Positions 1-64,000 of a stretch of 64,000 nt of DNA are shown here, piece after piece. The DNA lies in the IMG/VR virus record IMGVR_UViG_3300009370_002293, positions 35,813-99,812 of that record, one strand, 5' to 3'. Origin of the DNA: a virus. The notes below the pieces were generated by a model. It was not told the origin of the DNA. It searched no databases and saw nothing but the letters and a program-made list of their open reading frames with translations. Within the stretch, counting starts at the first letter, position 1; the number at the start of each line of letters is the position of its first letter. A program made the position numbers and the translations under genes.

Positions 1-40
1 CATAAACTTATACGCAAAAAAAACTTAAATAAAAAAAGGT

Positions 41-412
41 TTACTCTTTCCATGTTAATTTTATTAGGTTGTCGCCAAAAAATTCTTCTGTATAATTGAT
101 TACACTTTTATAAGCAAAAGGTTTACAAGTATATATATCTATTGAAAAAAACGGAGGTTTACGGTTATCCCAGCCATAAATATGCATTCCGCTCTCTTTC
201 CAGTGCATATAGGCGCACCACCCATAATTTGCCTCATAATTACATACAGGGGTGGTTACGGCAGTCATATTTAAGACTTTTGTAATTTCTTGGCAATATT
301 GGGTCATTTGTTCGGGTGTAAAAGGATTATGTAGAGTCCCTTCAACAACTATACGCTGCCTGCAAATATCAGGTGCTAGATCAATCCATTCATTATTTAA
401 ATAATTTTTGTC
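41..412 (-). CDS. S-adenosylmethionine decarboxylase proenzyme-like protein
   Basis: WKESGMHIY resembles the E/S autocleavage motif, followed by SIDIYTCKPF; start moved to ATG 412 to avoid a long overlap with the upstream gene. Confidence 0.65.
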   Translation of the reverse strand, partial: DKNYLNNEWIDLAPDICRQRIVVEGTLHNPFTPEQMTQYCQEITKVLNMTAVTTPVCNYEANYGWCAYMHWKESGMHIYGWDNRKPPFFSIDIYTCKPFAYKSVINYTEEFFGDNLIKLTWKE

Positions 413-630
413 CATTTTAAGTATCCATATAGGTTCATTAATAAAATAACAAAAGACATCACTGATGTCGAGTATGCTTTTTTGAAAAAACAATACAATC
501 CAACGCAAAAATTACCAATAATCCAAGCGATCCAGCCAGATACACAATGGTTAGCGTTAAGATAATAGCCAGCGACCACAAAAAATGCACCAATTCCGCC
601 AAGAATTTCATAGAAGCCGCTGACTTTCAT
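397..630 (-). CDS. Small 3-TM membrane protein, half-PnuC-like
   Basis: Three hydrophobic segments, W-x-x-W-I-x-x-N and LMNLYGYLKW pattern; start at 630 preferred. Confidence 0.45.
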   Translation of the reverse strand: MKVSGFYEILGGIGAFFVVAGYYLNANHCVSGWIAWIIGNFCVGLYCFFKKAYSTSVMSFVILLMNLYGYLKWTKII

Positions 631-1192
631 GGCTCTCTGGGAAGCATTTTTTTTCAATTTCATAAAAATTTTTTAATAAATTTACATCTATTTTAAGTTC
701 TGTTCTTAATTGTGATATTTTTTTATGTTTTAACTCTTTGAAGTCTACCATAGAAAGATCGGTTTCACAAAGCGATCCAGCTTTAATCGCTAAGTTAAAC
801 ACAAACCTTTCTTCTTCTCCAAAATTATACCCTTCTGGATATAAATATTTAGCACAAAACATAAATAAATTTTTACGCCAGCGAGACATTTTTTTAGTGC
901 TCCCCATTGTATAGCCAATTACAAATGCCTCATCTTTGGTCATTAGTCCTCTACCTAGCAATAAGTGAACACAATCATGTGTCTCTAGAGATACCGACCC
1001 TGAAAATAATCCTACGTCATATTTTGGGTTTTCAACAAGTCTTATGATAAATGGCACCTCTTCAGGTTTCAATTTAAAGGAATCCATCGATTTAAGTCCT
1101 CTTAACAGAGAGATTTGTTTTTTGTTAAATAATGGTATATGCCACTCTTTAACAAGCCTCTCTTGTTCCTCTATGTATTGGCGCGGTGTCAT
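608..1192 (-). CDS. Coq4-like metal-binding protein
   Basis: HDCVH-x11-E matches the HDxxH-x11-E motif. Confidence 0.45.
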   Translation of the reverse strand: MTPRQYIEEQERLVKEWHIPLFNKKQISLLRGLKSMDSFKLKPEEVPFIIRLVENPKYDVGLFSGSVSLETHDCVHLLLGRGLMTKDEAFVIGYTMGSTKKMSRWRKNLFMFCAKYLYPEGYNFGEEERFVFNLAIKAGSLCETDLSMVDFKELKHKKISQLRTELKIDVNLLKNFYEIEKKCFPESHESQRLL

Positions 1193-1206
1193 TTAATCTC
1201 TATAGT

Positions 1207-1235
1207 ATTATATTTTATTTTAAATAATAAGTCAA
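1207..1235 (-). promoter_or_regulatory. sigma70-like promoter
   Basis: TTGACT-17-TATAAT upstream of ATG 1192. Confidence 0.75.
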
Positions 1236-1244
1236 AGATTTTTA

Positions 1245-1250
1245 GTGTAA
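1245..1250 (+). promoter_or_regulatory. GTGTAA motif (candidate phage late promoter)
   Basis: GTGTAA-N8-ATG(1259). Confidence 0.55.
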
Positions 1251-1258
1251 TTAAGAAT

Positions 1259-1543
1259 ATGCCAACTACATATAGCGGAGTGTCGGCTTTACGGGGAGCA
1301 ATCCACCAGAGTACAGTAACGGGTGATTTTATGGCAACGGGGGCTGGCGATTCATCATATCAGAGCCAAATCACTGGCCTTCTTAACACTGGGTTACAGC
1401 CCGACAGAAAAGAGTTGACTAACCATATTGGTCGGGAATATTATAGAAAATTAAACCAACTCGACCTTACCCCAACTTATGAAGATCAACTAGACGCAGG
1501 ATTCAGGCCCACAACTTTCACGGGACTCTATACCGCCCCTTAG
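1259..1543 (+). CDS. Hypothetical protein (94 aa)
   Basis: ORF 1139..1543 restarted at ATG 1259, which follows the GTGTAA motif and avoids overlap with the opposite-strand gene. Confidence 0.65.
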   Translation: MPTTYSGVSALRGAIHQSTVTGDFMATGAGDSSYQSQITGLLNTGLQPDRKELTNHIGREYYRKLNQLDLTPTYEDQLDAGFRPTTFTGLYTAP

Positions 1544-1556
1544 TGGGTAAATGATG

Positions 1557-2717
1557 TTAGCTATTTTTTCCAAACACTTCATTTGATTGTTGTGTTACCC
1601 GTATAAAGGTGGCGCATTTGGGCATATCCTTTATCCTCTTGGCTCCAATATAAGTACAAGTAGAACGCAGTCCGCCAAGAATACTTTCCATAGTATCTTG
1701 AAGTCTTCCACGGTGCTTTATCCTTACTGTTTTTCCTTCTGACGAACGATAGCTCGCAACGCCACCATGATACTTGTTCATGGCTGTATCAGAACTCATT
1801 CCGTAAAATGCTTTGTAAGTCTCTCCATTTACTATTTCTTCTTGCCCCGCTGATTCATTATGACCAGCCAGCATCCCGCCCAACATAACAAAATCAGCAC
1901 CAGCACAAAAGGCTTTGGATACATCGCCAGCAGACACGCACCCGCCATCAGCCATAATATGCCCACCAAGCCCATGTGCAGCATCCGCGCATTCAATGAC
2001 CGCGCTGAGTTGAGGGTAACCGACACCAGTTTGAATACGAGTAGTGCAGACAGACCCGCCGCCAATACCCACTTTAACAATATCTGCTCCACTTAATAAT
2101 ATCTCCTCTGTCATTTCGCCGCTAACCACGTTACCAGCAATTATAATCAAATGCGGATGTTCCTCACGAACTCTCTTAATGAAGTCGCAGAACTTCGCAC
2201 TGTAACCATTCGCAATGTCGATACAAACAAATCTATTCCAATAAAATTTCCACTGGATATCTCTCAGATAATCTAAATCATCATATTTATCTGGGTCATA
2301 TTTAATACCAATAGAGGGGCAGAGATGATCGTAGATTCTTTGCTGCCAACACTTCGCTCCTCGTTCGAATTTCCAATTATCCGAGTTAGCTTCTTTGCTT
2401 TCTTGCGTTTTATAAACCCCGTAGCCATCCAGCTTATGCGCCCATCTTTTTACATCATTGTGTTTGCTGATACAGGTCAACATATGATATTTGGCAAGCA
2501 CCTTTGCAGTTTCAAATGTACCTGTCGTATCCATGTTAGCCGCCACAATGGGGACACCTGTCCAGCCGTAGTCTGGGTTACCAGCACCATCTGCGCCAGC
2601 GTTCTTGAAGGTAAAAGTACGCATCAAGTCTACCTCGCTACGAGACGTAAGCTCTGAACGCTTGGGTCGTAAAAGGACGTCCTTGTAGTCTAGTTTTATT
2701 TCTGGTTCAATTCTCAT
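1557..2717 (-). CDS. guaC: GMP reductase
   Basis: MRIE..KLDYKDVLLRPKRS start, AANMDTTGT, KVGIGGGSVCTTR, FYGMSS, YRSSEGK. Confidence 0.95.
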   Translation of the reverse strand: MRIEPEIKLDYKDVLLRPKRSELTSRSEVDLMRTFTFKNAGADGAGNPDYGWTGVPIVAANMDTTGTFETAKVLAKYHMLTCISKHNDVKRWAHKLDGYGVYKTQESKEANSDNWKFERGAKCWQQRIYDHLCPSIGIKYDPDKYDDLDYLRDIQWKFYWNRFVCIDIANGYSAKFCDFIKRVREEHPHLIIIAGNVVSGEMTEEILLSGADIVKVGIGGGSVCTTRIQTGVGYPQLSAVIECADAAHGLGGHIMADGGCVSAGDVSKAFCAGADFVMLGGMLAGHNESAGQEEIVNGETYKAFYGMSSDTAMNKYHGGVASYRSSEGKTVRIKHRGRLQDTMESILGGLRSTCTYIGAKRIKDMPKCATFIRVTQQSNEVFGKNS

Positions 2718-3166
2718 TTACCTTTAACCATTTTAGATGACGACCTTATTTTACCCCCTAGTCCGTCAATCATTTTAATATTTACCTTTTTACAAACTTG
2801 GGACTCTGGTATCTCTCCTGTGTGTCTATCCCCTCCGTTAGCAAAAATAATGTCATAATGCTTATAGTTTCTTCTTATCTTCTGTAAAGAACCGCACACC
2901 GTTTTGTCTTCGTCAATACTAATAAACGCTGAGTCAACATAACGAATAGCTTCAACTATTTGAAGTCTATCTTCTTCGGTCATGAATGACTTACCCTTTT
3001 TTAGCTTTGCCTGTTTATCATTATTTACAATGACCACTAGCTCATCGCCTAATTCTTTGGCCAACTTTAGCATTTCTAAATGTCCAACATGAATAGGGTC
3101 AAAGTACCCACTTACAACGACCACTAAATCATGTTTTATACTATGGAACCCTATTTCCTTTGTCAT
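2714..3166 (-). CDS. Cytidylyltransferase-family protein
   Basis: SGYFDPIHVGH, FANGGDR, KIRSSS. Confidence 0.85.
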   Translation of the reverse strand: MTKEIGFHSIKHDLVVVVSGYFDPIHVGHLEMLKLAKELGDELVVIVNNDKQAKLKKGKSFMTEEDRLQIVEAIRYVDSAFISIDEDKTVCGSLQKIRRNYKHYDIIFANGGDRHTGEIPESQVCKKVNIKMIDGLGGKIRSSSKMVKGK

Positions 3167-4299
3167 GGCCTCCAGTCTTCTTCAGGCTGCTCTAAGTCTT
3201 TATCTTTAGTATAATCAACCAAAATTTCTTCACCCTTTTTCATCGGCTTTAAGGTATAAATAGATTTAGTTCCGTTCTCAGTTGTTCTAATTTCGCAATT
3301 TTCATAAACCGTTGAATGATTATACATACAATTAGGCTTAAGGTTAATCCAGCTTCTATTTTTCCAGCCCCATACATGCGTTACATGAATGAATGTTGCT
3401 GCTTCGACATCCTCCATAACCTTTAAACCCTTTTTGTGGTAACCGTTTTTTTCTACAGTTACCTCTACCTGAGGAAACCTTAGGGCCTCACACAATCTAG
3501 CCCGATCATTATTAGCCCACAACTTGGGGTTATTAGGGTCTTGTTTTGGGTATTTTTTTGGATTCCACTCGTCACGCTTCATATTGTTTTCGGTTTGGGT
3601 TATGATCTCTAAATTATCTTGATGGTGGGAGCCCCCAAGAGCTATTGGAACAATATGGTCAACCTCATATACTGTACCGTCTTTAGAAGATTCATTTAGT
3701 CTAGTTCGTTCCGTGAAAAAACCTTCTATAATCTCCATGTCTGAATCGGGAAGTACGGCAGATTTTTTGATGGCCTCTCTTTTTTGCTGTAGGTGACATC
3801 TTTTTGCCTTTTTTTCGGGCATTGACCGATATTCTTTGTTGTAATTTTTAACGTGATCTTTGTTATCAGCACGCCACTTTTTCATTTTTTTAATGTTTTT
3901 ATCCCTGTTCTTAATACGATTTTCACGAACTTTACCATGCTTGTGTTTATTATACCATCGCCTGCTACCTTCTTGGGCTCTAGCCCGAACCTCAGGGTTA
4001 TTATTCAGATAGTCCCTTCTATTCTTTAGTCGAAGCTCTTTTTCTTCAGGCGTTTCTTCTAAACGTCTTTTCTTATTATTTTCCCGCACTTTAGTAAGAC
4101 GCACTTCTCTTTGTTCAGGGGTTTCATTTTCACTCCGTTTTTTGTTGTACTCCCTGTTTCTGACAAGACGTACTTCTCTTTGTTCAGGGGTTTCATTTTC
4201 ACGCCGTTTTTTGTTGTACTCCCTTGCATAAAGTAAACGCTCCTCTCTTTGTTCGGGAGTTTCTTCTCGACGGTTTGCGGCTGTTGACTTTGTATTCAT
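3163..4299 (-). CDS. Fusion: four 23-aa STPR-like repeats + HNH endonuclease + C-terminal SET-like domain
   Basis: ETPEQRExRL repeats; EVDHIVPIALGGSHHQDNLEIITQTENNMK (HNH); YNHS..NC and KKGEEILVDY (SET). Confidence 0.75.
   Translation of the reverse strand: MNTKSTAANRREETPEQREERLLYAREYNKKRRENETPEQREVRLVRNREYNKKRSENETPEQREVRLTKVRENNKKRRLEETPEEKELRLKNRRDYLNNNPEVRARAQEGSRRWYNKHKHGKVRENRIKNRDKNIKKMKKWRADNKDHVKNYNKEYRSMPEKKAKRCHLQQKREAIKKSAVLPDSDMEIIEGFFTERTRLNESSKDGTVYEVDHIVPIALGGSHHQDNLEIITQTENNMKRDEWNPKKYPKQDPNNPKLWANNDRARLCEALRFPQVEVTVEKNGYHKKGLKVMEDVEAATFIHVTHVWGWKNRSWINLKPNCMYNHSTVYENCEIRTTENGTKSIYTLKPMKKGEEILVDYTKDKDLEQPEEDWRP
3988..4263 (-). repeat. 69-bp coding tandem repeat, 4 units
   Basis: Near-identical units acttctctttgttcaggggtttcattttcac at ~4103 and ~4172; protein period is 23 aa. 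Confidence 0.9.
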
Positions 4300-4387
4300 A
4301 ATTATTTTTTATCAATGAGAGATTCTATTATATTTTTAAAAAGGTAATAGATAAAATAAACAATATATAAAAAGAAATCTAATAATT

Positions 4388-5080
4388 TCATCGATATTTT
4401 TTGCCAAGTCGTTGCAAATACTTTCGAGCATAAAAAAGCCGTGACATTATAGTTCCTACTGGCACATGCAATAACTTTGCTATCTCAGGGTAACTCAACT
4501 GGTCTACCTCATATAAAATTATAACCTCACGATGTTTGGGTTCTAACTTATCTAATAATTTAGTGCTTAGTTTAATTTTTGATTTTTTTATATCCTTATC
4601 CACCCTTTTTTTACTCGGGGTCTCCATGTCAATCAAACCTCCACCCTCTACTGGTATTCCTTTTATATGCGCTTCCCCGTTTCGAATAGTTAAATTTTTC
4701 CCCGCATTTGATGCCGTATGGCCGCCGTCAGTGGATTCATGTTCTAAAACGGAGTTATCGGAGGATATGTATACAAATTTATGTTCGTGCCTTTGTCTTT
4801 TACGCCAATCATCATAAAAATTATTTCGTGCAATGGCATTAGCCCAGACTTTGAAGGTGGACTTAAACTTAAATTGACTAATTCTTTGCCAGCTTTTTAT
4901 TAAAGTTTGTTGAAATATTTCTTCTTCTATTTCTAAATTCCCTTTTGTATAACTCTTAATCCACCCCCTTATGTATTCCTCATTCCTTATGATAAGTTCT
5001 TCGAAAGCCGTTTCGTCTTTAGCTTGGGCTAATTTTATTAATTGTTTCTCCTCTTTTTCCTTGTAATCCGAGGTAACCAT
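4388..5080 (-). CDS. ECF-type sigma factor
   Basis: AFEELI, FQQTLIKSW..ISQF..KSTFKVW (region 2); LSYPEIAKLLHVPVGTIMSRLFYAR (region 4). Confidence 0.9.
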   Translation of the reverse strand: MVTSDYKEKEEKQLIKLAQAKDETAFEELIIRNEEYIRGWIKSYTKGNLEIEEEIFQQTLIKSWQRISQFKFKSTFKVWANAIARNNFYDDWRKRQRHEHKFVYISSDNSVLEHESTDGGHTASNAGKNLTIRNGEAHIKGIPVEGGGLIDMETPSKKRVDKDIKKSKIKLSTKLLDKLEPKHREVIILYEVDQLSYPEIAKLLHVPVGTIMSRLFYARKYLQRLGKKYR

Positions 5081-5084
5081 TTTA

Positions 5085-5636
5085 CTACCTTAAATCCTCC
5101 CTTAAAAGCCTCCATCTATCGCTATCGATAGCTTTACTACCGTTATCAATTAATTTTATCATATTAAGTACATCATCAATACTATCATAAATGTAATGAT
5201 GGGGTAACATGCCCATTAACCAAAGCGGTGTTTCAGATTTTCCGCCTTCCATGGAAATAAATATAGGTTTCTTCATTCTTACCGCTGTAACAAGTTCCTC
5301 TGCGCTTCCCCAACTTGCCACATTTGGCAATAAATGTGCGATTATAAAATCTGATCTATCAACTAAATTCAGGTCATAGCTACGAACCGTGGTCATTCTT
5401 TTTGTTACGTCACTATAATGACCTAGGCTCATTGCCTCATGCATTTTTTCGCGAGCCTCTTCGTCTTCGTCAACGTCTTTGACAAAGGGTTTTTTATACG
5501 GGTTAAAAACTGTAACACCTAATGGTGCTAACCTCGCTTCGACTTCGTCTCTCCAATTACGACCATTGGCATACTGCATATGCCCAACTAAATAGGTACG
5601 AGTTTTATTTAATAAATTAAGATCCTTTATATTCAT
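5085..5636 (-). CDS. Nucleoside 2-deoxyribosyltransferase-like protein
   Basis: YLVGHM, WR, VFNP, DLNLVDRSD, SWGSAEEL. Confidence 0.7.
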   Translation of the reverse strand: MNIKDLNLLNKTRTYLVGHMQYANGRNWRDEVEARLAPLGVTVFNPYKKPFVKDVDEDEEAREKMHEAMSLGHYSDVTKRMTTVRSYDLNLVDRSDFIIAHLLPNVASWGSAEELVTAVRMKKPIFISMEGGKSETPLWLMGMLPHHYIYDSIDDVLNMIKLIDNGSKAIDSDRWRLLREDLR

Positions 5637-6111
5637 ATATTTTTTTCAATATTTCTCCCTTAGAAAGATCCCTAGAAAGGGGTGCAAATTTAATTTCAGC
5701 CTTCTTGAAGCCGTCAACTGTGCCCGAAGAATCGAGAGCATTTTTTTCTTCGTCAGAAAGATTATCAAAATTATAGTGAGGGCCCTTAAAGTAAAATTCA
5801 GGGTTTACTGTCTTAATAAACGACCCCACATCATCAATAACACAAGTAAAATCTACAAAGGTAAGGGCCAGTAATATATCTTCTCTGTCCTTTTCGGAGC
5901 AAAAGGTTTTATTACCACAAAGTTTGTCACTCTTAATTCCTACTACCAGTGTATCTGACGATCTTTTACACCATGATAAAAAATCTATATGCCCCGCATG
6001 AAACAGGTCAAAAGTTCCGATAGTAAGGGCCACGCCCCCCATATTTAAATATTCACGATTTTCCTTTAGCTGTTCTAAGGAAACCCTTTTCATGGTGTTT
6101 GTGGCAAACAT
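5617..6111 (-). CDS. Cytidylyltransferase-family protein
   Basis: GTFDLFHAGH, LVVGIKSD, YFKGPHY; TTGACC-17-AATAAT promoter 7 nt upstream. Confidence 0.8.
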   Translation of the reverse strand: MFATNTMKRVSLEQLKENREYLNMGGVALTIGTFDLFHAGHIDFLSWCKRSSDTLVVGIKSDKLCGNKTFCSEKDREDILLALTFVDFTCVIDDVGSFIKTVNPEFYFKGPHYNFDNLSDEEKNALDSSGTVDGFKKAEIKFAPLSRDLSKGEILKKIYEYKGS

Positions 6112-6143
6112 TATATTGATTATTTATTTATTTTTGATTAAGG

Positions 6144-6698
6144 TCAAGAAATTTTTCTATGTATAAAGCTAACTAGGGATACTATTTTTAGTAACCCCCA
6201 TTTTATAAGGCCAAAAAACTGATTTATTATCCAAGAGTAAACGGAATAAATTTTCCACGACATTTTTTTTTCAGATTCGGCCCTTTTTTCTATCATATTT
6301 TTTAATAGAACCTCTTGGTTTTTTCGATTACTATTCTCATGAACCGACCATTCACAAAGATGAATTTCTTTTACTTCCCCATCCCTCATCCAAGCCACAA
6401 ACTCAATCCAAAGGTCTTCTGTGTCGCACATATGTAAGAGGTGGAATCTAATTTCGCCTGTTAACTCAACCTTTTTAATTCCATTATTTACAACCCTTAC
6501 CTGACCTGTCTCCTCGTTATAACACTTTTCAATTAATTCTTCGTATACCTGTCCATCATCTTCTATAACAAATGAGTCACCCAGCAAAGATAGAGTTAAA
6601 AATTCTTGCTCCGTCCAGTTTATACCATCAAAAGAATACTGCTCTTTAGAGAGCGGTAGTTTGAACTCACACTTTATTTTTGAGGGGGAACCAAACAT
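6144..6698 (-). CDS. Hypothetical protein
   Basis: 184-aa ORF packed in operon. Confidence 0.7.
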   Translation of the reverse strand: MFGSPSKIKCEFKLPLSKEQYSFDGINWTEQEFLTLSLLGDSFVIEDDGQVYEELIEKCYNEETGQVRVVNNGIKKVELTGEIRFHLLHMCDTEDLWIEFVAWMRDGEVKEIHLCEWSVHENSNRKNQEVLLKNMIEKRAESEKKMSWKIYSVYSWIINQFFGLIKWGLLKIVSLVSFIHRKIS

Positions 6699-6700
6699 GC

Positions 6701-6880
6701 CTAGATTTCTTCAATAAGCTCTTTAAGGTTTTTCAAATAAAAAACCATAAAGCTATCACCTTGAGCATTTGCACCCTTGCCCATAGACAGACATTGTTGT
6801 TTATATTTAACGTCCTGCTTAATCGCTTCGTCAATTAATTGATCGGTCAAATCTAAAGCTATTTCTTTTTTACTTTTCAT
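6701..6880 (-). CDS. Hypothetical protein (59 aa, not in ORF track)
   Basis: MKSKKEIALDLTDQLIDEAIKQD...LKELIEEI fills the gap between neighbouring genes exactly. Confidence 0.65.
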   Translation of the reverse strand: MKSKKEIALDLTDQLIDEAIKQDVKYKQQCLSMGKGANAQGDSFMVFYLKNLKELIEEI

Positions 6881-7592
6881 TTTCGGTTAATATTTTAAAG
6901 GTTTCCTTTGCGTTTCTAACATTGAAGCATTTACCATCACGATGCCTTTCTAGGTCTTGGCAGATGTCGTAATCGTTACCGCCCTTAAAGCATTTGTCTC
7001 CAAAAAAAATCATTTTTTTATTATGGTTCTCTCTGATCCACGAAGATGCCTGAGATTTATTCCATCCACACGGCTGTATATCTATGCTTTTCTGCCCCCC
7101 TATACGTATATCAAATTGAGGAAATTTTTTTTGTAAATCTTGTTGTATCGTTTTTCTTTCTTGGGTACGCGAATCCCAGTGGGCATAATCATTACGCTCC
7201 TTAATAGAGGCGTGTGGGCCAATAATAGAAAAATTCAACATGCCATCCCTTGTTTCATGAAATTTTTTACTTTTTACAGGGTAAGGGGATTTTTGGTGCC
7301 ATAACAATAATTCAGTCAATAGTTTTACGGGAGGCTTCCACTCTCGTCTGTAAACATCTTTACCCTTTATTGTAAGACGATTCCCCATCGAGCTAAAAAT
7401 ACCACTACTCCTATTTAGAATACTAGACGGAAGTTGTTCGCAGATTTTTTTAAATGAACCACCCCCCACCAAAAAAAACTTTTTATTTAAAGACCAACTT
7501 AAAAACTGAAGTACGTGCCCTGATTCTATAGGTCGAGTTGGTTCAGTTAAAGTTCCGTCTATATCAAATAAATAAATAGAATCTTCTTTCAT
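6870..7592 (-). CDS. HAD-IIB phosphomannomutase (eukaryote-type PMM-like)
   Basis: LFDIDGTLT, RDGMLNFS, IGGQKSIDI, FFGDKCFKGGNDY. Confidence 0.8.
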   Translation of the reverse strand: MKEDSIYLFDIDGTLTEPTRPIESGHVLQFLSWSLNKKFFLVGGGSFKKICEQLPSSILNRSSGIFSSMGNRLTIKGKDVYRREWKPPVKLLTELLLWHQKSPYPVKSKKFHETRDGMLNFSIIGPHASIKERNDYAHWDSRTQERKTIQQDLQKKFPQFDIRIGGQKSIDIQPCGWNKSQASSWIRENHNKKMIFFGDKCFKGGNDYDICQDLERHRDGKCFNVRNAKETFKILTENEK

Positions 7593-7885
7593 CTCCTAAT
7601 TTTGCGCCAACGATTACTCCATAAAAAATGACTACACGTACTTGCAAACCTTTCTACAGCCCTCTCTGATTTATCCCAAAAAAATGCATGGGCTAATTCA
7701 TGTATAATTGTATTAAGCTCACTTTGAGAGGTTAAATTGGGGTTTATGAAAATTTTAGGATATTTATCATCAGGAGGGAAACAAACTCCGTCAGCGTCAC
7801 CATACGCCCTTTTATCGGGCTTTCGAAAAGAGATTTCGTACTCCACCCCTTTAGTGTTTTTAAATTTAAAGGGCTTTTTTTTCAT
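7589..7885 (-). CDS. Small HExxH zinc metallopeptidase-like protein
   Basis: IIHELAHAFF..SE. Confidence 0.6.
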   Translation of the reverse strand: MKKKPFKFKNTKGVEYEISFRKPDKRAYGDADGVCFPPDDKYPKIFINPNLTSQSELNTIIHELAHAFFWDKSERAVERFASTCSHFLWSNRWRKIRR

Positions 7886-8214
7886 TAATTCTTTTTACGT
7901 TTACGTGGAGTATTTTTTTTGTTTGTTTTAGGTTCCTTATTGGGGGTGGGTTTTGGTTCGAAGGCTTTAAGTATTTCGGACTGAGCAATCTTATTTTCTA
8001 GTTTTTCTAATTCTTTGTTTTCCCACTCTCCTTTTAGGATAAGGTAATTCATGGCATGGGAAACCTCTTCCATGGCTTCCTCGTAATATGGGTCGTGATC
8101 ATTGTTTTCCCATTCTTCCGCTTTATTAACCCAGAAAGCCATTTGACCCTTCCACCATTGAATGGAATCGTGTAAAATTTTTGCTCTGGCCCGTAGTTCT
8201 TTATCGGCTTCCAT
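7885..8214 (-). CDS. Hypothetical protein with basic tail
   Basis: 109-aa ORF with promoter directly upstream. Confidence 0.7.
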   Translation of the reverse strand: MEADKELRARAKILHDSIQWWKGQMAFWVNKAEEWENNDHDPYYEEAMEEVSHAMNYLILKGEWENKELEKLENKIAQSEILKAFEPKPTPNKEPKTNKKNTPRKRKKN

Positions 8215-8220
8215 ACTTTA

Positions 8221-8249
8221 AGTATGGATCGTTTTTGTGGGTAAGTCAA
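8221..8249 (-). promoter_or_regulatory. sigma70-like promoter (leaderless)
   Basis: TTGACT-17-CATACT, 6 nt before ATG 8214. Confidence 0.7.
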
Positions 8250-8274
8250 GCTCCATACAGACAAGCGCTTGTCT

Positions 8275-8454
8275 TTATTCACAAATTATTTCACACTCTA
8301 TGTCCTCGGCCACGATGAACCCTTCGTCAAACAAATATTGAACCAAAACAATAGCCATATTGTCTTCTATATCGCCTTCGGGGTCATAAATTTGTATTTT
8401 TCTTTTATAAACCTTTAGGCGATACCCCTTAACAATAAGATTGGTAGCCCTCAC
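8275..8454 (-). CDS. Hypothetical protein (59 aa, not in ORF track), paralogue of 8980..9189
   Basis: GTG start 8 nt after GTGTAA; IQIYDP...QYLFDEGFI...EIICE aligns with IYIYDP...DYLYQEGFI...EIIRCE. Confidence 0.75.
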   Translation of the reverse strand: MRATNLIVKGYRLKVYKRKIQIYDPEGDIEDNMAIVLVQYLFDEGFIVAEDIECEIICE

Positions 8455-8461
8455 ATCTATA

Positions 8462-8482
8462 ATTACACTTAAAAAGTGTAAT
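8462..8482. promoter_or_regulatory. Back-to-back GTGTAA motifs forming an inverted repeat
   Basis: attacactt-aaa-aagtgtaat between divergent genes. Confidence 0.65.
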
Positions 8483-8498
8483 AATAAATAAGAATGAT

Positions 8499-8990
8499 AT
8501 GGCTAAAATTTTAAATTTTTTAAGAAATAAAAAACTAAGATTTCTGCTTCTTTTACTGCTTCTGGCGGGAGTTTTTAGGAGTGGTTACAAAACCTTTATG
8601 ATTAGCGGTGATAGCATGGACGATACTTTAAATAATGGTGATGTAGTTTTAGTTAATAAAAAATATTATAATTATACCATTCCGCAACGTGGAGATTTAA
8701 TCGTGTGTTTTGGAGATGGAGACGTCGTGATAAAAAGAATTATTGGCGTACCCGGTGATGAGGTAGAAATCATAGAGGGAGTTATTATAATAAATGGTGA
8801 TATATACATAGATGAATTAACTGAAATCCCTTTAGAGGACCCACTTGCGGAAGGCTACGGTTTTTATATTAATGAACGGGCGATATTTTTAGGGGGTGGA
8901 GAGTATTGGGTTATAGGAGATAACAGGGCCGTATCTTGGTACGGGGTAATTCGCGAGGAAGATATAATAGGGTTAGTATATGAATTCTAA
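8499..8990 (+). CDS. lepB: Signal peptidase I (S26)
   Basis: N-terminal TM, SGDSM, VIKRIIGVPGD, GDNR..S. Confidence 0.9.
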   Translation: MAKILNFLRNKKLRFLLLLLLLAGVFRSGYKTFMISGDSMDDTLNNGDVVLVNKKYYNYTIPQRGDLIVCFGDGDVVIKRIIGVPGDEVEIIEGVIIINGDIYIDELTEIPLEDPLAEGYGFYINERAIFLGGGEYWVIGDNRAVSWYGVIREEDIIGLVYEF

Positions 8991-9189
8991 TAAAATAGAA
9001 TTAATTATACAAGATTATGTAGTGGAAATCATCTATGGAAAAACATGGGTGAAAGACAAAATTTATATATATGACCCCTGTTTAACGCTATCAACTACTA
9101 CAGAATTAATAATTTTAGATTATTTATACCAAGAAGGTTTTATACAAGACCGAAGAATAAAATATGAGATAATACGATGCGAATATTAA
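8980..9189 (+). CDS. Hypothetical protein, paralogue of 8275..8454
   Basis: Shared IYDP and YLxxEGFI motifs. Confidence 0.7.
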   Translation: MNSNKIELIIQDYVVEIIYGKTWVKDKIYIYDPCLTLSTTTELIILDYLYQEGFIQDRRIKYEIIRCEY

Positions 9190-9383
9190 TCGTTATTATT
9201 TTTTTTAATTTGATCAGTAAAATCTACTTCCATTACGTTTGCCTTCGATTGTTGCCACTGCGATAAACACACTGCATACCTCTGTTTTGAATCGGAAAAT
9301 TCTTTAGACATTACCTCATTAGACATACACTGTGAAATAAAATCGTCACGGTTCTGATTTTTTTGAGGTGAAGGAAGTGGCAT
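9186..9383 (-). CDS. Small phage protein, possibly head-associated
   Basis: MPLPxP...DFISQCM...KQRYAVCLSQW pattern recalled from phage morphogenesis-region proteins; EVDFTDQI near C-terminus. Confidence 0.55.
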   Translation of the reverse strand: MPLPSPQKNQNRDDFISQCMSNEVMSKEFSDSKQRYAVCLSQWQQSKANVMEVDFTDQIKKNNND

Positions 9384-9384
9384 T

Positions 9385-9942
9385 TTATTCTCCAGCTATG
9401 TCGTGTTTATCTTCGCCCTTGTCTTTTTTAAGGCTTTCGATTTCTTTATCAATATTTTTAATAGCATCTTCATGATGCTTCCTTAACTCTTTAAGGGTTT
9501 CATGTTTTGTATCATAAGAATCTTGATTTTCCATCTTATGTCGCAAACTTTCCCTCATTCCTTTAAAATGCTCCTCAATAGACTCCTCACTGTAACCCCC
9601 CTCGTAATGTGATGCTTTGAGGTACAAGGCTTCGGAAACTTTAATCCCAAATTCTTTTGCTTTAGATTTTAATTTTTTAAAAATTTTAGCCTTTATTTCG
9701 GGAGATAACTTAGACTGAGGAAGCCGAGCTAAAGCGTTTCTTACGTGAGCGGCATCAGGAATGGGGAAATGGCGTAAAGATCGTGGCTCTGTTTTGCCGT
9801 CCACCTTCTTGCCACCGGGCTCTATATAGGCAAAATCCGAATCTGGCAAGTCATTGCGGCGCTTGCTTGTTAGTTTTTTGGCTAACGTATCGTCACCTAA
9901 GATTTGCTCGGTGAAATCAACTTCAAAAGTGTCATCTTTCAT
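9385..9942 (-). CDS. Phage protein with DUF6582-like domain
   Basis: RNDLPDSDFA...RHFPIPDAAHVRNALAR; GTGTAA 9 nt upstream. Confidence 0.6.
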   Translation of the reverse strand: MKDDTFEVDFTEQILGDDTLAKKLTSKRRNDLPDSDFAYIEPGGKKVDGKTEPRSLRHFPIPDAAHVRNALARLPQSKLSPEIKAKIFKKLKSKAKEFGIKVSEALYLKASHYEGGYSEESIEEHFKGMRESLRHKMENQDSYDTKHETLKELRKHHEDAIKNIDKEIESLKKDKGEDKHDIAGE

Positions 9943-9975
9943 TTAAAATGATTACACATTTTTTGTAAAAAAGGT

Positions 9976-10932
9976 TTATTTATTGTCTATTTTATTCTCT
10001 TTTAGAATTAAAATTTTTGGATAAGTAACCCTAAGCATAAATGGAAATAATTTTTCGGCCGCTTCCTTATCGGCATTTTTTGCTGCTTCTTTATCCTTGG
10101 GGGTATTTTCAATAGGCATTTCTTTTAGCTCGTCCTCGCTTGGCATTTTTACGTTTTTATCTAATGCCCACATAATCTTATGTTTTTCCGCATAATCAGC
10201 CATTCTGCGTACGGGTACGATTAAATTAAAGCCCTCTCCCGCTCCCCTTACAAGCATTCCCACATATCTTGCGTCAGATTTTAAATATACTCCACCTCCA
10301 GAACTTCCCGGGAAAGCGGTGCAAGTTGTCTGATCGAACACGTGCTTATTAAGAGATTTAATCAATCTTCCGTGTTGAGAATAAATTCCATCTGTCATGC
10401 TATTGGCACCCATTTGGCCAAGTAATGACCCCACGTGTAGCAAATCTTCACCGAGCGGTGGAATTTCTTTATCAAGGTAAAAAGTTACCGTATCTTTAAC
10501 AAAATTAAATTTACGTACCCGCAATAACGCTAAATCGTGACCATCTGTAGCATCACTATATTTTAATACCTCTGCATCCATTTGCAGACGACCTACAGTT
10601 CGGCCATCCTGACGAATTTCTTTAACAACCAAAGGGTCTTTGAACTCTACTAATGTTTTAGAGGAGCCATTGACCACCACTTTCCTAGTAGAACGTAAGT
10701 TGTCTATAACATGAGCGGCAGTCCAAACAAAATTTACTACATTCCCTTTTGAATCTTTTCGGGTAAAAATTACACCAGAGCCTTCACCGGTAGAAAACTG
10801 ACCCTCAGATCTAATGGTTACAGAAACATTTTGTAAGTGTTCTGCGGTTGAGGTTGACTTTTCAGCGGCGACCCCGTGCCTAAATGGGGCCACTAAAAAA
10901 ATAACAAGAGAGGCGAGGATGAACTTCTTCAT
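9976..10932 (-). CDS. Secreted trypsin-like serine protease
   Basis: Signal peptide ending GVAA; TAAHV, DLALL, PGSSGGG catalytic triad motifs. Confidence 0.85.
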   Translation of the reverse strand: MKKFILASLVIFLVAPFRHGVAAEKSTSTAEHLQNVSVTIRSEGQFSTGEGSGVIFTRKDSKGNVVNFVWTAAHVIDNLRSTRKVVVNGSSKTLVEFKDPLVVKEIRQDGRTVGRLQMDAEVLKYSDATDGHDLALLRVRKFNFVKDTVTFYLDKEIPPLGEDLLHVGSLLGQMGANSMTDGIYSQHGRLIKSLNKHVFDQTTCTAFPGSSGGGVYLKSDARYVGMLVRGAGEGFNLIVPVRRMADYAEKHKIMWALDKNVKMPSEDELKEMPIENTPKDKEAAKNADKEAAEKLFPFMLRVTYPKILILKENKIDNK

Positions 10933-11000
10933 AATGCAATTTTACCTATATAGATAGTACACCAGCCCCCTTTAAAAAACAAATTAAATTTAAAAAAAAA

Positions 11001-11858
11001 CTAAATTACCGCTCGCCCCTTATTTTTTTCCCAGTCTTTTTCGGTTCTATCTACAGTAATATTGCGTTTTTCAGCAGCTTTTAATACTATTGAATTGGTT
11101 TTAGATTTTTTAAGCTGGTGTAACATGGAGTTTACATCCTTCGGAAAACAAGTACCCCCATAACCACGGTGTCCATCGGGACCGGGAACCGAGGTGTGAC
11201 TCATACCAATTCTTTCGTCTATGCCAATCAATTTTGCCGCAGTATCATAAGGAATATTGTTTTTCCAGCAAAATTCACTAAATTCATTAAACAGGGAAAC
11301 CTTTACTGCTAAAAATGAATTACGCCCATATTTGATGAACTCTGCAGTTCGGGTAGAGACAAAGGTTGTGTCTCCGTTTTTTATAGACCCCTGCTCTAGG
11401 GCATTGCAAATTAAATTATTTAATTTTTCAACAACACCACTATCTACAACCGTGTCATGTCCAAAGACCCATAAATTGTTATTGTAAAAATCTTCCCTCC
11501 AGTTTCTTTCGGTTAGGAACTCTGGCATAAAATGAACCTTAAGTTTCTCACAGGTACCCACTGGAACAGTGGAGCGTAGTACAATTTTATTTTTTCTTAC
11601 ACCGTTACGGGTTAAGTCTTTTATTGCGGATTTTACTATAGATAAATCACACACGCCGTTAGACCTCATGGGTGTTGGCACACATACAAAAATGAAATCA
11701 CATTTTTTTAAATCTTGAAGGGTTGTACCTTTTGGGTCACATTTTTCGGGGTCTTTGTCGTAAGCGATACACTCAATAAGCTCCCCTTTTAGCAATTGAG
11801 TCGCCTTTCCTACATACCCATTTCCCACTATCCCTAGCTTTATTTTACGCTTCTTCAT
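11001..11858 (-). CDS. UDP-glucose/GDP-mannose dehydrogenase family (short form)
   Basis: GNGYVG, VCVPTP, RSTVPVGT, PEFL, GYGGTCFPKD. Confidence 0.85.
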   Translation of the reverse strand: MKKRKIKLGIVGNGYVGKATQLLKGELIECIAYDKDPEKCDPKGTTLQDLKKCDFIFVCVPTPMRSNGVCDLSIVKSAIKDLTRNGVRKNKIVLRSTVPVGTCEKLKVHFMPEFLTERNWREDFYNNNLWVFGHDTVVDSGVVEKLNNLICNALEQGSIKNGDTTFVSTRTAEFIKYGRNSFLAVKVSLFNEFSEFCWKNNIPYDTAAKLIGIDERIGMSHTSVPGPDGHRGYGGTCFPKDVNSMLHQLKKSKTNSIVLKAAEKRNITVDRTEKDWEKNKGRAVI

Positions 11859-11866
11859 TTCATCTT

Positions 11867-11895
11867 ACTATATTATCCGTGTCAAAAAAGATCAA
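11867..11895 (-). promoter_or_regulatory. sigma70-like promoter
   Basis: TTGATC-17-TATAGT, 8 nt before ATG 11858. Confidence 0.65.
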
Positions 11896-11896
11896 T

Positions 11897-11925
11897 AAAA
11901 AACCCCCTTGCAATAAACAAGGGGG
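11897..11925 (-). terminator. Intrinsic terminator
   Basis: cccccttg/caaggggg 8-bp stem followed by a U-run on the minus strand, just after stop at 11935. Confidence 0.8.
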
Positions 11926-11934
11926 GTAACTCCA

Positions 11935-12180
11935 TTAACTAGCAGGTGGAGAGGGCTCACTAACAGGAATTGTTAGCGCTGGTTCGGCGCCCTCATCAGG
12001 TGGAGCCACCTCACTTAGTTTTACAATGGCGTAACCGGTGAACAATACGTTTACCGCCACAAGCAATAATGCCAGTCTTGCGAAAGTCATATTGATGGTC
12101 ATAACACCATTTTGGGGTTGTTGGTCTGCGGGCGAACTTTGATCGCTCGCTTTTTCCTTTTGGTCTGTGGTCTTACTCAT
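11935..12180 (-). CDS. Single-TM membrane protein
   Basis: One hydrophobic helix, Pro-rich tail. Confidence 0.65.
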   Translation of the reverse strand: MSKTTDQKEKASDQSSPADQQPQNGVMTINMTFARLALLLVAVNVLFTGYAIVKLSEVAPPDEGAEPALTIPVSEPSPPAS

Positions 12181-12238
12181 AATATATTCTGTACTGACCT
12201 ACATAATACGTATACTTGCTTTAAAGTAAAGTGTTTTT

Positions 12239-12610
12239 TTACAAGATTTTTATTTTAACTGGCTTTACTTTTTCAAGTTTTTCTAATTTGACCTTAAGCA
12301 TTCCGTCCACATAAGTAGCTTTCACTTTGGAAGGGTCTACATCTTCTGGCATATTAAATGAATATACGTTTTCATCACCCTCTTTCTTTATGGTAACGTA
12401 AACGCCCCCATCCCTTAATGTAACCTCTATGTCCTTTTTTCTCACCCCTGCTAATTCGATGTGGTAATCGTACGCACTTTCAGACTCATCAAGTTTAACC
12501 TTATTATAAGTGCGCGCTGCCCTCCAGCCATCCCAAATCAACTCGTCAATATCACTAAAGGCTTTGTCATAAATTGGGAACTCTTTAAATAATCTATTTG
12601 CTAATATCAT
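12239..12610 (-). CDS. Small heat-shock protein Hsp20
   Basis: ELAGVRKKDIEV, PEDVDPSKVKATYVDGMLKVKL. Confidence 0.9.
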   Translation of the reverse strand: MILANRLFKEFPIYDKAFSDIDELIWDGWRAARTYNKVKLDESESAYDYHIELAGVRKKDIEVTLRDGGVYVTIKKEGDENVYSFNMPEDVDPSKVKATYVDGMLKVKLEKLEKVKPVKIKIL

Positions 12611-12624
12611 AACAAATACTAAAA

Positions 12625-12641
12625 AGCAAATAACATGCCAA
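12625..12641 (-). promoter_or_regulatory. sigma54 (-24/-12) promoter of hsp20
   Basis: TTGGCATG-TTAT-TTGCT with exact GG-to-GC spacing, 14 nt before ATG. Confidence 0.75.
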
Positions 12642-12678
12642 AGAAAACAAGGGAAAATACGAAGCTGAACTTAAAAAA

Positions 12679-12694
12679 GGGACATATTTGTCTC
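12679..12694. promoter_or_regulatory. Imperfect palindrome, candidate activator site
   Basis: GGGACA-TATT-TGTCTC upstream of the sigma54 promoter; more TGTC half-sites at ~12715 and ~12732. Confidence 0.45.
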
Positions 12695-12697
12695 ACG

Positions 12698-12877
12698 TTA
12701 ACCGGTAGAACGTATGTCAAAAATACTCACCTGTCTCATCTCAAACGTATCAACATCTTTAACCAAAAAGGTTTCCTCGTCCACGGCCTCTTCAATGATA
12801 CCTTCCCAGACTTTATCTCCTTGGACGCTAACGGGTTTACCCAGCATCTTTTTATTTATTTCAAGTTTGGCTGTCAT
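12698..12877 (-). CDS. Hypothetical protein (59 aa, not in ORF track), possible small beta-barrel
   Basis: MTAKLEINKKMLGKPVSVQGDKVWEGIIEEAVDEETFLVKD...; ATGA overlap with upstream stop. Confidence 0.7.
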   Translation of the reverse strand: MTAKLEINKKMLGKPVSVQGDKVWEGIIEEAVDEETFLVKDVDTFEMRQVSIFDIRSTG

Positions 12878-13476
12878 AATGTTTTAAGGTGTTGATTATC
12901 ATGATAAAAATATAATGTTTCTACCCCTGCTGCCTTTTTGAGATTTACCACAAGCAGGGACTCTTCGTTTAAACCATCCAAAAGTTTACCATACAACTCT
13001 AATAACTGCCTACCCCAGTCTGCCCGCGTTGCGCAGCATGCACCGTCAAACGCCTCCTTTCGGCTGTTCAAAGTATGAAGTTGATTTTTTTCTTCTGATG
13101 AAAGATCAGATATTTTGTGCTCTTTATTCACCAAGTGTAATAGCTCGTGTGCGGATGCAATCACTAGACTTTTCCCTAAATTAACGAATTCAAATTCCTC
13201 GTTTAAAGCCGTCAAGAAACGATCGTAGTACCTTGAGTCTATAAATGTCTCTTTAACCACGGACTCGTATGCCGCCCAACATTCTTTTAGTTGATCTGGC
13301 TTAGGTAAAGACTCACCATCAGTACAACATTGGTTGTTTTCTTTGAGTTTCTTTGTATTTTTTTTAAGACAAGATTCTAATATATGTAATTTAATTACAT
13401 CTTCAGGTGTGCAGTCTATTGCACCTAATGCAATTAATTCATGCACCGCGTTAAAGTCAATTTTTCTCATTTGCAT
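12874..13476 (-). CDS. Hypothetical protein
   Basis: 200-aa ORF in operon. Confidence 0.7.
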   Translation of the reverse strand: MQMRKIDFNAVHELIALGAIDCTPEDVIKLHILESCLKKNTKKLKENNQCCTDGESLPKPDQLKECWAAYESVVKETFIDSRYYDRFLTALNEEFEFVNLGKSLVIASAHELLHLVNKEHKISDLSSEEKNQLHTLNSRKEAFDGACCATRADWGRQLLELYGKLLDGLNEESLLVVNLKKAAGVETLYFYHDNQHLKTL

Positions 13477-13822
13477 TATTTCCCAATATACACATTATAT
13501 AATAGAAACTTAAAGAAGTGCAAGTGTAAAAAAAGTATTTTTCAAAATTGCCAAAAACCACACATAAAAATATATTAAACCAAATAGAAAGACAAATAGG
13601 ACAACACACTAACCTCGTAATAAAACAATTTTTATAAAGCATTAAATACGCCTTTAAATCTATGCCCTCACGGGAGGATTTTTCTTTAAAATCTTTTAAA
13701 AAAAGACCCCCTAAATTTAAAGCATCTAGGTACTCTACTACTACGTTAGTCTTAAACCAAAGCAATAATAACACCGACGCTAAAAACGGTTGTAATAAAA
13801 AATTATCCAACTCTGATATCAT
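13457..13822 (-). CDS. Membrane protein with CPxC motif (DUF1360-like)
   Basis: Hydrophobic segments, LVCCPICLSIW. Confidence 0.5.
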   Translation of the reverse strand: MISELDNFLLQPFLASVLLLLWFKTNVVVEYLDALNLGGLFLKDFKEKSSREGIDLKAYLMLYKNCFITRLVCCPICLSIWFNIFLCVVFGNFEKYFFYTCTSLSFYYIMCILGNNANEKN

Positions 13823-14300
13823 TATCTTCTTCTAGTACAACTTTCCTCTGGTGTTCTAAAGGGAGTTCGGAAATTTCCTCCTCCTTTACCTGAATTAATT
13901 CGATATTATAAAAATCAAATATCTCTTTTGCTCCATCGTCTCGCTCGTATTCGTCCTTGTAAATTACCTGCGGTATACCGTAGCCAGCAATCATTGTAGC
14001 ACAATATGAACACGGTAGTAGTGTTACTGCTAAAATTTTTACGTCTCCCTTTCTACATAAGGAAAGACAATTCATCTCAGCATGAATCATAACAGGGCGA
14101 CGTCGATTTCTGTCAAACAAATCCCAATCAACGTCTTTTCCTGAAGCCAGACCGTTGTAGCCAACGCCCAAAACCATGTTCTGGTGATTAAGGGCGCAAG
14201 CTCCAACCTTTACAAAAGGGTCCTCGCTCCGTTCGGAAGCTGCCTGAGCAAGGCGAAGTGCGTACTCGCCCCAATTAAGCCTAGTTTCCAAAACTGGCAT
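13803..14300 (-). CDS. dCMP deaminase
   Basis: RSEDP..KVGA, GYNG, HAEMN, PCSYC. Confidence 0.9.
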   Translation of the reverse strand: MPVLETRLNWGEYALRLAQAASERSEDPFVKVGACALNHQNMVLGVGYNGLASGKDVDWDLFDRNRRRPVMIHAEMNCLSLCRKGDVKILAVTLLPCSYCATMIAGYGIPQVIYKDEYERDDGAKEIFDFYNIELIQVKEEEISELPLEHQRKVVLEEDNDIRVG

Positions 14301-14351
14301 CCCAAATTATTGAGATTGAAACAACAAGAAAAAATATTGCTATTAGTAACA

Positions 14352-14654
14352 TTAGGAAACCTTTTTGTAAACGGAATGAGGCCGACCCATTTTATTCTTA
14401 GTGACTCTAACCAGCACTAATTCTCCATTTTTTAAGGCAGAATTAATCTTGGTGTGAATAGAAACCCTTGAAAGTTTACCTTCCATAGCAGTTGACAATT
14501 CACCTGCGGTGAACTCTTGTTCTGGCCAGCTAACCGTGACAGGCTTTCTCCCTCGTCTTACAGTGGCCTTCATCGCCCTTTGACGATCCTTTAGCGAAAT
14601 GCTCGGGGTCTTGGCTACCGGTTCTACGTGGTCTACGTTATATTTTGCTTTCAT
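14352..14654 (-). CDS. Basic putative DNA-binding protein (winged-helix-like)
   Basis: RRGRKP, FTAGEL..SRVSIHTKIN..GRP..VY; track start TTG 14693 is the -35 box of TTGACT-17-TAGTCT, so ATG 14654 is preferred. Confidence 0.5.
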   Translation of the reverse strand: MKAKYNVDHVEPVAKTPSISLKDRQRAMKATVRRGRKPVTVSWPEQEFTAGELSTAMEGKLSRVSIHTKINSALKNGELVLVRVTKNKMGRPHSVYKKVS

Positions 14655-14734
14655 CTTAAAAAAGAGACTAATTCCTTTTTTAATGTTAGTCAAACTTTTT
14701 TTTGCTAAAAAGAAATAACCTGCTAAGTTAAAGG

Positions 14735-15148
14735 GTGACTGTTTTTGATGCCACCCTCATGCTGTATAATTGGTTTAATGAAAATGATGTATTCTGCATG
14801 AAGGATAACTTTCAGCAAGCTGTTCTTTTGACCGAAAACGAAAGTCATGATAAAGCCTCTATTCAAGCTGCGCTCGGGCAACTTGAAGAAGGCGGAATTA
14901 TAGCAAAACAGGATTCTGAGGGTAAAACCTATTATGTTTTAAACCAGCGCCTCGATACACTTGAACAAGACCTGAAGATTCACCACACGACAGCTACAAA
15001 AATATCACAAAAAATAAATTATTTTTGTGAAAGGATATCTGATTTTCAAGATATCTGTGATCCATCAGACATAAAACAACGTGATTTAATTAATCTTACC
15101 TTAATAATCGATTACTTCATCGACAAAGAAAATGAAGAAAATGATTGA
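14735..15148 (+). CDS. Hypothetical protein
   Basis: 137-aa ORF, first gene of the rightward block. Confidence 0.7.
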   Translation: MTVFDATLMLYNWFNENDVFCMKDNFQQAVLLTENESHDKASIQAALGQLEEGGIIAKQDSEGKTYYVLNQRLDTLEQDLKIHHTTATKISQKINYFCERISDFQDICDPSDIKQRDLINLTLIIDYFIDKENEEND

Positions 15149-15173
15149 TTTAAAAACAAGTAAATATTATGGT
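15145..15173 (+). promoter_or_regulatory. sigma70-like promoter facing a non-coding region
   Basis: TTGATT-17-TATGGT; -35 box overlaps the upstream TGA as in other promoters here. Confidence 0.5.
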
Positions 15174-15177
15174 GGCC

Positions 15178-15493
15178 AAAAGGTTCAAATCCTTTTAAGC
15201 TCGCTGAGAGAAAACAGTGGAGTTTGGCTTTGGTGAGACTTAATGAGTCAGGGTAGATTTAAATATCTAAAATGGTAGCCCATATCCAAGGCATATACCA
15301 TTAAAGTTCCAGAACGGTTCTTTAAAAAAATCAAGGTTAGTTACCTTGGCGTTACCCCTGCGTGTTGCGGGTTGCTGCTGTAAGAAGTTTTTAGCACATT
15401 TTCTTCACCTGTTAAAAGGTAGGCAGTACGATATGATCGTATCTCGTGTCCCCATTCACTTTAAAATTTGGGCCTCAGAAGAAAGTGGTCATC
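15178..15493 (+). ncRNA. Candidate structured non-coding RNA, family not recognised
   Basis: At least 8 successive hairpins with G-U pairs on the + strand; no credible ORF; promoter before and C/G hairpin after. Confidence 0.6.
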
Positions 15494-15525
15494 CCCCCCC
15501 CTGCGGGGGGGTTATCTCTTTATTT
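15493..15525 (+). terminator. Probable intrinsic terminator
   Basis: C9-TGC-G7 hairpin followed by ttatctctttattt. Confidence 0.55.
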
Positions 15526-15615
15526 CCTAAAAGAAAATGGCCATGGCGTATTCTTAACTTTATTAATTTATAATAAATATTTGATTTTATTTTATTTTGA
15601 TTTATTGTTTTTTAT

Positions 15616-16413
15616 ATGGACAACCTGAAGAACGAGAACCTTAAGCCCGCTCTGTCCTTGGATCAAGTCAAGGAGAAAGAGTATAAAATTTTCATAGGTA
15701 CACCTTGTTATGGAGGCATGCTGGCCCAAGAATATGTAAATGGCCTTCTCAATATAACATATCAATCCTTAATGAGGGGCATCCCGATAGAAATTTATTT
15801 AGCTGGAAATGAAAGTCTAATTCCCCGTGGGCGCAACCATATTGTTGCCGAATTTATGGCAAGTAAATGTACTCATTTGCTTTTTATTGATGCGGATATA
15901 CAATTTCATTCAGATTCTATTTTTAAACTTCTTTGCGCAGATAGAGGGGTGACGTGTGGTGCCTACCCCTTGAAAAAGACGCCTATAGAATACGTGATTA
16001 ATTTTCCTAATGAAGCAGAGAGTAACACGAAAGAGGGGTTCGTGGAGGTTACGGATTGTGGGACTGGGTTTATGATGATAAAAAGGGAAACCATTAAAAT
16101 AATGCAGGAGGAATTTCCAGAACTTCATTATACGGGTGATATAGACTGGGGGTATCGATCTGATGTAACTGACCCAATTAAATTAGATTTATTAAAAGAA
16201 AATTTATATAGTCTTTTTGATACCATGCACGACGTCGAGGCTAACAACAATTATTTGTCAGAAGATTTTACCTTTTGTAGAAGATGGCAAAAGTGTGGGG
16301 GCAAGGTTTGGCTTGATCCATCTATTAAGCTTGACCATTTAGGAAAATTTACATACAATGGAGACATCTCAAAAATTATAGATTTTGAAAATTTAGAAAT
16401 TAACGACACATGA
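15616..16413 (+). CDS. GT-A fold glycosyltransferase-like protein
   Basis: IGTPCYGG, LLFIDADI, GTGFMMIKR, YLSEDFTFCRRW. Confidence 0.7.
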   Translation: MDNLKNENLKPALSLDQVKEKEYKIFIGTPCYGGMLAQEYVNGLLNITYQSLMRGIPIEIYLAGNESLIPRGRNHIVAEFMASKCTHLLFIDADIQFHSDSIFKLLCADRGVTCGAYPLKKTPIEYVINFPNEAESNTKEGFVEVTDCGTGFMMIKRETIKIMQEEFPELHYTGDIDWGYRSDVTDPIKLDLLKENLYSLFDTMHDVEANNNYLSEDFTFCRRWQKCGGKVWLDPSIKLDHLGKFTYNGDISKIIDFENLEINDT

Positions 16414-17021
16414 AAATTATAGGGCTTTCTGGGGTTGCGGGAGCGGGCAAAGACCTGTTTTATGAGTTGCTATCTACACAGACATCATGCAAGAAGTTCT
16501 CTTTAGCCGATGAGCTTAAAAGAGAGATTACCCCATACATAAAAGAAAATTTTGACATTGACCCGACCTCCTGCTCCAGAGAAGAAAAAAACTTAATTAG
16601 ACCAGCATTAGTAAGTCACGGGACTATCAAAAGAAAGCAAACTAAGGGGAGGTACTGGATAGAGAAAATGCAACCCTTATTAAAGGATTTTATTTTCAAA
16701 TCTACACTCACAAATGAAACCCCTGAGTATATAGTCATTACAGACATTCGGTATCATGAGTACCGAAACGACGAGGTAACTTGGTTAAAGAATGAAATGA
16801 AAGGGGATTTAGTCCATATATCCAATTTCACAATGACTCACGGAAAAAGAAAATTCCTTGCACCGGCAAATCAAGAAGAATCGCGGGAAAACCCAAAGTT
16901 ATTGGCTCAAGCCGACTATTTAGTAGAATGGGAGAAGCTTACCGGCGAAGAAACCCAAGTAAAAAACATATTAATTCGTGACGTAATTAAAGATTTTTTA
17001 AAATGGCAAAAAAAAATTTGA
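16410..17021 (+). CDS. Deoxynucleoside monophosphate kinase-like protein
   Basis: IIGLSGVAGAGKD, SLADELK, ITDIRY. Confidence 0.75.
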   Translation: MKIIGLSGVAGAGKDLFYELLSTQTSCKKFSLADELKREITPYIKENFDIDPTSCSREEKNLIRPALVSHGTIKRKQTKGRYWIEKMQPLLKDFIFKSTLTNETPEYIVITDIRYHEYRNDEVTWLKNEMKGDLVHISNFTMTHGKRKFLAPANQEESRENPKLLAQADYLVEWEKLTGEETQVKNILIRDVIKDFLKWQKKI

Positions 17022-17046
17022 CATACATCAAAAATAATCTTAATGT
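17018..17046 (+). promoter_or_regulatory. sigma70-like promoter
   Basis: TTGACA-17-TAATGT, 8 nt before ATG 17055. Confidence 0.65.
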
Positions 17047-17054
17047 ATACGCAT

Positions 17055-17339
17055 ATGAGCGAACAAAAAGAAAGTGAGTGGAGCAAACGTGAAATGGGTG
17101 CCTTTTGGAAGAGGCAGAGTCAACGAGGTCAAAGTTACCTTTCTGGGCATGTAACCCTTAAGGATGATGACGGCACCGAACAAAAAGTGAAGGTTGTTGT
17201 TTTTAAAAACAAAAATCGATCACAAAATGAAAAAGCGCCCGATTACTGCGTTTATTCGTCCACACCACCCCAACAGGAAAGTGGGTCTAACGACCAAGCG
17301 GAGGAGTCCCAAGCGAACTCCGACGAGGATGTTCTCTAG
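17055..17339 (+). CDS. DUF736-like putative ssDNA-binding protein
   Basis: GAFWKR..G.SYLSG, KAPDY, acidic C-tail. Confidence 0.55.
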   Translation: MSEQKESEWSKREMGAFWKRQSQRGQSYLSGHVTLKDDDGTEQKVKVVVFKNKNRSQNEKAPDYCVYSSTPPQQESGSNDQAEESQANSDEDVL

Positions 17340-18418
17340 TGAACTTTTCCGTCAACTTTCCTATAAACTCAGTCTCTTTTGGGCAAGTCTCAAGCTTGCT
17401 CATGAGAGGCTTTTTTGAGCAAGAAAAGTTTCCACCACTTTTCGTTATTGGTGACGTTGATATATCCGCGCAAAATCAAGCAGGTGGATTTAAGGATAAC
17501 ATTAATAAATGTATTAATAAATTCTCTGAACACTCACGCGATACGCCAACTGTAAAATTGTGGCATCTCAATGGTGGTCTTGATTCATTCAGCAAGAAAC
17601 ATACCCTTCTTACCTTTTACGAGCTTGATCAGCCCACAAAGGCTGAAATTAATACGGCTAAAAATTGTGATAATTTAATTTTTACAAGTAGTTACTCAAA
17701 AGAAGTTTTTTCTCAGTTTCAGATTAAAAGTCATGTTATTCCCCTTGCATTTGACAAGTACCATTTTAAAACTTTAGACAAAAAATATTTTGATGATGGA
17801 CGTATAGTTTTTAATTTATGTGGTAAATTTGAAAAAAGGAAACATCACAAAAAAATAATTCAAGCATGGCTTAAAAAATTTGGAAATAACAAAAAGTATT
17901 TTCTCCAATGTACTTTGTTCAACCCCTTTTTAAGTGAAGATCAAAATAAATCCTTTTTTGCCGAATGTTTGGCTGGAAAAAATTATTTCAATATTCAGTT
18001 TTTGGGTCATATGCCTAGTAATGAGGTTTATAACGATTATTTAAATTCAGCTAACATAATCATTGGCATGTCTGGTGGAGAAGGATGGGGTCTTCCCGAG
18101 TTCCATTCCGTTGGTCTCGGCAAACACTCGGTTATACTAAATGCAAGTGGCTATAAAGAGTGGGCAACCGAGGAAAACAGTATACTAATTAACCCTTCTG
18201 GAAAAATTGAAATATACGATGGTATTTTCTTTAAACAAGGTGCCCCATTTAATCAAGGGTTAATCTTTGATTTTAGTGAAGACGATTTCATCTCAGGCTG
18301 TGAGGAGGCTATTAAAAGATTTAATAAGTCACCCATCAACAAAAAGGGTTTACAGATACAGAAAAAATTTACCGTAGAGAACACTCTAGATAAACTTCTA
18401 AAAATTATAAAAGACTGA
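17339..18418 (+). CDS. GT4-like glycosyltransferase
   Basis: GKFEKRKHH, SGGEGWGLPEF. Confidence 0.8.
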   Translation: MNFSVNFPINSVSFGQVSSLLMRGFFEQEKFPPLFVIGDVDISAQNQAGGFKDNINKCINKFSEHSRDTPTVKLWHLNGGLDSFSKKHTLLTFYELDQPTKAEINTAKNCDNLIFTSSYSKEVFSQFQIKSHVIPLAFDKYHFKTLDKKYFDDGRIVFNLCGKFEKRKHHKKIIQAWLKKFGNNKKYFLQCTLFNPFLSEDQNKSFFAECLAGKNYFNIQFLGHMPSNEVYNDYLNSANIIIGMSGGEGWGLPEFHSVGLGKHSVILNASGYKEWATEENSILINPSGKIEIYDGIFFKQGAPFNQGLIFDFSEDDFISGCEEAIKRFNKSPINKKGLQIQKKFTVENTLDKLLKIIKD

Positions 18419-18795
18419 TGCCTGTATATATTTTTGAACACCCTGAAACTGGTGAGAAAATTCATGTAACTCAAGGCATGAAAGATGAACACGTATACCA
18501 TGACGAAAACGGACTCCAGTGGAATCGTGTTTTTACATCTCCAAATACCGTAGTTCCAATCGGAGTAAACCCAAATTCCTCAAACGACTTTGTAAATAGG
18601 ACAAAGGACGTTAAAGGTGCCACAATTGGAGAAATGTGGGACTTATCCAAGGAATTAAGTGAAAAAAGAAAAAAAGAAAGAGGTGATGGCATAGACCCAG
18701 TTCAGACTAAGTATTTTAAAGATTACTCCAAGAAAAGAAAGGGGTTAAAACATAAAGACGACCCCTCTGGCAATAAAGGCGATATCTTGATATGA
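18418..18795 (+). CDS. FmdB-like protein (cysteine-less)
   Basis: MPVYIFEHPETGE...RVFTSP. Confidence 0.45.
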   Translation: MPVYIFEHPETGEKIHVTQGMKDEHVYHDENGLQWNRVFTSPNTVVPIGVNPNSSNDFVNRTKDVKGATIGEMWDLSKELSEKRKKERGDGIDPVQTKYFKDYSKKRKGLKHKDDPSGNKGDILI

Positions 18796-20057
18796 GATTT
18801 TCCGTCTTCACCCCGTCACATACCTTAAAAAGGATAGACAGACCCCTTAAATCGCTACAAGAACAATCCTTTAAAGATTTCGAATGGATTGTCTGTCTTA
18901 ATGGGGCTGCCGCATCATCAGAGGCCGAATTGAGCAGTAAGCTTTCATCCAGTGGAATTAAATATAAAATTTTAATTCATACTGAAGATACTGACAAAAT
19001 TGGTTTTTTAAAAAATCGCTGCTGTCACGCAGCCGCAGGTGAAATATTAGTAGAACTGGATCACGACGACGAACTATCCCCTGATTGTCTTGAAGAAATA
19101 GACCTACATGATAAAGAACATAATTCAGACTTTTACTATTCTGATGATATTGACATAGTAGAGTCTTCTGGTGAGTCTATAGCCCCTTACTCAGAAGAGG
19201 GTGGGTGGAGTTATTATAAATGCGCGAGAACGGGCCACACAGCATCCAGCGCGTTCCCACCAGACCCAATCGCGTTTGGTTATATTTGGTACGCCCCCAA
19301 TCATGTTCGGGCTTGGAAAAAAGATTTTTATTTTAAAATTGGTGGACACAATCCTGATATGGATGTTCTGGATGACCAAGAGTTACTGTCTCGTACTTAT
19401 ATCGAAGGCACTGTTACACACATAAAGAAGCCATTATACATATATTGGCGTCATGACGAAAACACTTGTTACGGTGAAAAGAATGCTAAAATACAAGCCC
19501 TAACCAGAGAACTTCACGATTACTACATTCAAAGTCTAGTAGCAAAATGGTGTGATATCAATAACCTCAAAAAAGTTGACCTATGTTGTCACGCATCAAA
19601 ACCTGATGGATTTATCGGTGTGGATAATTACCCCTACGAAGATGTAGATGTGGTTGCTGATTTAGACAAAGAGCCGTGGCCCTTTGAAGATAATAGCGTG
19701 GGGTTATTTAGGTGTCAAGATGCAATAGAACACCTTAAAAACCCATTAACCACAATGAAAGAAATTTACAGGTGTTTAGCTCCACGTGGCTGGGCCTTAA
19801 TTGAAGTACCAAGTACAGATGGACGAGGCGCCTTTCAAGACCCAACCCACGTTTCTTTCTGGAATGCCAATAGTTTTTGGTACTATACAAAAAAAGAACA
19901 GGGAGCATACATCAATTCACCAGTAAAATTTCAACTGAACAGAATCTTAGACTACTATCCGAGCGACTTCCACAAGACCCACCTCATTGCCTACACAAAG
20001 GCGCATTTAGTTAAACTTATTGACGGAGACGTTCCTGCAGGTGGTAGAAATATATAA
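18792..20057 (+). CDS. GT2 glycosyltransferase fused to SAM-methyltransferase-like domain
   Basis: SVFTP, ELDHDDEL (GT2); IEHL..EIYRCL..GW..IEVP, AFQDPTH (methyltransferase). Confidence 0.8.
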   Translation: MRFSVFTPSHTLKRIDRPLKSLQEQSFKDFEWIVCLNGAAASSEAELSSKLSSSGIKYKILIHTEDTDKIGFLKNRCCHAAAGEILVELDHDDELSPDCLEEIDLHDKEHNSDFYYSDDIDIVESSGESIAPYSEEGGWSYYKCARTGHTASSAFPPDPIAFGYIWYAPNHVRAWKKDFYFKIGGHNPDMDVLDDQELLSRTYIEGTVTHIKKPLYIYWRHDENTCYGEKNAKIQALTRELHDYYIQSLVAKWCDINNLKKVDLCCHASKPDGFIGVDNYPYEDVDVVADLDKEPWPFEDNSVGLFRCQDAIEHLKNPLTTMKEIYRCLAPRGWALIEVPSTDGRGAFQDPTHVSFWNANSFWYYTKKEQGAYINSPVKFQLNRILDYYPSDFHKTHLIAYTKAHLVKLIDGDVPAGGRNI

Positions 20058-20114
20058 TTTTTACTTTCCTTCCGTTAAAAAAAATGTAAGTATAATGTAC
20101 ACGCTTTACGACAG

Positions 20115-22580
20115 ATGAGTTCTCCAAAAATTAATGTAAAAAAAAGAAACGGGCGGCTAGAAAAGATTCAGATTTCCAAGATAAATAAATGCGCTGAACG
20201 TGCTTGCGCTGATATCGAAAATGTCTCTCCTAGTGAAATTGTACTTGATGCCCATGTTCAATTTTACGATAAAATACCCACAAAAGAAATAGACACTGCG
20301 CTAATCCTTTCTACTCGACAAAAAATAGAGAAGGAACCTAATTACTCTTATGTTGCGGCTCGATTACTATTGGGCAATATCCATAAGGAGGTATTTGGGA
20401 GTAGTGTAGATAAAGATGCATTTGACCATCAATATAGACTTTCCTTTATAAGTAACATAAAAAAACTCGTTAAAGAAAATCGACTTAATGAAAAACTACT
20501 GGATTTTGATTTAAAAAAATTATCTGAAAATTTAATTTTAGAAAGAGACTACAAGTTTAAATACTTAGGTCTACAGATTCTTTATGATCGTTACTTTCTG
20601 CATTCTAATGGGCGTCGTCTTGAGTCCCCCCAGTCATTTTGGATGAGAGTTGCCATGGGGCTCGCTATTAATGAAAAGGACAAGGAGAAGAGGGCTGTAG
20701 AATTTTACAATGTTCTTTCTACCTTCAAGCTCTGTTGTTCAACGCCAACCCTTTTTAACAGTGGAAGCCCAAGGAGTCAATTAAGTTCCTGTTATCTTAA
20801 TACCTTCGAAGACAGTATAGATGGAATCTTTGAAGGTGCATGGCAAGAGGCACGTAAATCTAAATTTGCTGGAGGACTTGGTTTTGATGTTACAAATTTT
20901 CGTTCCTCAGGGTCCCATATTAAAGGTACAAACGGTACGTCCAGTGGTCTTGTACCTTGGCTTAAAATTTTCAACGATCTTTTAGTTGCAGTGAACCAAG
21001 GCGGTAAACGTCCCGGTGCTGGATGCGCCTACCTTGAGCCATGGCACTTGGACATTGAGGACTTTTTAGACTTGAAAAAAAATACTGGAGACGAAAGAAG
21101 AAGGTGTCATGATTTAAACACAGCGAATTGGCTCCCTAATTTATTTTTCCAGTACATAGAAAAAAATAAAGACTGGTATTTATTTTCACCATCCGATACA
21201 AAAGAACTACATGATCTTTATGGCGACGACTTTGATAAAGCGTACAAGCTTTTTTGCAAAAAAGCGGATGAAGGAGAGATAAAAAATTACAAAAAAATAA
21301 ATGCCAAAGATTTATGGAAGAAAATGCTTAGAGTGCTATACGAAACAGGCCATCCATGGATGACATTCAAGGATAACGCCAATATTCGTTATTCTAACTC
21401 TCACAAAGGTATTATCCATAGTTCAAATCTTTGCACCGAGATTTTTCTACACACCATTCCGTCCTCCTTCAATGGGGGCACTAAAACGACAGTAGGCGAA
21501 ACAGCGGTATGCAACCTAAGCTCCGTAAACCTTAAAGAACACCTTAAAGAAAACGGCAAACTGGACTTCAAACAGCTTTCGAAGACTATAGCACTACAAG
21601 TACGTATGTTAGATAACGTAATTGACCTGAATTTTTACCCTACTGCAGAGGCTAAAAAAGCGAACATGTTACATCGCCCAGTAGGGGCCGGTACTATGGG
21701 GTGGGCTGACGTATTCCACTCTTATAAACTAAAATTTTCTTCAGACGACACAATTAAGTTTTCAGATGAATTATACGAGTTTATTTCTTATCACTGCATT
21801 CTTAATTCCAGTAAATTAAGCAAAGAGCGTGGAGCTTACTCTACTTACAAGGGGTCTTTATGGGATAAAGATATATTTCCTATAGATACCTATAAAAATC
21901 TTATGGACTATTTAGGTGAAAAACCATTGGTTCATAGAGGGAAAAAGTTCGCTCCTGAAGTTGACTGGAAAACCGTCAGAGGGCATGTTAAAGAATATGG
22001 AATGCGTAATAGTAATACTATGGCAATTGCTCCAACCGCAACCATTTCTTATATTCAGGGGTGCTCTCCTTGTATTGAGCCAGATTTTTCAGTATTATTT
22101 GTTTATGAAAATAAAAGCGGAAATCTAACTATTATAAATGAATGGTTTGTTGAAGAATGTAAAAAGCTAGGTATATGGAACTCCTCGTTCATAGATGTCT
22201 TAAAGTCTGTAGACGGAGACGTAGACCTTTTACCTGATCTACCTGAAGAACTCAAGGAAAGGTTCAAGACCGCATTTAACCAAGACCAATTTAGATTAAT
22301 TGACGGTGCCGCAGCAAAACAAAAATGGATCGATATGGGGCAATCTCTAAATCTTTTTAATAAAAACACATCCCTTAAATATCTAAATGACTTATACTTT
22401 CATGCACGAAAAAGAGGTCTTAAAAGCACCTATTACCTAAGGAATAAAAGTGCGAGCAAGATTGAAAAAGCTTCGTCTGGTGGTGACGATAATAATAATA
22501 ACGCAAGTGATACTAACCCTAATATATCTATTAGTTCATCTTGTTCGATCTTAGACCCTGATTGCGAAAGTTGCCAATAA
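20115..22580 (+). CDS. nrdA: Class I ribonucleotide reductase alpha subunit
   Basis: ATP cone (VKKRNG), TPTLFN, SSCY, SNLCTEI, APTATIS, KSTYYLR, C-terminal CESCQ. Confidence 0.97.
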   Translation: MSSPKINVKKRNGRLEKIQISKINKCAERACADIENVSPSEIVLDAHVQFYDKIPTKEIDTALILSTRQKIEKEPNYSYVAARLLLGNIHKEVFGSSVDKDAFDHQYRLSFISNIKKLVKENRLNEKLLDFDLKKLSENLILERDYKFKYLGLQILYDRYFLHSNGRRLESPQSFWMRVAMGLAINEKDKEKRAVEFYNVLSTFKLCCSTPTLFNSGSPRSQLSSCYLNTFEDSIDGIFEGAWQEARKSKFAGGLGFDVTNFRSSGSHIKGTNGTSSGLVPWLKIFNDLLVAVNQGGKRPGAGCAYLEPWHLDIEDFLDLKKNTGDERRRCHDLNTANWLPNLFFQYIEKNKDWYLFSPSDTKELHDLYGDDFDKAYKLFCKKADEGEIKNYKKINAKDLWKKMLRVLYETGHPWMTFKDNANIRYSNSHKGIIHSSNLCTEIFLHTIPSSFNGGTKTTVGETAVCNLSSVNLKEHLKENGKLDFKQLSKTIALQVRMLDNVIDLNFYPTAEAKKANMLHRPVGAGTMGWADVFHSYKLKFSSDDTIKFSDELYEFISYHCILNSSKLSKERGAYSTYKGSLWDKDIFPIDTYKNLMDYLGEKPLVHRGKKFAPEVDWKTVRGHVKEYGMRNSNTMAIAPTATISYIQGCSPCIEPDFSVLFVYENKSGNLTIINEWFVEECKKLGIWNSSFIDVLKSVDGDVDLLPDLPEELKERFKTAFNQDQFRLIDGAAAKQKWIDMGQSLNLFNKNTSLKYLNDLYFHARKRGLKSTYYLRNKSASKIEKASSGGDDNNNNASDTNPNISISSSCSILDPDCESCQ

Positions 22581-23587
22581 TGAAGGATGGACTATTACTT
22601 GGAGAAGAGGTGGCGGGAGTTAACCAAATTTTACCGCATAAACATCACTTAGCATGGGACCTGTTTCTTAAAGGAGTGGCTAATAATTGGTCCCCTTCAG
22701 AAATAAACATGAGTGAAGATGTAGACCAATGGAAAAATGATACTTTGACCGACGATGAAAAACTTTTAGTAAAAAGATGCCTTGGTTTTTTTGCTGGAAG
22801 CGAATCACTTGTTGGAAACAATTTATTGTTAACCGTTGCAAAATGGGTAACTGACCCAGAATGCCGTCAATACATTTTACGACAAGCTTACGAGGAATCA
22901 CTTCACAACTGGACTGTAGTTACATGCTGTGACTCCTATTCACTTAAAGTGTCTGACGTATACGAAGCTTACATTAATGTAGATTCAATAAAAGCAAAGG
23001 ACAATTTTTTAATGGAAATAACCACAGACGTCAATCGTCCTGATTTTAACACGACAACAACGGAGGGGAAAAGAGAATTTTTACGTAATTTAATTAGTTA
23101 CTATATAGTTTGTGAAGGTACGTTCTTTTTTAGCGGCTTCGCTATGCTTCTAGCCCTAGGACGACAAAATAAATTGCCCGGCCTCTCCGATCAAATTAGG
23201 TATACATTACGAGATGAAAGTTTACATATTCAATTTGGCACATATCTAATTAATACCATAAAAGAGCAGTATCCCTCCGTATGGACCAAGAAATTCGAAC
23301 AAGAAACAGTGGAACACATCAAAAAGGCAGTTGAACTCGAGGTTCAATACGCAAATGATGTGCTCCCTAGAGGAATCCTTGGTTTGAATGCGGAAATGTT
23401 TGTTGATTACATGCATTATATCGGTAACAGGCGTCTAGAAGGTATTGGGATTAATTATCGATTTGATAACGACAACAACCCATTTCCTTGGCTCTCTGAA
23501 ATTGTAGACACCGGTGCCATGACAAATTTCTTTGAAAGAAAAGTGAAGGATTACCAAAATTCAGGTACTCTAGAAGACGATTTCTAA
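22580..23587 (+). CDS. nrdB: Ribonucleotide reductase beta subunit with class Ic signature
   Basis: FFAGSESLV, EESLHNWTV, EGTFFFSGF, RDESLH, NFFERKVKDY; start at ATG 22580. Confidence 0.92.
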   Translation: MKDGLLLGEEVAGVNQILPHKHHLAWDLFLKGVANNWSPSEINMSEDVDQWKNDTLTDDEKLLVKRCLGFFAGSESLVGNNLLLTVAKWVTDPECRQYILRQAYEESLHNWTVVTCCDSYSLKVSDVYEAYINVDSIKAKDNFLMEITTDVNRPDFNTTTTEGKREFLRNLISYYIVCEGTFFFSGFAMLLALGRQNKLPGLSDQIRYTLRDESLHIQFGTYLINTIKEQYPSVWTKKFEQETVEHIKKAVELEVQYANDVLPRGILGLNAEMFVDYMHYIGNRRLEGIGINYRFDNDNNPFPWLSEIVDTGAMTNFFERKVKDYQNSGTLEDDF

Positions 23588-23594
23588 TTTTAAA

Positions 23595-23765
23595 ATGAAC
23601 AAAAAAAGAAAAGCCAAAAATAGATTCAAAAATGAACTAGAGTCTTCAATCGAAGGACTCACAAATGAACGGGAAAATGCGGAAAAAAGAAACGATAAAA
23701 AGCTCGTAAAACTACTTGATCGCCGTTTACTCGAGTGTCGCCATCATTTAGACGCTCTAGAGTAG
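23595..23765 (+). CDS. Small coiled-coil protein (56 aa, not in ORF track)
   Basis: MNKKRKAKNRFKNELESSIEGL...LDALE directly after nrdB. Confidence 0.55.
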   Translation: MNKKRKAKNRFKNELESSIEGLTNERENAEKRNDKKLVKLLDRRLLECRHHLDALE

Positions 23766-24074
23766 GTAGCTGGCTGCTTTCATAGGATTTACTTCTACAA
23801 AAACATTTTCTTGTTTTAATTCAAGCATTTGATCTAAAGTAAACCCCTCAGCCTTAGCCCACCTATAGCGAGGTGGGTTAACTAAGTAAGCTCGTATTTG
23901 AGGGATACCACCAAAAATATCAGACTGTAAATTTAAAAGAATTATAGTTTCGGAAGATTTATTATAAATTATAGCAGTAGTAGGTCTGTCAGTTGCAGCA
24001 ACAGATAGATAAAAATTAAGCCTTAAGCAATCGCTTTTAATTTTATTAATATATTTTTTTAAAATAAAATTCAT
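23757..24074 (-). CDS. Hypothetical protein
   Basis: 105-aa ORF abutting upstream gene. Confidence 0.6.
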   Translation of the reverse strand: MNFILKKYINKIKSDCLRLNFYLSVAATDRPTTAIIYNKSSETIILLNLQSDIFGGIPQIRAYLVNPPRYRWAKAEGFTLDQMLELKQENVFVEVNPMKAASYLL

Positions 24075-24329
24075 TTATCCGTCTTTTATTTTTCTTTTTC
24101 TTTCCTTTAAAAAATCTGGGGTTATAACGAATTCATTTTGACATTTAATACATCTCATTATTTTTTTGTCATTTTTACAATCCACCTTTTTTGTTTTACA
24201 TTCTCTCACGGGGTCACCCCAAAAATTTTCCGTAAATGGACATGAACAATAAGTGGTTACCTTAGAGTTTTGTTCCGTAAGGCGAGCCCTTTTATCTGGC
24301 AAACAGTAAGGACAAGAATAAATGTGCAT
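24075..24329 (-). CDS. Cys-rich putative zinc-binding protein
   Basis: CPYC, CSC, CIKC; start at ATG 24329. Confidence 0.55.
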   Translation of the reverse strand: MHIYSCPYCLPDKRARLTEQNSKVTTYCSCPFTENFWGDPVRECKTKKVDCKNDKKIMRCIKCQNEFVITPDFLKERKRKIKDG

Positions 24330-24340
24330 ACACACCCCCC

Positions 24341-24580
24341 TTAATTGCGTGCAAAAAAAGCCGTCCCTATCAAAAATATATTTACAGCCGCCAAGATAGC
24401 TACCGTAATGGACAAGCACCAAAGAGAAGAATCATACTTGGCAACCAAGCGTTTTTCTCCATTAGAATCCTCTTTATTCTTTGAGGCATTGTTAATCTTT
24501 GCATTTTCCACATGGCACTTTTCTTTCCCAACGTACCATGTTCCGTTAGCATAATTAGTCAATGTACTTCGTTTTTTCAT
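24341..24580 (-). CDS. Small membrane protein
   Basis: C-terminal TM helix; GTGTAA-N8-ATG upstream. Confidence 0.6.
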   Translation of the reverse strand: MKKRSTLTNYANGTWYVGKEKCHVENAKINNASKNKEDSNGEKRLVAKYDSSLWCLSITVAILAAVNIFLIGTAFFARN

Positions 24581-24588
24581 AATTAATA

Positions 24589-24639
24589 TTACACCTTTTT
24601 TTTAAAAAAAACTCCTCGCAACAAGCAATCCATGTGTAA
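24589..24639. promoter_or_regulatory. Divergent pair of GTGTAA motifs
   Basis: ttacac 24589-24594 is 8 nt from ATG 24580; gtgtaa 24634-24639 is 8 nt from ATG 24648. Confidence 0.65.
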
Positions 24640-24647
24640 ATATTAAC

Positions 24648-24956
24648 ATGGAGGTAGACTTTCAGTTTTTTTTGAATGTAATCATAGGAATTGTAACCTT
24701 TTTTGGAGGTTTTTTATTAAAAACATTCTGGGGTCGTCTCGAAGAAATAGACAACGAGCGTGAAAAGCTATGGATATACCACGAGGATGACATGAAAAAA
24801 ATTCGCCAAGAATTAAATATACTAGCCCTAAGTCTTCCAGAAAAATATACAAGCAAAGACGACTTTCACAATTTAGTTAAAGCCGTTCATCATCGTTTTG
24901 ATAAACTTGAGGAAAAAATAGATAACCTCAATAAAGACACATGTAAAAGAAAGTAG
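24648..24956 (+). CDS. N-terminal TM + coiled-coil protein (possible lysis accessory)
   Basis: TM helix then heptad-rich ..RFDKLEEKIDNL. Confidence 0.55.
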   Translation: MEVDFQFFLNVIIGIVTFFGGFLLKTFWGRLEEIDNEREKLWIYHEDDMKKIRQELNILALSLPEKYTSKDDFHNLVKAVHHRFDKLEEKIDNLNKDTCKRK

Positions 24957-24961
24957 CTCCA

Positions 24962-25621
24962 ATGACAAAACTTCTTCAATTAAATTTCATAAGTGAAGAT
25001 GGTATCAATAGCGTTTTGCCTTCCTTCAATAGTCTACCCAACACGAATCACCTTGACGGTAAATACAGATTAAGGCGTTTTGGACGAGTAGAGCTACGTA
25101 CCACATTCTGGAACTGCCAACAGGAGATAGAGGTTGAATCTTTAAATGAAACAGAATTTACACAAAGCGAAGAGTTTAATAAACACCAAGGGGGAATGCT
25201 TAGAAAATTTGAAGGCATTGAAAAAGAGGTTCTTGACAGTAAAGGTCTAAAAGAAATGCTGCTAACATTCAAAACAGCAAATGATTTACCTGATGGACAA
25301 CATGTGGACATACACCAAATGAGGGTAATCCCTTGTGAAGAAGAATTTGGGGAATTCACACCTGTTTCCCCCGAAGGAGTTCACCAAGATGGATTTAGCC
25401 ACATAGCGATGATTGGTGTTGCACGTCATAATATTAACGGAGGCGAGCTATTAGCGTACAATACACAGGATTCTTCACCGTTCATGGTCTATAAATTACT
25501 TGCTGGAGAAATGTTAATGCTTGACGACTCAAGATTATGGCATAACGCTACGCCAATAAGCAGGGTATCAGAGGGTGAAGCGTTTGGAGATTGGTTTATT
25601 TTTTGTGCAAAAAAAGATTGA
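24962..25621 (+). CDS. 2OG-Fe(II) dioxygenase family protein
   Basis: YRLRRF, HQMRV, SPEGVHQDG, WHNATPI. Confidence 0.75.
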   Translation: MTKLLQLNFISEDGINSVLPSFNSLPNTNHLDGKYRLRRFGRVELRTTFWNCQQEIEVESLNETEFTQSEEFNKHQGGMLRKFEGIEKEVLDSKGLKEMLLTFKTANDLPDGQHVDIHQMRVIPCEEEFGEFTPVSPEGVHQDGFSHIAMIGVARHNINGGELLAYNTQDSSPFMVYKLLAGEMLMLDDSRLWHNATPISRVSEGEAFGDWFIFCAKKD

Positions 25622-25651
25622 TTTAAAAGCAAAAAAAACGCACACTTAGAT

Positions 25652-26512
25652 GTGCGCTTTATTTTAATAAATGATTTTTTTTCCGAAGACCTTGCCGGTG
25701 GCGGCCACGCAGGGGGCGCTGCATTAAACGATGAGATACTCATTGACATTTTTCAATCCAACAATAAAAATGTAACAAAAATAAAAAGCCCAGACGTTAG
25801 CCATGATTTTCTTGAAAAAGAAAAAGACTCCTTTTTTATAATTTCTAATTTTTTTAGATTCCCCTCTTACGATACACTGAAGCAGTTTGAAAATCTGAAA
25901 TATATTATTTACGCTCACGACTATAAGTTCGTGAACCATATGAATCCAGCTAGATACGAAAATTTTTTAGTTCCAGAAAATGAATTGATTTGTGTAGATT
26001 TTTTTCGAAATGCTCGAGCTGTAATTTGCCAGTCTAGCTTGCAGCAAAAAATTTATGATAAAAATTTAAAGGAAAATGTTAAAACATTAAATTTTTCAGG
26101 CAACTTATGGTCCCTCGAACACCTTGAATTAATGCGCGGTTTTTCTAATGAGGAAAAAAGACCTGTAAGCTCAGTTGTTAAATCACATTATCAAGAAAAA
26201 GGAACTCCTGAAGCTATAAAATTTTGCATAGAAAACAAAATGGATTATGAATTAATTTTTGACCCAGACTATAATTCTTTTTTGCGTAAAATATCCAAGA
26301 ATCAAGGGTTAGTTTTTTGGCCAAAAACCCCCGAAACATGTGGGAGAATGATTCTTGAAGCAAAGATGATGAACGTAAAGGTTTTTCATAATAATCTATT
26401 AGGAGCCTCACATGAACCATGGTTCACTCAAAATGGAGGAGAACTAATCGACTCTATGATTAATAAACGACAAGAAATACATGATATTATTACTTCGGTT
26501 GCTTCAAGGTGA
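25652..26512 (+). CDS. GT-B glycosyltransferase-like protein
   Basis: GGAAL.D, YAHDY, KGT..AI, PETCGRMILEAK; TTGATT-17-CACACT promoter 5 nt upstream. Confidence 0.65.
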   Translation: MRFILINDFFSEDLAGGGHAGGAALNDEILIDIFQSNNKNVTKIKSPDVSHDFLEKEKDSFFIISNFFRFPSYDTLKQFENLKYIIYAHDYKFVNHMNPARYENFLVPENELICVDFFRNARAVICQSSLQQKIYDKNLKENVKTLNFSGNLWSLEHLELMRGFSNEEKRPVSSVVKSHYQEKGTPEAIKFCIENKMDYELIFDPDYNSFLRKISKNQGLVFWPKTPETCGRMILEAKMMNVKVFHNNLLGASHEPWFTQNGGELIDSMINKRQEIHDIITSVASR

Positions 26513-27312
26513 AAAAAGACGCTTATCAATATCTAAGCGGTAACGCGTTTAAAAGTATATGTAAATATAGCTGCGGTCACTATACCTCTGCTCGAGAGCA
26601 TGGCTTCAACTTCAAAGTTGATGATAACCGTAACAATAACTATGTTTTTGTAAAAACAGAATATATACCTTCATTTTTTAATTATATTGATCTAAAATTT
26701 CCATTTACATTAATAACCCATAACTCAGATGAAAGTATTGATGAAAGATTTTTAAGTTTTATAGACCACCCTCTAGTGGAAAAATGGTACGGCCAAAACA
26801 TTAATATAAGGCACCCTAAAGTATCTTCAATCCCCATAGGTCTCGCCAACCCCAAATGGTCACACGGTAACCCCGAGAACTTTTCTAAAGCACTAGAGAA
26901 CCACTCACCCCACAATAAAAACTCTTTAGTATATGTTAATTTTGATATAGGTACAAACCCCCATGAACGCTTAAAATGCCTAGAAGAAACAGGACTCCCC
27001 AATAGTGAAAGAGTCGATTTTTCAACCTATCTAAAGGATATGGCCGAATCTTATTTTACCCTTTCTCCTAACGGAAACGGAATAGATTGCCATAAACACT
27101 GGGAGGCACTATATTTACAAACCATTCCCGTAGTTACAAAAAGTATAAATATGGAATTTTACACAGATCTACCATTTTTAGTTTTAGATGATTGGTCTGA
27201 ATTTAAAAATATTACCCTTTCAGAAGAGTTGTACAGATCAATTTGGAAAAAATTTGACCCAACATCTCTTCTTTTTAACAATTATATAAATAAAACCTTT
27301 CCTCTCACATGA
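26509..27312 (+). CDS. Exostosin/GT47-like glycosyltransferase
   Basis: LSPNGNGIDCHKHWEALYL..IPVV. Confidence 0.65.
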   Translation: MKKDAYQYLSGNAFKSICKYSCGHYTSAREHGFNFKVDDNRNNNYVFVKTEYIPSFFNYIDLKFPFTLITHNSDESIDERFLSFIDHPLVEKWYGQNINIRHPKVSSIPIGLANPKWSHGNPENFSKALENHSPHNKNSLVYVNFDIGTNPHERLKCLEETGLPNSERVDFSTYLKDMAESYFTLSPNGNGIDCHKHWEALYLQTIPVVTKSINMEFYTDLPFLVLDDWSEFKNITLSEELYRSIWKKFDPTSLLFNNYINKTFPLT

Positions 27313-28367
27313 AAAAGAATGTTTTAATAACAGGGGCATCTGGGTTAATTGGATCGCAATGTGTAAAATTTTTTAGTAATAAAGGTTTTAATGTTATAGG
27401 GGTAGACAATAACATGCGGGCTTACTTTTTTGGAGAAGACGCGTCCACAGAATCAATCAGGCAAGAACTTCAATCCTCTTACCCTAACTATGAATGCTAT
27501 AACACGGACATCAGAGAGCTTGGTAAACTGGCGTTTATTTTTGAAAAAAACAATATTGATTTAATAATTCACACAGCAGCACAACCATCCCACGACTGGG
27601 CCGTAAAAGAGCCTTTTACAGACTTTTCCATCAATGCTCAAGGGACTCTAAATCTATTAGAACTATGTCGCCTATATTGTCCTGAAGCTACCTTTATTTT
27701 TACGTCAACAAATAAGGTGTACGGGGATAGACCTAACCAGCTGAACCTAAAAGAACTTGAAACAAGGTATGAATGCTTCGATTCACAAGGCGCCCTTTAC
27801 AGTATAAATGAAGAAATGTCAATTGATAACTGCAAGCACTCTATTTTCGGTGCTTCAAAAGTATCTGCCGACATAATGGTTCAAGAGTATGGAAAATATT
27901 TCAATATGAATACCGGTGTTTTCAGGGGCGGCTGCCTAACTGGCCCGAACCATCAAGGCGCCAAGCTTCACGGATTTTTATCTTATCTAGTAAAATGCAT
28001 TGTACATGATCAACCCTATAGTATTTTTGGCTATAAAGGAAAACAAGTTAGAGACAATATCCATAGCGCAGATTTGGTAAATATGTTTTGGGAATTTTAC
28101 AAAAACCCAAAAAAAGGTGAAGTTTACAATGCAGGAGGAGGGCGACGTAATTCAATCTCAGTAATAGAAGCAATAAACAAAATTAAAACAATTTCAAACA
28201 AAAAATGGAACTTCCTTTCCATAACAGAAAATGCCCGTGAAGGAGATCATATGTGGTATATTACGGATTTTTCTAAATTTCAAAATGATTTTCCACAATG
28301 GAGTATATCCTATGACATAGATCAAATTATTGAGCAGTTAGTAAATTATGAATCAAGTGTTTCTTAA
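27309..28367 (+). CDS. NAD-dependent sugar epimerase (CDP-paratose 2-epimerase-like)
   Basis: TGASGLIG, AAQPSHD, STNKVYG, GKQVRDNIH, REGD. Confidence 0.85.
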   Translation: MKKNVLITGASGLIGSQCVKFFSNKGFNVIGVDNNMRAYFFGEDASTESIRQELQSSYPNYECYNTDIRELGKLAFIFEKNNIDLIIHTAAQPSHDWAVKEPFTDFSINAQGTLNLLELCRLYCPEATFIFTSTNKVYGDRPNQLNLKELETRYECFDSQGALYSINEEMSIDNCKHSIFGASKVSADIMVQEYGKYFNMNTGVFRGGCLTGPNHQGAKLHGFLSYLVKCIVHDQPYSIFGYKGKQVRDNIHSADLVNMFWEFYKNPKKGEVYNAGGGRRNSISVIEAINKIKTISNKKWNFLSITENAREGDHMWYITDFSKFQNDFPQWSISYDIDQIIEQLVNYESSVS

Positions 28368-28369
28368 GT

Positions 28370-29299
28370 ATGATCGCGCAATCTAAATTAAAAATAAACT
28401 TTGTAGATTTTTGGCCAGACTTCCAAAAAAATAATAACTATTTTTTTCACTTATTAAATCTAAAATTTGATGTAGAGATCAATGAAGATGACCCAGACAT
28501 ATTATTCTTTTCTGTAGATTACGCAAAACAACGGAACAGAGATAAATATAAAAACCATCGGTGTAAGAAGGTTTTTTTCTCAGGAGAAAACGTAAGACCT
28601 AATTACGCTTCTGACTCAATAGAATACCCAATGTATAGCATCGGTAAGTGTGATTTTGCACTAACCTTTGATTTTAGCGACGATCCTCGTCACTATCGTT
28701 TACCTTTATGGGTTTTACAGATTGACTGGTTTGAGAAAAATAGCTATGGAAACCCACAGTTTGTGCTCCCATTAGACCAAATATATGATAACCCAGCTTT
28801 TTCTAAACCCAAGACTAAATTTTGTGCTTTTATTTTTAATAACCCCGTACCACATCGTTTAGAGATTCTTGAAAAAATAAATAAATATCGAAACGTAGAC
28901 GGGTACGGCCACCCTTTTGGTAATTGGTTTTATGGTGAGTATAATAAATACAAAATACTTTCTGACTATAAGTTTTCAATTTGTTTCGAAAATTCAATTT
29001 CTCCCGTAGGGGGATATTATACAGAAAAACTTTTTCACGCAAAAACTGCAGGGACAGTGCCAATTTATTGGAGTGATAAAGATTGCGCCAAGGATTTTAA
29101 TGAAAAAAGTTTTATAAATTTAAATGATTTTGATTCTATGGATGATCTTGTTTTCCACGTACAAGAAGTTGATAAAGACCCATCTCTGCACTCAACATAC
29201 CATGAACAACCCTTATTTAAAAACAAGAAAATAAATAGTAATTTTTTGCCCGAGTCTGTATTAAGTTTCTTTGAAGAAAAGGTAATTAAAAATGATTAA
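28370..29299 (+). CDS. GT10 alpha-1,3-fucosyltransferase-like protein
   Basis: GENVRP, YKFSICFENS..GYYTEKL..A..GTVPIYW. Confidence 0.85.
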   Translation: MIAQSKLKINFVDFWPDFQKNNNYFFHLLNLKFDVEINEDDPDILFFSVDYAKQRNRDKYKNHRCKKVFFSGENVRPNYASDSIEYPMYSIGKCDFALTFDFSDDPRHYRLPLWVLQIDWFEKNSYGNPQFVLPLDQIYDNPAFSKPKTKFCAFIFNNPVPHRLEILEKINKYRNVDGYGHPFGNWFYGEYNKYKILSDYKFSICFENSISPVGGYYTEKLFHAKTAGTVPIYWSDKDCAKDFNEKSFINLNDFDSMDDLVFHVQEVDKDPSLHSTYHEQPLFKNKKINSNFLPESVLSFFEEKVIKND

Positions 29300-30014
29300 T
29301 GTAGAAAAAATTTTTGTACTTCATTATACAAAGCTGAAAGAGAGAAGAGAAAGGCTTGACAATTATTTAAATAGACACAACATAGATGTAACCTACATCC
29401 TTGATTACGACCAAGAAGATTTAAATAATGAAATTATAAAAGAATGGTATTCACCCGACGAACATACATATAATTCAAAAATAAACCCTTTGTGGGGAGA
29501 GGGCGTTGCACCATTCAGAAAACTTAATGTGGCCGAAATATCTTGCACAATAAAACATTATTTAGGAATTAAATCTATTGCAGAACAGTGCACTAACTAT
29601 GGTTTAATATTAGAAGATGATGTGTTGTTTGTGGAAAATTTTCCCGAAACATTTAATACTTTCCTAGAAAAAACCCCTGATGATTGGGGTGCTATTTTTA
29701 TGGGGTGCTGCGCTGGATTAAGAATACCTCCTACCTTTTTGAAAGATAATGTATGTGCCTACGAGGTTCCACATCCTGCTTCAAGAGGGGGAGACTCATA
29801 CATACTTCGTCAAGAAGTGGCAGAAAAAATAGCATCAACCATGAAGCCATTCAACACAATAAGTGACTGGGAACTAGGATGCCAGCTTCACAAGCATAAT
29901 GTTAAAACTTATTGGTGGGAACCCCCACTCGTGGTTCAAGGGTCAGAAAATGGACTTTATAAGACTACTTTAAATGACGATAATCACCGGCAAATTCATG
30001 GAGGGGTATATTGA
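29292..30014 (+). CDS. GT25 glycosyltransferase
   Basis: ERRERL, EISCTIKH, LILEDD. Confidence 0.75.
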   Translation: MINVEKIFVLHYTKLKERRERLDNYLNRHNIDVTYILDYDQEDLNNEIIKEWYSPDEHTYNSKINPLWGEGVAPFRKLNVAEISCTIKHYLGIKSIAEQCTNYGLILEDDVLFVENFPETFNTFLEKTPDDWGAIFMGCCAGLRIPPTFLKDNVCAYEVPHPASRGGDSYILRQEVAEKIASTMKPFNTISDWELGCQLHKHNVKTYWWEPPLVVQGSENGLYKTTLNDDNHRQIHGGVY

Positions 30015-31099
30015 AAAAAATAGCATTTATTAAATTTGCGGGCTTGGCTGCTGGCGGGTGTGAAAAATACCTACAAAATATCGCGTGCATTTTAGCTGAA
30101 AGCGAACGGTTTATTGTTGATTATTACTATACTAATTCAGCACCGTATATAAATTGGAACTCACCATTCATTCACCCTGACAATGACCCACGTCAAAGAG
30201 CTTTAATGGAAGAATATCCTATTAACCTAATAGAAGTTAAAGTTCAAAATAAAGACGGAAGCGGCCCTCCATACGAATGGATTAATACCAATTTTTGGGA
30301 TTTATTTAAAGAAGAGGAATATGATTGTATTTCTAGCGCTCGTTCGGGGTATCCCGAATACCCTTTTCACATGATAAATAAAACAAAAATCATCGACACC
30401 ATACACGGACAATCAGGTGAAGATAAAATTAATATCGATAAGGCAATTTTACTATGTGATTGGCAGGCAAAACAATGGGCGTCAAATGGTGGAAATATTG
30501 ATAAAGCTCATATAATACCCACCCTAGTTACAGTACCAGAAAAAAAACCCAGCCTACTCAGAAAAAAACTAGGGATTCCAAAGAGTGCGTTTGTTTATGG
30601 GTTCCACCAAGGAAACAGAGAGGATATTTACTCTCCTGTTTCATTGGCGGCATATAATCAAATTAAAAATGAAAATAATTATTTTGTAATCATGGGTGGC
30701 GCCAACCAGCACAGAGAGTTTGCTTCAACGCTAAATTCTCCAAATATAAAATTTGTAAACTTTGATAGCTCACCTGATGCAATCCACGACTTCCTAGGGG
30801 GTATTGATGTTTTTGCCCATGCTCGTAATGATGGAGAGGTTTGTTCTGCAGCAATAATTGAGGCTTTATATCACGGTAAGCCGATTATATCGCATCCAGC
30901 CATGAACATGGGGCACTTAGAGCAGTTAGAATCTTGTGGTAAAATGGTTTTTAGCGTAGAAGAGTATGCCAAAGAAATGCTTAACCTAGAACAAAACCCA
31001 GCATACTATCAGGTTCTTTCCTTGGCTGCTTCAGAAAAATACGAAAATAAATACAGTTACAATATCATAAAAAATAAAATTTTAAAAATTTACGAATAA
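30011..31099 (+). CDS. GT4-like glycosyltransferase
   Basis: GGCEK, DVFAHARNDGEVCSAAIIEALYHGKPII. Confidence 0.8.
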   Translation: MKKIAFIKFAGLAAGGCEKYLQNIACILAESERFIVDYYYTNSAPYINWNSPFIHPDNDPRQRALMEEYPINLIEVKVQNKDGSGPPYEWINTNFWDLFKEEEYDCISSARSGYPEYPFHMINKTKIIDTIHGQSGEDKINIDKAILLCDWQAKQWASNGGNIDKAHIIPTLVTVPEKKPSLLRKKLGIPKSAFVYGFHQGNREDIYSPVSLAAYNQIKNENNYFVIMGGANQHREFASTLNSPNIKFVNFDSSPDAIHDFLGGIDVFAHARNDGEVCSAAIIEALYHGKPIISHPAMNMGHLEQLESCGKMVFSVEEYAKEMLNLEQNPAYYQVLSLAASEKYENKYSYNIIKNKILKIYE

Positions 31100-32043
31100 T
31101 GATAGTTAGTAAATGCGCAACACGAATATCCCTTGCTGGAGGTTCTACGGACCTTCAGGCATTTATTGATAAAAATGGATATGGCAGCGTTATAAGTTTT
31201 CCATGTAATATTTATACCTATATTACTCTCTTTAAAGATAAATTTGGTTATAATAAGCTAAACACCTACTTGATCAACTATACCAAACGAGAAGAAGTAA
31301 AAAACAGTAATGACATTAATAATGATATTGCTCGCTTAGTTTTAAAACATTTTAATTGCCCTCCTGTTACCTTAAATTTTCACTCGGATGTATTTGCATC
31401 AGGTTCAGGTTTAGCTTCATCATCTTCATATTTAATAAGCTGTATTAAAGCAGTTAGCTCTTATTTGAATATTAAAATGACTACATGGGAAGTCTGTGAG
31501 TTGGCCATTAAACTTGAAAGAGAATTCAACCCCCTTACAGGATATCAAGATATATACGGCTGTGCCATTAATGGTTTTAAACAGCTAGTCTTTCTTAAAG
31601 ACGGCTCTGTTACATCCATGACATTCCGAAAGGATTTTTTAAATAATTTCAAAATGTTTTTGTATCCAACGGGTGTAGATAGGAAATCTACAGATGTTTT
31701 ATCTACCATCGACCTAGAAAAATCAAAGGAGCTATTACCCTTTGTTTTTAAGATGAAATCTGCTATACAAAACAATGATAAAACTACATTTTTAAACCTA
31801 GTCCAAGAGTCGTGGGAGACAAAAAAAGAAACATCCCCACTTATACTAGAAAACCCAGTTTTAAAAAAAATCGATGGCCATCTATACAAGGATAAAAGTG
31901 TTTTAGCCCATCGCTTATGCGGCGCAGGTAACGGTGGCTTTTTCTTAATTTTTAGAGATAAAAATCACAAGTCCAAAGTTAAACAATCTATAGAGATTCC
32001 AATCAACACCGCTACAGTACCCTATCTATGTACAAAAAATTAA
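31099..32043 (+). CDS. GHMP sugar kinase (HddA heptose-7-phosphate kinase-like)
   Basis: RISLAGGSTD, GSGLASSSS, GYQD, LCGAGNGGF. Confidence 0.85.
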   Translation: MIVSKCATRISLAGGSTDLQAFIDKNGYGSVISFPCNIYTYITLFKDKFGYNKLNTYLINYTKREEVKNSNDINNDIARLVLKHFNCPPVTLNFHSDVFASGSGLASSSSYLISCIKAVSSYLNIKMTTWEVCELAIKLEREFNPLTGYQDIYGCAINGFKQLVFLKDGSVTSMTFRKDFLNNFKMFLYPTGVDRKSTDVLSTIDLEKSKELLPFVFKMKSAIQNNDKTTFLNLVQESWETKKETSPLILENPVLKKIDGHLYKDKSVLAHRLCGAGNGGFFLIFRDKNHKSKVKQSIEIPINTATVPYLCTKN

Positions 32044-32453
32044 AAATTGGCTTCACTGCCAGCTGCTTTGATTTATTACATGCTGGACACTGTTTAATGC
32101 TAGAGGACGCCCGCAAACAATGTGATTGGTTGGTAGCTGCACTTCAGGTAGACCCGTCACACGATAGACCCGAAAAAAACCCTCCCGTTCAGTCACTAGA
32201 AGAAAGAAAAATTCAACTTTCATCTTTAAAATATGTAGACCAAATTGAACTATACAAAACAGAAGAAGATTTATTACTCTTACTTAAAAAAATTAACCCT
32301 GACATACGCATTTTGGGCAGTGATTATAAAGGCAAGCGCTTTACAGGCATGGAGCTAAACCTCGAAATTTATTATCACGAAAGAAATCATTCGTGGTCAA
32401 CAACGGACCTTAGACTAAGGGTTAATAAAGCAAACGACTCAAGATATCTATAG
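32028..32453 (+). CDS. Cytidylyltransferase (TagD-like)
   Basis: SCFDLLHAGH, RILGSDY, WSTTDLR. Confidence 0.85.
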   Translation: MYKKLKIGFTASCFDLLHAGHCLMLEDARKQCDWLVAALQVDPSHDRPEKNPPVQSLEERKIQLSSLKYVDQIELYKTEEDLLLLLKKINPDIRILGSDYKGKRFTGMELNLEIYYHERNHSWSTTDLRLRVNKANDSRYL

Positions 32454-32495
32454 ACAAATCATAAAAAATAAAGTACTCTCCCTTACAAGGAAAAA

Positions 32496-33413
32496 TTGAT
32501 GAGCAAAAAAAGCGTAGTTACAGGCGGCTGTGGATTCATTGGTAGTCATGTAGTGGACCTTTTAATAAAAGAAGGGCACGAGGTTGTTGTGATAGATAAT
32601 CAATCTGCTGAGTGTAATGAAGAATTTTTTAAAAATAAAAATGCCACCTATCACCTTGAAAACATAGAAGAGGCGGAAAAAATAGACCCTATTTTCGAGG
32701 GCGCCGATTACGTTTTTCACCTTGCCGCCGAATCTCGAATTCAACCAACCCTAGAAAGACCGTCCAAGGCCTGTTTAACAAATTTTGTAGGAACCTGTAA
32801 CGTCCTTCATGCTTCAAAAAAATACAATGTAAAAAGAGTAGTTTATTCCTCTACCTCCTCTGGCTACGGTCTTAAAAATGAGCCACCCCTACACGAAGGG
32901 ATGGAGCGTGATTGCCTTAACCCTTATTCTGTAAGCAAGGTTGCCGCAGAAGATTTATGTAAAATGTATTATACGTTATGGGGGCTTGAAACGGTTGTGT
33001 TACGTTATTTTAATGTTTACGGAGAGCGACAACCCCTAAAGGGACAGTACGCTCCAGTTGTAGGAATATTTCAGAGGCAAAAAAGTAATAATGAGCCGCT
33101 CACTATTGTGGGGGACGGAGAACAACGACGAGACTTTACTCATGTATCCGACGTAGCTCAAGCCAACCTTCTTGCCGCAACGACACCCCACGCTAGTCCA
33201 CATGATATTGCAGGCGAAATTTTTAACGTAGGAACAGGCTTAAATAATTCGGTCTTAGAAATAGCAGCTTTAGTAGGGGGTCGCACCACCCACATTGACA
33301 GCAGGCCCGGCGAAGCACGAACTACCCGAGCCAATATAAATAAAATCAAACAAAGATTGGGCTACAACCCCAGAGTTAACATAGAGGAATGGATAACTGA
33401 ACAAAATGGATGA
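32496..33413 (+). CDS. NAD-dependent epimerase/dehydratase
   Basis: TGGCGFIGSH, YSVSK, LRYFNVYG, GDGEQRRDF. Confidence 0.9.
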   Translation: MMSKKSVVTGGCGFIGSHVVDLLIKEGHEVVVIDNQSAECNEEFFKNKNATYHLENIEEAEKIDPIFEGADYVFHLAAESRIQPTLERPSKACLTNFVGTCNVLHASKKYNVKRVVYSSTSSGYGLKNEPPLHEGMERDCLNPYSVSKVAAEDLCKMYYTLWGLETVVLRYFNVYGERQPLKGQYAPVVGIFQRQKSNNEPLTIVGDGEQRRDFTHVSDVAQANLLAATTPHASPHDIAGEIFNVGTGLNNSVLEIAALVGGRTTHIDSRPGEARTTRANINKIKQRLGYNPRVNIEEWITEQNG

Positions 33414-34074
33414 ATTACCTAAAGTTTCGCATGGTTTACTCGAAAAGAAGAGGCGCGCATACGTAGTCTTAGGACCCGAAATAAGCGGTACAAAGTTGCT
33501 GGCAGAGATTCTTCTTAAATGTTGTAATTTGCAAGGCCGCGTTACCGACGGTTTCTTGCCCGATGAAAAAGAAGACCTAATAATGGTGAGGTGGTCTCTC
33601 CCTTCTGGTCTTTTTGATTTGCCAACACCTCAATGGACATCTCACAACGATAGAATGGTGGATGTAAATTCAATTATTGAAGGGTTGTCAAAGAAGGGGT
33701 ACCTACCAGTATTTCTTGGAATAAGTAGAAGTTGGATAGCTGTAACAAAGTCTAGATTAAAACAATATAAAGAGCACAAGGACTCACGATTTGGAGAGCC
33801 AGATGCGCTAGACACGCACCTTCACATGGTGAGGCGTGGTATCTCTTATTTTTATGATAATGTACCCCACTCTGGTTTCCCATGGTATATGTTTTCATAC
33901 GAAGAAATAACGAACACTCCTGAACTCATCGTACCCCAACTGGCTAAAATGTTGAATTTAGAATTTAAGGGGCTTGATAAACTAGATTGGCCCATAAAGA
34001 GTCAAAACTCTAAATGGTTTAAAGAAGAAAAAGGGGCTACAGGTGACCCTTTTAAATTTGACACATGGGGGTAA
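33406..34074 (+). CDS. Sulfotransferase-like protein
   Basis: VVLGPEISGTKLL and SYEEI..PE resemble PAPS-binding family motifs. Confidence 0.45.
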   Translation: MDELPKVSHGLLEKKRRAYVVLGPEISGTKLLAEILLKCCNLQGRVTDGFLPDEKEDLIMVRWSLPSGLFDLPTPQWTSHNDRMVDVNSIIEGLSKKGYLPVFLGISRSWIAVTKSRLKQYKEHKDSRFGEPDALDTHLHMVRRGISYFYDNVPHSGFPWYMFSYEEITNTPELIVPQLAKMLNLEFKGLDKLDWPIKSQNSKWFKEEKGATGDPFKFDTWG

Positions 34075-34077
34075 AAA

Positions 34078-34827
34078 ATGGTCTTAATGCTTACAATGGC
34101 TGGACAATACAGCCGATTCAAAGAATTTAGTTACGCAATCCCAAAGTATCTTTTACCGCTTTCTAGCCGAACTGTTTTATACCAAATATTATCCTCCTTT
34201 TCCAAGGATGAGGTTTTTGATGAGGTAATCTTAGTGGCGAATAAAAAAGATTTAAGATTTCAATCGCAAATCTCCAGAACCTTAGAGGAATTTAATTTTA
34301 GTAAAAAACATTTAATTTTTATTGATGATACAGAAGGACAATCTATCACCGCCCTAGAAGGATTGAAGTTTCTAAACGAGAAAACATCACCCCAAAAACC
34401 ATTAGCGATCCATAATATAGACACGATCCTATTAAACAGGAACTTTAAAGATATATCGACTCTTCTCACCTATTGCGACTGCGTAATCGACGCTTTTGTA
34501 GCAAATAATGAATCGTATAGCTACATACTTCTCGATGATGAAAATGTTTCAGCTATAATTGAAAAGCAGCTTATTTCAGACGTAGCCTCTTCTGGCTGTT
34601 ATTTTTTCAAGACCTTAAGCATGGCGTCAAATTACCTAAAGAAATCCGAAAATCATTATATAAGTGACTCTATAATGAAAATGATTAAAGATAATTTAAA
34701 GGTAAAAATAACACAGATAAGCAGTGGCAATGAAACTTTTGTTTTAGGAACACCACAAGAGTATATAAACTCTATGGGGTTTTTTGACTTAACCATTCAT
34801 GACTCAAACAAAAAAAACACTACTTAA
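34078..34827 (+). CDS. Sugar-phosphate nucleotidyltransferase-like protein
   Basis: MAGQYSRF..PKYLL, TEGQ, HNIDT, IIEK..IS. Confidence 0.75.
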   Translation: MVLMLTMAGQYSRFKEFSYAIPKYLLPLSSRTVLYQILSSFSKDEVFDEVILVANKKDLRFQSQISRTLEEFNFSKKHLIFIDDTEGQSITALEGLKFLNEKTSPQKPLAIHNIDTILLNRNFKDISTLLTYCDCVIDAFVANNESYSYILLDDENVSAIIEKQLISDVASSGCYFFKTLSMASNYLKKSENHYISDSIMKMIKDNLKVKITQISSGNETFVLGTPQEYINSMGFFDLTIHDSNKKNTT

Positions 34828-35764
34828 AGGAGGGTCTCTTGCTGGCACCTTTTTGATAAAAACGGATAAAGAATTATTTGTCCGAAAAGAAATTTCATTA
34901 ATTAGCGAAAGAGAATACGGGTATCAAAGGTGGTACTCTCAGCTTAAAAGACTACAGCGCTATGAACTTTTATTTCCATCTATTTTTGCAAAAGTGATAC
35001 GTTACGGAGTGACGGAGGATAAAGCATTCTTTGATTTAAAATATTACAGTGGCTATCACAATTGTTGGTCGTATTTAATGGACTGCACCGATAATGAAGA
35101 AATTAAATATATATTTCAATCAATTATCGAAGCATTAAATATTATACACTCTAAACGACTCCCCTCTTGCAAGGAAGCTCTAGAGCTTTACTACGAAGAG
35201 GAGGTTAAAAAGAAAATAAACGATTGCTTGACGGACAAAGATTTTTTAGATTACTATAATCGGTCTGAAATATTATTCCATGGAAAACTTATACCATCTC
35301 TTAGTTCTATGTTAAACGATTATAAAGAATTCGGCACAGAGAATTACACAACACCAATGGAGTGTTATACTCATGGAAATATCACCCTAGAAAACATCCT
35401 TTATTCACCCGAAAAAAGAAAAGTTATTTTTATTGACCCTTACGAAGAAAATATAATAGACAATATATATAACGAATACTCTCAATTGTTGCAATCCTGT
35501 AATAGTCATTATGAAATTTATAATGAATGGGGTAACGGGACGGATTATATACCATATACCCCTCATGGTATCAAATATTTTAATGAATTATTTTTTAATT
35601 TTATGAAAGATAATTTATCTGATGAAGAAATAAAAATTGTTAAATTTTTTGAAGTTTCCCAATTTATAAGAATGCTTCCTTTTAAGTTAAAAGGAGACCG
35701 TAAAAAAATGTTTATGTTTTATGGACTTGCTTCCCACTTAACATCAAAACTTTTGTCACGATGA
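34799..35764 (+). CDS. APH/choline-kinase-fold phosphotransferase
   Basis: GGSLAGT, FVRK, THGNITLENIL, FIDP. Confidence 0.7.
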   Translation: MTQTKKTLLKGGSLAGTFLIKTDKELFVRKEISLISEREYGYQRWYSQLKRLQRYELLFPSIFAKVIRYGVTEDKAFFDLKYYSGYHNCWSYLMDCTDNEEIKYIFQSIIEALNIIHSKRLPSCKEALELYYEEEVKKKINDCLTDKDFLDYYNRSEILFHGKLIPSLSSMLNDYKEFGTENYTTPMECYTHGNITLENILYSPEKRKVIFIDPYEENIIDNIYNEYSQLLQSCNSHYEIYNEWGNGTDYIPYTPHGIKYFNELFFNFMKDNLSDEEIKIVKFFEVSQFIRMLPFKLKGDRKKMFMFYGLASHLTSKLLSR

Positions 35765-36888
35765 AAAACGAATGGTTAGTCGAAACAACCCTTCCCGTTT
35801 CTTTTAAAATCGAAACGGTAAAAAATCTTTTAAACCCAGAAACAGGCACCTTACTGGAGTTAGGCGACTCATCACGCCGGTTAATTTTTGTTGACTCAAG
35901 TGTTTTTTCTTTTTTTGGAAAAAAAATACATTCTTATTTTTCAAAAAATAATATTGAAGCCAAAATAGTTCCCGTAGACATTTCTGAAGAAAAAAAAGAT
36001 ATAGATACTTTAATGTTTATTTTAAATACTATTGAAAATTTTGGTTTATTAAGAAGAAATGAGCCAATCATTTGTATTGGTGGTGGTGTACTATTAGACA
36101 TAGTAGGGTTTGCATCTAACCTGTTTCGTCGAAGTGTTCCTTATATAAAGGTTCCCACCACCCTTTTAGCGATTGTTGACGCAAGCATTGGTGTCAAAAC
36201 TTCAATTAACCATTTTGGAAGAAGAAATCGTTTAGGAAGCTATTATCCACCTCAAGCCGTTTATTTGGATAAAACATTTTTAAAAACGGTTCCCCCCGAA
36301 GAAATACATCAGGCAATGGGGGAAATAATAAAAATTGCGATAATTAAAAATATTAATTTATTTTCTTTACTCGAAAAACACGCCCCCAAAATCATAGAGG
36401 AAAAATTTTTAGTTGACGGAGTAGCCGATGAAATAATATCCCACTCTATACACGACATGATAGAAGAACTTCAGCCCGATTTATTAGAAAAAAATTTAAA
36501 ACGTGTTGTAGACTTTGGTCATTCATTTAGCCCCTTATTAGAAATGAATTCTTTAAAAGACTCAAAGGTATCCTCCTTGTCACATGGCCAAGCCGTAACT
36601 TTAGATATTATATTTTCGAGCTGCCTTTCTTACTATAGGGGGCTTTTAACTCAAGAATCACTAAAGAGAATTATAAACCTATGCCGTAAATGTAATCTCG
36701 CAGTTACCCACGAATATTTTACAAATGTATTAATGTTATGGGAGTCACTCCTTGACACAACAAAACATAGAAACGGAAACCAAAACCTGCCTATACCCGA
36801 TAAACTTGGAAGTTGTATTTTTATAAATGATGTTTCTTTGACGGAAATAAAAAGAATAGTTGAAATTTTTAAAATTTACAGTAAATGA
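35761..36888 (+). CDS. Sedoheptulose-7-phosphate cyclase, 2-epi-5-epi-valiolone synthase type
   Basis: GGGVLLD, PTTLL..VDAS, NRLGSYYPP, MIEELQP, RVVDFGHSFSP, HGQAV, TKHRNG. Confidence 0.88.
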   Translation: MKNEWLVETTLPVSFKIETVKNLLNPETGTLLELGDSSRRLIFVDSSVFSFFGKKIHSYFSKNNIEAKIVPVDISEEKKDIDTLMFILNTIENFGLLRRNEPIICIGGGVLLDIVGFASNLFRRSVPYIKVPTTLLAIVDASIGVKTSINHFGRRNRLGSYYPPQAVYLDKTFLKTVPPEEIHQAMGEIIKIAIIKNINLFSLLEKHAPKIIEEKFLVDGVADEIISHSIHDMIEELQPDLLEKNLKRVVDFGHSFSPLLEMNSLKDSKVSSLSHGQAVTLDIIFSSCLSYYRGLLTQESLKRIINLCRKCNLAVTHEYFTNVLMLWESLLDTTKHRNGNQNLPIPDKLGSCIFINDVSLTEIKRIVEIFKIYSK

Positions 36889-37544
36889 AAACCCTAGTAA
36901 TAACTGGAGTTAATAGTGGGGTAGGTAAAAAAGCAGCCGAATTTTTTTGCCAAAAATATAACGTCATTGGAATTTCTCGCTCTTATAACAGCCAAAAACA
37001 TTTAAAAAATTTCCGATTCATACAGTGTGACATTTCTAAACCAGAGGAAGTTAAAAAGTCTTTTGAGACCATCGCCAATATTGATAATTTAATTAATTGC
37101 GCAGCAATTTTTGAATCCAAACCTTTCTCGGAACAGGATATGGATGTTATCGAAAAAATTATTGATACCAACCTTAAGGGTACAATATTGGTAAGTAAGG
37201 CAGCCTTAGAAAAAATGAAAAAAGGAAGAATAATTAATATTTCTTCAGTCTCAGGAAAACACGGCATAGAGAATCAAGCAGTCTACTCTGCAAGTAAACA
37301 CGGCTTAACTGGCTTTATGGATTCCTTAAACCAAGAAACTCTAAAAGGGGGGGTTCAGGTAACTAATTTGTGCCCCGGCGGCATACAGACCCCTTTATGG
37401 AGCATTAACAACCCCTACAGAGGGGCGCTAGACCGACTTTTAACTCCTGATGATATCGTAAGGGTTTTAAACTTCATAATTGAATCCCCCCAGCGTATAG
37501 TATTTAAAGAATTAACCTTATTCCCCGACAACGAGATTCATTGA
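36885..37544 (+). CDS. Short-chain dehydrogenase/reductase
   Basis: TGVNSGVG, INCAA, NISS, YSASK. Confidence 0.9.
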   Translation: MKTLVITGVNSGVGKKAAEFFCQKYNVIGISRSYNSQKHLKNFRFIQCDISKPEEVKKSFETIANIDNLINCAAIFESKPFSEQDMDVIEKIIDTNLKGTILVSKAALEKMKKGRIINISSVSGKHGIENQAVYSASKHGLTGFMDSLNQETLKGGVQVTNLCPGGIQTPLWSINNPYRGALDRLLTPDDIVRVLNFIIESPQRIVFKELTLFPDNEIH

Positions 37545-37548
37545 AGTC

Positions 37549-38358
37549 ATGAAAATTAAATTATATATTGTTACCTATAAAGGTCACCGGCGCCTTAACC
37601 CGACCCTTAACTCCCTACTTAATAGTGACTTAAAAAAATACGACCATGAAATTAATATCATAAACAATCACTCGGATATTAGATTAGATCCAAAATTTTT
37701 AAATAAAGTTAATATTTTAAACAATATATTACGCCCAGATTGGTCTTCAGGTCATTTATCGCGCAATTGGAACCAAGCGCTTATAAATGGTTTTGGGTCG
37801 TTGATCAATCCATTGTGTGATGTAGTAGTCTGTAGTCAAGATGATTCATTATTCAGGTCTGACTGGGCTTCTAAGTTAGAAGAAATCCATCGCAAATATT
37901 CCTTCGTACAAAATGGGCATGGCGACCAATTTCATTCCTATCTCCCTGAAGCCGTAAGGCATGTTGGGTTATGGGACGAGCGGTTTTGTGGTATATCCAG
38001 ACAAGCTGCTGATTATTTATGGCGTTGTGTAATGTATAACAAAAATTCAAGCACCATTCAAGATCACCTTCATTCTCGGGTTCTTAACCCCCTTTTTCCT
38101 GATGACCTAGAAAAATCACGCGGGTGGTTGGTTGACCCAGATGTAAGAAAACTAGATGATGTATGGGACAACAGTAGTAATGATAATGAAAATTTGTCCG
38201 TAAAATTAATTGAGGCAAAATACCCTGAAGACCCTTGGCCTTGGACAAAGGAAAAAATTAAAAATGCCCCAAACAAAACTGTAATTCAAAACCATATTAC
38301 TTACCCCTATTTCGAAAAAGATATCTACGATCTAAAAGGTAAAGGGTACTTAGTTTAG
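37549..38358 (+). CDS. GT-A fold glycosyltransferase-like protein
   Basis: IVTY, LSRNWN, SQDD, VGLWDERF..ADY. Confidence 0.6.
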   Translation: MKIKLYIVTYKGHRRLNPTLNSLLNSDLKKYDHEINIINNHSDIRLDPKFLNKVNILNNILRPDWSSGHLSRNWNQALINGFGSLINPLCDVVVCSQDDSLFRSDWASKLEEIHRKYSFVQNGHGDQFHSYLPEAVRHVGLWDERFCGISRQAADYLWRCVMYNKNSSTIQDHLHSRVLNPLFPDDLEKSRGWLVDPDVRKLDDVWDNSSNDNENLSVKLIEAKYPEDPWPWTKEKIKNAPNKTVIQNHITYPYFEKDIYDLKGKGYLV

Positions 38359-38360
38359 AA

Positions 38361-39338
38361 ATGAAGGCAATTATAGTTGGTGCAGGTCTTTCTGGGGTAG
38401 TGTCTGCTATAATTTTAAAAGAAAAGGGGTATAATGTAGAAATATTTGAACAGAGAAACCATATTGCCGGCAATTGTTACGATAAAAAAATAGAAGGTAT
38501 TATGGTCCATAAATATGGCCCTCACGGATTTCACACCAACAACAAAATGGTATGGGATTTCGTAAATAAATATACAGATTTCAACAACACCTGTTTAAAG
38601 GTAAAGGCAAACACCAAGGACGGCATAATCCCAATTCCTTATGGCCCCGCCGCAAAAGAAATAATTGGAGAAAAAACCTCTGAAGAAATTATAAATTTGA
38701 TTTTCAAAGATTATAGTGAAAAAATGTGGGGCGTTCCATGGGAAAAACTTCCTCCATCCATCACTAAACGAGTACCTAAAATAAGAAATAATTTAAGCAC
38801 ATGTTTTCATGTTGACAAGTACCAAGGAATTCCTGTGAGTGGCTACACGGTCATGTTTAAAAACATGTTAGATGGAATAAAGGTACATTTAAATTGTAAA
38901 AAAGATGAGTGGCGAAAACAAAAGTATGACTTGTTAATATATACAGGTAAAATAGACGAATACTTTGATTATTGCCATGGGTGGCTGGAATACAGGTCTT
39001 TATTCATTCAGTTTGAAACTGGGGTACGAAGACCCGATATATTTCAGTTAAATGAATGTAATAAAAAGGCATGGACAAGAAGCGTTGACCACTCTCACTG
39101 GCACACCCAAAATGTAACAAATACAATTATTTCTAAAGAATACCCTCAAGAACACACCCCCCATAATATTCCCTTTTACCCTAAACAATTCGGAAAAAAC
39201 ACCGAACTCTACAAGGAGTATAAAAAACTTGCTGACCGCCAAAAAAATGTTATATTTACAGGTAGGTTAGCCACTTATAAATACCTAGACATGGACATTG
39301 CCATCGCACAAGCACTCCAAAAACTTAGCCAAGTATGA
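38361..39338 (+). CDS. glf: UDP-galactopyranose mutase
   Basis: VGAGLSG, HIAGNCYD, HKYGPHGFHT, YQGIP..GY, LEYRSL, GRLATYKYLDMD. Confidence 0.92.
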   Translation: MKAIIVGAGLSGVVSAIILKEKGYNVEIFEQRNHIAGNCYDKKIEGIMVHKYGPHGFHTNNKMVWDFVNKYTDFNNTCLKVKANTKDGIIPIPYGPAAKEIIGEKTSEEIINLIFKDYSEKMWGVPWEKLPPSITKRVPKIRNNLSTCFHVDKYQGIPVSGYTVMFKNMLDGIKVHLNCKKDEWRKQKYDLLIYTGKIDEYFDYCHGWLEYRSLFIQFETGVRRPDIFQLNECNKKAWTRSVDHSHWHTQNVTNTIISKEYPQEHTPHNIPFYPKQFGKNTELYKEYKKLADRQKNVIFTGRLATYKYLDMDIAIAQALQKLSQV

Positions 39339-39886
39339 GACTAGATCACATAGCTTATAGAAGCTACGACAGGAAAAAAACTGCAAAATTTTTCCAAGAT
39401 TGCTTGGGTTATTCTATCGCCACAGAGTTTGACCTAGAGTTTGAAGACGGCAGTACCACTAAATGTGTGGCCATGATCCCCCCTGAAACTCGTCCCCCAA
39501 GTACTGACATGTGGAAATATTACTCTTTGCAGCCAGTACCATATGGAAGCATCAAGGCCGAATACCATGCCCCCCCTGAAATTTTTATAAGTGATGGCGT
39601 AGAGGGGTCTATTGTAGCAGAATGGGTAAAAGAACGGGGCGGTATCGGGGGTATCCATCACATTGCTTATCAAGTAGAAGATGTTGAGGCCACTATGCAT
39701 TCTTGGAGAAAGCAAGGGTACGCGGAATTTCTTTCCGATGTGCCCTTAGAGTGCCCGGGATTAAAGCAGGTTTTCACCAAGCCATCTGAATTAACTGGAG
39801 TTATATATGAATTGATAAGTCGAACAGGGAAGGGGTTTTGCGAAGACAATGTAAAAGGATTAATGGAGAGTACGAAAGGGGCATAA
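39335..39886 (+). CDS. VOC-fold metalloenzyme (HPPD/HglS-like 2-oxoacid dioxygenase candidate)
   Basis: DHIAYR, PEIFIS, GGIHHIAY, LKQVFT, YELISR, GFCEDNVKGLMEST. Confidence 0.7.
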   Translation: MRLDHIAYRSYDRKKTAKFFQDCLGYSIATEFDLEFEDGSTTKCVAMIPPETRPPSTDMWKYYSLQPVPYGSIKAEYHAPPEIFISDGVEGSIVAEWVKERGGIGGIHHIAYQVEDVEATMHSWRKQGYAEFLSDVPLECPGLKQVFTKPSELTGVIYELISRTGKGFCEDNVKGLMESTKGA

Positions 39887-39887
39887 A

Positions 39888-41423
39888 ATGAGAGACTTTG
39901 AAGGGCGTAATTATATCAACGGAGAATGGCGCGCCACCTCTGAAATGTACACCAAGATTAACCCTTCAACCGGTAAGGCTCAGGGGGCGTTTCCCGTAAG
40001 CGGTGCACCTGAAGTAACTAAGGCTGTTTTGTCGGCAAAAAAAGCTTTTAAAAAATGGAAGAAATTAAGTCGTTTCGTAAGATCAGATTTTTTAAACAAG
40101 GTTGCACAATTAATTGAGGAACGCAAAGATAAACTGGCGAAAGTAATTTCACTCGAGACAGGAAAAACATATAATGAATCTATAGCCGAAGTAAACGAAG
40201 CGCTACATATGGCTCAATTTGCCTTCGGATCAGGTCGATTTGCACACGGAGAGGCTGTTTCATCTGAGATTCAAGATAAAGATTCTTACATGTTACGGAA
40301 ACCAAAGGGTGTAATAGCTATTATAACACCTTTTAATTTTCCTTTGGCAATTGGAATGTTTTGGAACGCGGCCCCAGCCCTCGTAGAAGGAAATACAATA
40401 GTAATTAAACCCAGTGAAGATGCCCCGATGTCAACCCAAATGGCTGTCCAAATTTATGCGGACGCTGGTATCCCACGTGGAGTCATTAATTTGGTTCACG
40501 GCGATGGTGGGACTGGTAACCTTTTGGTTCATGCTGATATCGATCATATTTGTTTCACTGGTTCTGCCGATGTCGGACAACATATTCGTAAAGTGGCTGC
40601 TGAATCTTGGCACAAAACCACCTCCTGCGAATTAGGTAGTAAATCAGCCTGTATTATTTTTGATGACGTTGAAGTGCCGCTTGCACTTGAGGCAGCAATA
40701 GCTAGCGCCTTTAAATTATCTGGTCAACGCTGTGTTTCTTCGGGCAGAATTATAGTTCAAAGAACTATTTTTAATGATTTCTCCAGACGTTTTGCTGAAA
40801 AAGCAGCCCAATTAAAAACAGGTAACCCATTTAAATCCATGCTTGGCACCTCAGGATGTCCCGATGGAATGGTCTGGGAAGACCTTATTCCTGACGAAAG
40901 CGTTTATTATGGCCCAATCATAAATCAACAGGGTTTTGACAAAATCAGAAGATACAACAAAATGGTTTTAGATGACCCCGAAGCAGAGGTTCTTTTATCC
41001 CCTCAGTACACAGGAGACGGAAAAAGCTATTATAGTACGCCTATGGTTTATAAAACAGAATGGCGCGGAGACGAAGCCCAATACCTTAGGAACGAAGTGT
41101 TTGGGCCGCATGTTGCTATTATTCCATTTGACACCATAGAAGATGCAATTCACATTTATAATGATACCGAGTATGGTCTCGCTGTTGGGGTATTAACAAA
41201 TGATTTTAGAAAAGCTAGAATTATGAGGGATGAGTGCGATGCGGGCATGATCTACTGGAACGGTGGGTCTATCGCAGCTGAATCTCATCTAGCTTTTGGT
41301 GGAGTTAAAAAGTCTGGTAACGGATTTCCAAGCGCAGCCAGAACTGTCAGGGCTGTTACTCACGAAATAAGTTGGACAGTTAATCACGCCAACAAGTTAA
41401 CCTTTCCACAGGGAATGAAATAA
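39888..41423 (+). CDS. Aldehyde dehydrogenase
   Basis: PFNFP, KPSE, FTGS, ELGSKS, SGQRC, EVFGP, FGGVKKSG. Confidence 0.95.
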   Translation: MRDFEGRNYINGEWRATSEMYTKINPSTGKAQGAFPVSGAPEVTKAVLSAKKAFKKWKKLSRFVRSDFLNKVAQLIEERKDKLAKVISLETGKTYNESIAEVNEALHMAQFAFGSGRFAHGEAVSSEIQDKDSYMLRKPKGVIAIITPFNFPLAIGMFWNAAPALVEGNTIVIKPSEDAPMSTQMAVQIYADAGIPRGVINLVHGDGGTGNLLVHADIDHICFTGSADVGQHIRKVAAESWHKTTSCELGSKSACIIFDDVEVPLALEAAIASAFKLSGQRCVSSGRIIVQRTIFNDFSRRFAEKAAQLKTGNPFKSMLGTSGCPDGMVWEDLIPDESVYYGPIINQQGFDKIRRYNKMVLDDPEAEVLLSPQYTGDGKSYYSTPMVYKTEWRGDEAQYLRNEVFGPHVAIIPFDTIEDAIHIYNDTEYGLAVGVLTNDFRKARIMRDECDAGMIYWNGGSIAAESHLAFGGVKKSGNGFPSAARTVRAVTHEISWTVNHANKLTFPQGMK

Positions 41424-41430
41424 TTTTATT

Positions 41431-42189
41431 ATGAGTGCCGAAAATAATGAACCAAAAAGTAAAGCGGAGGTTAAAGCTGACATTGCTAAAACCGAAGCTG
41501 AAACTAGAAAAATTTTAGCTGAAGCAACTAAAGCTGAAGCCGAGGCAGATCTAGCAATATTGGACCTTGCATCAGTACAACGAAGTGCTGATCGAGAAAA
41601 CGCCTCCGACGAACGAAATTTTCTTTATAGATTTTCTGGGGAAGTGAGCCGTTCCTCTGTATCGGGATGCATGAAAAACCTTACCCACTGGTCTCGCCTT
41701 AACCCACAGTGTGACATTGAGATTATTTTTTCTAGCCCCGGGGGGAGCATTATTGACGGGTTTGAACTATTTGATTTTCTTCAAGAACTAAGGGCTAAAG
41801 GCCATCATATAACAACAGGAACACTTGGTATGGCGGCATCTATGGCAGGGATTCTTTTGCAAGCTGGAGATACTCGTTGGGTTGGTGGTCAAGCTTGGGT
41901 AATGATCCATAGAGCAGCCTTCGGGGCATTTGGCAAAACTTTTGAAATCGAAGATGAAGTAGAGTTTGTAAAAAGAATAGAAGAAAGAATTTTAGATATT
42001 TTTACCATACGATCTCGATTAACCAAACAAAAAATTAAAAGAAATTGGGACCGTAAAGATTGGTGGATTAGTGCCGACGAGGCCTTAGAACTCAAATTAG
42101 TAGACGAAATTAGAGCCATACTTCCAGAAAGTACCCCCGTGAGAAAAACCCAAAAAGGTGTTAAAAAAAGAACCCGTAAAAAACGATGA
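41431..42189 (+). CDS. ClpP-like serine protease with N-terminal coiled coil
   Basis: SPGGSIIDG, GMAASMA, MIH, DWWISADEA. Confidence 0.88.
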   Translation: MSAENNEPKSKAEVKADIAKTEAETRKILAEATKAEAEADLAILDLASVQRSADRENASDERNFLYRFSGEVSRSSVSGCMKNLTHWSRLNPQCDIEIIFSSPGGSIIDGFELFDFLQELRAKGHHITTGTLGMAASMAGILLQAGDTRWVGGQAWVMIHRAAFGAFGKTFEIEDEVEFVKRIEERILDIFTIRSRLTKQKIKRNWDRKDWWISADEALELKLVDEIRAILPESTPVRKTQKGVKKRTRKKR

Positions 42190-42383
42190 AAAAACAAAAA
42201 GCAAAACGAAGGGTGACGAGGACAAGAGAACTTAATCAAGCCCTTAAAGCTAGTGGTAAATCTTACCCCTTTGACATAGAATGGATAAAGCACTATAATC
42301 CTATGGAGGGCAAAGACCAAATAATATTTATTTACAAAAACAAAAAAAATAAAAAAATTGCCAAATGGAGGAGTAAAATATGA
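42186..42383 (+). CDS. Small basic hypothetical protein
   Basis: ATGA overlaps on both sides. Confidence 0.55.
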   Translation: MKKQKAKRRVTRTRELNQALKASGKSYPFDIEWIKHYNPMEGKDQIIFIYKNKKNKKIAKWRSKI

Positions 42384-42781
42384 GTTACGGAGGAGAAGCC
42401 AATCAATACGAGGAATTATCAGAGAACATGGAGTTTCATGAATCTAAGCGTTTTTCACCTGAAGGTGAACAGAAAGTAGCTTTAGTAGATATTGATGAAA
42501 CAATTTGCTTTTACCCTACAAAAAGACAATATAACTTGGCCGAACCAAGCCAAGAAAATATTGATAAAATAAATAAACTTTTTGACGAAGGATGGAAAAT
42601 TGTTTATTGGACTGCCAGAGGTGGTTCGTCATTAAAAGATTATTATGATTTTACATGGAATCAATTATTAAAATGGGGGTGTAAATTCCATGAATTACAC
42701 ACGGGTACACGAGGGAGGTTCATAAAACCCCCTTATGATCTAGTAATTGACGATAAAGCAAAACGGATTGAAGAGTTATGA
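42380..42781 (+). CDS. HAD phosphatase (capsule-locus type)
   Basis: DIDETIC, YWTARG, KP..DLVIDDK. Confidence 0.8.
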   Translation: MSYGGEANQYEELSENMEFHESKRFSPEGEQKVALVDIDETICFYPTKRQYNLAEPSQENIDKINKLFDEGWKIVYWTARGGSSLKDYYDFTWNQLLKWGCKFHELHTGTRGRFIKPPYDLVIDDKAKRIEEL

Positions 42782-43284
42782 GTGAAGACAGGGATTACCT
42801 CGAACGAATGTCATCTCTTTTAGCTGTTCGTTCTCTAAAAGACACGTTTCTTCATGAAGGCCCATCTTTAGACAGTGCCACTGGCAAGTTGGATATAAAA
42901 GAATCCAAAATTGGAATACGAGGTGTTTTTGCTGGAGAAGATTTTAAAAAAGGGGATGTAGTTGAAGTGTGCCCCACTATTTTGCTAGACTTTCAAATAG
43001 GAATGCTTGGGATTTTAATTGACTATGTATTCCCTTACCCTCAGAAAGAATACTGCCTCCTTCCTTTGGGTTACGCAATGATGTATAATCACGCAGACCA
43101 ACCAAATTGTTACTGGAAATATGGTGACATAGAAGACACAGATAAAGGGTGGATTTCATTTTTTGCCCTTTATGATATAAAAAAGGGGACCGAATTAACA
43201 TGGAATTACGGTTCAGGTTACTGGAAAGGGAGAGGTATAGAGCCCACCCCTGATTTAAACTACATTGAAGAAAAAAACAAATGA
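42778..43284 (+). CDS. SET-domain protein-lysine methyltransferase
   Basis: RGVFA..F.KG, MYNHADQPN, DIKKGTELTWNY. Confidence 0.88.
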   Translation: MSEDRDYLERMSSLLAVRSLKDTFLHEGPSLDSATGKLDIKESKIGIRGVFAGEDFKKGDVVEVCPTILLDFQIGMLGILIDYVFPYPQKEYCLLPLGYAMMYNHADQPNCYWKYGDIEDTDKGWISFFALYDIKKGTELTWNYGSGYWKGRGIEPTPDLNYIEEKNK

Positions 43285-44405
43285 AAAAGGTTGCTGTTTT
43301 AGGTGTTGGAAGAATGGGTCAAGCCATCTGTTGGTGTATGAAAAAATTAGGATACTATGTTATAGGCATGGATTCTAATGAGCATGCAGCCCACAATTTT
43401 AGGAAACATATAAATGGTAACGAAGGTGAATTTTATTTAACGGACCAAAATAACGCGGATAAAATGATGGAGGCCTTTATCCTCTATAATAAACCAGATG
43501 TTGTAATTAGTAGTCTACCCTACCACCAAACAGAAGAAATTGCCTATTGGTGCATTGACAACTCATTTCGTTACTGTGATTTAGGTGGTCGAGTTGATGT
43601 TTCTCATAACATCAATGAATATGCCAAGCAAAAGGGCACTGCTCCAGTTATGACAGATTTAGGCTTGGCCCCGGGATGGGTAAATATTTTAGCCGAACAC
43701 GGGTGTAAAGAATTAAATTCTCAGGCTCATACAGTAGAAATGATGGTCGGCGGCATTCCAGTCAATAGACCTTCAGGGCCATTAAAATATGTGCCCACGT
43801 GGTCTATTGATGGTTTACTAAACGAATATCGTGATGACTGTGAAATTTTATTAGATGGAGAATTACAAACAGTAAAGGGTCTTTCTAACTATATACTTAT
43901 AGAGCCCGACTGGGATGGCTGTGTGGGGCTGGAGGCATTTTGTACGAGCGGGGGCGCCGCGCATTCAATAAAATCAATGCAAAAAAAAGGTGTTAAAAAT
44001 TGCATGTATAGGACATTGCGGTGGATAGGACACCATGAATTGTTAAATTTTCTGATGAATACCTGTAAGTTAGATGATGAAACTCTAACATCGTGTATAC
44101 ACAAAAGCGCCGAGTGCGAAAAATCTACTGACGACGTGGTGATAATAATAGTATCAATAACAAACAAAAAAGGGCTCTCATGGAGAAAAGAAAAGGTAAT
44201 TTATAGTGATGACGATTTCACAGCAATGCAAAAATCTACAGCATTTCCAATTTCATCTATTGCCGCCATTTTAGCAGAAGGAATTCTTGAGGGTGATAAA
44301 GATCAACATAGAGATTATTATACACAATATTCATCTTCACTTAATTACGAAGATGTTCCGTACGAAAAATTAGAAAAGAATTTAGACAAACTTTTTAACG
44401 CATGA
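43281..44405 (+). CDS. Saccharopine dehydrogenase family, lysine 6-dehydrogenase-like
   Basis: GVGRMG, DLGG, GLAPG, VGGIP..PLKY..TWSIDGLLNEY, LEAFCTSGG, TLRW.GH, TAMQKSTAFP. Confidence 0.82.
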   Translation: MKKVAVLGVGRMGQAICWCMKKLGYYVIGMDSNEHAAHNFRKHINGNEGEFYLTDQNNADKMMEAFILYNKPDVVISSLPYHQTEEIAYWCIDNSFRYCDLGGRVDVSHNINEYAKQKGTAPVMTDLGLAPGWVNILAEHGCKELNSQAHTVEMMVGGIPVNRPSGPLKYVPTWSIDGLLNEYRDDCEILLDGELQTVKGLSNYILIEPDWDGCVGLEAFCTSGGAAHSIKSMQKKGVKNCMYRTLRWIGHHELLNFLMNTCKLDDETLTSCIHKSAECEKSTDDVVIIIVSITNKKGLSWRKEKVIYSDDDFTAMQKSTAFPISSIAAILAEGILEGDKDQHRDYYTQYSSSLNYEDVPYEKLEKNLDKLFNA

Positions 44406-45457
44406 AAAAAAGGAAAATTATCATAACTGGGGTTCTCGGCCAAGACGGAGCAAACATGAGCGAGTACCTTTTACGCGATAAAAATAATTTGGTTTACGGA
44501 ATGATGAGGCGTTCAGCCACCCCAAGCTTTAAAAATATAAAAGATTTTAAAGATGATAAAAACTTTACATTAGTATCTGGCGACCTCACAGACGAGGTCA
44601 GCATAAATCAATTAGTTAAAAACATTCAGCCTGATTATTTTATAAATTTTGCAGCAAATAGTTTTGTTGGATGTAGCTGGGATATGCCCGTGCACGTTTT
44701 TGACGTAAATGCCCAAGGAGTAATCCGCTGTCTTGAAGCGATACGAAATTTTAAACCAAGTTGTAGGTTTTATAGCGCTGGGAGCAGTGAAGAATTTGGA
44801 GATGTTGATTATTCGCCTCAAGATTTAAAACACCCTATGAAGCCGCGAAGCCCCTACGGGGCTTCAAAATGCGCCGCACATCATATTGTTAAAGTGTATC
44901 GAGAATCCTATAACATTTATGCTGTTCATGGGCTTTTGTTTAATCACGAAGGAACAAAAAGGGGTGAAGAGTTTGTAACAAGAAAAATTTCTAAAGGTGT
45001 TGCTAGAATACATAAAAAAATAAATTACGCTGGAGGCACCCCATTTAAACCAATAGAGCTTGGAAATTTAGACGCAAAAAGAGACTGGAGTGATAGTGAA
45101 GATTTTGTAGACGGAATATGGCTAATGCTTAATCAGGATACTCCTGAAGATTATCTTTTGGCAAGTGGAGAAACCCATTCTATAAGAGAATTCGTGGAAC
45201 TTGCTTTTGAGGCTGCTGGAATAAAAGGGTACTGGCATGGAGACGCCGAGCAAGAAAGATATGTTTACAAAAACCCATTAGGTCGCGAAGATAATTTAGT
45301 TGTTATAAACCCAGATTTTTATCGACCGGCTGAAGTAGAACTCTTATTGGGTGACCCATCTAAAGCTAAGAAAAAATTGGGATGGGTTCCGAAAAATTCT
45401 TTTTGCAATCTTGTCAAAAAGATGGTAAAACATGACTTAAGTGAAGCAGAAGTATAA
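44402..45457 (+). CDS. gmd: GDP-mannose 4,6-dehydratase
   Basis: TGVLGQDG, PRSPYGASK, LFNHE..RGEEFVTRKI, LGNLDAKRDW, RPAEVELLLGDP. Confidence 0.95.
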   Translation: MKKRKIIITGVLGQDGANMSEYLLRDKNNLVYGMMRRSATPSFKNIKDFKDDKNFTLVSGDLTDEVSINQLVKNIQPDYFINFAANSFVGCSWDMPVHVFDVNAQGVIRCLEAIRNFKPSCRFYSAGSSEEFGDVDYSPQDLKHPMKPRSPYGASKCAAHHIVKVYRESYNIYAVHGLLFNHEGTKRGEEFVTRKISKGVARIHKKINYAGGTPFKPIELGNLDAKRDWSDSEDFVDGIWLMLNQDTPEDYLLASGETHSIREFVELAFEAAGIKGYWHGDAEQERYVYKNPLGREDNLVVINPDFYRPAEVELLLGDPSKAKKKLGWVPKNSFCNLVKKMVKHDLSEAEV

Positions 45458-45866
45458 AATATATCGGGAAATTTTAAGCGGAAAAACCCACAAGCCCCCT
45501 GTTTTACGTAATAAGTGGCATGTTTTAATCTGGCAATTGGTAGAAGACCCAAGCTTCTTTTCTACAAAAGAATGGATTAGGGAAATGGCGGTAGCTAAAA
45601 AATTATGGCCCCTTTGTCCAAGCTTAGATTTTTGGTCTCAGGTTAATTTAAATTGGTATCCCGATTCTCTTCACTATTTTTTATCGGGTAAAGGAAAAAA
45701 AATTATTTTTAAAAAAATTAATGAATTTAAACTGAATTCTGCGATAGATATCCATTTACCGCCCCCAATAGAGTATGACCAAAATTCAAACTTTGAGCGG
45801 CGTAAAAAATCACCAAATGAAATAAATAGACAGTCTTTTTTCTCTCATGGCAAAAAAACAAAATAA
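45441..45866 (+). CDS. Hypothetical protein
   Basis: 141-aa ORF overlapping neighbours. Confidence 0.55.
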   Translation: MKQKYKIYREILSGKTHKPPVLRNKWHVLIWQLVEDPSFFSTKEWIREMAVAKKLWPLCPSLDFWSQVNLNWYPDSLHYFLSGKGKKIIFKKINEFKLNSAIDIHLPPPIEYDQNSNFERRKKSPNEINRQSFFSHGKKTK

Positions 45867-47046
45867 AGTTAAAATTTGTTTGTGGACACACGTACAAAAC
45901 GAAGCGCCCGTTATAGAACGGATGCTTAAAAGTGCGGTAGATTATATTGACTACTGGGTATTAGTAGATAATGGTTCCACAGACGGAACCCAGAAAATAA
46001 TCGAAGATTTTTTCGACAAAGAAAATGTAGACGGTAAATTGTACCAAAGTAAAATAGGGTGGAAAGGGCATGGTATAAACAGGCAACATTCATGGGATTT
46101 TTTAACAGATACCCCTCATAACTGTGATTACATTTTAAGAATTGATGCAGATGAAGGTATAGAGGTAGACGAAGATTTTGATTGGTCCATTATTCCCTCT
46201 CATGAATCTTGGAGTATAAGTTATAAGTCTGGCAACCACGTAGTACCACGAATGTGGATGTGGAGAGCTAATTTACCGTGGTTTTGGGCTGATGATGTAG
46301 CGCACGAAACTATACACCTTAAAAAAGACGAATCTTCCCCAAAAACAGAAACTAGGCACCCTGACCAAGGAAACATGCCCTTTGCGTTTAGGCATGTTGC
46401 ACTTGGAAGTGGTAATACATCACATAATCCAATAAAATTCGTGCAAGACGTATTAAAGCTAGAAAATCAATTACATGAAAGATTTCGGGATGGAACAACT
46501 CAAGAAGAACAAAGGTACCATTTATTTTATTTAGCTAAATCCTTTAATTATACAGGATTTTCTATAGACAACCAATGGTGTCATCAATTTTTTCCGTATG
46601 GAGAAGGTCAAGTAAAACAATTTTTATTACGAGGCATTGATTATTGGAATAGGTACATAGAAACCTTTAATGAGGGGGGTGTAAGTTGGTATTCCCACTA
46701 TCTAAGGGGTCAACTTCATATGAGGGTTAATCAAATTGAGAATGCTCTTAACGACTGGAAATCTTCATCACTATTAAATCCTTTAAGAATGGAGTCTGCA
46801 TACAGTTTATTTTCTTATTTTTATCAATCTCAAAAATGGGATGAAGCCTTCCTTTACGCCTTTAAAATTAAAAACGCTAAATGCCCCATAGACACAGACC
46901 CGTGGCACCTAGAATTAAATGCCTACATACAACACAATAATGAACTAAGGGAAAAGATAGCCCACACCTTCCAGATATTTGGGGAAAGGCACGGTATACC
47001 TAATTTAATAAAAGAGGCTGACACAATAAGGGATTTTTTATCATGA
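45847..47046 (+). CDS. GT2 glycosyltransferase with TPR-like C-terminus
   Basis: VQNEA..IERML, VDNGSTDGT, IDADE, FYLAKS. Confidence 0.8.
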   Translation: MAKKQNKVKICLWTHVQNEAPVIERMLKSAVDYIDYWVLVDNGSTDGTQKIIEDFFDKENVDGKLYQSKIGWKGHGINRQHSWDFLTDTPHNCDYILRIDADEGIEVDEDFDWSIIPSHESWSISYKSGNHVVPRMWMWRANLPWFWADDVAHETIHLKKDESSPKTETRHPDQGNMPFAFRHVALGSGNTSHNPIKFVQDVLKLENQLHERFRDGTTQEEQRYHLFYLAKSFNYTGFSIDNQWCHQFFPYGEGQVKQFLLRGIDYWNRYIETFNEGGVSWYSHYLRGQLHMRVNQIENALNDWKSSSLLNPLRMESAYSLFSYFYQSQKWDEAFLYAFKIKNAKCPIDTDPWHLELNAYIQHNNELREKIAHTFQIFGERHGIPNLIKEADTIRDFLS

Positions 47047-48140
47047 GGAAAAAGAAAAAAGAAGAAACAAATATTCAAGGGTCACTAGACCAGATCAAGG
47101 CTTATTTAAGCGAAAATAAAGGCGACCACTATAACTTTGAAGAAGAAAGGGATTATACTGTTTCAAGTGGTAGTCTTAAACTAGACATTGAAATGGGTGG
47201 GGGTATAAAACCGGGGGTAATTAGAGCCTCTGGAGTAACAGAGGGCGGTAAAACATCTTGCGCCTTAGCATTCGCCAAAAATTTTCAAAAAATGGAAAAC
47301 TCCATGGTGATTTATGTAAAATCAGAAGGCAGATTATCTGAAGACCTTCTCAAAAGATCAGGGGTTGATACAAGTGAAGAAAAATGGTTTGTTTATAAAA
47401 GTAATATTTTTGAATCGGTTATAGATTTTTTTAGGAGACTCGTTCACGACAACCCGCAAGATACCCGATATATGTTTATAATTGACTCAATGGACGCACT
47501 AGTGCCGCGTGGAGACTTGGAAAAGGGCTCTGATGAGGCAGTTAAAGTGGCTGGAGGCTCCCTTTTAACATCTGATTTCCTTAAAAGGATGGCCCTCTCC
47601 TTTGCAAGCAAAGGGCATGTTTGTTATATGATTTCTCAAGTAAGAAGCCAAATTAAATTAAACCCATACGAAAAAGGAGACCCAAAAATCACTAACGCGT
47701 CAGGAGGTAACGCCGCCCTTCATTACAGTGATTGGATTTTAGAATTTCAACCAAGATGGTCTAAAGATATAATCTCCACCCTCCCAAACGGGAAGGGCGA
47801 CCAATTAGGTCATTGGTGTAAAATTATCTTTAGAAAAAGTTCTAATGAAAAAACTGGGGTTGAGGTGCGTTATCCAATAAGGTATGGCAGAACTAATGGA
47901 AAAAGCGTCTGGGTTGAATATGAAGTGGTAGACATGATGTTAATGTGGGACATGGCTTCCGCCAAGGGTGCTTGGGTTACAGTGTCCGATGAAGTTATTA
48001 GTGAGGTAGAAGAAAAAACCAAGCTTGAATTTAAAAAGCAGCACCAAGGAATAGATAACTTTAGAAAATATATTGAAGAAAATAAAGAAATTGGTAAATA
48101 TTTATTCTATAAATTTAGAGAAGTCTTGAAGAAATCGTAA
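47043..48140 (+). CDS. RecA/UvsX-like recombinase
   Basis: SSGSLKLD..MGGGI, GVTEGGKT, IIDSMDAL, ISQVR, SGGNAALHYS. Confidence 0.85.
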   Translation: MRKKKKEETNIQGSLDQIKAYLSENKGDHYNFEEERDYTVSSGSLKLDIEMGGGIKPGVIRASGVTEGGKTSCALAFAKNFQKMENSMVIYVKSEGRLSEDLLKRSGVDTSEEKWFVYKSNIFESVIDFFRRLVHDNPQDTRYMFIIDSMDALVPRGDLEKGSDEAVKVAGGSLLTSDFLKRMALSFASKGHVCYMISQVRSQIKLNPYEKGDPKITNASGGNAALHYSDWILEFQPRWSKDIISTLPNGKGDQLGHWCKIIFRKSSNEKTGVEVRYPIRYGRTNGKSVWVEYEVVDMMLMWDMASAKGAWVTVSDEVISEVEEKTKLEFKKQHQGIDNFRKYIEENKEIGKYLFYKFREVLKKS

Positions 48141-48183
48141 TATATAGTTGTATAAAATTCAAAGGTGGTGTAACATATTTTAT

Positions 48184-48588
48184 GGGAGCGTACTGGATTC
48201 GATTTAGGGTCTTACGCCGAATTGCAAGTAGAGGATGATAGTTGGCCTCTTAAATCATCTATCTAGGTATTCAACTGCCAATAATATTGTTGATATGGCT
48301 CCTTCTCTCGACGAAGCTGATGCGATTCTCGCTAAGTTTGGTTGGGCCGAAGAGGCTGCTGTAGCTGCGTAAGCTACCCGTCCTACTCTGGATGCTCGTT
48401 AAGGAGTTAGGGCGTCGATAACGAGCAAAAAAAACTAGGAAGGGTGAGGAGTCTAGTCTAAATAAAGTGCCTCCAACCTCGTGTGTAGTTGTTAGTGATG
48501 AAGCACGAAAATTAACACTAACTAAACTTGTAGTATATTTGAGCCTATGGTTCTAAAGACGCGGGTTCGACTCCCGCCGCTTCCACCA
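48184..48588 (+). ncRNA. ssrA: tmRNA, tag ANNIVDMAPSLDEADAILAKFGWAEEAAVAA (48277..48372)
   Basis: 5' GGGAGCG..GGATTCGA pairs with 3' CGCTTCC-ACCA including G3:U; T-arm GCGGG-TTCGACT-CCCGC; PK1-like GAGG..GTTGGCCTC; resume context CAACT/GCC. Confidence 0.95.
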
Positions 48589-48597
48589 TTTTAAAAC

Positions 48598-49014
48598 ATG
48601 AGACTCTACAACATCAACGGAAAGCAACAATCCAAAAATGTCACAAAATATCTAATAGACTGGAACAAGAAAAGTCGTTCTAAAATACAATTTAAAGTAA
48701 AATCTTTTTTAAAAAAATACTGGTGTAATTGTATCGTTTATGAAGAGTTCCCAGTCTTTGGCTCTCGCATGAGCGTGGATATTCTTAATGCTACAAAAAA
48801 AATAGCCATTGAGGTACAAGGAAAACAGCACTCTTCATTTAACAAATTTTTTCATAATAATTCGCGCTCAAAGTATCTTGAGGGTATCAAAAGAGATCAC
48901 CAAAAGGCTCTGTGGCTTGAAAATAATAATTTTATTTTAATTGAAATTGAAGAAGATGAAATTTCTGAATTAAGTTATAACTTTTTTAAAGAAAAATTTA
49001 ACATTTGCCTATAA
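48598..49014 (+). CDS. Vsr/DUF559-like endonuclease
   Basis: EEFPV..VDIL..IAIEVQGKQH..RD..K. Confidence 0.7.
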   Translation: MRLYNINGKQQSKNVTKYLIDWNKKSRSKIQFKVKSFLKKYWCNCIVYEEFPVFGSRMSVDILNATKKIAIEVQGKQHSSFNKFFHNNSRSKYLEGIKRDHQKALWLENNNFILIEIEEDEISELSYNFFKEKFNICL

Positions 49015-49070
49015 ACAATTGACTCAAACTCAAAAAGAAACAATACTCAAGAAACTGCAAGAATACATAC

Positions 49071-50594
49071 ATGACAAAAGATTATTCCTCAGAAACCGAA
49101 AAAGATGTATTGGCCGGTATACTTAATTATCCAGCCCAAATAACACGTCACAGAAAAATTCTTTCACGAGACTTATTCTACGTTCCGTCTCATAAAATAA
49201 TTTATGATGTAATTAATAACGCCCTTCTGGAAGATAGGAAAACTGACCCTATAACAATAGCAGATAAAATAGATGCACATAACATTACCGATGAAAAAAA
49301 TAAATCTTTATGCCCTTATGTAAAAAGTATTTCCTTTAACCCGCCCGAAGAAGACAGTGTTGAAGAGTTAATTTATCAACTTAGAGACCTTCAATACAGA
49401 AGAGACGCAAAGGACGTCTTAAAAAAGATAGAGAGATCACTTAATAGTGACAAACCACTTTATGATATTCATAACGACATAAATTCAAAATGGACAGAGG
49501 AAATAAGACTGCCTTTAGCCGATCAATCTAAGCCTGAAAAACTTTTTAAAAATTATATTGAACTACTAGAAGATAAGGCTGCCAATCCTGTTGAAAACGA
49601 AGTAGGATATGATTGGCCATATGAGTTGCTAACAGATTATTACGGTAAACTTAGAAAAGGTGCGGTGCATGTAATAGTCGCTAGAGGAGGACAGGGTAAA
49701 ACAACCATGTTAAACCATGTTGGTTGGCATATTTTAAAGAAACATAATATTCCAGTTTTAATGGTAGATACAGAAATGCGTATCAACCCAATTAAACACA
49801 GATTATTTGCCGCCCTCTCCGATGTACCTGTTTACGCCCTAGAAGAAAACGAATGGTGGAAAAATGAAGAAATTAAAGAAAAGGTTTATTCCACCGCAAA
49901 CACTATAGATACTAACGCTAACCTTTTTCATATATATGTAGGTGGAAAATCAATCGAAGAGATAGAGGCTATCGTTCTTGATTTTTATTATAGAGAAGTG
50001 GGCGAAGGTAACCCATTCATGATATGTTATGATTATATTAAATGTGACGAAAAGGCTGTTAAAGGACACTGGGGCGAGCACCAAGCCTTAGGCGATCATG
50101 TGGACAAATTACACCAGCTTGCTGTTCAAACGAATGCTGTGGTTTTAACCGCTGCTCAAGCCAATAGGTCGGGAGACTCATTTAACAGAAGCGCGGGTAT
50201 TGCTGACGATAGCACCGCAATCGCTGACTCTGACAGAATTCAGCGTTATGCTGAAATGGTTTCTATATTAAGAACTAAAAATGCTAAAGAGTTAGCATTA
50301 GACGAAGGTATTGGGGAGGAAGAGGCTGAAGAGCTACGTCGTCTCAGGGACCCGAGTGCCTTTAGAAATGGCACTCATATTTTTACCGTTGTAAAAAGTA
50401 GACACATGGGTAGAAGGGCTGTTGGACACCTAGACTTCGTAAGACGAAGAGGGGAAAATGGCCAATGGATTACAGGTAGAAATTACCTTTGTTTCGAAAT
50501 AAATAACTTCAATATAACCGAAAAAGGTGACCTTAGATCAATAGTTGAACACCAAAATGACGACACAGATTTAGATGATGACGATATTTTGTAA
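49071..50594 (+). CDS. dnaB: Replicative DNA helicase
   Basis: EKDVLAGIL..FY..HK.IY N-domain, ARGGQGKT, DTEM, YDYI, AAQANR. Confidence 0.88.
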   Translation: MTKDYSSETEKDVLAGILNYPAQITRHRKILSRDLFYVPSHKIIYDVINNALLEDRKTDPITIADKIDAHNITDEKNKSLCPYVKSISFNPPEEDSVEELIYQLRDLQYRRDAKDVLKKIERSLNSDKPLYDIHNDINSKWTEEIRLPLADQSKPEKLFKNYIELLEDKAANPVENEVGYDWPYELLTDYYGKLRKGAVHVIVARGGQGKTTMLNHVGWHILKKHNIPVLMVDTEMRINPIKHRLFAALSDVPVYALEENEWWKNEEIKEKVYSTANTIDTNANLFHIYVGGKSIEEIEAIVLDFYYREVGEGNPFMICYDYIKCDEKAVKGHWGEHQALGDHVDKLHQLAVQTNAVVLTAAQANRSGDSFNRSAGIADDSTAIADSDRIQRYAEMVSILRTKNAKELALDEGIGEEEAEELRRLRDPSAFRNGTHIFTVVKSRHMGRRAVGHLDFVRRRGENGQWITGRNYLCFEINNFNITEKGDLRSIVEHQNDDTDLDDDDIL

Positions 50595-50595
50595 A

Positions 50596-51546
50596 ATGGA
50601 CGTTAAAGAAACATTACAAAGACTTGGGTATTCTAATTTAAAAGAATACGGAAAAGAGTACCGTACCAAACCATTATATAGAGACTCAGATAACCAAGGG
50701 AATGTATTATCCATATACAAGGATACAGGGTATTTTATTGATCACGCTAGAAGCGACATTAGAGGGTCTTTAGCCGAGCTAGTTAAAATAACTTTAAACC
50801 TTAAGACAATTCAAGAGGCCAGAAAATGGCTTGGGCGTGACTACGAAACTCTCGAAGGAGAGAATGAAAGTATTTTCAAGAAAAGCTACCATCAAGGTTC
50901 TGTCCATTTTATTAATCAAAATAAAATTTTTCATGAAAATAATTTAAACCACTTAATTCCCAATCACGAATACTGGAAAAATAGAGGTATTTCTGAGTCT
51001 ACAATGGATATGTTTAAAGGGGGTGTAGATGATGGAGTAGAAGGGGGTAAGTTCTATGGTCGCTATGTTTTTCCTATTTTTAATGTACATAAGGAAATAT
51101 TGGGGTTCTCAGGGCGTAACTTATTAAAAAACGAATCATCGTCTAGAGCAAAGTGGAAGCATTTAGGCCCCGTATCAAAAGCATTATACCCCTCATTTTT
51201 AAATGAAAAATTTATCACAAAAGAAAGACAAATTATACTTGTAGAAAGTATAGGTGACATGTTATCTTTATGGGATGGGGGGATTAAAAATACATTAGTT
51301 CTTTTTGGTGTTAATTTAACGGATGATATTTTATATTATCTTTTAAAAATTAAACCCAAAAAAATAATTATCTCCTTAAACGACGATGGGGAGAGTAGTA
51401 AAGCTGGCAATAGGGCTACCCAAAAAATATATAATGACCTTAATTCATATTTTGACGAGGATTTAATCCAAATATCACTCCCCACAAAAAATGATTTTAA
51501 CGAAATGAGCGCACAAGAAATCAAAAGGTGGGCAAACTCTTTGTAA
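50596..51546 (+). CDS. dnaG: DNA primase (TOPRIM)
   Basis: RYVFPI..GFSGR, KWKH, LVESIGD, LNDD..AG, NDFNE; start at ATG 50596 preferred. Confidence 0.82.
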   Translation: MDVKETLQRLGYSNLKEYGKEYRTKPLYRDSDNQGNVLSIYKDTGYFIDHARSDIRGSLAELVKITLNLKTIQEARKWLGRDYETLEGENESIFKKSYHQGSVHFINQNKIFHENNLNHLIPNHEYWKNRGISESTMDMFKGGVDDGVEGGKFYGRYVFPIFNVHKEILGFSGRNLLKNESSSRAKWKHLGPVSKALYPSFLNEKFITKERQIILVESIGDMLSLWDGGIKNTLVLFGVNLTDDILYYLLKIKPKKIIISLNDDGESSKAGNRATQKIYNDLNSYFDEDLIQISLPTKNDFNEMSAQEIKRWANSL

Positions 51547-51549
51547 ATT

Positions 51550-52560
51550 ATGAGCGATAAACTTAACGTAGCATTACTATCAGCATCCAGAATTAAAACC
51601 TTGGAATCGTGTTCTTGGAAATATTGGTGTAATTACCACCTTCGTCTTCCAAGTGAAGGAAATGATGGTGCTCGGAGAGGAACCGTGTGTCACCTTGTGT
51701 TAGAACTTCTTTTAAAGAAACGTCACAAAAAACATTTTACCTATCTTACAAAACATAAAAAATTTAATGAAGCAATAAAAAGGCTCGTCCTTAAAAATTT
51801 AAAAAAGGAAGGAGCCACGCTTTCTGATGAAAATTATAATCTATGCGAAGACATGATAATTGTCGGTCTTGAAAATGATTTCTTTGGAAAGGGTGGTAAA
51901 ATTGACAGCCCCGAACTTGAGTTTCTTTTAGAGAGCGATGACCCCCTCTATAAAGCTAAAGGTTTTATTGATAAGCCAATAAAATATAAAACTAAAATAT
52001 CCATTGTAGATTATAAATCTAGCCAAAACAAATTCACAGAAGGAGAGCTAGATTGTAATTTTCAGGCTATGACCTATGCTTTAGCAGCAAAAAAACTTTT
52101 ATGGCCAAAAATAAAAAAGGTTTCCGTTGATTTTTTATTTTTAAGATACCCCCAAGACCCATGGCAATCTATAGAATTCAATTCTGACCAGCTTAAAGGT
52201 TTCGAGCATTATTTGTCTCATGTCTATAAAATAATAAATAATTTCACAGAAGACTCAGCAACCTCAAATTTTGCCGCACACCAACCGATGCCCAAAAAAA
52301 ACGAAGGTTTTTGCGGTCCATTAAATTGTGGTTTCGCAAAATACCCGGGCCAACTTAAAAAAGATGGTAATCGTATGTGGCATTGTGATTTTAAATTCCC
52401 ATATGATTATTATGCCTTGGTTAACGAAGATGGAAAAACTCTAAAAAGCAGTCTTAAAAAGGAGTCCCTTGAGCCAGTTAAAAAAGGGCAAAAAATTATT
52501 GAAAAACACTACGAGGGGTGTCCTGTGCACAATAATATTGAAGACGATTTTGATTTTTAA
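51550..52560 (+). CDS. PD-(D/E)XK RecB-family nuclease
   Basis: LSASRI..C, RGT..H, GFIDK, IVDYKS, Q..Y, C-terminal cysteines. Confidence 0.8.
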   Translation: MSDKLNVALLSASRIKTLESCSWKYWCNYHLRLPSEGNDGARRGTVCHLVLELLLKKRHKKHFTYLTKHKKFNEAIKRLVLKNLKKEGATLSDENYNLCEDMIIVGLENDFFGKGGKIDSPELEFLLESDDPLYKAKGFIDKPIKYKTKISIVDYKSSQNKFTEGELDCNFQAMTYALAAKKLLWPKIKKVSVDFLFLRYPQDPWQSIEFNSDQLKGFEHYLSHVYKIINNFTEDSATSNFAAHQPMPKKNEGFCGPLNCGFAKYPGQLKKDGNRMWHCDFKFPYDYYALVNEDGKTLKSSLKKESLEPVKKGQKIIEKHYEGCPVHNNIEDDFDF

Positions 52561-52599
52561 TCTTGCCTTATTTTAAAAAATAAGCAATAATCACCTTTA

Positions 52600-53364
52600 A
52601 TGAGCTTAGTACCACTTTTTAAATCTCATTATAGTATCGGCAGGTCAATTCTAACCTTGTCAAAATCAGATGATATGGTAGATGGAGGTCCCGATTCCAT
52701 TATTGATATTTGCACTCAAAATAATTTAAAAGAATTTTATCTTGTTGAAGATTCAATGAGCGGATTTCTCGAGGCCTATATTAATTCTAAAGAAAATAAG
52801 CTTAAATTAATTTTTGGTCTTAGAATTACCGTTTGCCCTGATATAAACGAAAAGAATAAAGATTCATCAAAGGTAGGGCTGGCTAAATATATTATTTTTT
52901 GTAAAAATACTAGTGGATACAAAAGATTAATAAAAATTTCTTCTTTGGCCGCCAAAGAAGGGTTTTACTATGAACCCAGAATAGACTTCTCTACGCTTAA
53001 GAAGCACTGGTCTGATGAAGACTTAAAGCTTTCTGTGCCGTTTTACGATTCTTTTTTGTATAAAAACTATTTCAATGGAGACAATTGTCATACTGATTTT
53101 AGTTTTACTAGGCCTGATTTTTTTATTGAAAACAATAGGTTGCCATTTGATCATTTATTATTAAAAAGGGTGCAAGAGTTTACTGAAGAAGGCCAAAAAT
53201 ACCCGATGGTAAATACACAAAGTATTTATTATAAAAACAAAAAAGATTTTAAAGCCTATTTAACCTTTAGGGCCATTAACAAAAGAACCACTCTTGGAAA
53301 ACCCAATCTCGAATATATGGGTAGTGATACATTTTGTTTTGAAAAATGGAAAAATGAAAGCTAA
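52600..53364 (+). CDS. Stand-alone PHP domain of DNA polymerase III alpha
   Basis: KSHYS, KLIFG, KNTSGYKRLIKISS, GFYYEPRID; TTGCCT-17-AATAAT promoter upstream. Confidence 0.85.
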   Translation: MSLVPLFKSHYSIGRSILTLSKSDDMVDGGPDSIIDICTQNNLKEFYLVEDSMSGFLEAYINSKENKLKLIFGLRITVCPDINEKNKDSSKVGLAKYIIFCKNTSGYKRLIKISSLAAKEGFYYEPRIDFSTLKKHWSDEDLKLSVPFYDSFLYKNYFNGDNCHTDFSFTRPDFFIENNRLPFDHLLLKRVQEFTEEGQKYPMVNTQSIYYKNKKDFKAYLTFRAINKRTTLGKPNLEYMGSDTFCFEKWKNES

Positions 53365-53704
53365 AAAAATAGAAAAAGAATGGGGGTATGAGCTTTGGCT
53401 CGCCAACAATGCAGACGAAAATTATTGCGGAAAAATACTCCACATCAACGGAGGGGAATCTAGTTCTATGCATTTTCACGCAGAAAAACATGAGACTTTC
53501 TATGTTCTCTCAGGGGGGCTTCGAGTAGAAACAATTAATACACAAACCACGGAGAAAACCATGCATGTCTTGCAGCAAGGCGATACATTCGTGATTGACA
53601 GACTTACACCGCATCAGCTTTCTCCCGCTGGAAACGACGCTGTAGAAATCATTGAAATTAGCACCCTTCATAAAGATGAAGATAGTTATAGGGTCTGGAA
53701 ATGA
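53354..53704 (+). CDS. Cupin (mannose-6-phosphate isomerase-like)
   Basis: KEWGYELW, YCGKIL, SMHFHAEKHETFYV, EIST..DSYRV. Confidence 0.75.
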   Translation: MKAKKIEKEWGYELWLANNADENYCGKILHINGGESSSMHFHAEKHETFYVLSGGLRVETINTQTTEKTMHVLQQGDTFVIDRLTPHQLSPAGNDAVEIIEISTLHKDEDSYRVWK

Positions 53705-54339
53705 ATAAAAAATTATTAAGATTTGATAAAAGTAAAACTTTTGTTTTCATTGATTGTGAAACATTTAATTTATGTCTTAATTTTGCACATAATTTACCTT
53801 GGCAAATTTCCATGCTCAAAGTAAAAGGCGACGAAATTTTTGCATCTAAGGATTTTTATATAAAGTGGAATACCCATTTAAAAATAGGCAAAGAGGCGGC
53901 AAAAATTACACGTTATAGTGATAAAAAAATGCAAAAATTAGGTATCCCTCCCGAAGAAGCATATCCTACTATAAAAGATTGGCTCGATAACGCGGATTAC
54001 ATTGTTGGACATAATATTTTAGGTTTTGATGCATTTTTAATTAAAGGTTTCTACGAGTACATGGGGGATGACTACATTCCCTTAGTAGACAAGATGATAG
54101 ACACCAACTGTATTGCACGAGGTATTAAACTTGGCCTCGCCTATACCCCTGAAAACAATTTTTTAGAATATCAATTTCAGCTTATCAATAAAAGGGTTAA
54201 AGGTGTTAGAACTAATTTAACTGCACTCGGCAAAGAATATGATATTGAACATGATTATGACAAACTACACAATGCTTTAGTTGATTTAGAATTAAATTTA
54301 AAAATTTGGAATAAACTTAAGTGGCAAATAGACCTATGA
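53701..54339 (+). CDS. DEDDh 3'-5' exonuclease (epsilon-like)
   Basis: IDCET, VGHNILGFD, DT, LHNALVD. Confidence 0.88.
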   Translation: MNKKLLRFDKSKTFVFIDCETFNLCLNFAHNLPWQISMLKVKGDEIFASKDFYIKWNTHLKIGKEAAKITRYSDKKMQKLGIPPEEAYPTIKDWLDNADYIVGHNILGFDAFLIKGFYEYMGDDYIPLVDKMIDTNCIARGIKLGLAYTPENNFLEYQFQLINKRVKGVRTNLTALGKEYDIEHDYDKLHNALVDLELNLKIWNKLKWQIDL

Positions 54340-55229
54340 CCAAATTTGATGATGGTAAAATGCATGTTTTTACTCCATCTGGATGGTGGGGTGATCAAAT
54401 TTTAAATTTTTTTGCAATTAATTATTGTCTAGAAAAATACAAGTACTCTGAGGTCATTATTCATACCTCTAAAGATGTTTTTAACCCCCATCAAGGGACA
54501 TTTACACCAGCTGATGGTGATATTATTAAATTTTGGAGTACATTTAAGTTTGTTAAAGGTGTTCTTTTCGACATGAACCAACGAACCATGTATGAAGATG
54601 CAGAAAAAAGTCAGTATAAATGGTTTCCGTTTTTAAACGAAGCCATACCAGATTCTTATAATTGTAATTTAGCTAATTTTATTGATTTTTCACTTTTTCC
54701 GTGTTCTAGTTTTATAAAAACGATCCCCACAAACCAAAAAATTGCTATTTTTCAACCAATTTCATTAAAAAATAAAGCAGAAGACCAAAAGGAAAAATTT
54801 ATTTGTATCTGGAACCATAGTCTCAGAACCTTACTTTCTAAAAAGTATATGGTTTATATGATTGGTAGCCCTGATGATAAACTACTGTTACAGAATTGGC
54901 ACTCTGATTTACTGGATTCATCGTTTTTTAAAGAAGCAGAGGCTCAAGGTGTCTTAAAAAATCTAATGGGCAAATTAAGCATGTTTGAAGCAATTAACCT
55001 TGTGATGAATCACGCATCTTTTGTATTATCATGTTGCAGCTGGTCTGCGTGGTATGGTATAGCGTCTCAAGTGAAAACAGCTTTTTGCGCTGGCCCAGTT
55101 ATTGAGGCCGGTACTGACGATAAATATATAAACCTTATTACAAATAAAGATGTTTTTTACATGGACTTTTCTTCAAAAAAACAATACGCTGATGAAAATC
55201 TAGCTAAGTGGATAGGTGAAAATGCATGA
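54336..55229 (+). CDS. GT9-like glycosyltransferase
   Basis: GWWGD, IGSPDD, NLMGKLSMFEA. Confidence 0.5.
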   Translation: MTKFDDGKMHVFTPSGWWGDQILNFFAINYCLEKYKYSEVIIHTSKDVFNPHQGTFTPADGDIIKFWSTFKFVKGVLFDMNQRTMYEDAEKSQYKWFPFLNEAIPDSYNCNLANFIDFSLFPCSSFIKTIPTNQKIAIFQPISLKNKAEDQKEKFICIWNHSLRTLLSKKYMVYMIGSPDDKLLLQNWHSDLLDSSFFKEAEAQGVLKNLMGKLSMFEAINLVMNHASFVLSCCSWSAWYGIASQVKTAFCAGPVIEAGTDDKYINLITNKDVFYMDFSSKKQYADENLAKWIGENA

Positions 55230-57829
55230 ATAAATACAGTGACCAATTTAAAGAAATTGAGCTTGATCTTCATGGTGTAAGGTTGCCTTCTTTTAAAATT
55301 GAAGAAAAATATAAGAGACAAATCGGCGTTAGTGAAGATATCTCCAACAAGGGATTTCTTAAGGCCCTCTGTAAAAAAGGGTTAAGAGAGAAAAAGCTAA
55401 AAGGCCCTAAATATATTGACAGGGTAAAATTTGAACTTGAAACATTAGAAGAACTTGGCTTTACTGATTATATTTTATTGGTTTGGGATGTAATTAATTT
55501 TTGTAATAATAACGATATTGCCACTGGCTTAGGGCGTGGGTCGGCAGCAGGAAGTTTAGTTTTATATTTGATTGGTGTGACTCAAATTGACCCCGTTAAA
55601 TACGAACTTTTCTTTGAAAGATTTGTTTCCAAAGTACGTGCAAAAAAGAAAGTCGTTGATGGAGTAACTTATCTAGATGGATCGCTAATGGCAGACATAG
55701 ATATGGATATATGTTACCATAATCGAGGTAAGGTATTGGATTATTTGAATGAAAAATTTAAAGGCAAAACCTCTAAAATTTTGACCCTTAGCACTTTAAG
55801 AACAAAATTGTTGGTCAAAGAATGTGGTAAAATTATTGCAGAAAAAAGTGAGCAAGAAATGAATTCTGTTTCCCACATGGTTCCTTCACTGCACGGTCAA
55901 CTTGCTAGTTTACCTGATACCTATGAAGAGGTAGAGGAGTTTAGAGAGTGGTGTGACGAGAATAAAGAAACATATGAAATCGCCCTTAAAATACGTGGTC
56001 TTATTAAAAATAAAGGCGTCCACGCTTCAGCTATAGCTATTTCATATGAAGATTTAGAGGATGCATGCCCAACAGAATTAACGTCTGTAGACAAAACGTC
56101 GGTATCCTCATATGATATGAATTGGATTTCTCTTTTTAATGTAAAATTAGATGTTTTAGGGTTAAAATGTGTTTCCGTGGTAGACGATGTATGCAAAAGC
56201 GTAGGAATCTCTGTTGACGATATTGATTTAAATTCTAAATTCATATACCAACAATTGTTTGACCTTAAAAATAAACAAGGGCTTTTTCACATTGAAGCAG
56301 ATGTAGCGTATAAAGTATGCAAAGAAATTAAGCCTAAAAATCTACAAGATTTAAGTGCTGTGGTAGCGATTGCTAGACCGGGGGCACTCCAATTTCAAGA
56401 TACCTACGCCAAGATTTCTAATGGTGAACAGGATGCCGTGCCAATCCATGAGTATTTCAATGATATAGTTAAAGAAACTCACGGTACTGTTCTTTACCAA
56501 GAACAGTTAATGAAGATGGCTCATAAAATTGGGTTTAGTCTTGATGACGCAGAGGTTTTAAGAAGGATTGTTGGTAAAAAGAAGGTTACTGAAGTTAAAA
56601 AGTGGGCTCGTAAAATTAACGATCAAATCGAAAAAGAGGGGCTTGACCCAGAAATCGGCCCACTTTTGTGGAAAATCCTAGAAGACTCGGCCAATTATTC
56701 CTTTAATAAATCTCATTCAATCTCTTATGCATCTTTAACTGCATTAACAGTATATTTAAAATTTAAATACCCACAACAATTCTTTTTAAGTTTACTCAAG
56801 ATGAGTCGCCACGAGCAGGACTCTATAAATGAAATAGCAAAAATACACAGAGAGATGTTGAGCATGGGAATTGATTTATTGAGGCCCGATTTACTTAAAT
56901 CAGAAATGGACTTTTCTATTGAACAAAATAATATAAGGTTCGGCCTTTTATCTATTAAGGGTATATCAGATAAATCAATTGATAAATTAAATAATTTTAA
57001 AAATAAATATTCTACAAAATTTCAAGTATTTGAAGCGGCCCAAAAAGCAGATTGTAAAATAACCATTGGTAATTTATCGGCGCTTATTCAGGCGGGCGCC
57101 CTTGAAACCTTTTCTCAATCAAGGACTAAAACTGTTTATGAATCTCAACTGTGGAACATCTTGACTACACGAGAAAAAGCTCTTGTGACTCAATATGGCG
57201 AAAAGATGAATTATGATTTAATTAAAATTTTAAAACACCTTTTCACCTCTGTTGACGAAAAGGAAAAACCCTTTATAAAGCCAACCCGAGAAAAAACTAT
57301 AAGAAAAAAACAGGAACCATATAAACAGATTTACCTGTTAAACACTAAAAACAAAAAAACCACCCAATTTGCCAACTGGTTTTATGAAAAAACCCTTTTA
57401 GGTTATACATATGGAACAAAATTGAAAGACTTATGGAGTGGCCAATATCCCGAGCTTATCTCCATTGATACTACCAATGAATTACCCGAAAACGAAAGGG
57501 TGGCGTTTATAGGTTTTGTTTCTGAAAAACCTAAGAAAAGTCGCTCTCGTAAAGGTAGTGATTATTTATTAATGTTTGTATCCGACGAGAGGGCGCAGGT
57601 TAAAGTTATGATTTTTAATGATAAAATGAAAGAATGTATTGGCGCCGACGGCATTCGTCAACCCAAAGAAGGGGAAGTCGTAATTGTAAGGGGGGTAAAA
57701 AAGGATGAGGTTGTTTTTGCAGACACAATCACGGCCCAAAGAAAAAACCAAATTTATACCAAGTTATCATCTCTCGACGGAACTGAATTAGATTATAAAG
57801 TGTTGACAAAGAATCAAGATGCCCTATAA
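55226..57829 (+). CDS. dnaE: DNA polymerase III alpha catalytic core (lacks PHP domain)
   Basis: GRGSAAGSLV, FERF, DIDMD, GVHASA, KLDVLGL, YQEQ, YSFNKSH, IRFGL..IKG, OB-fold tail. Confidence 0.93.
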   Translation: MNKYSDQFKEIELDLHGVRLPSFKIEEKYKRQIGVSEDISNKGFLKALCKKGLREKKLKGPKYIDRVKFELETLEELGFTDYILLVWDVINFCNNNDIATGLGRGSAAGSLVLYLIGVTQIDPVKYELFFERFVSKVRAKKKVVDGVTYLDGSLMADIDMDICYHNRGKVLDYLNEKFKGKTSKILTLSTLRTKLLVKECGKIIAEKSEQEMNSVSHMVPSLHGQLASLPDTYEEVEEFREWCDENKETYEIALKIRGLIKNKGVHASAIAISYEDLEDACPTELTSVDKTSVSSYDMNWISLFNVKLDVLGLKCVSVVDDVCKSVGISVDDIDLNSKFIYQQLFDLKNKQGLFHIEADVAYKVCKEIKPKNLQDLSAVVAIARPGALQFQDTYAKISNGEQDAVPIHEYFNDIVKETHGTVLYQEQLMKMAHKIGFSLDDAEVLRRIVGKKKVTEVKKWARKINDQIEKEGLDPEIGPLLWKILEDSANYSFNKSHSISYASLTALTVYLKFKYPQQFFLSLLKMSRHEQDSINEIAKIHREMLSMGIDLLRPDLLKSEMDFSIEQNNIRFGLLSIKGISDKSIDKLNNFKNKYSTKFQVFEAAQKADCKITIGNLSALIQAGALETFSQSRTKTVYESQLWNILTTREKALVTQYGEKMNYDLIKILKHLFTSVDEKEKPFIKPTREKTIRKKQEPYKQIYLLNTKNKKTTQFANWFYEKTLLGYTYGTKLKDLWSGQYPELISIDTTNELPENERVAFIGFVSEKPKKSRSRKGSDYLLMFVSDERAQVKVMIFNDKMKECIGADGIRQPKEGEVVIVRGVKKDEVVFADTITAQRKNQIYTKLSSLDGTELDYKVLTKNQDAL

Positions 57830-57830
57830 T
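57803..57830 (+). promoter_or_regulatory. sigma70-like promoter (leaderless)
   Basis: TTGACA-16-TATAAT, 7 nt before ATG 57838. Confidence 0.8.
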
Positions 57831-57837
57831 ATAAATT

Positions 57838-58371
57838 ATGAGCTTACAATTTTATAAACCAAACCCTAAAGCAACTGGAACTGCCTGTTCTTTTTGGCAT
57901 AATCAAGAAGACAATACATTTTGGGTTAGCCTCATCAAACAAGATGGGTGGAATTCCAAAACCAGAAGTGGTTCTTTTTCTAAAAACAAAAATAACCCCA
58001 AAAAAAGAGTAATTGTAAAATTTAGCGACACTGAAGTATGCGGGTTAATTGATGCAATTAATCGGAACGCGGAATATTCTGGTTATCATTCTAGCCAACA
58101 AATTGTTAAATTTAAATTTTGCCCTTATTTAAAAAATGGTGAACAACTTGGTTTTTCTTTTTCGGTTCAAAGAGAGGCTAAAGAAGACTCGACAGATAAA
58201 CAAAATTACTTAATGGGTTTTTATTTCCCTGAGGCCGAAAAATTAAAATTATACCTACAAAAAATGATGCATGATAGTTTTCTAATTTTGGACAAAAAGT
58301 TTACCCCCAATACTTCCAACAACAAAACTGAAGAGTCTACGTCCAATGAAGGGGATGAATACGATTTCTAA
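57838..58371 (+). CDS. Hypothetical protein, possible ssDNA-binding protein
   Basis: Follows dnaE; acidic aromatic tail EGDEYDF; beta-rich. Confidence 0.55.
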   Translation: MSLQFYKPNPKATGTACSFWHNQEDNTFWVSLIKQDGWNSKTRSGSFSKNKNNPKKRVIVKFSDTEVCGLIDAINRNAEYSGYHSSQQIVKFKFCPYLKNGEQLGFSFSVQREAKEDSTDKQNYLMGFYFPEAEKLKLYLQKMMHDSFLILDKKFTPNTSNNKTEESTSNEGDEYDF

Positions 58372-58379
58372 AGGTAAAA

Positions 58380-60269
58380 GTGACTCGCAAGAAAAAACTC
58401 TTATTTCAAAGCGATTTTTCGCTTGTTAAAACAGGTTTTGGTAGAAATGCCAAAAGCCTATTGTCATATTTATATAAAACCCAAAAATATGATATCGTTC
58501 ACTATTGTGTAGGCATGAATGAATCTTCAGGGGATTTACAAAGAACCCCTTGGAAATCTATTGGAACTCTTCCAGCCTCAGAAGAAAAACAGAAGGAAAT
58601 AAACCGAGACCCACAGTTAAGCAAAAACGCTCATTATGGGTCTTATTATCTTGACGAAGTAATAGAAAGAGAGAGGCCTGATATTTATATTGCAGCGCAA
58701 GATATATGGGGTATAGATTTTGCCATAGGAAAGCATTGGTTTAATAAAATAAGCTCCGCACTTTGGACGACCCTTGATTCTTTACCCCTTCTCCCAAGTG
58801 CTTTAGATGCCGCGCCAAAAGTAAAAAACTATTGGATATGGAGTGATTTTGCGACCAAAGAAATGCATCGATTAGGCCATGATCACGTTAAAACCATACA
58901 TGGGATTATTGATACTCAGTATTTTTCACGTTTATCTACGGTTAAAAGAAAAAAATTAAGAAAAGAAAATAATATCGATGAAAATGCTTTTATTATAGGC
59001 TTTGTATTTAGAAATCAGCTAAGAAAATCAATACCCAATCTTATTGAAGGATTTAAAATTTTTAGAAAAAATAATCCTGATATTACCAATTCCAAGCTCC
59101 TTCTTCACACCGACTTTAGAGAAGGATGGGATTTAAAGAGACTCACGGAAGAACATGGTGTAAAATGGGAAGACATTTTAACAACCCATATATGTGGTAA
59201 TTGTTTAAAATATGAAGTAAAACCCTATAACGGCCCCAATCAGTCCTGTAGATTTTGCAACGCCCCTAATAACACCAATACAACAGGGGTGGCGCTTGGT
59301 ATATCAGAGTCACAATTAAATGAAATTTATAACCTAATGGATGTATATTGCCACCCCTTTACTTCAGGGGGGCAAGAGATTCCAATCCAAGAAGCAAAAC
59401 TAAGCGAATTAATTACCTTAGTTACGGATTATAGCTGCGGAGAGGAAATGTGTAAAGAAGAGGCTAACTCTTTAAATCTCAATTGGTCTGAGTATAGAGA
59501 ATTTGGAACTAATTTTATTAAAGCTTCTACTGATGCTAATCATATTGCCATTCGTCTTGAGGAAGTTTACAGAATGAATTCTGACCAGAAAAATAAAATG
59601 GGTAAAGCTGCACGAAATTGGGTTTTATCTAATTTTTCTGTAGAGAGCGTTGGTGCTGAAATTGAAAGGTTTTTAGATTCGTGCCCCCTTTTAGAGGCTG
59701 ACAACTTTCCCAAGCCCGAAATAAAAGATGCAAATGCTTTTGTTCCCGAAGCTCTCAATAATATAGAATGGATTAAATGCCTCTATAAAAACATTCTCAA
59801 AACGGATGTAAACGAAAAAGACGAGGGGCTTTTATATTGGATGGGTGAAATACAAAAAGGGGCCAGTCGTAAGGATATTGAAAATTATTTTAGAGGAGTC
59901 GCAGCAAAAGAACTTACGGAAAAAAACCCAGAACAACTTATTGATAAGCTAGATAAAGACGACAAAAATAAACGTATTCTTTATGCGATGCCCTTGGGGG
60001 AATTAGACGTTTATATTTCTACTGCATTATTTGGCTCTATTAAAAAATTGTATCCTGACTATAATTTATATGTGGCTATAAACCCTATTTTCCATAGTAT
60101 GCTTGCTGGAAATTCTAATATCCATAAAATATTGGAATTTGCACCTGAAATGGATTCTCCAGAAAAACTAAAGGATCAGGATGGCAATGATCTTTTTGAT
60201 GTGGTTTATACTCCACACCTTAATAAAAACAATCACCTTTATATTAAAAAAACTAATAAATGCAATTGA
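58380..60269 (+). CDS. Multidomain GT4-like glycosyltransferase with CxxC insert
   Basis: TGFG, RNQLRK, CGNC/CRFC, SGGQEIPIQEA, GLLYW module, GT9-like tail. Confidence 0.78.
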   Translation: MTRKKKLLFQSDFSLVKTGFGRNAKSLLSYLYKTQKYDIVHYCVGMNESSGDLQRTPWKSIGTLPASEEKQKEINRDPQLSKNAHYGSYYLDEVIERERPDIYIAAQDIWGIDFAIGKHWFNKISSALWTTLDSLPLLPSALDAAPKVKNYWIWSDFATKEMHRLGHDHVKTIHGIIDTQYFSRLSTVKRKKLRKENNIDENAFIIGFVFRNQLRKSIPNLIEGFKIFRKNNPDITNSKLLLHTDFREGWDLKRLTEEHGVKWEDILTTHICGNCLKYEVKPYNGPNQSCRFCNAPNNTNTTGVALGISESQLNEIYNLMDVYCHPFTSGGQEIPIQEAKLSELITLVTDYSCGEEMCKEEANSLNLNWSEYREFGTNFIKASTDANHIAIRLEEVYRMNSDQKNKMGKAARNWVLSNFSVESVGAEIERFLDSCPLLEADNFPKPEIKDANAFVPEALNNIEWIKCLYKNILKTDVNEKDEGLLYWMGEIQKGASRKDIENYFRGVAAKELTEKNPEQLIDKLDKDDKNKRILYAMPLGELDVYISTALFGSIKKLYPDYNLYVAINPIFHSMLAGNSNIHKILEFAPEMDSPEKLKDQDGNDLFDVVYTPHLNKNNHLYIKKTNKCN

Positions 60270-61417
60270 CCACCACATATTCTTTAGGGTGTGGTTTAAA
60301 CTTGGGGAAACCTGAGTTATATGATCTTTTCTATCCTATAGCTCACCCACATTTTATTACAATTGATACAGACAATTCACAGGGTGCTACTTACCCCTAC
60401 TGGCAAGACGTAATAGATTTTTTACTTCCTTTTTTACAGAAAAGAAATGTACAAATTTATCAATTAGGAAGGCCCAACGATAAACAACTTTTAGGAGCAC
60501 ACAGAACGAACGGAAACCTTGTACCAAATCAATTTTCTTATGTACTTAAGCAGTCTCTAGTTCACGTAAGTACAAATAATTTCTCGGCACATGTTGCCGC
60601 ACATTATGATGTAAAAACCATTGTACTTAATCGTTTTGATCTTAAACCAAAAGACCTTTTAGCTAAGAGCCGTAAAAATTTAAAGGTTTTGTGCCCCATT
60701 ACCAATATTACCAAGGGGGCTTTTGATATTAATTCCATACCCCCAGAAACTATAGCTAGGACCGTTCTAGATTTTTTAGGCATAGAACATAATATCCCTT
60801 ATGAAACTATTTTCATCGGTCACAAATATTGTGACGGCATAGAATTTGTAGAATGTATACCTAATCAAGCAATTGCTATTCAATCTATGGGGATTCCCTC
60901 TATCATTTACAGGATGGATTTAGAATATAATATTCAAAATTTAATTAATCAATTACAACAAGGTAAAGTTATCATTACCACTAATAAACCTATTGACATA
61001 GAATTATTAAGAAATTTTAAACAAAATATACACGAGTTTATTTATATCATCGAAGAAAAAAATGACCCCGATTTCTGTAAAGAGGTTCAACACTTGGGTA
61101 TACCAATTGTGCTAATCTCCTACCTAGACGAGAATAAAATAAATAAGTATAAATTAGACTACATGGACACAAACACTATCCATCATCAAAAAATTAATAA
61201 ATTCTCCGATCTACCGAATTATGAAAATTTGGATGTAAATGAACTGTATTTTAAATCTCATAAGTATACCTTTAGTAATCAAAAACTATTTCTCTCTCAG
61301 GCTTCAGAGAGGCACGGGGTGGCTGCCTCAGAAAAATCTGAAGTTCAAAAGGTCATAAATTCTGCTGATTTTTGGAAAAATTTAGAAATTTACGCGATTT
61401 TTAAAAAAATATCTTGA
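60260..61417 (+). CDS. Protein with GT9-like N-terminal half
   Basis: YPYWQDVI, IYQLG, AHVAA. Confidence 0.5.
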   Translation: MQLTTTYSLGCGLNLGKPELYDLFYPIAHPHFITIDTDNSQGATYPYWQDVIDFLLPFLQKRNVQIYQLGRPNDKQLLGAHRTNGNLVPNQFSYVLKQSLVHVSTNNFSAHVAAHYDVKTIVLNRFDLKPKDLLAKSRKNLKVLCPITNITKGAFDINSIPPETIARTVLDFLGIEHNIPYETIFIGHKYCDGIEFVECIPNQAIAIQSMGIPSIIYRMDLEYNIQNLINQLQQGKVIITTNKPIDIELLRNFKQNIHEFIYIIEEKNDPDFCKEVQHLGIPIVLISYLDENKINKYKLDYMDTNTIHHQKINKFSDLPNYENLDVNELYFKSHKYTFSNQKLFLSQASERHGVAASEKSEVQKVINSADFWKNLEIYAIFKKIS

Positions 61418-61442
61418 TTGGCTTTCAAAAACAATTCATAAT
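61414..61442 (+). promoter_or_regulatory. sigma70-like promoter (leaderless)
   Basis: TTGATT-17-CATAAT, 6 nt before ATG 61449. Confidence 0.7.
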
Positions 61443-61448
61443 CAACTT

Positions 61449-62141
61449 ATGAATAAAGCCAAGAAAATTAAACGAGACGCCAACGGCTTAATCAGTGGCT
61501 CCACTGTAAATTACGCCTTTAATGAAGACGGATTGATTGATTGGCGTAAAATGATAAAAACAGAATATCTAGTACCAAATAGAGATAGAACCACTGAAAC
61601 TGACGTTACCAAACTTAAAGATACTGAATTAATTATTTTGTTGGGCGGTATTAAAGAGTTGGCCCAAATTAGAGGTTTTACAAGTGTTGAATACACAACT
61701 GCAGCCCCCTCTTCAGACTATGTAGCTGTTACATGCAAAATCTCTTGGATACCTAATTATGAAACTGAGGGAGAGCCTGTAACTTTTTCTGCCGTAGCCG
61801 ATGCTTCACCCAATAATACAAAAGGGTTCGGTAAAATGTTTTTAGCTGCATGTGCAGAAAACAGAGCTTTTGTAAGATGCGTTCGTAACTTTTTAAGGAT
61901 TAACATTGTTGGCCAAGAAGAGCTTGGTAACTCTAAGTTTTTAGAAGAGGAGCCTGTTAATAATACTGACCCTCACTTTTTACTTAAAACAGTTATGAAG
62001 GAAAAGGGTATTTCTTTTGAGGTTTTAAAAAAGAAACTTGTAAAAGAAGAATACAAAAACTCCGATTCTCTCTCTAGTGTACATGATATTCCTAAAAATA
62101 AAGTATTTGAACTTATTGAAAGGATTAAGAAAGTCAAATGA
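61449..62141 (+). CDS. Conserved phage protein, possible Rad52/ERF-like annealing protein
   Basis: ADASPNNT, AENRAFVRCVR..IVGQEEL. Confidence 0.45.
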   Translation: MNKAKKIKRDANGLISGSTVNYAFNEDGLIDWRKMIKTEYLVPNRDRTTETDVTKLKDTELIILLGGIKELAQIRGFTSVEYTTAAPSSDYVAVTCKISWIPNYETEGEPVTFSAVADASPNNTKGFGKMFLAACAENRAFVRCVRNFLRINIVGQEELGNSKFLEEEPVNNTDPHFLLKTVMKEKGISFEVLKKKLVKEEYKNSDSLSSVHDIPKNKVFELIERIKKVK

Positions 62142-62755
62142 AAAAAATTATATTTTTAGTTTTATTATTCGTTAGTTTCAAATTGTGGGGGGCCACCTTT
62201 GAATTTATAGATGGCACTATTATAAAAGGTAATATTTATTATGACACCTCTAACCCTCTCTCTAAATCTAATCCTACTGTTAGAGGGATTATAATCAAAA
62301 CACTAGATAATAGAATTTATATCCATAATTACCCTATCCAAAATAATGCCAATAATGGCTATATAGATAACGGTGATGGAACTTACACTCCAAAAACCCC
62401 CATTCATATTCCAGCCCCCCCTATAGACGACGGGGGACACGATAACCCTTCTTTTATACCCCATTGTTGTCCCGCGAGAATTAATTTTTTTTATTTTTCT
62501 AAAAAAACACAAAGAGAACTTTATAAAAACTTTTTCAATCTTACGAGATATTACGCTACACAACCAAACAAAAACGCCATCACGTCCATAGCATTAATAG
62601 ACGCTAAACAAACGGCCCTATCAATTTATAATCATTTAAACAATAAAGTCTATATACCTACATCACCCAACACACCAGTAAAAAGAAGAGAGTGGCAAAA
62701 AAAGGTAAAGCTTCATTTAGCCTACTCGAAAAAAGTGTATTGGAGAAAAGATTAG
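62138..62755 (+). CDS. Hypothetical exported protein
   Basis: Signal-peptide-like MKKIIFLVLLFVSFKLWGA. Confidence 0.55.
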   Translation: MKKIIFLVLLFVSFKLWGATFEFIDGTIIKGNIYYDTSNPLSKSNPTVRGIIIKTLDNRIYIHNYPIQNNANNGYIDNGDGTYTPKTPIHIPAPPIDDGGHDNPSFIPHCCPARINFFYFSKKTQRELYKNFFNLTRYYATQPNKNAITSIALIDAKQTALSIYNHLNNKVYIPTSPNTPVKRREWQKKVKLHLAYSKKVYWRKD

Positions 62756-64000
62756 GTGGTAAAAGAACCACTCTCTGCCCAAGCTGAAGCCCCAGCGGAG
62801 GCAAATGCAGCCCATTCACCCGGCGTCCCACCCTTATAAATAAACTCCATAATACCGTTCTGAAGCCCATAACTCGAATTCTGTAGGGCATTTGAACCAT
62901 ACCCCTTACATGTGTAAGGTGGCGAGTAGCATGAAGTAACAGTATCGGCGGTAGTATCACAGTCATAAAACGTACTGTCTTTATATACTATTTTTTGACT
63001 TGTACCGTTACGTTGAATAAATATTTGGTAGGTGTTCCATGAAATAACCTGAAACGCCACTTGATCCCCTATAGAAGGGCTGGCTGGTAATGTAACCAAC
63101 ATGGTTGCTGATGCAGAACAGTTTCTAAATGAATAAATGTAGCCGGCTTGAGCCGTCAGAGTAGTACCCGCGCTAATAGTGGAGGCATTACTATATCCAC
63201 CACCGCCACCACCCCCCGCTGCGGCACCTTGAGCCCCTTGATTACCTTGATATCCTTGGGCCCCTCCGCCACCGCCGCCACCGCCAGCAGCACCTTGAGC
63301 GCCCTGATGCCCTGCACCTTGAACTCCTTGTACGCCCTGAACCCCTTGAACTCCTTGTACGCCCTGAACCCCTTGATCACCTTGATTGCCCTGATAACCT
63401 TGATTACCTTGATCACCCTGATACCCCTGATAGCCTGCTCTACTTATAGAACTTTTATATATACGCCCATCCCCATCATCTACTAATATAGCCTTACTTT
63501 CATCAGCGGTTGAAGGAATGTTCCTTGATCTGATTATGCCATCAACATCTAATTTATCACCGGGAGAAAGTGAAAGCCCCACATTTCCCCCACTCAAAAT
63601 TATATAATTAGTTCCAACATCAGCATTTTCATAAACATAAAACGGATAATTAGTGGATGTACCAGCCCACCCATAGCCTCCGTTGGCTTTATTTACTACA
63701 AAGTCTGCGGCAACATTTGGTGATGCCCCTGTATCAGTCGCATGAAAACCAATTGAATCTGAAGGGCTTGAATCGCCCTGTAGGAATAAATCAGGGGCTC
63801 CCCCACCTGCATGTCCTCCGTCCACATAAAAGTGATCGCAACCACTGGCGACAGTCGTGGTGCCCGAGGTTACGGCATATAAAAGATTGTAGTCGTTAAT
63901 ACCATCAACTACTAGCTGACTTCCACGAGCACCTTGAGCCCCTTGGAAGCCTTGGAAGCCTTGAGCCCCTGCGCTACCGCCACCGCCAGCAGCACCTTGA
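62752..64000 (-). CDS. Collagen-repeat tail fibre/adhesin, 5' end outside window
   Basis: Frame stays open from 63825 to the window edge (QGAAGGGGSAGAQGFQGFQG...); GxQ repeats; VTLPASPSIGD fibre module. Confidence 0.8.
   Translation of the reverse strand, partial: QGAAGGGGSAGAQGFQGFQGAQGARGSQLVVDGINDYNLLYAVTSGTTTVASGCDHFYVDGGHAGGGAPDLFLQGDSSPSDSIGFHATDTGASPNVAADFVVNKANGGYGWAGTSTNYPFYVYENADVGTNYIILSGGNVGLSLSPGDKLDVDGIIRSRNIPSTADESKAILVDDGDGRIYKSSISRAGYQGYQGDQGNQGYQGNQGDQGVQGVQGVQGVQGVQGVQGAGHQGAQGAAGGGGGGGGAQGYQGNQGAQGAAAGGGGGGGYSNASTISAGTTLTAQAGYIYSFRNCSASATMLVTLPASPSIGDQVAFQVISWNTYQIFIQRNGTSQKIVYKDSTFYDCDTTADTVTSCYSPPYTCKGYGSNALQNSSYGLQNGIMEFIYKGGTPGEWAAFASAGASAWAESGSFTT
63195..63436 (-). 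repeat. G-x-Q collagen-like and poly-Gly coding repeats
   Basis: 9-bp periodicity; exact 27-bp duplication gaactccttgtacgccctgaacccctt at 63321-63374. Confidence 0.9.

Follow-up and report, generated by a model that had tools for sequence, protein, structure and literature searches.

Does a long gap without a credible open reading frame (ORF) in the genome of an uncultured phage hold a gene for a structured RNA and, if so, to which kind of RNA does it belong? The gap lies within a stretch of 64,000 nt (hereafter the window), corresponding to positions 35,813 to 99,812 of the IMG/VR record IMGVR_UViG_3300009370_002293, a 99.8-kb virus record estimated to be 64% complete. It spans 467 nt (15149-15615) between the stop of a 137-aa ORF (14735-15148, + strand) and the start of a 265-aa glycosyltransferase-like ORF (15616-16413, + strand). 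A preliminary description, made from the sequence alone, had proposed an unrecognised RNA of about 330 nt on the + strand with its own promoter and terminator, possibly a tRNA mimic, a decoy or a ribozyme. We find that the observation holds. Window positions 15145-15545 carry a self-contained gene for a folded non-coding RNA of about 340 nt (about 15179-15520), framed by promoter-like signals and an intrinsic terminator and belonging to a family of at least 36 related copies in large (about 160-180 kb) uncultured, partly marine, tailed phages. The interpretation is only partly supported, since a new phage non-coding RNA on the + strand is well supported whereas a tRNA mimic is not.

The gap itself contains only short ORFs of 34, 28, 75 and 60 aa. 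The + strand folds better than shuffled sequences (z -2.5), whereas the - strand does not (z -0.9), and a terminator scan found a C9-TGC-G7 hairpin with a U-rich tail at 15493-15511. Comparison with Rfam 15 (4227 models), one of the tests set beforehand, gave at gathering thresholds a single match in the whole window, a tmRNA at 48184-48588 (+ strand). ARAGORN also found only this tmRNA, which is a one-piece molecule (123 bits) with an unusually long predicted tag of 30 residues ending in AAVAA. In E-value mode, the region itself gave only a 31-bit UptR-like match on the terminator hairpin, against a threshold of 100. In twelve other loci of the family, Rfam matched only tRNAs elsewhere in the sequence, and in one further search, of member L301, nothing was found at E up to 5.

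Relatives were collected in several steps. In what follows, L numbers designate the contigs or loci compared. The glycosyltransferase-like gene led to three close viral contigs and one TARA ocean scaffold whose upstream region is about 79% identical. A metagenome scan with this gene gave 3 loci, only one of them new for this RNA, and a scan of genome contigs gave only distant bacterial glycosyltransferases. The close sequences already showed four compensatory changes and 13 one-sided changes that all keep a G-U pair. From an 18-helix structure, a covariance model (R1) was built on three close relatives. The 137-aa protein alone, used as a query in IMG/VR, found nothing, but as an alignment it found L087. 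In this contig, which at first seemed to lack the RNA, R1 located a much more divergent full-length copy 770 nt further on (125 bits). L087 has no glycosyltransferase gene and a convergent ORF follows the RNA. A pattern taken from hairpin H2 then found 26 IMG/VR stretches, a pattern running from H8 to the GUAA junction added 9 members, and a pattern from the H10 loop, filtered with a 109-position core model (R2), added 6. In contrast, a 17-mer from the H10 loop gave only 2 chance hits. In all, 36 distinct sequences match the full model at 26-486 bits, nearly all of them over its whole length; closer protein relatives at 50-69% identity, known from protein searches, are not among them. R2 finds exactly one copy in this genome and in three genomes of 158-178 kb that are at least 96% complete, one of which has terminal repeats. 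Finally, blastn of the region and of the H2 hairpin against 50,697 phage records gave no true match, so that no cultured phage searched carries the RNA.

The resulting anatomy of the locus, in window coordinates and all on the + strand, is as follows.

15145-15173, predicted sigma-70-type promoter: -35 at 15145-15150, 17-nt spacer, -10 at 15168-15173, inferred start about 15179-15181
15178-15196, H1, the 5' hairpin, with an A-rich/U-rich stem and a T-loop-like loop in the window
15197-15225, H2, a hairpin with one bulged base and a conserved 8-nt loop (AGAGnAAy)
15227-15323, variable 5' domain of nested helices: 15227-15254 (inner 15237-15249), 15255-15268, 15271-15302 and 15303-15323
15324-15348, A-rich linker followed by H7, a 6-bp hairpin (15332-15337 with 15343-15348)
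15349-15371, highly conserved junction plus hairpin H8 (15357-15361 with 15367-15371)
15374-15427, three-way junction in which H9 (15374-15379 with 15422-15427) encloses the GUAA junction, H10 (15384-15387 with 15403-15406, conserved 15-nt loop) and H11 (15408-15410 with 15417-15419)
15428-15492, 3' domain: hairpin 15428-15440 (or the alternative pairing 15433-15438 with 15487-15492), hairpin 15446-15459 whose loop CCCA (15451-15454) pairs with UGGG (15469-15472) as a pseudoknot, then the purine-rich segment X (15473-15492)
15493-15523, intrinsic terminator: C9-TGC-G7 hairpin (15493-15511) followed by a U-rich tail
15526-15544, X', a near-repeat of X about 15 nt after the terminator

Is this structure real? 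On the model-fitted alignment of the 36 sequences, 91.8% of cells pair (70.9% in shuffles), 83 of 94 modelled pairs show changes on both sides (55 in shuffles, 25-43 when partners are slid by 1-3 columns), and 539 cells are compensatory (160 in shuffles). None of 500 shuffles reaches any of the observed values. However, an alignment fitted to the model inflates pair counts, and the sequences are related, so that the shuffle counts are not probabilities. The 5' two-thirds were thus also aligned with MAFFT alone. On this alignment, RNAalifold recovers H2, H7 and the long-range H9. H7 pairs in 29-30 of 30 sequences at every position with 2-4 pair types per position, and H9, seen there as 7 bp, shows up to six pair types, H7 and H9 together pairing in 28-30 of 30 sequences. 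Moreover, many conserved pairs are U-G or G-U on the + strand, and single-sided changes keep G-U there, which fixes the strand of the RNA.

The individual helices are supported to different degrees. In H1, all 5 pairs show both-side changes and 100% of cells pair, while the loop sequence varies freely. The H2 stem is nearly invariant in most members, but two of the three motif scans used conserved helices as bait, which biases the apparent conservation of H2 and H8. Indeed, members found through other motifs (L320, L322, L332, L327 and others) carry compensatory H2 variants, while the 8-nt loop stays the same. Each helix of the variable 5' domain shows compensatory changes; its architecture differs between subfamilies, with conserved CCyrAGA and AAGG motifs. 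The H8 region is near-invariant across the family, H8 being a clean hairpin with a GNRA-type loop in L300 and having a bulged G in most members. H10 has 3 pairs with double changes, and relatives insert a hairpin at the tip of H11. The pseudoknot covaries, with CCCC/GGGG, GCC/GGC and GCUU/AAGC in other members, although the alignment of the 3' domain is poor and the least secure.

Most stems of the preliminary description therefore hold up in homologues: 15178-15196, 15197-15225, 15237-15249, 15271-15302, 15332-15348, 15357-15371 (with a bulge in most members) and 15374-15427, plus the terminator. Its G-U argument for the + strand also holds. The stem 15254-15269 is present only in the closest relatives, where it shows one compensatory change. 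The stem 15427-15441 sits where most members have a hairpin of unrelated sequence, and it competes with the 6-bp pairing 15433-15438/15487-15492 kept in the three closest sequences. In contrast, the proposed closing helix 15171/15486 lies between the -10 and the start and is lost in relatives, and the T-loop-like sequence TTCAAAT is particular to the window and its closest relatives.

Promoter-like and terminator signals are kept at fixed positions. The -35 element is TTGAC in 28 of 30 members and TTGAT in 2, followed by a variable spacer of about 17 nt and a TAnnnT-like -10 roughly 7 nt before H1 in all 30. These signals are recognised by consensus only, and the window's own pair of hexamers fell below the cut-off of the promoter scan. 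The terminator is a GC-rich hairpin followed by a U tract, as expected for a bacterial intrinsic terminator. A C-run/G-run hairpin with a U-rich tail is present in all 36 members, with U-G and compensatory variants, and its stem is often lengthened by flanking A/U pairs.

The region has no conserved coding potential. The longest + strand ORFs in 30 homologues are 12-66 aa, in differing frames and places, and the short ORFs of the window, including those of 75 and 60 aa, are broken in the nearest relatives by a 22-23 nt insertion and 1-2 nt indels. Neither is the RNA tied to a downstream gene. The usual order is the 137-aa protein gene, the RNA, then either the glycosyltransferase-like gene or a dNMP-kinase-like gene, but in five contigs the RNA sits between two other small genes and in six a convergent ORF follows it. 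Among the 36 members, only 5 (the window, L171/L002, L173/L003, L311 and L316) are followed by the glycosyltransferase-like gene, several have a separate promoter-like site after X', and more distant relatives of that gene (below 41% identity) have no such gap. The 265-aa protein belongs to PHROG 1574 (unknown function), with weak glycosyltransferase (Anp1-type) signals. More than 1,600 relatives were found (E at most 1e-40), including in Sinorhizobium, Caulobacter, Synechococcus and Pelagibacter phages and in alphaproteobacterial genomes.

The 137-aa neighbour has no Pfam or PHROG family, and only 4 relatives turned up in a search of 5.8 billion proteins, but it is present in every contig with enough flank and in all 29 RNA-bearing loci searched. 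It is modelled with a mean pLDDT of 92 as an N-terminal winged helix plus two long C-terminal helices, an architecture like BlaI/MecI, with weak fold matches to BlaI/MecI, MarR and Fur repressors, all above E 0.001. The same protein family also precedes an unrelated region, here called type B. In two related contigs (L005:2500-2989, the same as L006 and L089, and L090:1474-1978), the slot between the homologues of the 137-aa protein and of the glycosyltransferase holds a different ORF-free region of about 490 nt, highly conserved between the two (nhmmer E about 1e-114), with a conserved TTGACT-17-TAGnCT promoter-like site and an internal direct repeat of about 30 nt occurring twice about 190 nt apart. 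It has no Rfam match, its local alignment with the present RNA is no better than shuffles, neither model matches it, and a 14-mer taken from it gave more than 120 chance hits in a motif scan. It may be a second unknown RNA. In the part of the record before the window, four further ORF-free gaps of 320-650 nt occur (5137-5574, 9751-10077, 11820-12470 and 15095-15418 of the record), and tRNA-Arg(tct) and tRNA-Leu(taa) lie at 21625-21792 on the minus strand.

An unexpected feature is found at the 3' end. In all 30 members tested, the roughly 20-30 nt before the terminator (20-35 nt at most) recur about 15 nt after it, each repeat scoring z 2-7 against shuffles. X differs a great deal between members, yet a member's own X' is the best match of its X in 14 of 21 non-redundant members and in the top three in all (mean score 29.1 within members, 16.5 between). 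X' regularly lacks one base after the first three and gains one or two later, a pattern that argues for selection rather than simple gene conversion. X' lies outside the terminated RNA; in some members it abuts the next promoter-like site and in others it overlaps the end of a convergent ORF. A duplex search for a conserved partner of X' elsewhere in the RNA gave no consistent site, and the repeat remains unexplained.

What, then, does the RNA do? The analysis establishes the sequence family, a covariation-supported fold of about 14 helices including a three-way junction and a pseudoknot, the + strand as the RNA strand, the absence of coding potential, promoter-like and terminator signals at fixed positions, and independence from any particular downstream gene. 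The remainder of our preferred reading, to which as a whole we give a probability of about 0.8, is inferred from sequence alone. In this view, host sigma-70 RNA polymerase would transcribe the gene early from its own promoter and stop at the terminator, releasing a stable RNA. The early-type promoter suggests a role at the start of infection. The size, the covarying helices, the pseudoknot and the invariant loops point to an RNA acting through its three-dimensional shape. This RNA would act in trans through its invariant loops and junctions (the H2 loop, the H8 region, the H10 loop and the pseudoknot loop) by binding a protein or nucleic-acid partner, as an RNP scaffold, decoy or ribozyme. Because X is copied just past the terminator and the two co-evolve, its action probably involves its own 3' flank, either by competing for one factor or by sharing one pairing partner. 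However, a chain of mostly local hairpins is also what a protein-binding array or a primer RNA could look like.

The main rival, although unlikely, is a structured replication-primer or origin RNA. X has the same sequence as the non-template strand at X', so the RNA could anneal to the template strand there, seed an R-loop just past its own gene and prime DNA synthesis. The predicted early-type sigma-70 promoter and the co-evolving X/X' direct repeats fit this reading. ColE1 RNA II and the transcripts at T4 origins are likewise untranslated and come from an early or constitutive promoter, and ColE1 RNA II needs a defined fold. In T4, R-loop RNAs prime some origins (oriF and oriG being compared here), oriE depends on an early promoter and carries direct repeats, and active origins lie near strand switches (PMC3016281); in the window, the gene lies about 450 nt from a switch of coding strand at about 14.7 kb. 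However, only the geometry is seen, the X sequence recurring downstream as X'. A strong terminator lies between X and X', part of X may be base-paired within the RNA, and in 5 contigs the gene sits inside a co-directional block 2-3 kb from the strand switch. No initiator or iteron array was identified, there is no sequence relation to these RNAs, the fold is far more conserved, and such elaborate loops and a pseudoknot exceed what a primer is known to need. The T4 analogy is also loose, since the Pfam families Gp23 (T4 major capsid) and Portal_T4 were not found in this record or in three member genomes at least 96% complete (those of L313, L303 and L336), although the control genomes gave nothing either, which leaves a T4-like label unverified rather than refuted. 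A RegA family search of this 64%-complete genome found nothing, again with unresponsive controls. About as unlikely is a decoy in which X on an abundant RNA imitates X', as DNA or as read-through RNA, and titrates a factor binding there, possibly the predicted winged-helix neighbour. The co-evolution of X and X' with systematic differences and the constant presence of that protein gene fit this idea, but a fixed protein motif would not be expected to change from member to member unless the protein co-evolves, in 5 contigs the protein gene is 2-3 kb away, the same protein family also precedes the unrelated type B region, and its fold matches are weak.

The other readings are very doubtful. A cis-acting leader, riboswitch or attenuator of the glycosyltransferase-like gene would fit the position and the terminator in the window, but is contradicted by the variable context, and no G-rich antiterminator partner for the C-run was seen by eye. 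A DNA-level element, such as cruciforms, a recombination site or an operator array, would account for the dense inverted repeats, the X/X' direct repeats and the neighbouring DNA-binding-like protein. However, many conserved + strand G-U pairs would be A-C mismatches in the complementary strand or in a cruciform, H9 and the pseudoknot covary, and the promoter-like and terminator signals frame the element exactly. A tRNA or tmRNA mimic, a permuted tRNA-like or two-piece tmRNA gene and a diverged RNase P RNA were also considered. In the window, H1 has a 5-bp stem and a 7-nt TTCAAAT loop followed directly by a 7-bp stem, the geometry of a T arm followed by an acceptor strand, and the RNA contains an H-type pseudoknot in a phage that also carries a true tmRNA. 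Nevertheless, the loop is not conserved across the 36 members, there is no acceptor end and no conserved tag frame, and neither ARAGORN nor the Rfam tRNA and tmRNA models find anything there. Short resemblances to RNase P conserved regions were seen by eye, but no RNase P model matches even at E 10, and the CR-I-like string at 15304-15311 is the stem of a local hairpin whose loop varies. These ideas were rejected.

Among described RNAs, GOLLD and ROOL (RF01998 and RF03087) are likewise large, multi-helix RNAs of phages and prophages with highly conserved loops, a stand-alone gene and unknown function. In several members, tRNA genes lie 1.4-4.5 kb from the RNA gene (L304:1953-3390, L316:12866-13087, L320:230-4891), a loose echo of the tRNA neighbourhood of GOLLD and ROOL. 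The present RNA is smaller (about 340 nt against about 580-800), is not directly next to tRNAs, has the X/X' flank repeat, and shows no match to the GOLLD and ROOL models at any threshold or to the OLE and raiA models. A survey of IMG/VR by the same kind of evidence, covariation in phage intergenic regions, listed 8,495 candidate structured RNAs of 29-151 nt (Fremin et al., 2023, PMC10690425), so that at most pieces of this RNA, such as single hairpins or the terminator, could already be listed there. More tentatively, the family could be a new class of large phage RNA working together with its own 3' flank, in which the folded core positions X so that the RNA, or a protein bound to it, recognises the matching DNA or RNA site X'. 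It might act as an RNA-seeded R-loop or replication primer, or as a self-mimicking switch for the downstream early genes; alternatively, the conserved core could be a ribozyme or a self-assembling particle like GOLLD and ROOL.

The family is genuinely new as a sequence and structure class, even if it belongs to the familiar genre of phage non-coding RNAs of unknown function. Large, intricately folded non-coding RNAs are rare, and those already described (ribosome, RNase P, tmRNA, group I/II introns, and more recently GOLLD, ROOL, OLE and the IscB/TnpB guide RNAs) have repeatedly opened new biochemistry. Here, an RNA of about 340 nt with a pseudoknot and several near-invariant loops is kept as a single-copy gene, with an early-type promoter inferred from sequence, in a clade of 160-180 kb phages, and the co-evolving copy of its 3' segment beyond the terminator is an unusual feature that gives a concrete handle for experiments.

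Follow-up and report, generated by a model that had tools for sequence, protein, structure and literature searches.

Organization of the locus

The locus lies in a window of 64,000 nucleotides from a viral record (IMGVR_UViG_3300009370_002293:35813-99812); the window means this whole stretch of DNA as analyzed. An earlier note, made from the sequence alone, had described five abutting genes spanning 34078-38358, and five open reading frames, all on the plus strand, were confirmed there with neighbors that abut or overlap (Table 1). The overlap between the nucleotidyltransferase (NT) and kinase genes is 29 nt, and those between kinase and cyclase and between cyclase and SDR are 4 nt each, while a gap of 4 nt separates the SDR from the GT-A gene. 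The contig was correctly taken for a phage: it carries rIIA, ligase, clamp loader, sigma factor, tail fibre, RNR and DnaB genes, and the record is rated as a virus by CheckV. The carrier of the cassette is a large uncultured marine tailed phage.

Table 1. Genes of the cassette and its surroundings, with the evidence for each assignment
Feature	Position	Strand	Evidence
Nucleotidyltransferase, sugar-1-phosphate NT type (core gene 1)	34078..34827	+	Pfam, NCBIfam, solved relative, synteny
APH-fold kinase-like protein, HGN replacing catalytic HGD (core gene 2)	34799..35764	+	AlphaFold model, Foldseek, alignment
Predicted EEVS-type sedoheptulose-7-phosphate cyclase (core gene 3)	35761..36888	+	Profiles, fingerprint residues, tree
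Classical SDR ketoreductase (core gene 4)	36885..37544	+	Pfam, motifs, solved relatives, synteny
GT-A (GT2-like) glycosyltransferase, neighbor outside the conserved cassette	37549..38358	+	Model, Foldseek, QDD motif
Co-oriented glycan-synthesis island around the cassette (context)	25652..47046	+	Profile annotation of ORFs

The cyclase is predicted to be of the EEVS type

The cyclase matched the Pfam domains DHQ_synthase (112.5 bits) and DHQS_C (74.2 bits), and its GGGxxxD motif, K146, E188, H254 and H275 were invariant in 24 homologues, showing the fold of the DHQS superfamily and its NAD and metal sites. When solved relatives were ranked, ValA (4P53) came first with 283.8 bits (2e-83) and DDGS (5TPR) second with 222.2, the best DHQS (138.1) was far behind, and DOIS scored 78.4. 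The aroB model TIGR01357 gave the protein 205.7, short of its cut-off (305); genuine AroBs from five genomes reached 344-413.

The three motifs DMIEELQ, VDFGHSFSP and TTKHRNG were found exactly as the earlier note had read them. Their aligned counterparts are MLEELQ, VDFGHSFSP and VKHRDG in ValA, and MLELEV, IAYGHTWSP and TLTRDG in DDGS. Two active-site positions were reported to distinguish EEVS from DDGS (PMC4426668). At the fingerprint positions the cyclase and ValA both have Asp (in VDFGH) and His (in KHR), and DDGS has Ala and Thr. From general knowledge together with the present alignment, we take this Asp and this His to be the two distinguishing positions.

In the phylogenetic tree, the AroB outgroup separated with an SH-aLRT of 100, and the window cyclase grouped with ValA and not with AroB. 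All 60 kinase-linked cyclases formed one clade (SH-aLRT 94), nested in a clade of 105 rows (99) that holds the genuine ValA. By its sequence, the protein is a predicted EEVS-type sedoheptulose-7-phosphate cyclase, as had been claimed, where EEVS-type does not separate EEVS from EVS, the class references being ValA, DDGS, DHQS, DOIS and AroB.

A Pfam/TIGRFAM pipeline would name this cyclase a 3-dehydroquinate synthase. That it is a shikimate AroB, or a DDGS serving a mycosporine or gadusol sunscreen, is nevertheless extremely improbable, since the sequence data contradict both identities: the aroB score and the tree speak against AroB, the Asp and His shared with ValA against DDGS, and the neighbors against either. 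No O-methyltransferase or ATP-grasp gene was annotated near the cyclase, and methyltransferase-oxidase, mycosporine and shikimate genes were absent from the ORFs annotated between 24.9 and 48.1 kb, in agreement with the earlier note.

The phage cyclase resembles ValA/AcbC, which are 2-epi-5-epi-valiolone synthases of validamycin and acarbose, in its fold and in its inferred sedoheptulose-7-phosphate substrate class, and it has in common with ValA the signatures VDFGHSFSP, KHR and (I/L)EELQP. It differs in being only about 38-40% identical to ValA, in its clade, a separate one whose members are linked to the APH-fold kinase, and in being encoded by a phage. An EEVS-type cyclase was found in 0 of 50,697 GenBank phage records, and our literature search found no published description of such a cyclase in a virus.

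The kinase-like protein lacks the catalytic aspartate

No Pfam or NCBIfam model matched the kinase-like protein. Its AlphaFold model (pLDDT 93.5, pTM 0.91) was matched by Foldseek to APHs, NahK, fructosamine-3-kinase, maltokinase, MTR kinase and LicA, with probability 1.00 and TM of 0.5-0.6 against solved kinases at an identity of only 9-15%. With these small-molecule kinases of the APH/choline-kinase fold the protein has in common the bilobal fold, a Gly-rich loop, the ATP-binding Lys and the metal-binding Asp; K30, H192-G193-N194, N199, D213 and E217 were invariant in 28 homologues. NahK, maltokinase and MTR kinase phosphorylate an anomeric hydroxyl.

The catalytic Asp of HxDxxxxN, present in the APH/choline-kinase-fold enzymes, is an Asn in this family. 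The motif reads HGNITLEN, which bears out the HGN noticed earlier. Among the best 150 library representatives, HGNxTLEN was counted in 92, all of them among the higher-scoring, and the lower-scoring sister family has HGDLTxEN. Every close representative that spans the motif has HGN. As judged from these alignments, the HGN is a newly recognized feature that sets the kinase family apart from its HGD sister family. In ordinary kinases the change from Asp to Asn usually abolishes activity, and the protein, lacking the catalytic Asp, may therefore not be a simple kinase.

Nucleotidyltransferase and reductase

The NT matched Pfam NTP_transferase weakly but above threshold (23.5 bits, cut-off 21.2). 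Weak NCBIfam matches were obtained to the N-terminal part of Arch_glmU, to RmlA and to IspD; ribitol-5-phosphate cytidylyltransferase models were matched weakly as well. Among solved structures the NT is closest to sugar-1-phosphate NTs, the best being 4EVW, a nucleoside-diphosphate-sugar pyrophosphorylase (1.7e-9). The SDR matched adh_short with 144.5 bits, contains the motifs TGxxxGxG, NISS and YSASK, and is nearest among solved structures to FabG-type ketoreductases. The catalytic motifs of the cassette are intact save the Asn of the kinase-like protein.

Four genes, not five, form the conserved unit

The order NT-kinase-cyclase-SDR was kept in viruses (about 50 IMG/VR contigs) and in cellular organisms (about 20 genomes of bacteria and archaea from many phyla), with overlapping cassette genes and flanks that vary between loci. 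In 69 cassette loci, the NT was present in 64, syntenic with kinase and cyclase, the kinase in 67, the cyclase in 68 and the SDR in 56. An aldo-keto reductase sits at the SDR position in six loci, a non-homologous replacement that supports a ketoreduction step. Co-occurrence of cyclase, reductase, kinase and NT elsewhere had been set beforehand as a test that could refute the proposal, and these four genes were found as a fixed cassette.

The GT-A gene behaved differently. It has no Pfam match; its model (pLDDT 88) was matched by Foldseek to TarP, SpsA and K4CP, and Q97-D98-D99 is conserved (486 homologues), giving the GT-A fold and an acidic motif of the DxD type. However, of the 79 viral loci that contain this family, only two, both kin of the window, also hold kinase, cyclase and SDR. 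The GT-A gene is not specifically tied to the cassette, and the five-gene cassette with transfer, as the earlier note had it, is reduced to a conserved unit of four genes. Genes flanking the cassette in different lineages showed no relation by hhalign, and no transferase was conserved with the cassette. It appears that this marine lineage gained the cassette in an acquisition of its own; this and the missing link to the GT-A gene are new observations.

The cassette lies in glycan loci

In the window, the cassette is placed in a glycan-synthesis island of about 21 kb that is rich in glycosyltransferases (GT47/RXYLT1-like, GT10 fucosyltransferase, GT25, GT4 and GT2) and NDP-sugar enzymes. The sugar enzymes include an epimerase/dehydratase, an HddA-like GHMP kinase (31099-32043), an RfaE-domain-II-like NT (32028-32453), an epimerase, a UDP-galactopyranose mutase and a GDP-mannose 4,6-dehydratase; the GHMP kinase and the RfaE-like NT make a second kinase/NT pair just upstream of the cassette. 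ClpP, SET, VOC, ALDH and saccharopine-dehydrogenase-like genes are scattered among the glycan genes. In the two bacterial genomes examined, the cassette was also within surface-glycan loci, adjoining ManC, GT2, Wzz and GT9 in Polynucleobacter, and DegT and WecB in Marinomonas.

Proposed pathway and alternatives

We propose, with a probability of roughly 0.6, that the four-gene cassette in the phage glycan island converts sedoheptulose 7-phosphate to an NDP-cyclitol destined for a glycan. In the first step the cyclase would act on sedoheptulose 7-phosphate of the host and form a cyclic C7 ketone of the valiolone type, either 2-epi-5-epi-valiolone or the 2-epimer of it; reduction of the ring ketone by the SDR would give a saturated cyclitol. 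The APH-fold kinase-like protein would then phosphorylate the cyclitol, most likely on the new pseudo-anomeric C1 hydroxyl, and the NT would make the NDP-cyclitol. Finally, the activated carbasugar might pass to a transferase, from the glycan island or from the host, that decorates a virion or cell-surface glycan. Beyond the cyclase class, we infer the substrates and products, the nucleotide, the sequence of the reduction and phosphorylation steps, and both transferase and acceptor. DNA, which the earlier note had listed as another target of decoration, found nothing in its support, and no gene of the ThyA/dCMP-hydroxymethylase family was found on the fragment.

The product might instead be of the CDP-alditol type, with a primary hydroxyl, for example C7-OH, as the target of the kinase, the NT making a CDP-cyclitol, and the decoration being a phosphodiester rather than a glycosyl-like unit. 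CDP-glycerol, CDP-ribitol, CDP-choline and CDP-inositol are parallels for phosphodiester transfer. The weak matches of the NT to IspD and ribitol-5-phosphate cytidylyltransferase models point in this direction, as does the kinase fold, which takes in the choline kinase LicA, the partner of the NT LicC; such a route would also sidestep the chemical difficulty of transferring a saturated carbasugar and would suit a cassette without a conserved glycosyltransferase. We regard it as unlikely, because the best NCBIfam and solved-structure matches of the NT are sugar-1-phosphate NTs and the window shows no gene of the LicD, TagF or CDP-alcohol-phosphatidyltransferase type beside the cassette.

A soluble end product outside any glycan, such as an inhibitor of glycosidases or trehalase, an antimetabolite, a UV screen or a compatible solute, would be in line with all characterized C7-cyclitol pathways, which yield the soluble acarbose, validamycin, kirkamide and gadusol (PMC9200736, PMC12904256, PMC4426668), and with the lack of a dedicated transferase kept with the cassette. 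The conservation of the NT, however, implies activation for transfer, the cassette is in glycan loci of both bacteria and phages, and MT-Ox, ATP-grasp, aminotransferase and pseudoglycosyltransferase genes are absent from the annotated ORFs of the window, making this outcome quite improbable. Less probable still is that only the cyclase and the reductase act on the cyclitol, with the kinase-like protein and the NT being mere neighbors from another branch, for an ordinary heptose or hexose. The second kinase/NT pair means that sugar activation genes are plentiful in the phage island, and the NT and kinase of the cassette have no specific family annotation, but the four genes co-travel with overlapping stops and starts between unrelated flanks in about 70 loci of viruses, bacteria and archaea, and the kinase-linked cyclases are one clade. 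One singleton ORF of 728 aa, in which the HGN kinase is fused to the cyclase, argues weakly in the same direction, since a frameshift artefact could account for it.

Comparison with known pathways and implications

The NDP-cyclitol pathway proposed here follows the logic of the GDP-valienol branch in acarbose and validamycin biosynthesis, in which a sedoheptulose-7-phosphate cyclase is followed by redox tailoring, phosphorylation and nucleotidylation to an NDP-cyclitol. That branch involves AcbM/ValC, AcbO, AcbL, AcbN, AcbU, AcbJ, AcbR/VldB and AcbS/VldE (PMC9200736). The analogy drawn by the earlier note holds for this logic but not for the enzymes. The GDP-valienol branch has eight or more genes, a ROK-type cyclitol 7-kinase and a secondary-metabolite cluster as its setting, whereas the phage cassette has four genes, an APH-fold kinase and a setting in surface-glycan loci or the phage glycan island. 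The 2-epimerase, dehydratase, phosphatase/mutase and pseudoglycosyltransferase of the GDP-valienol pathway were missing from the ORFs between 24.9 and 48.1 kb, and tblastn with the NT, kinase and SDR of the window matched nothing in the ValA locus at E 1e-5.

Known pseudoglycosyltransferases, VldE and AcbS, use the unsaturated donor GDP-valienol, and a saturated NDP-carbasugar would be a poor glycosyl donor. The cassette has no dehydratase, which, like the Asn of the kinase-like protein, the lack of a conserved transferase and the weak Pfam score of the NT, speaks against the pathway proposed here.

If the proposed pathway is true, carbasugars would enter glycan biology, C7-cyclitols having so far been known only as soluble products. 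The cassette would also add to the auxiliary metabolic genes of marine and freshwater phages a set of a new kind, drawing on the host pentose-phosphate pool, and its four-enzyme NDP-carbasugar route could be used in glycoengineering. A broader suggestion, which we hold only tentatively and think rather doubtful, is that glycoconjugates with a true carbocyclic sugar, on surfaces or virions, are made by phages and by many bacteria and archaea of the plankton through a minimal four-enzyme route, in which a kinase-fold enzyme without the catalytic Asp does the activation, possibly by non-canonical chemistry; they would form a new class of natural glycoconjugate, uncleavable by glycosidases at the carbocyclic residue. 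The family-wide change from Asp to Asn is in itself a clean enzymological puzzle.

Islands bearing glycosyltransferases occur in large phages, and the present island resembles such virus-encoded glycan machinery as a co-oriented block of NDP-sugar enzymes and glycosyltransferases within a viral genome; it differs in including a predicted carbocyclic-sugar branch.

Gene organization of the phage cassette

The five abutting genes of the earlier note, which had read them as a phage pathway that makes an NDP-carbasugar and puts it on virion glycan, host surface or DNA, were all present on the plus strand (table below). From the nucleotidyltransferase (NT) gene to the GT-A gene, the ORFs overlapped by 29, 4 and 4 nt and were then separated by a gap of 4 nt, suggesting translational coupling of the five. 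Promoter-like matches were found at chance level, and terminator-like matches were about twice the shuffled mean, with no signal specific to the cassette.

Five adjoining ORFs of the window and the basis of their assignment
ORF	Position	Strand	Basis
NT	34078-34827	+	weak NTP_transferase (Pfam)
APH-fold kinase-like protein, 321 aa	34799-35764	+	structure only, no family match
Cyclase	35761-36888	+	DHQ_synthase and DHQS_C (Pfam)
SDR	36885-37544	+	adh_short (Pfam)
GT-A, 269 aa	37549-38358	+	structure only, no family match

The replicon is a phage. The 99.8-kb IMG/VR virus record, of which the window is the final 64 kb (CheckV completeness about 64%), carries genes for rIIA, ATP-dependent ligase, clamp loader, sigma factor, RNR, DnaB, a RecA/UvsX-like protein and a collagen-like tail fibre, as well as a tmRNA. 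The large DNA polymerase (55226-57829) matched, at about 30% identity, the DnaE-type Pol III alpha of Streptomyces phages and other cultured phages rather than family B polymerases, so that calling this phage 'T4-like' is doubtful. No GenBank phage was matched when the region was searched by megablast. The tmRNA was located by ARAGORN at 48184-48588, and its tag of 31 residues ends in AAVAA; a ClpP-like gene was found at 41431-42189.

The cyclase is predicted to be of the EEVS type

The best solved relative of the cyclase was ValA, the synthase of 2-epi-5-epi-valiolone (EEVS) in the validamycin pathway (PDB 4P53; 2e-83), followed by the synthase of desmethyl-4-deoxygadusol (DDGS; 1e-64) and 3-dehydroquinate synthases (4e-39 or worse). 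Bacterial EEVS can be told from DDGS by two positions in the active site (PMC4426668). In HMMER alignments, the window cyclase and ValA had (I/L)EELQP, VDFGHSFSP and KHR in common, whereas DDGS had LELEVP, IAYGHTWSP and LTR at the same positions. With the aroB equivalog model (cut-off 305), the window cyclase scored 205.7 and ValA 206, while the housekeeping AroBs of five genomes in which the cassette or ValA is also present scored 344-413. In a maximum-likelihood tree of 124 rows rooted on the AroBs of those five genomes, the outgroup split off with SH-aLRT 100, and the window cyclase fell inside a 105-row clade (SH-aLRT 99) which includes genuine ValA (L103/L145; 743 bits against 4P53). Relatedness to ValA, signature motifs, sub-cut-off aroB score and tree all point to an EEVS-type enzyme rather than DDGS or AroB, as had been proposed; this predicted class is not separated from EVS, a related valiolone-type cyclase with no sequence among the references.

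Conservation of a four-gene unit

When viral contigs were scanned, a single-protein query returned no loci and an alignment-based query returned 59. Co-occurrence was counted by tblastn and ORF clustering in 139 loci with a cyclase homologue, and the kinase and cyclase were found together in 69. The cyclase was recorded in 68 of these, the kinase in 67, the NT in 64 and the SDR in 56, and with few exceptions the genes adjoined and overlapped each other in one orientation. Viral contigs usually had the order NT-kinase-cyclase-SDR, and most cellular genomes kinase-cyclase-SDR-NT. The cellular carriers belonged to Myxococcota, Desulfobulbaceae, Saccharibacteria, Fibrobacterota, Balneolaceae, Polynucleobacter, Marinomonas, Prochlorococcus and Woesearchaeota. 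All kinase-linked cyclases formed one clade (SH-aLRT 94), outside which lay the EEVS-like cyclases, actinobacterial and other, that lack the kinase. An aldo-keto reductase took the position of the SDR in six loci; this non-homologous swap argues that the step is a ketone reduction.

Two of the cellular cassettes lie in surface-glycan loci: that of Polynucleobacter has ManC, GT2 and Wzz on one flank and, on the opposite flank, a GT9-like gene, and that of Marinomonas is flanked by a DegT aminotransferase and UDP-GlcNAc 2-epimerase.

A second viral lineage (about 19 contigs, among L030-L055; e.g. L049:2122-3360) carries two insertions between NT and kinase, a RuBisCO-large-subunit-like protein (149 bits) and an unassigned 112-aa protein.

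The HGN motif of the kinase-like protein

The model of the kinase-like protein (pLDDT 93.5) matched aminoglycoside phosphotransferases, N-acetylhexosamine 1-kinase, fructosamine-3-kinase, maltokinase, MTR kinase and LicA. Its Gly-rich loop, Lys30, Asp213 and Glu217 were kept in 28 aligned homologues, all of which read H-G-N-x-T-L-E-N in place of the HxDxxxxN of APH-type kinases. When 1.84 billion representatives were searched with a profile, 116 clusters reached an E value of 1e-30 or lower. HGNxT(L/I/F)EN was present in 92 of the best 150 representatives, and the higher-scoring matches without the motif were mostly short sequences, probably fragments. Since HGN is family-wide and the next family down reads HGDLTxEN, the Asp-to-Asn change marks the cassette's kinase family and is not a sign of decay.

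In the HGD sister family, fusion to an LPG_synthase_TM membrane domain or a HAD phosphatase was common (P0362, P0371, P0390, P0367), a hint that its role may be lipid-linked or involve phospho-sugars. HGN kinase and cyclase were joined in one 728-aa ORF (P0277), but this singleton on a 4.2-kb contig may be an artefact of a frameshift and was given little weight.

The adjoining GT-A is not a conserved member

The GT-A model (pLDDT 88) matched the GT-A enzymes TarP, SpsA and K4CP, and the QDD motif was conserved. Its family comprised 486 homologues. Of 79 IMG/VR loci with a member of this family (8-kb flanks), only 2 also had kinase, cyclase and SDR, both 81-88% kin of the window. By hhalign, the cassette-flanking genes of other viral lineages were unrelated to the window GT-A, and the flanking families of different lineages were unrelated to each other or to the 222-aa protein upstream of the NT. 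The proposed co-occurrence of five genes thus held for NT, kinase, cyclase and SDR but not for the GT-A, and the transfer step assigned to it is unsupported.

The gene next to the GT-A (38361-39338) codes for a UDP-galactopyranose mutase (289 bits, just below the equivalog cut-off), suggesting that the phage-directed glycan contains galactofuranose and that the GT-A could plausibly use such an ordinary donor.

Proposed pathway and its target

The cyclase would convert sedoheptulose 7-phosphate (SH7P) to a valiolone-type ketone, which the SDR, with intact TGxxxGxG, Ser and YxxxK motifs, would reduce to a cyclitol. The kinase-like protein would then phosphorylate the cyclitol, probably at the new C1 hydroxyl, a site favoured by the several anomeric-OH kinases among its structural neighbours. 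The NT, whose nearest solved relatives are sugar-1-phosphate NTs, would finally make an NDP-cyclitol. The GDP-valienol route (PMC9200736) follows the same logic, but the cassette has non-orthologous parts and half the steps. Neither transaldolase nor GmhA, for phage supply of SH7P, was found on the fragment.

The pseudoglycosyltransferases known so far act on an unsaturated donor, and the cassette contains no dehydratase; phosphodiester-type transfer from a CDP-alditol-like donor must therefore be taken seriously as a rival to glycosyl-type transfer. DNA, another target proposed in the earlier note, is unsupported: the fragment has no gene of the ThyA/dCMP-hydroxymethylase family, only ThyX. 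With the record about 64% complete, DNA may still be a target.

A VOC protein (39335-39886) was considered as a ValD/CetB-like epimerase and rejected, as it showed only methylmalonyl-CoA-epimerase-like similarity and had no match in the ValA locus.

Lineage of the viral cyclases

The window formed its own viral lineage with two related loci, L001 and L002 (SH-aLRT 100). This separate marine lineage joined (SH-aLRT 94) a clade of cellular cyclases from Woesearchaeota, Desulfobulbaceae, Fibrobacterota, Polynucleobacter and Myxococcota; the main viral clade, with 34 contigs, lay elsewhere in the tree. A single viral clade was rejected by the AU test (p = 5.8e-8), with the group named after the tree had been seen; one locus, L004, may be misclassified. 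No EEVS-type cyclase was found in 50,697 GenBank phage records, which gave only AroB-like matches below 31% identity, and a literature search returned nothing relevant on an EEVS or SH7P cyclase in a phage or virus.

Surrounding glycan island

The cassette lies in a glycan island (25652-47046). Upstream of it, at 31099-33413, genes for a HddA-like GHMP kinase (95 bits), an RfaE-domain-II-like adenylyl/cytidylyltransferase and a NAD epimerase resemble a nucleotide-heptose branch, for which SH7P would likewise be the source. The 222-aa protein (33406-34074) abutting the NT had no Pfam match; its look-alikes in the Atlas were mostly viral hypothetical proteins, and some of their clusters bear sulfotransferase domains, which is only a lead. 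A glycosyltransferase run at 26509-31099 comprised GT47/RXYLT1-like, GT10 alpha-1,3-fucosyltransferase, GT25 and GT4 genes, families that are more usual in eukaryotes or LPS cores. The island also holds a GDP-mannose 4,6-dehydratase (44402-45457) and a small SET-domain protein (42778-43284), and a strong bidirectional terminator-like hairpin (25635-25660) occupies the gap directly before its first gene.
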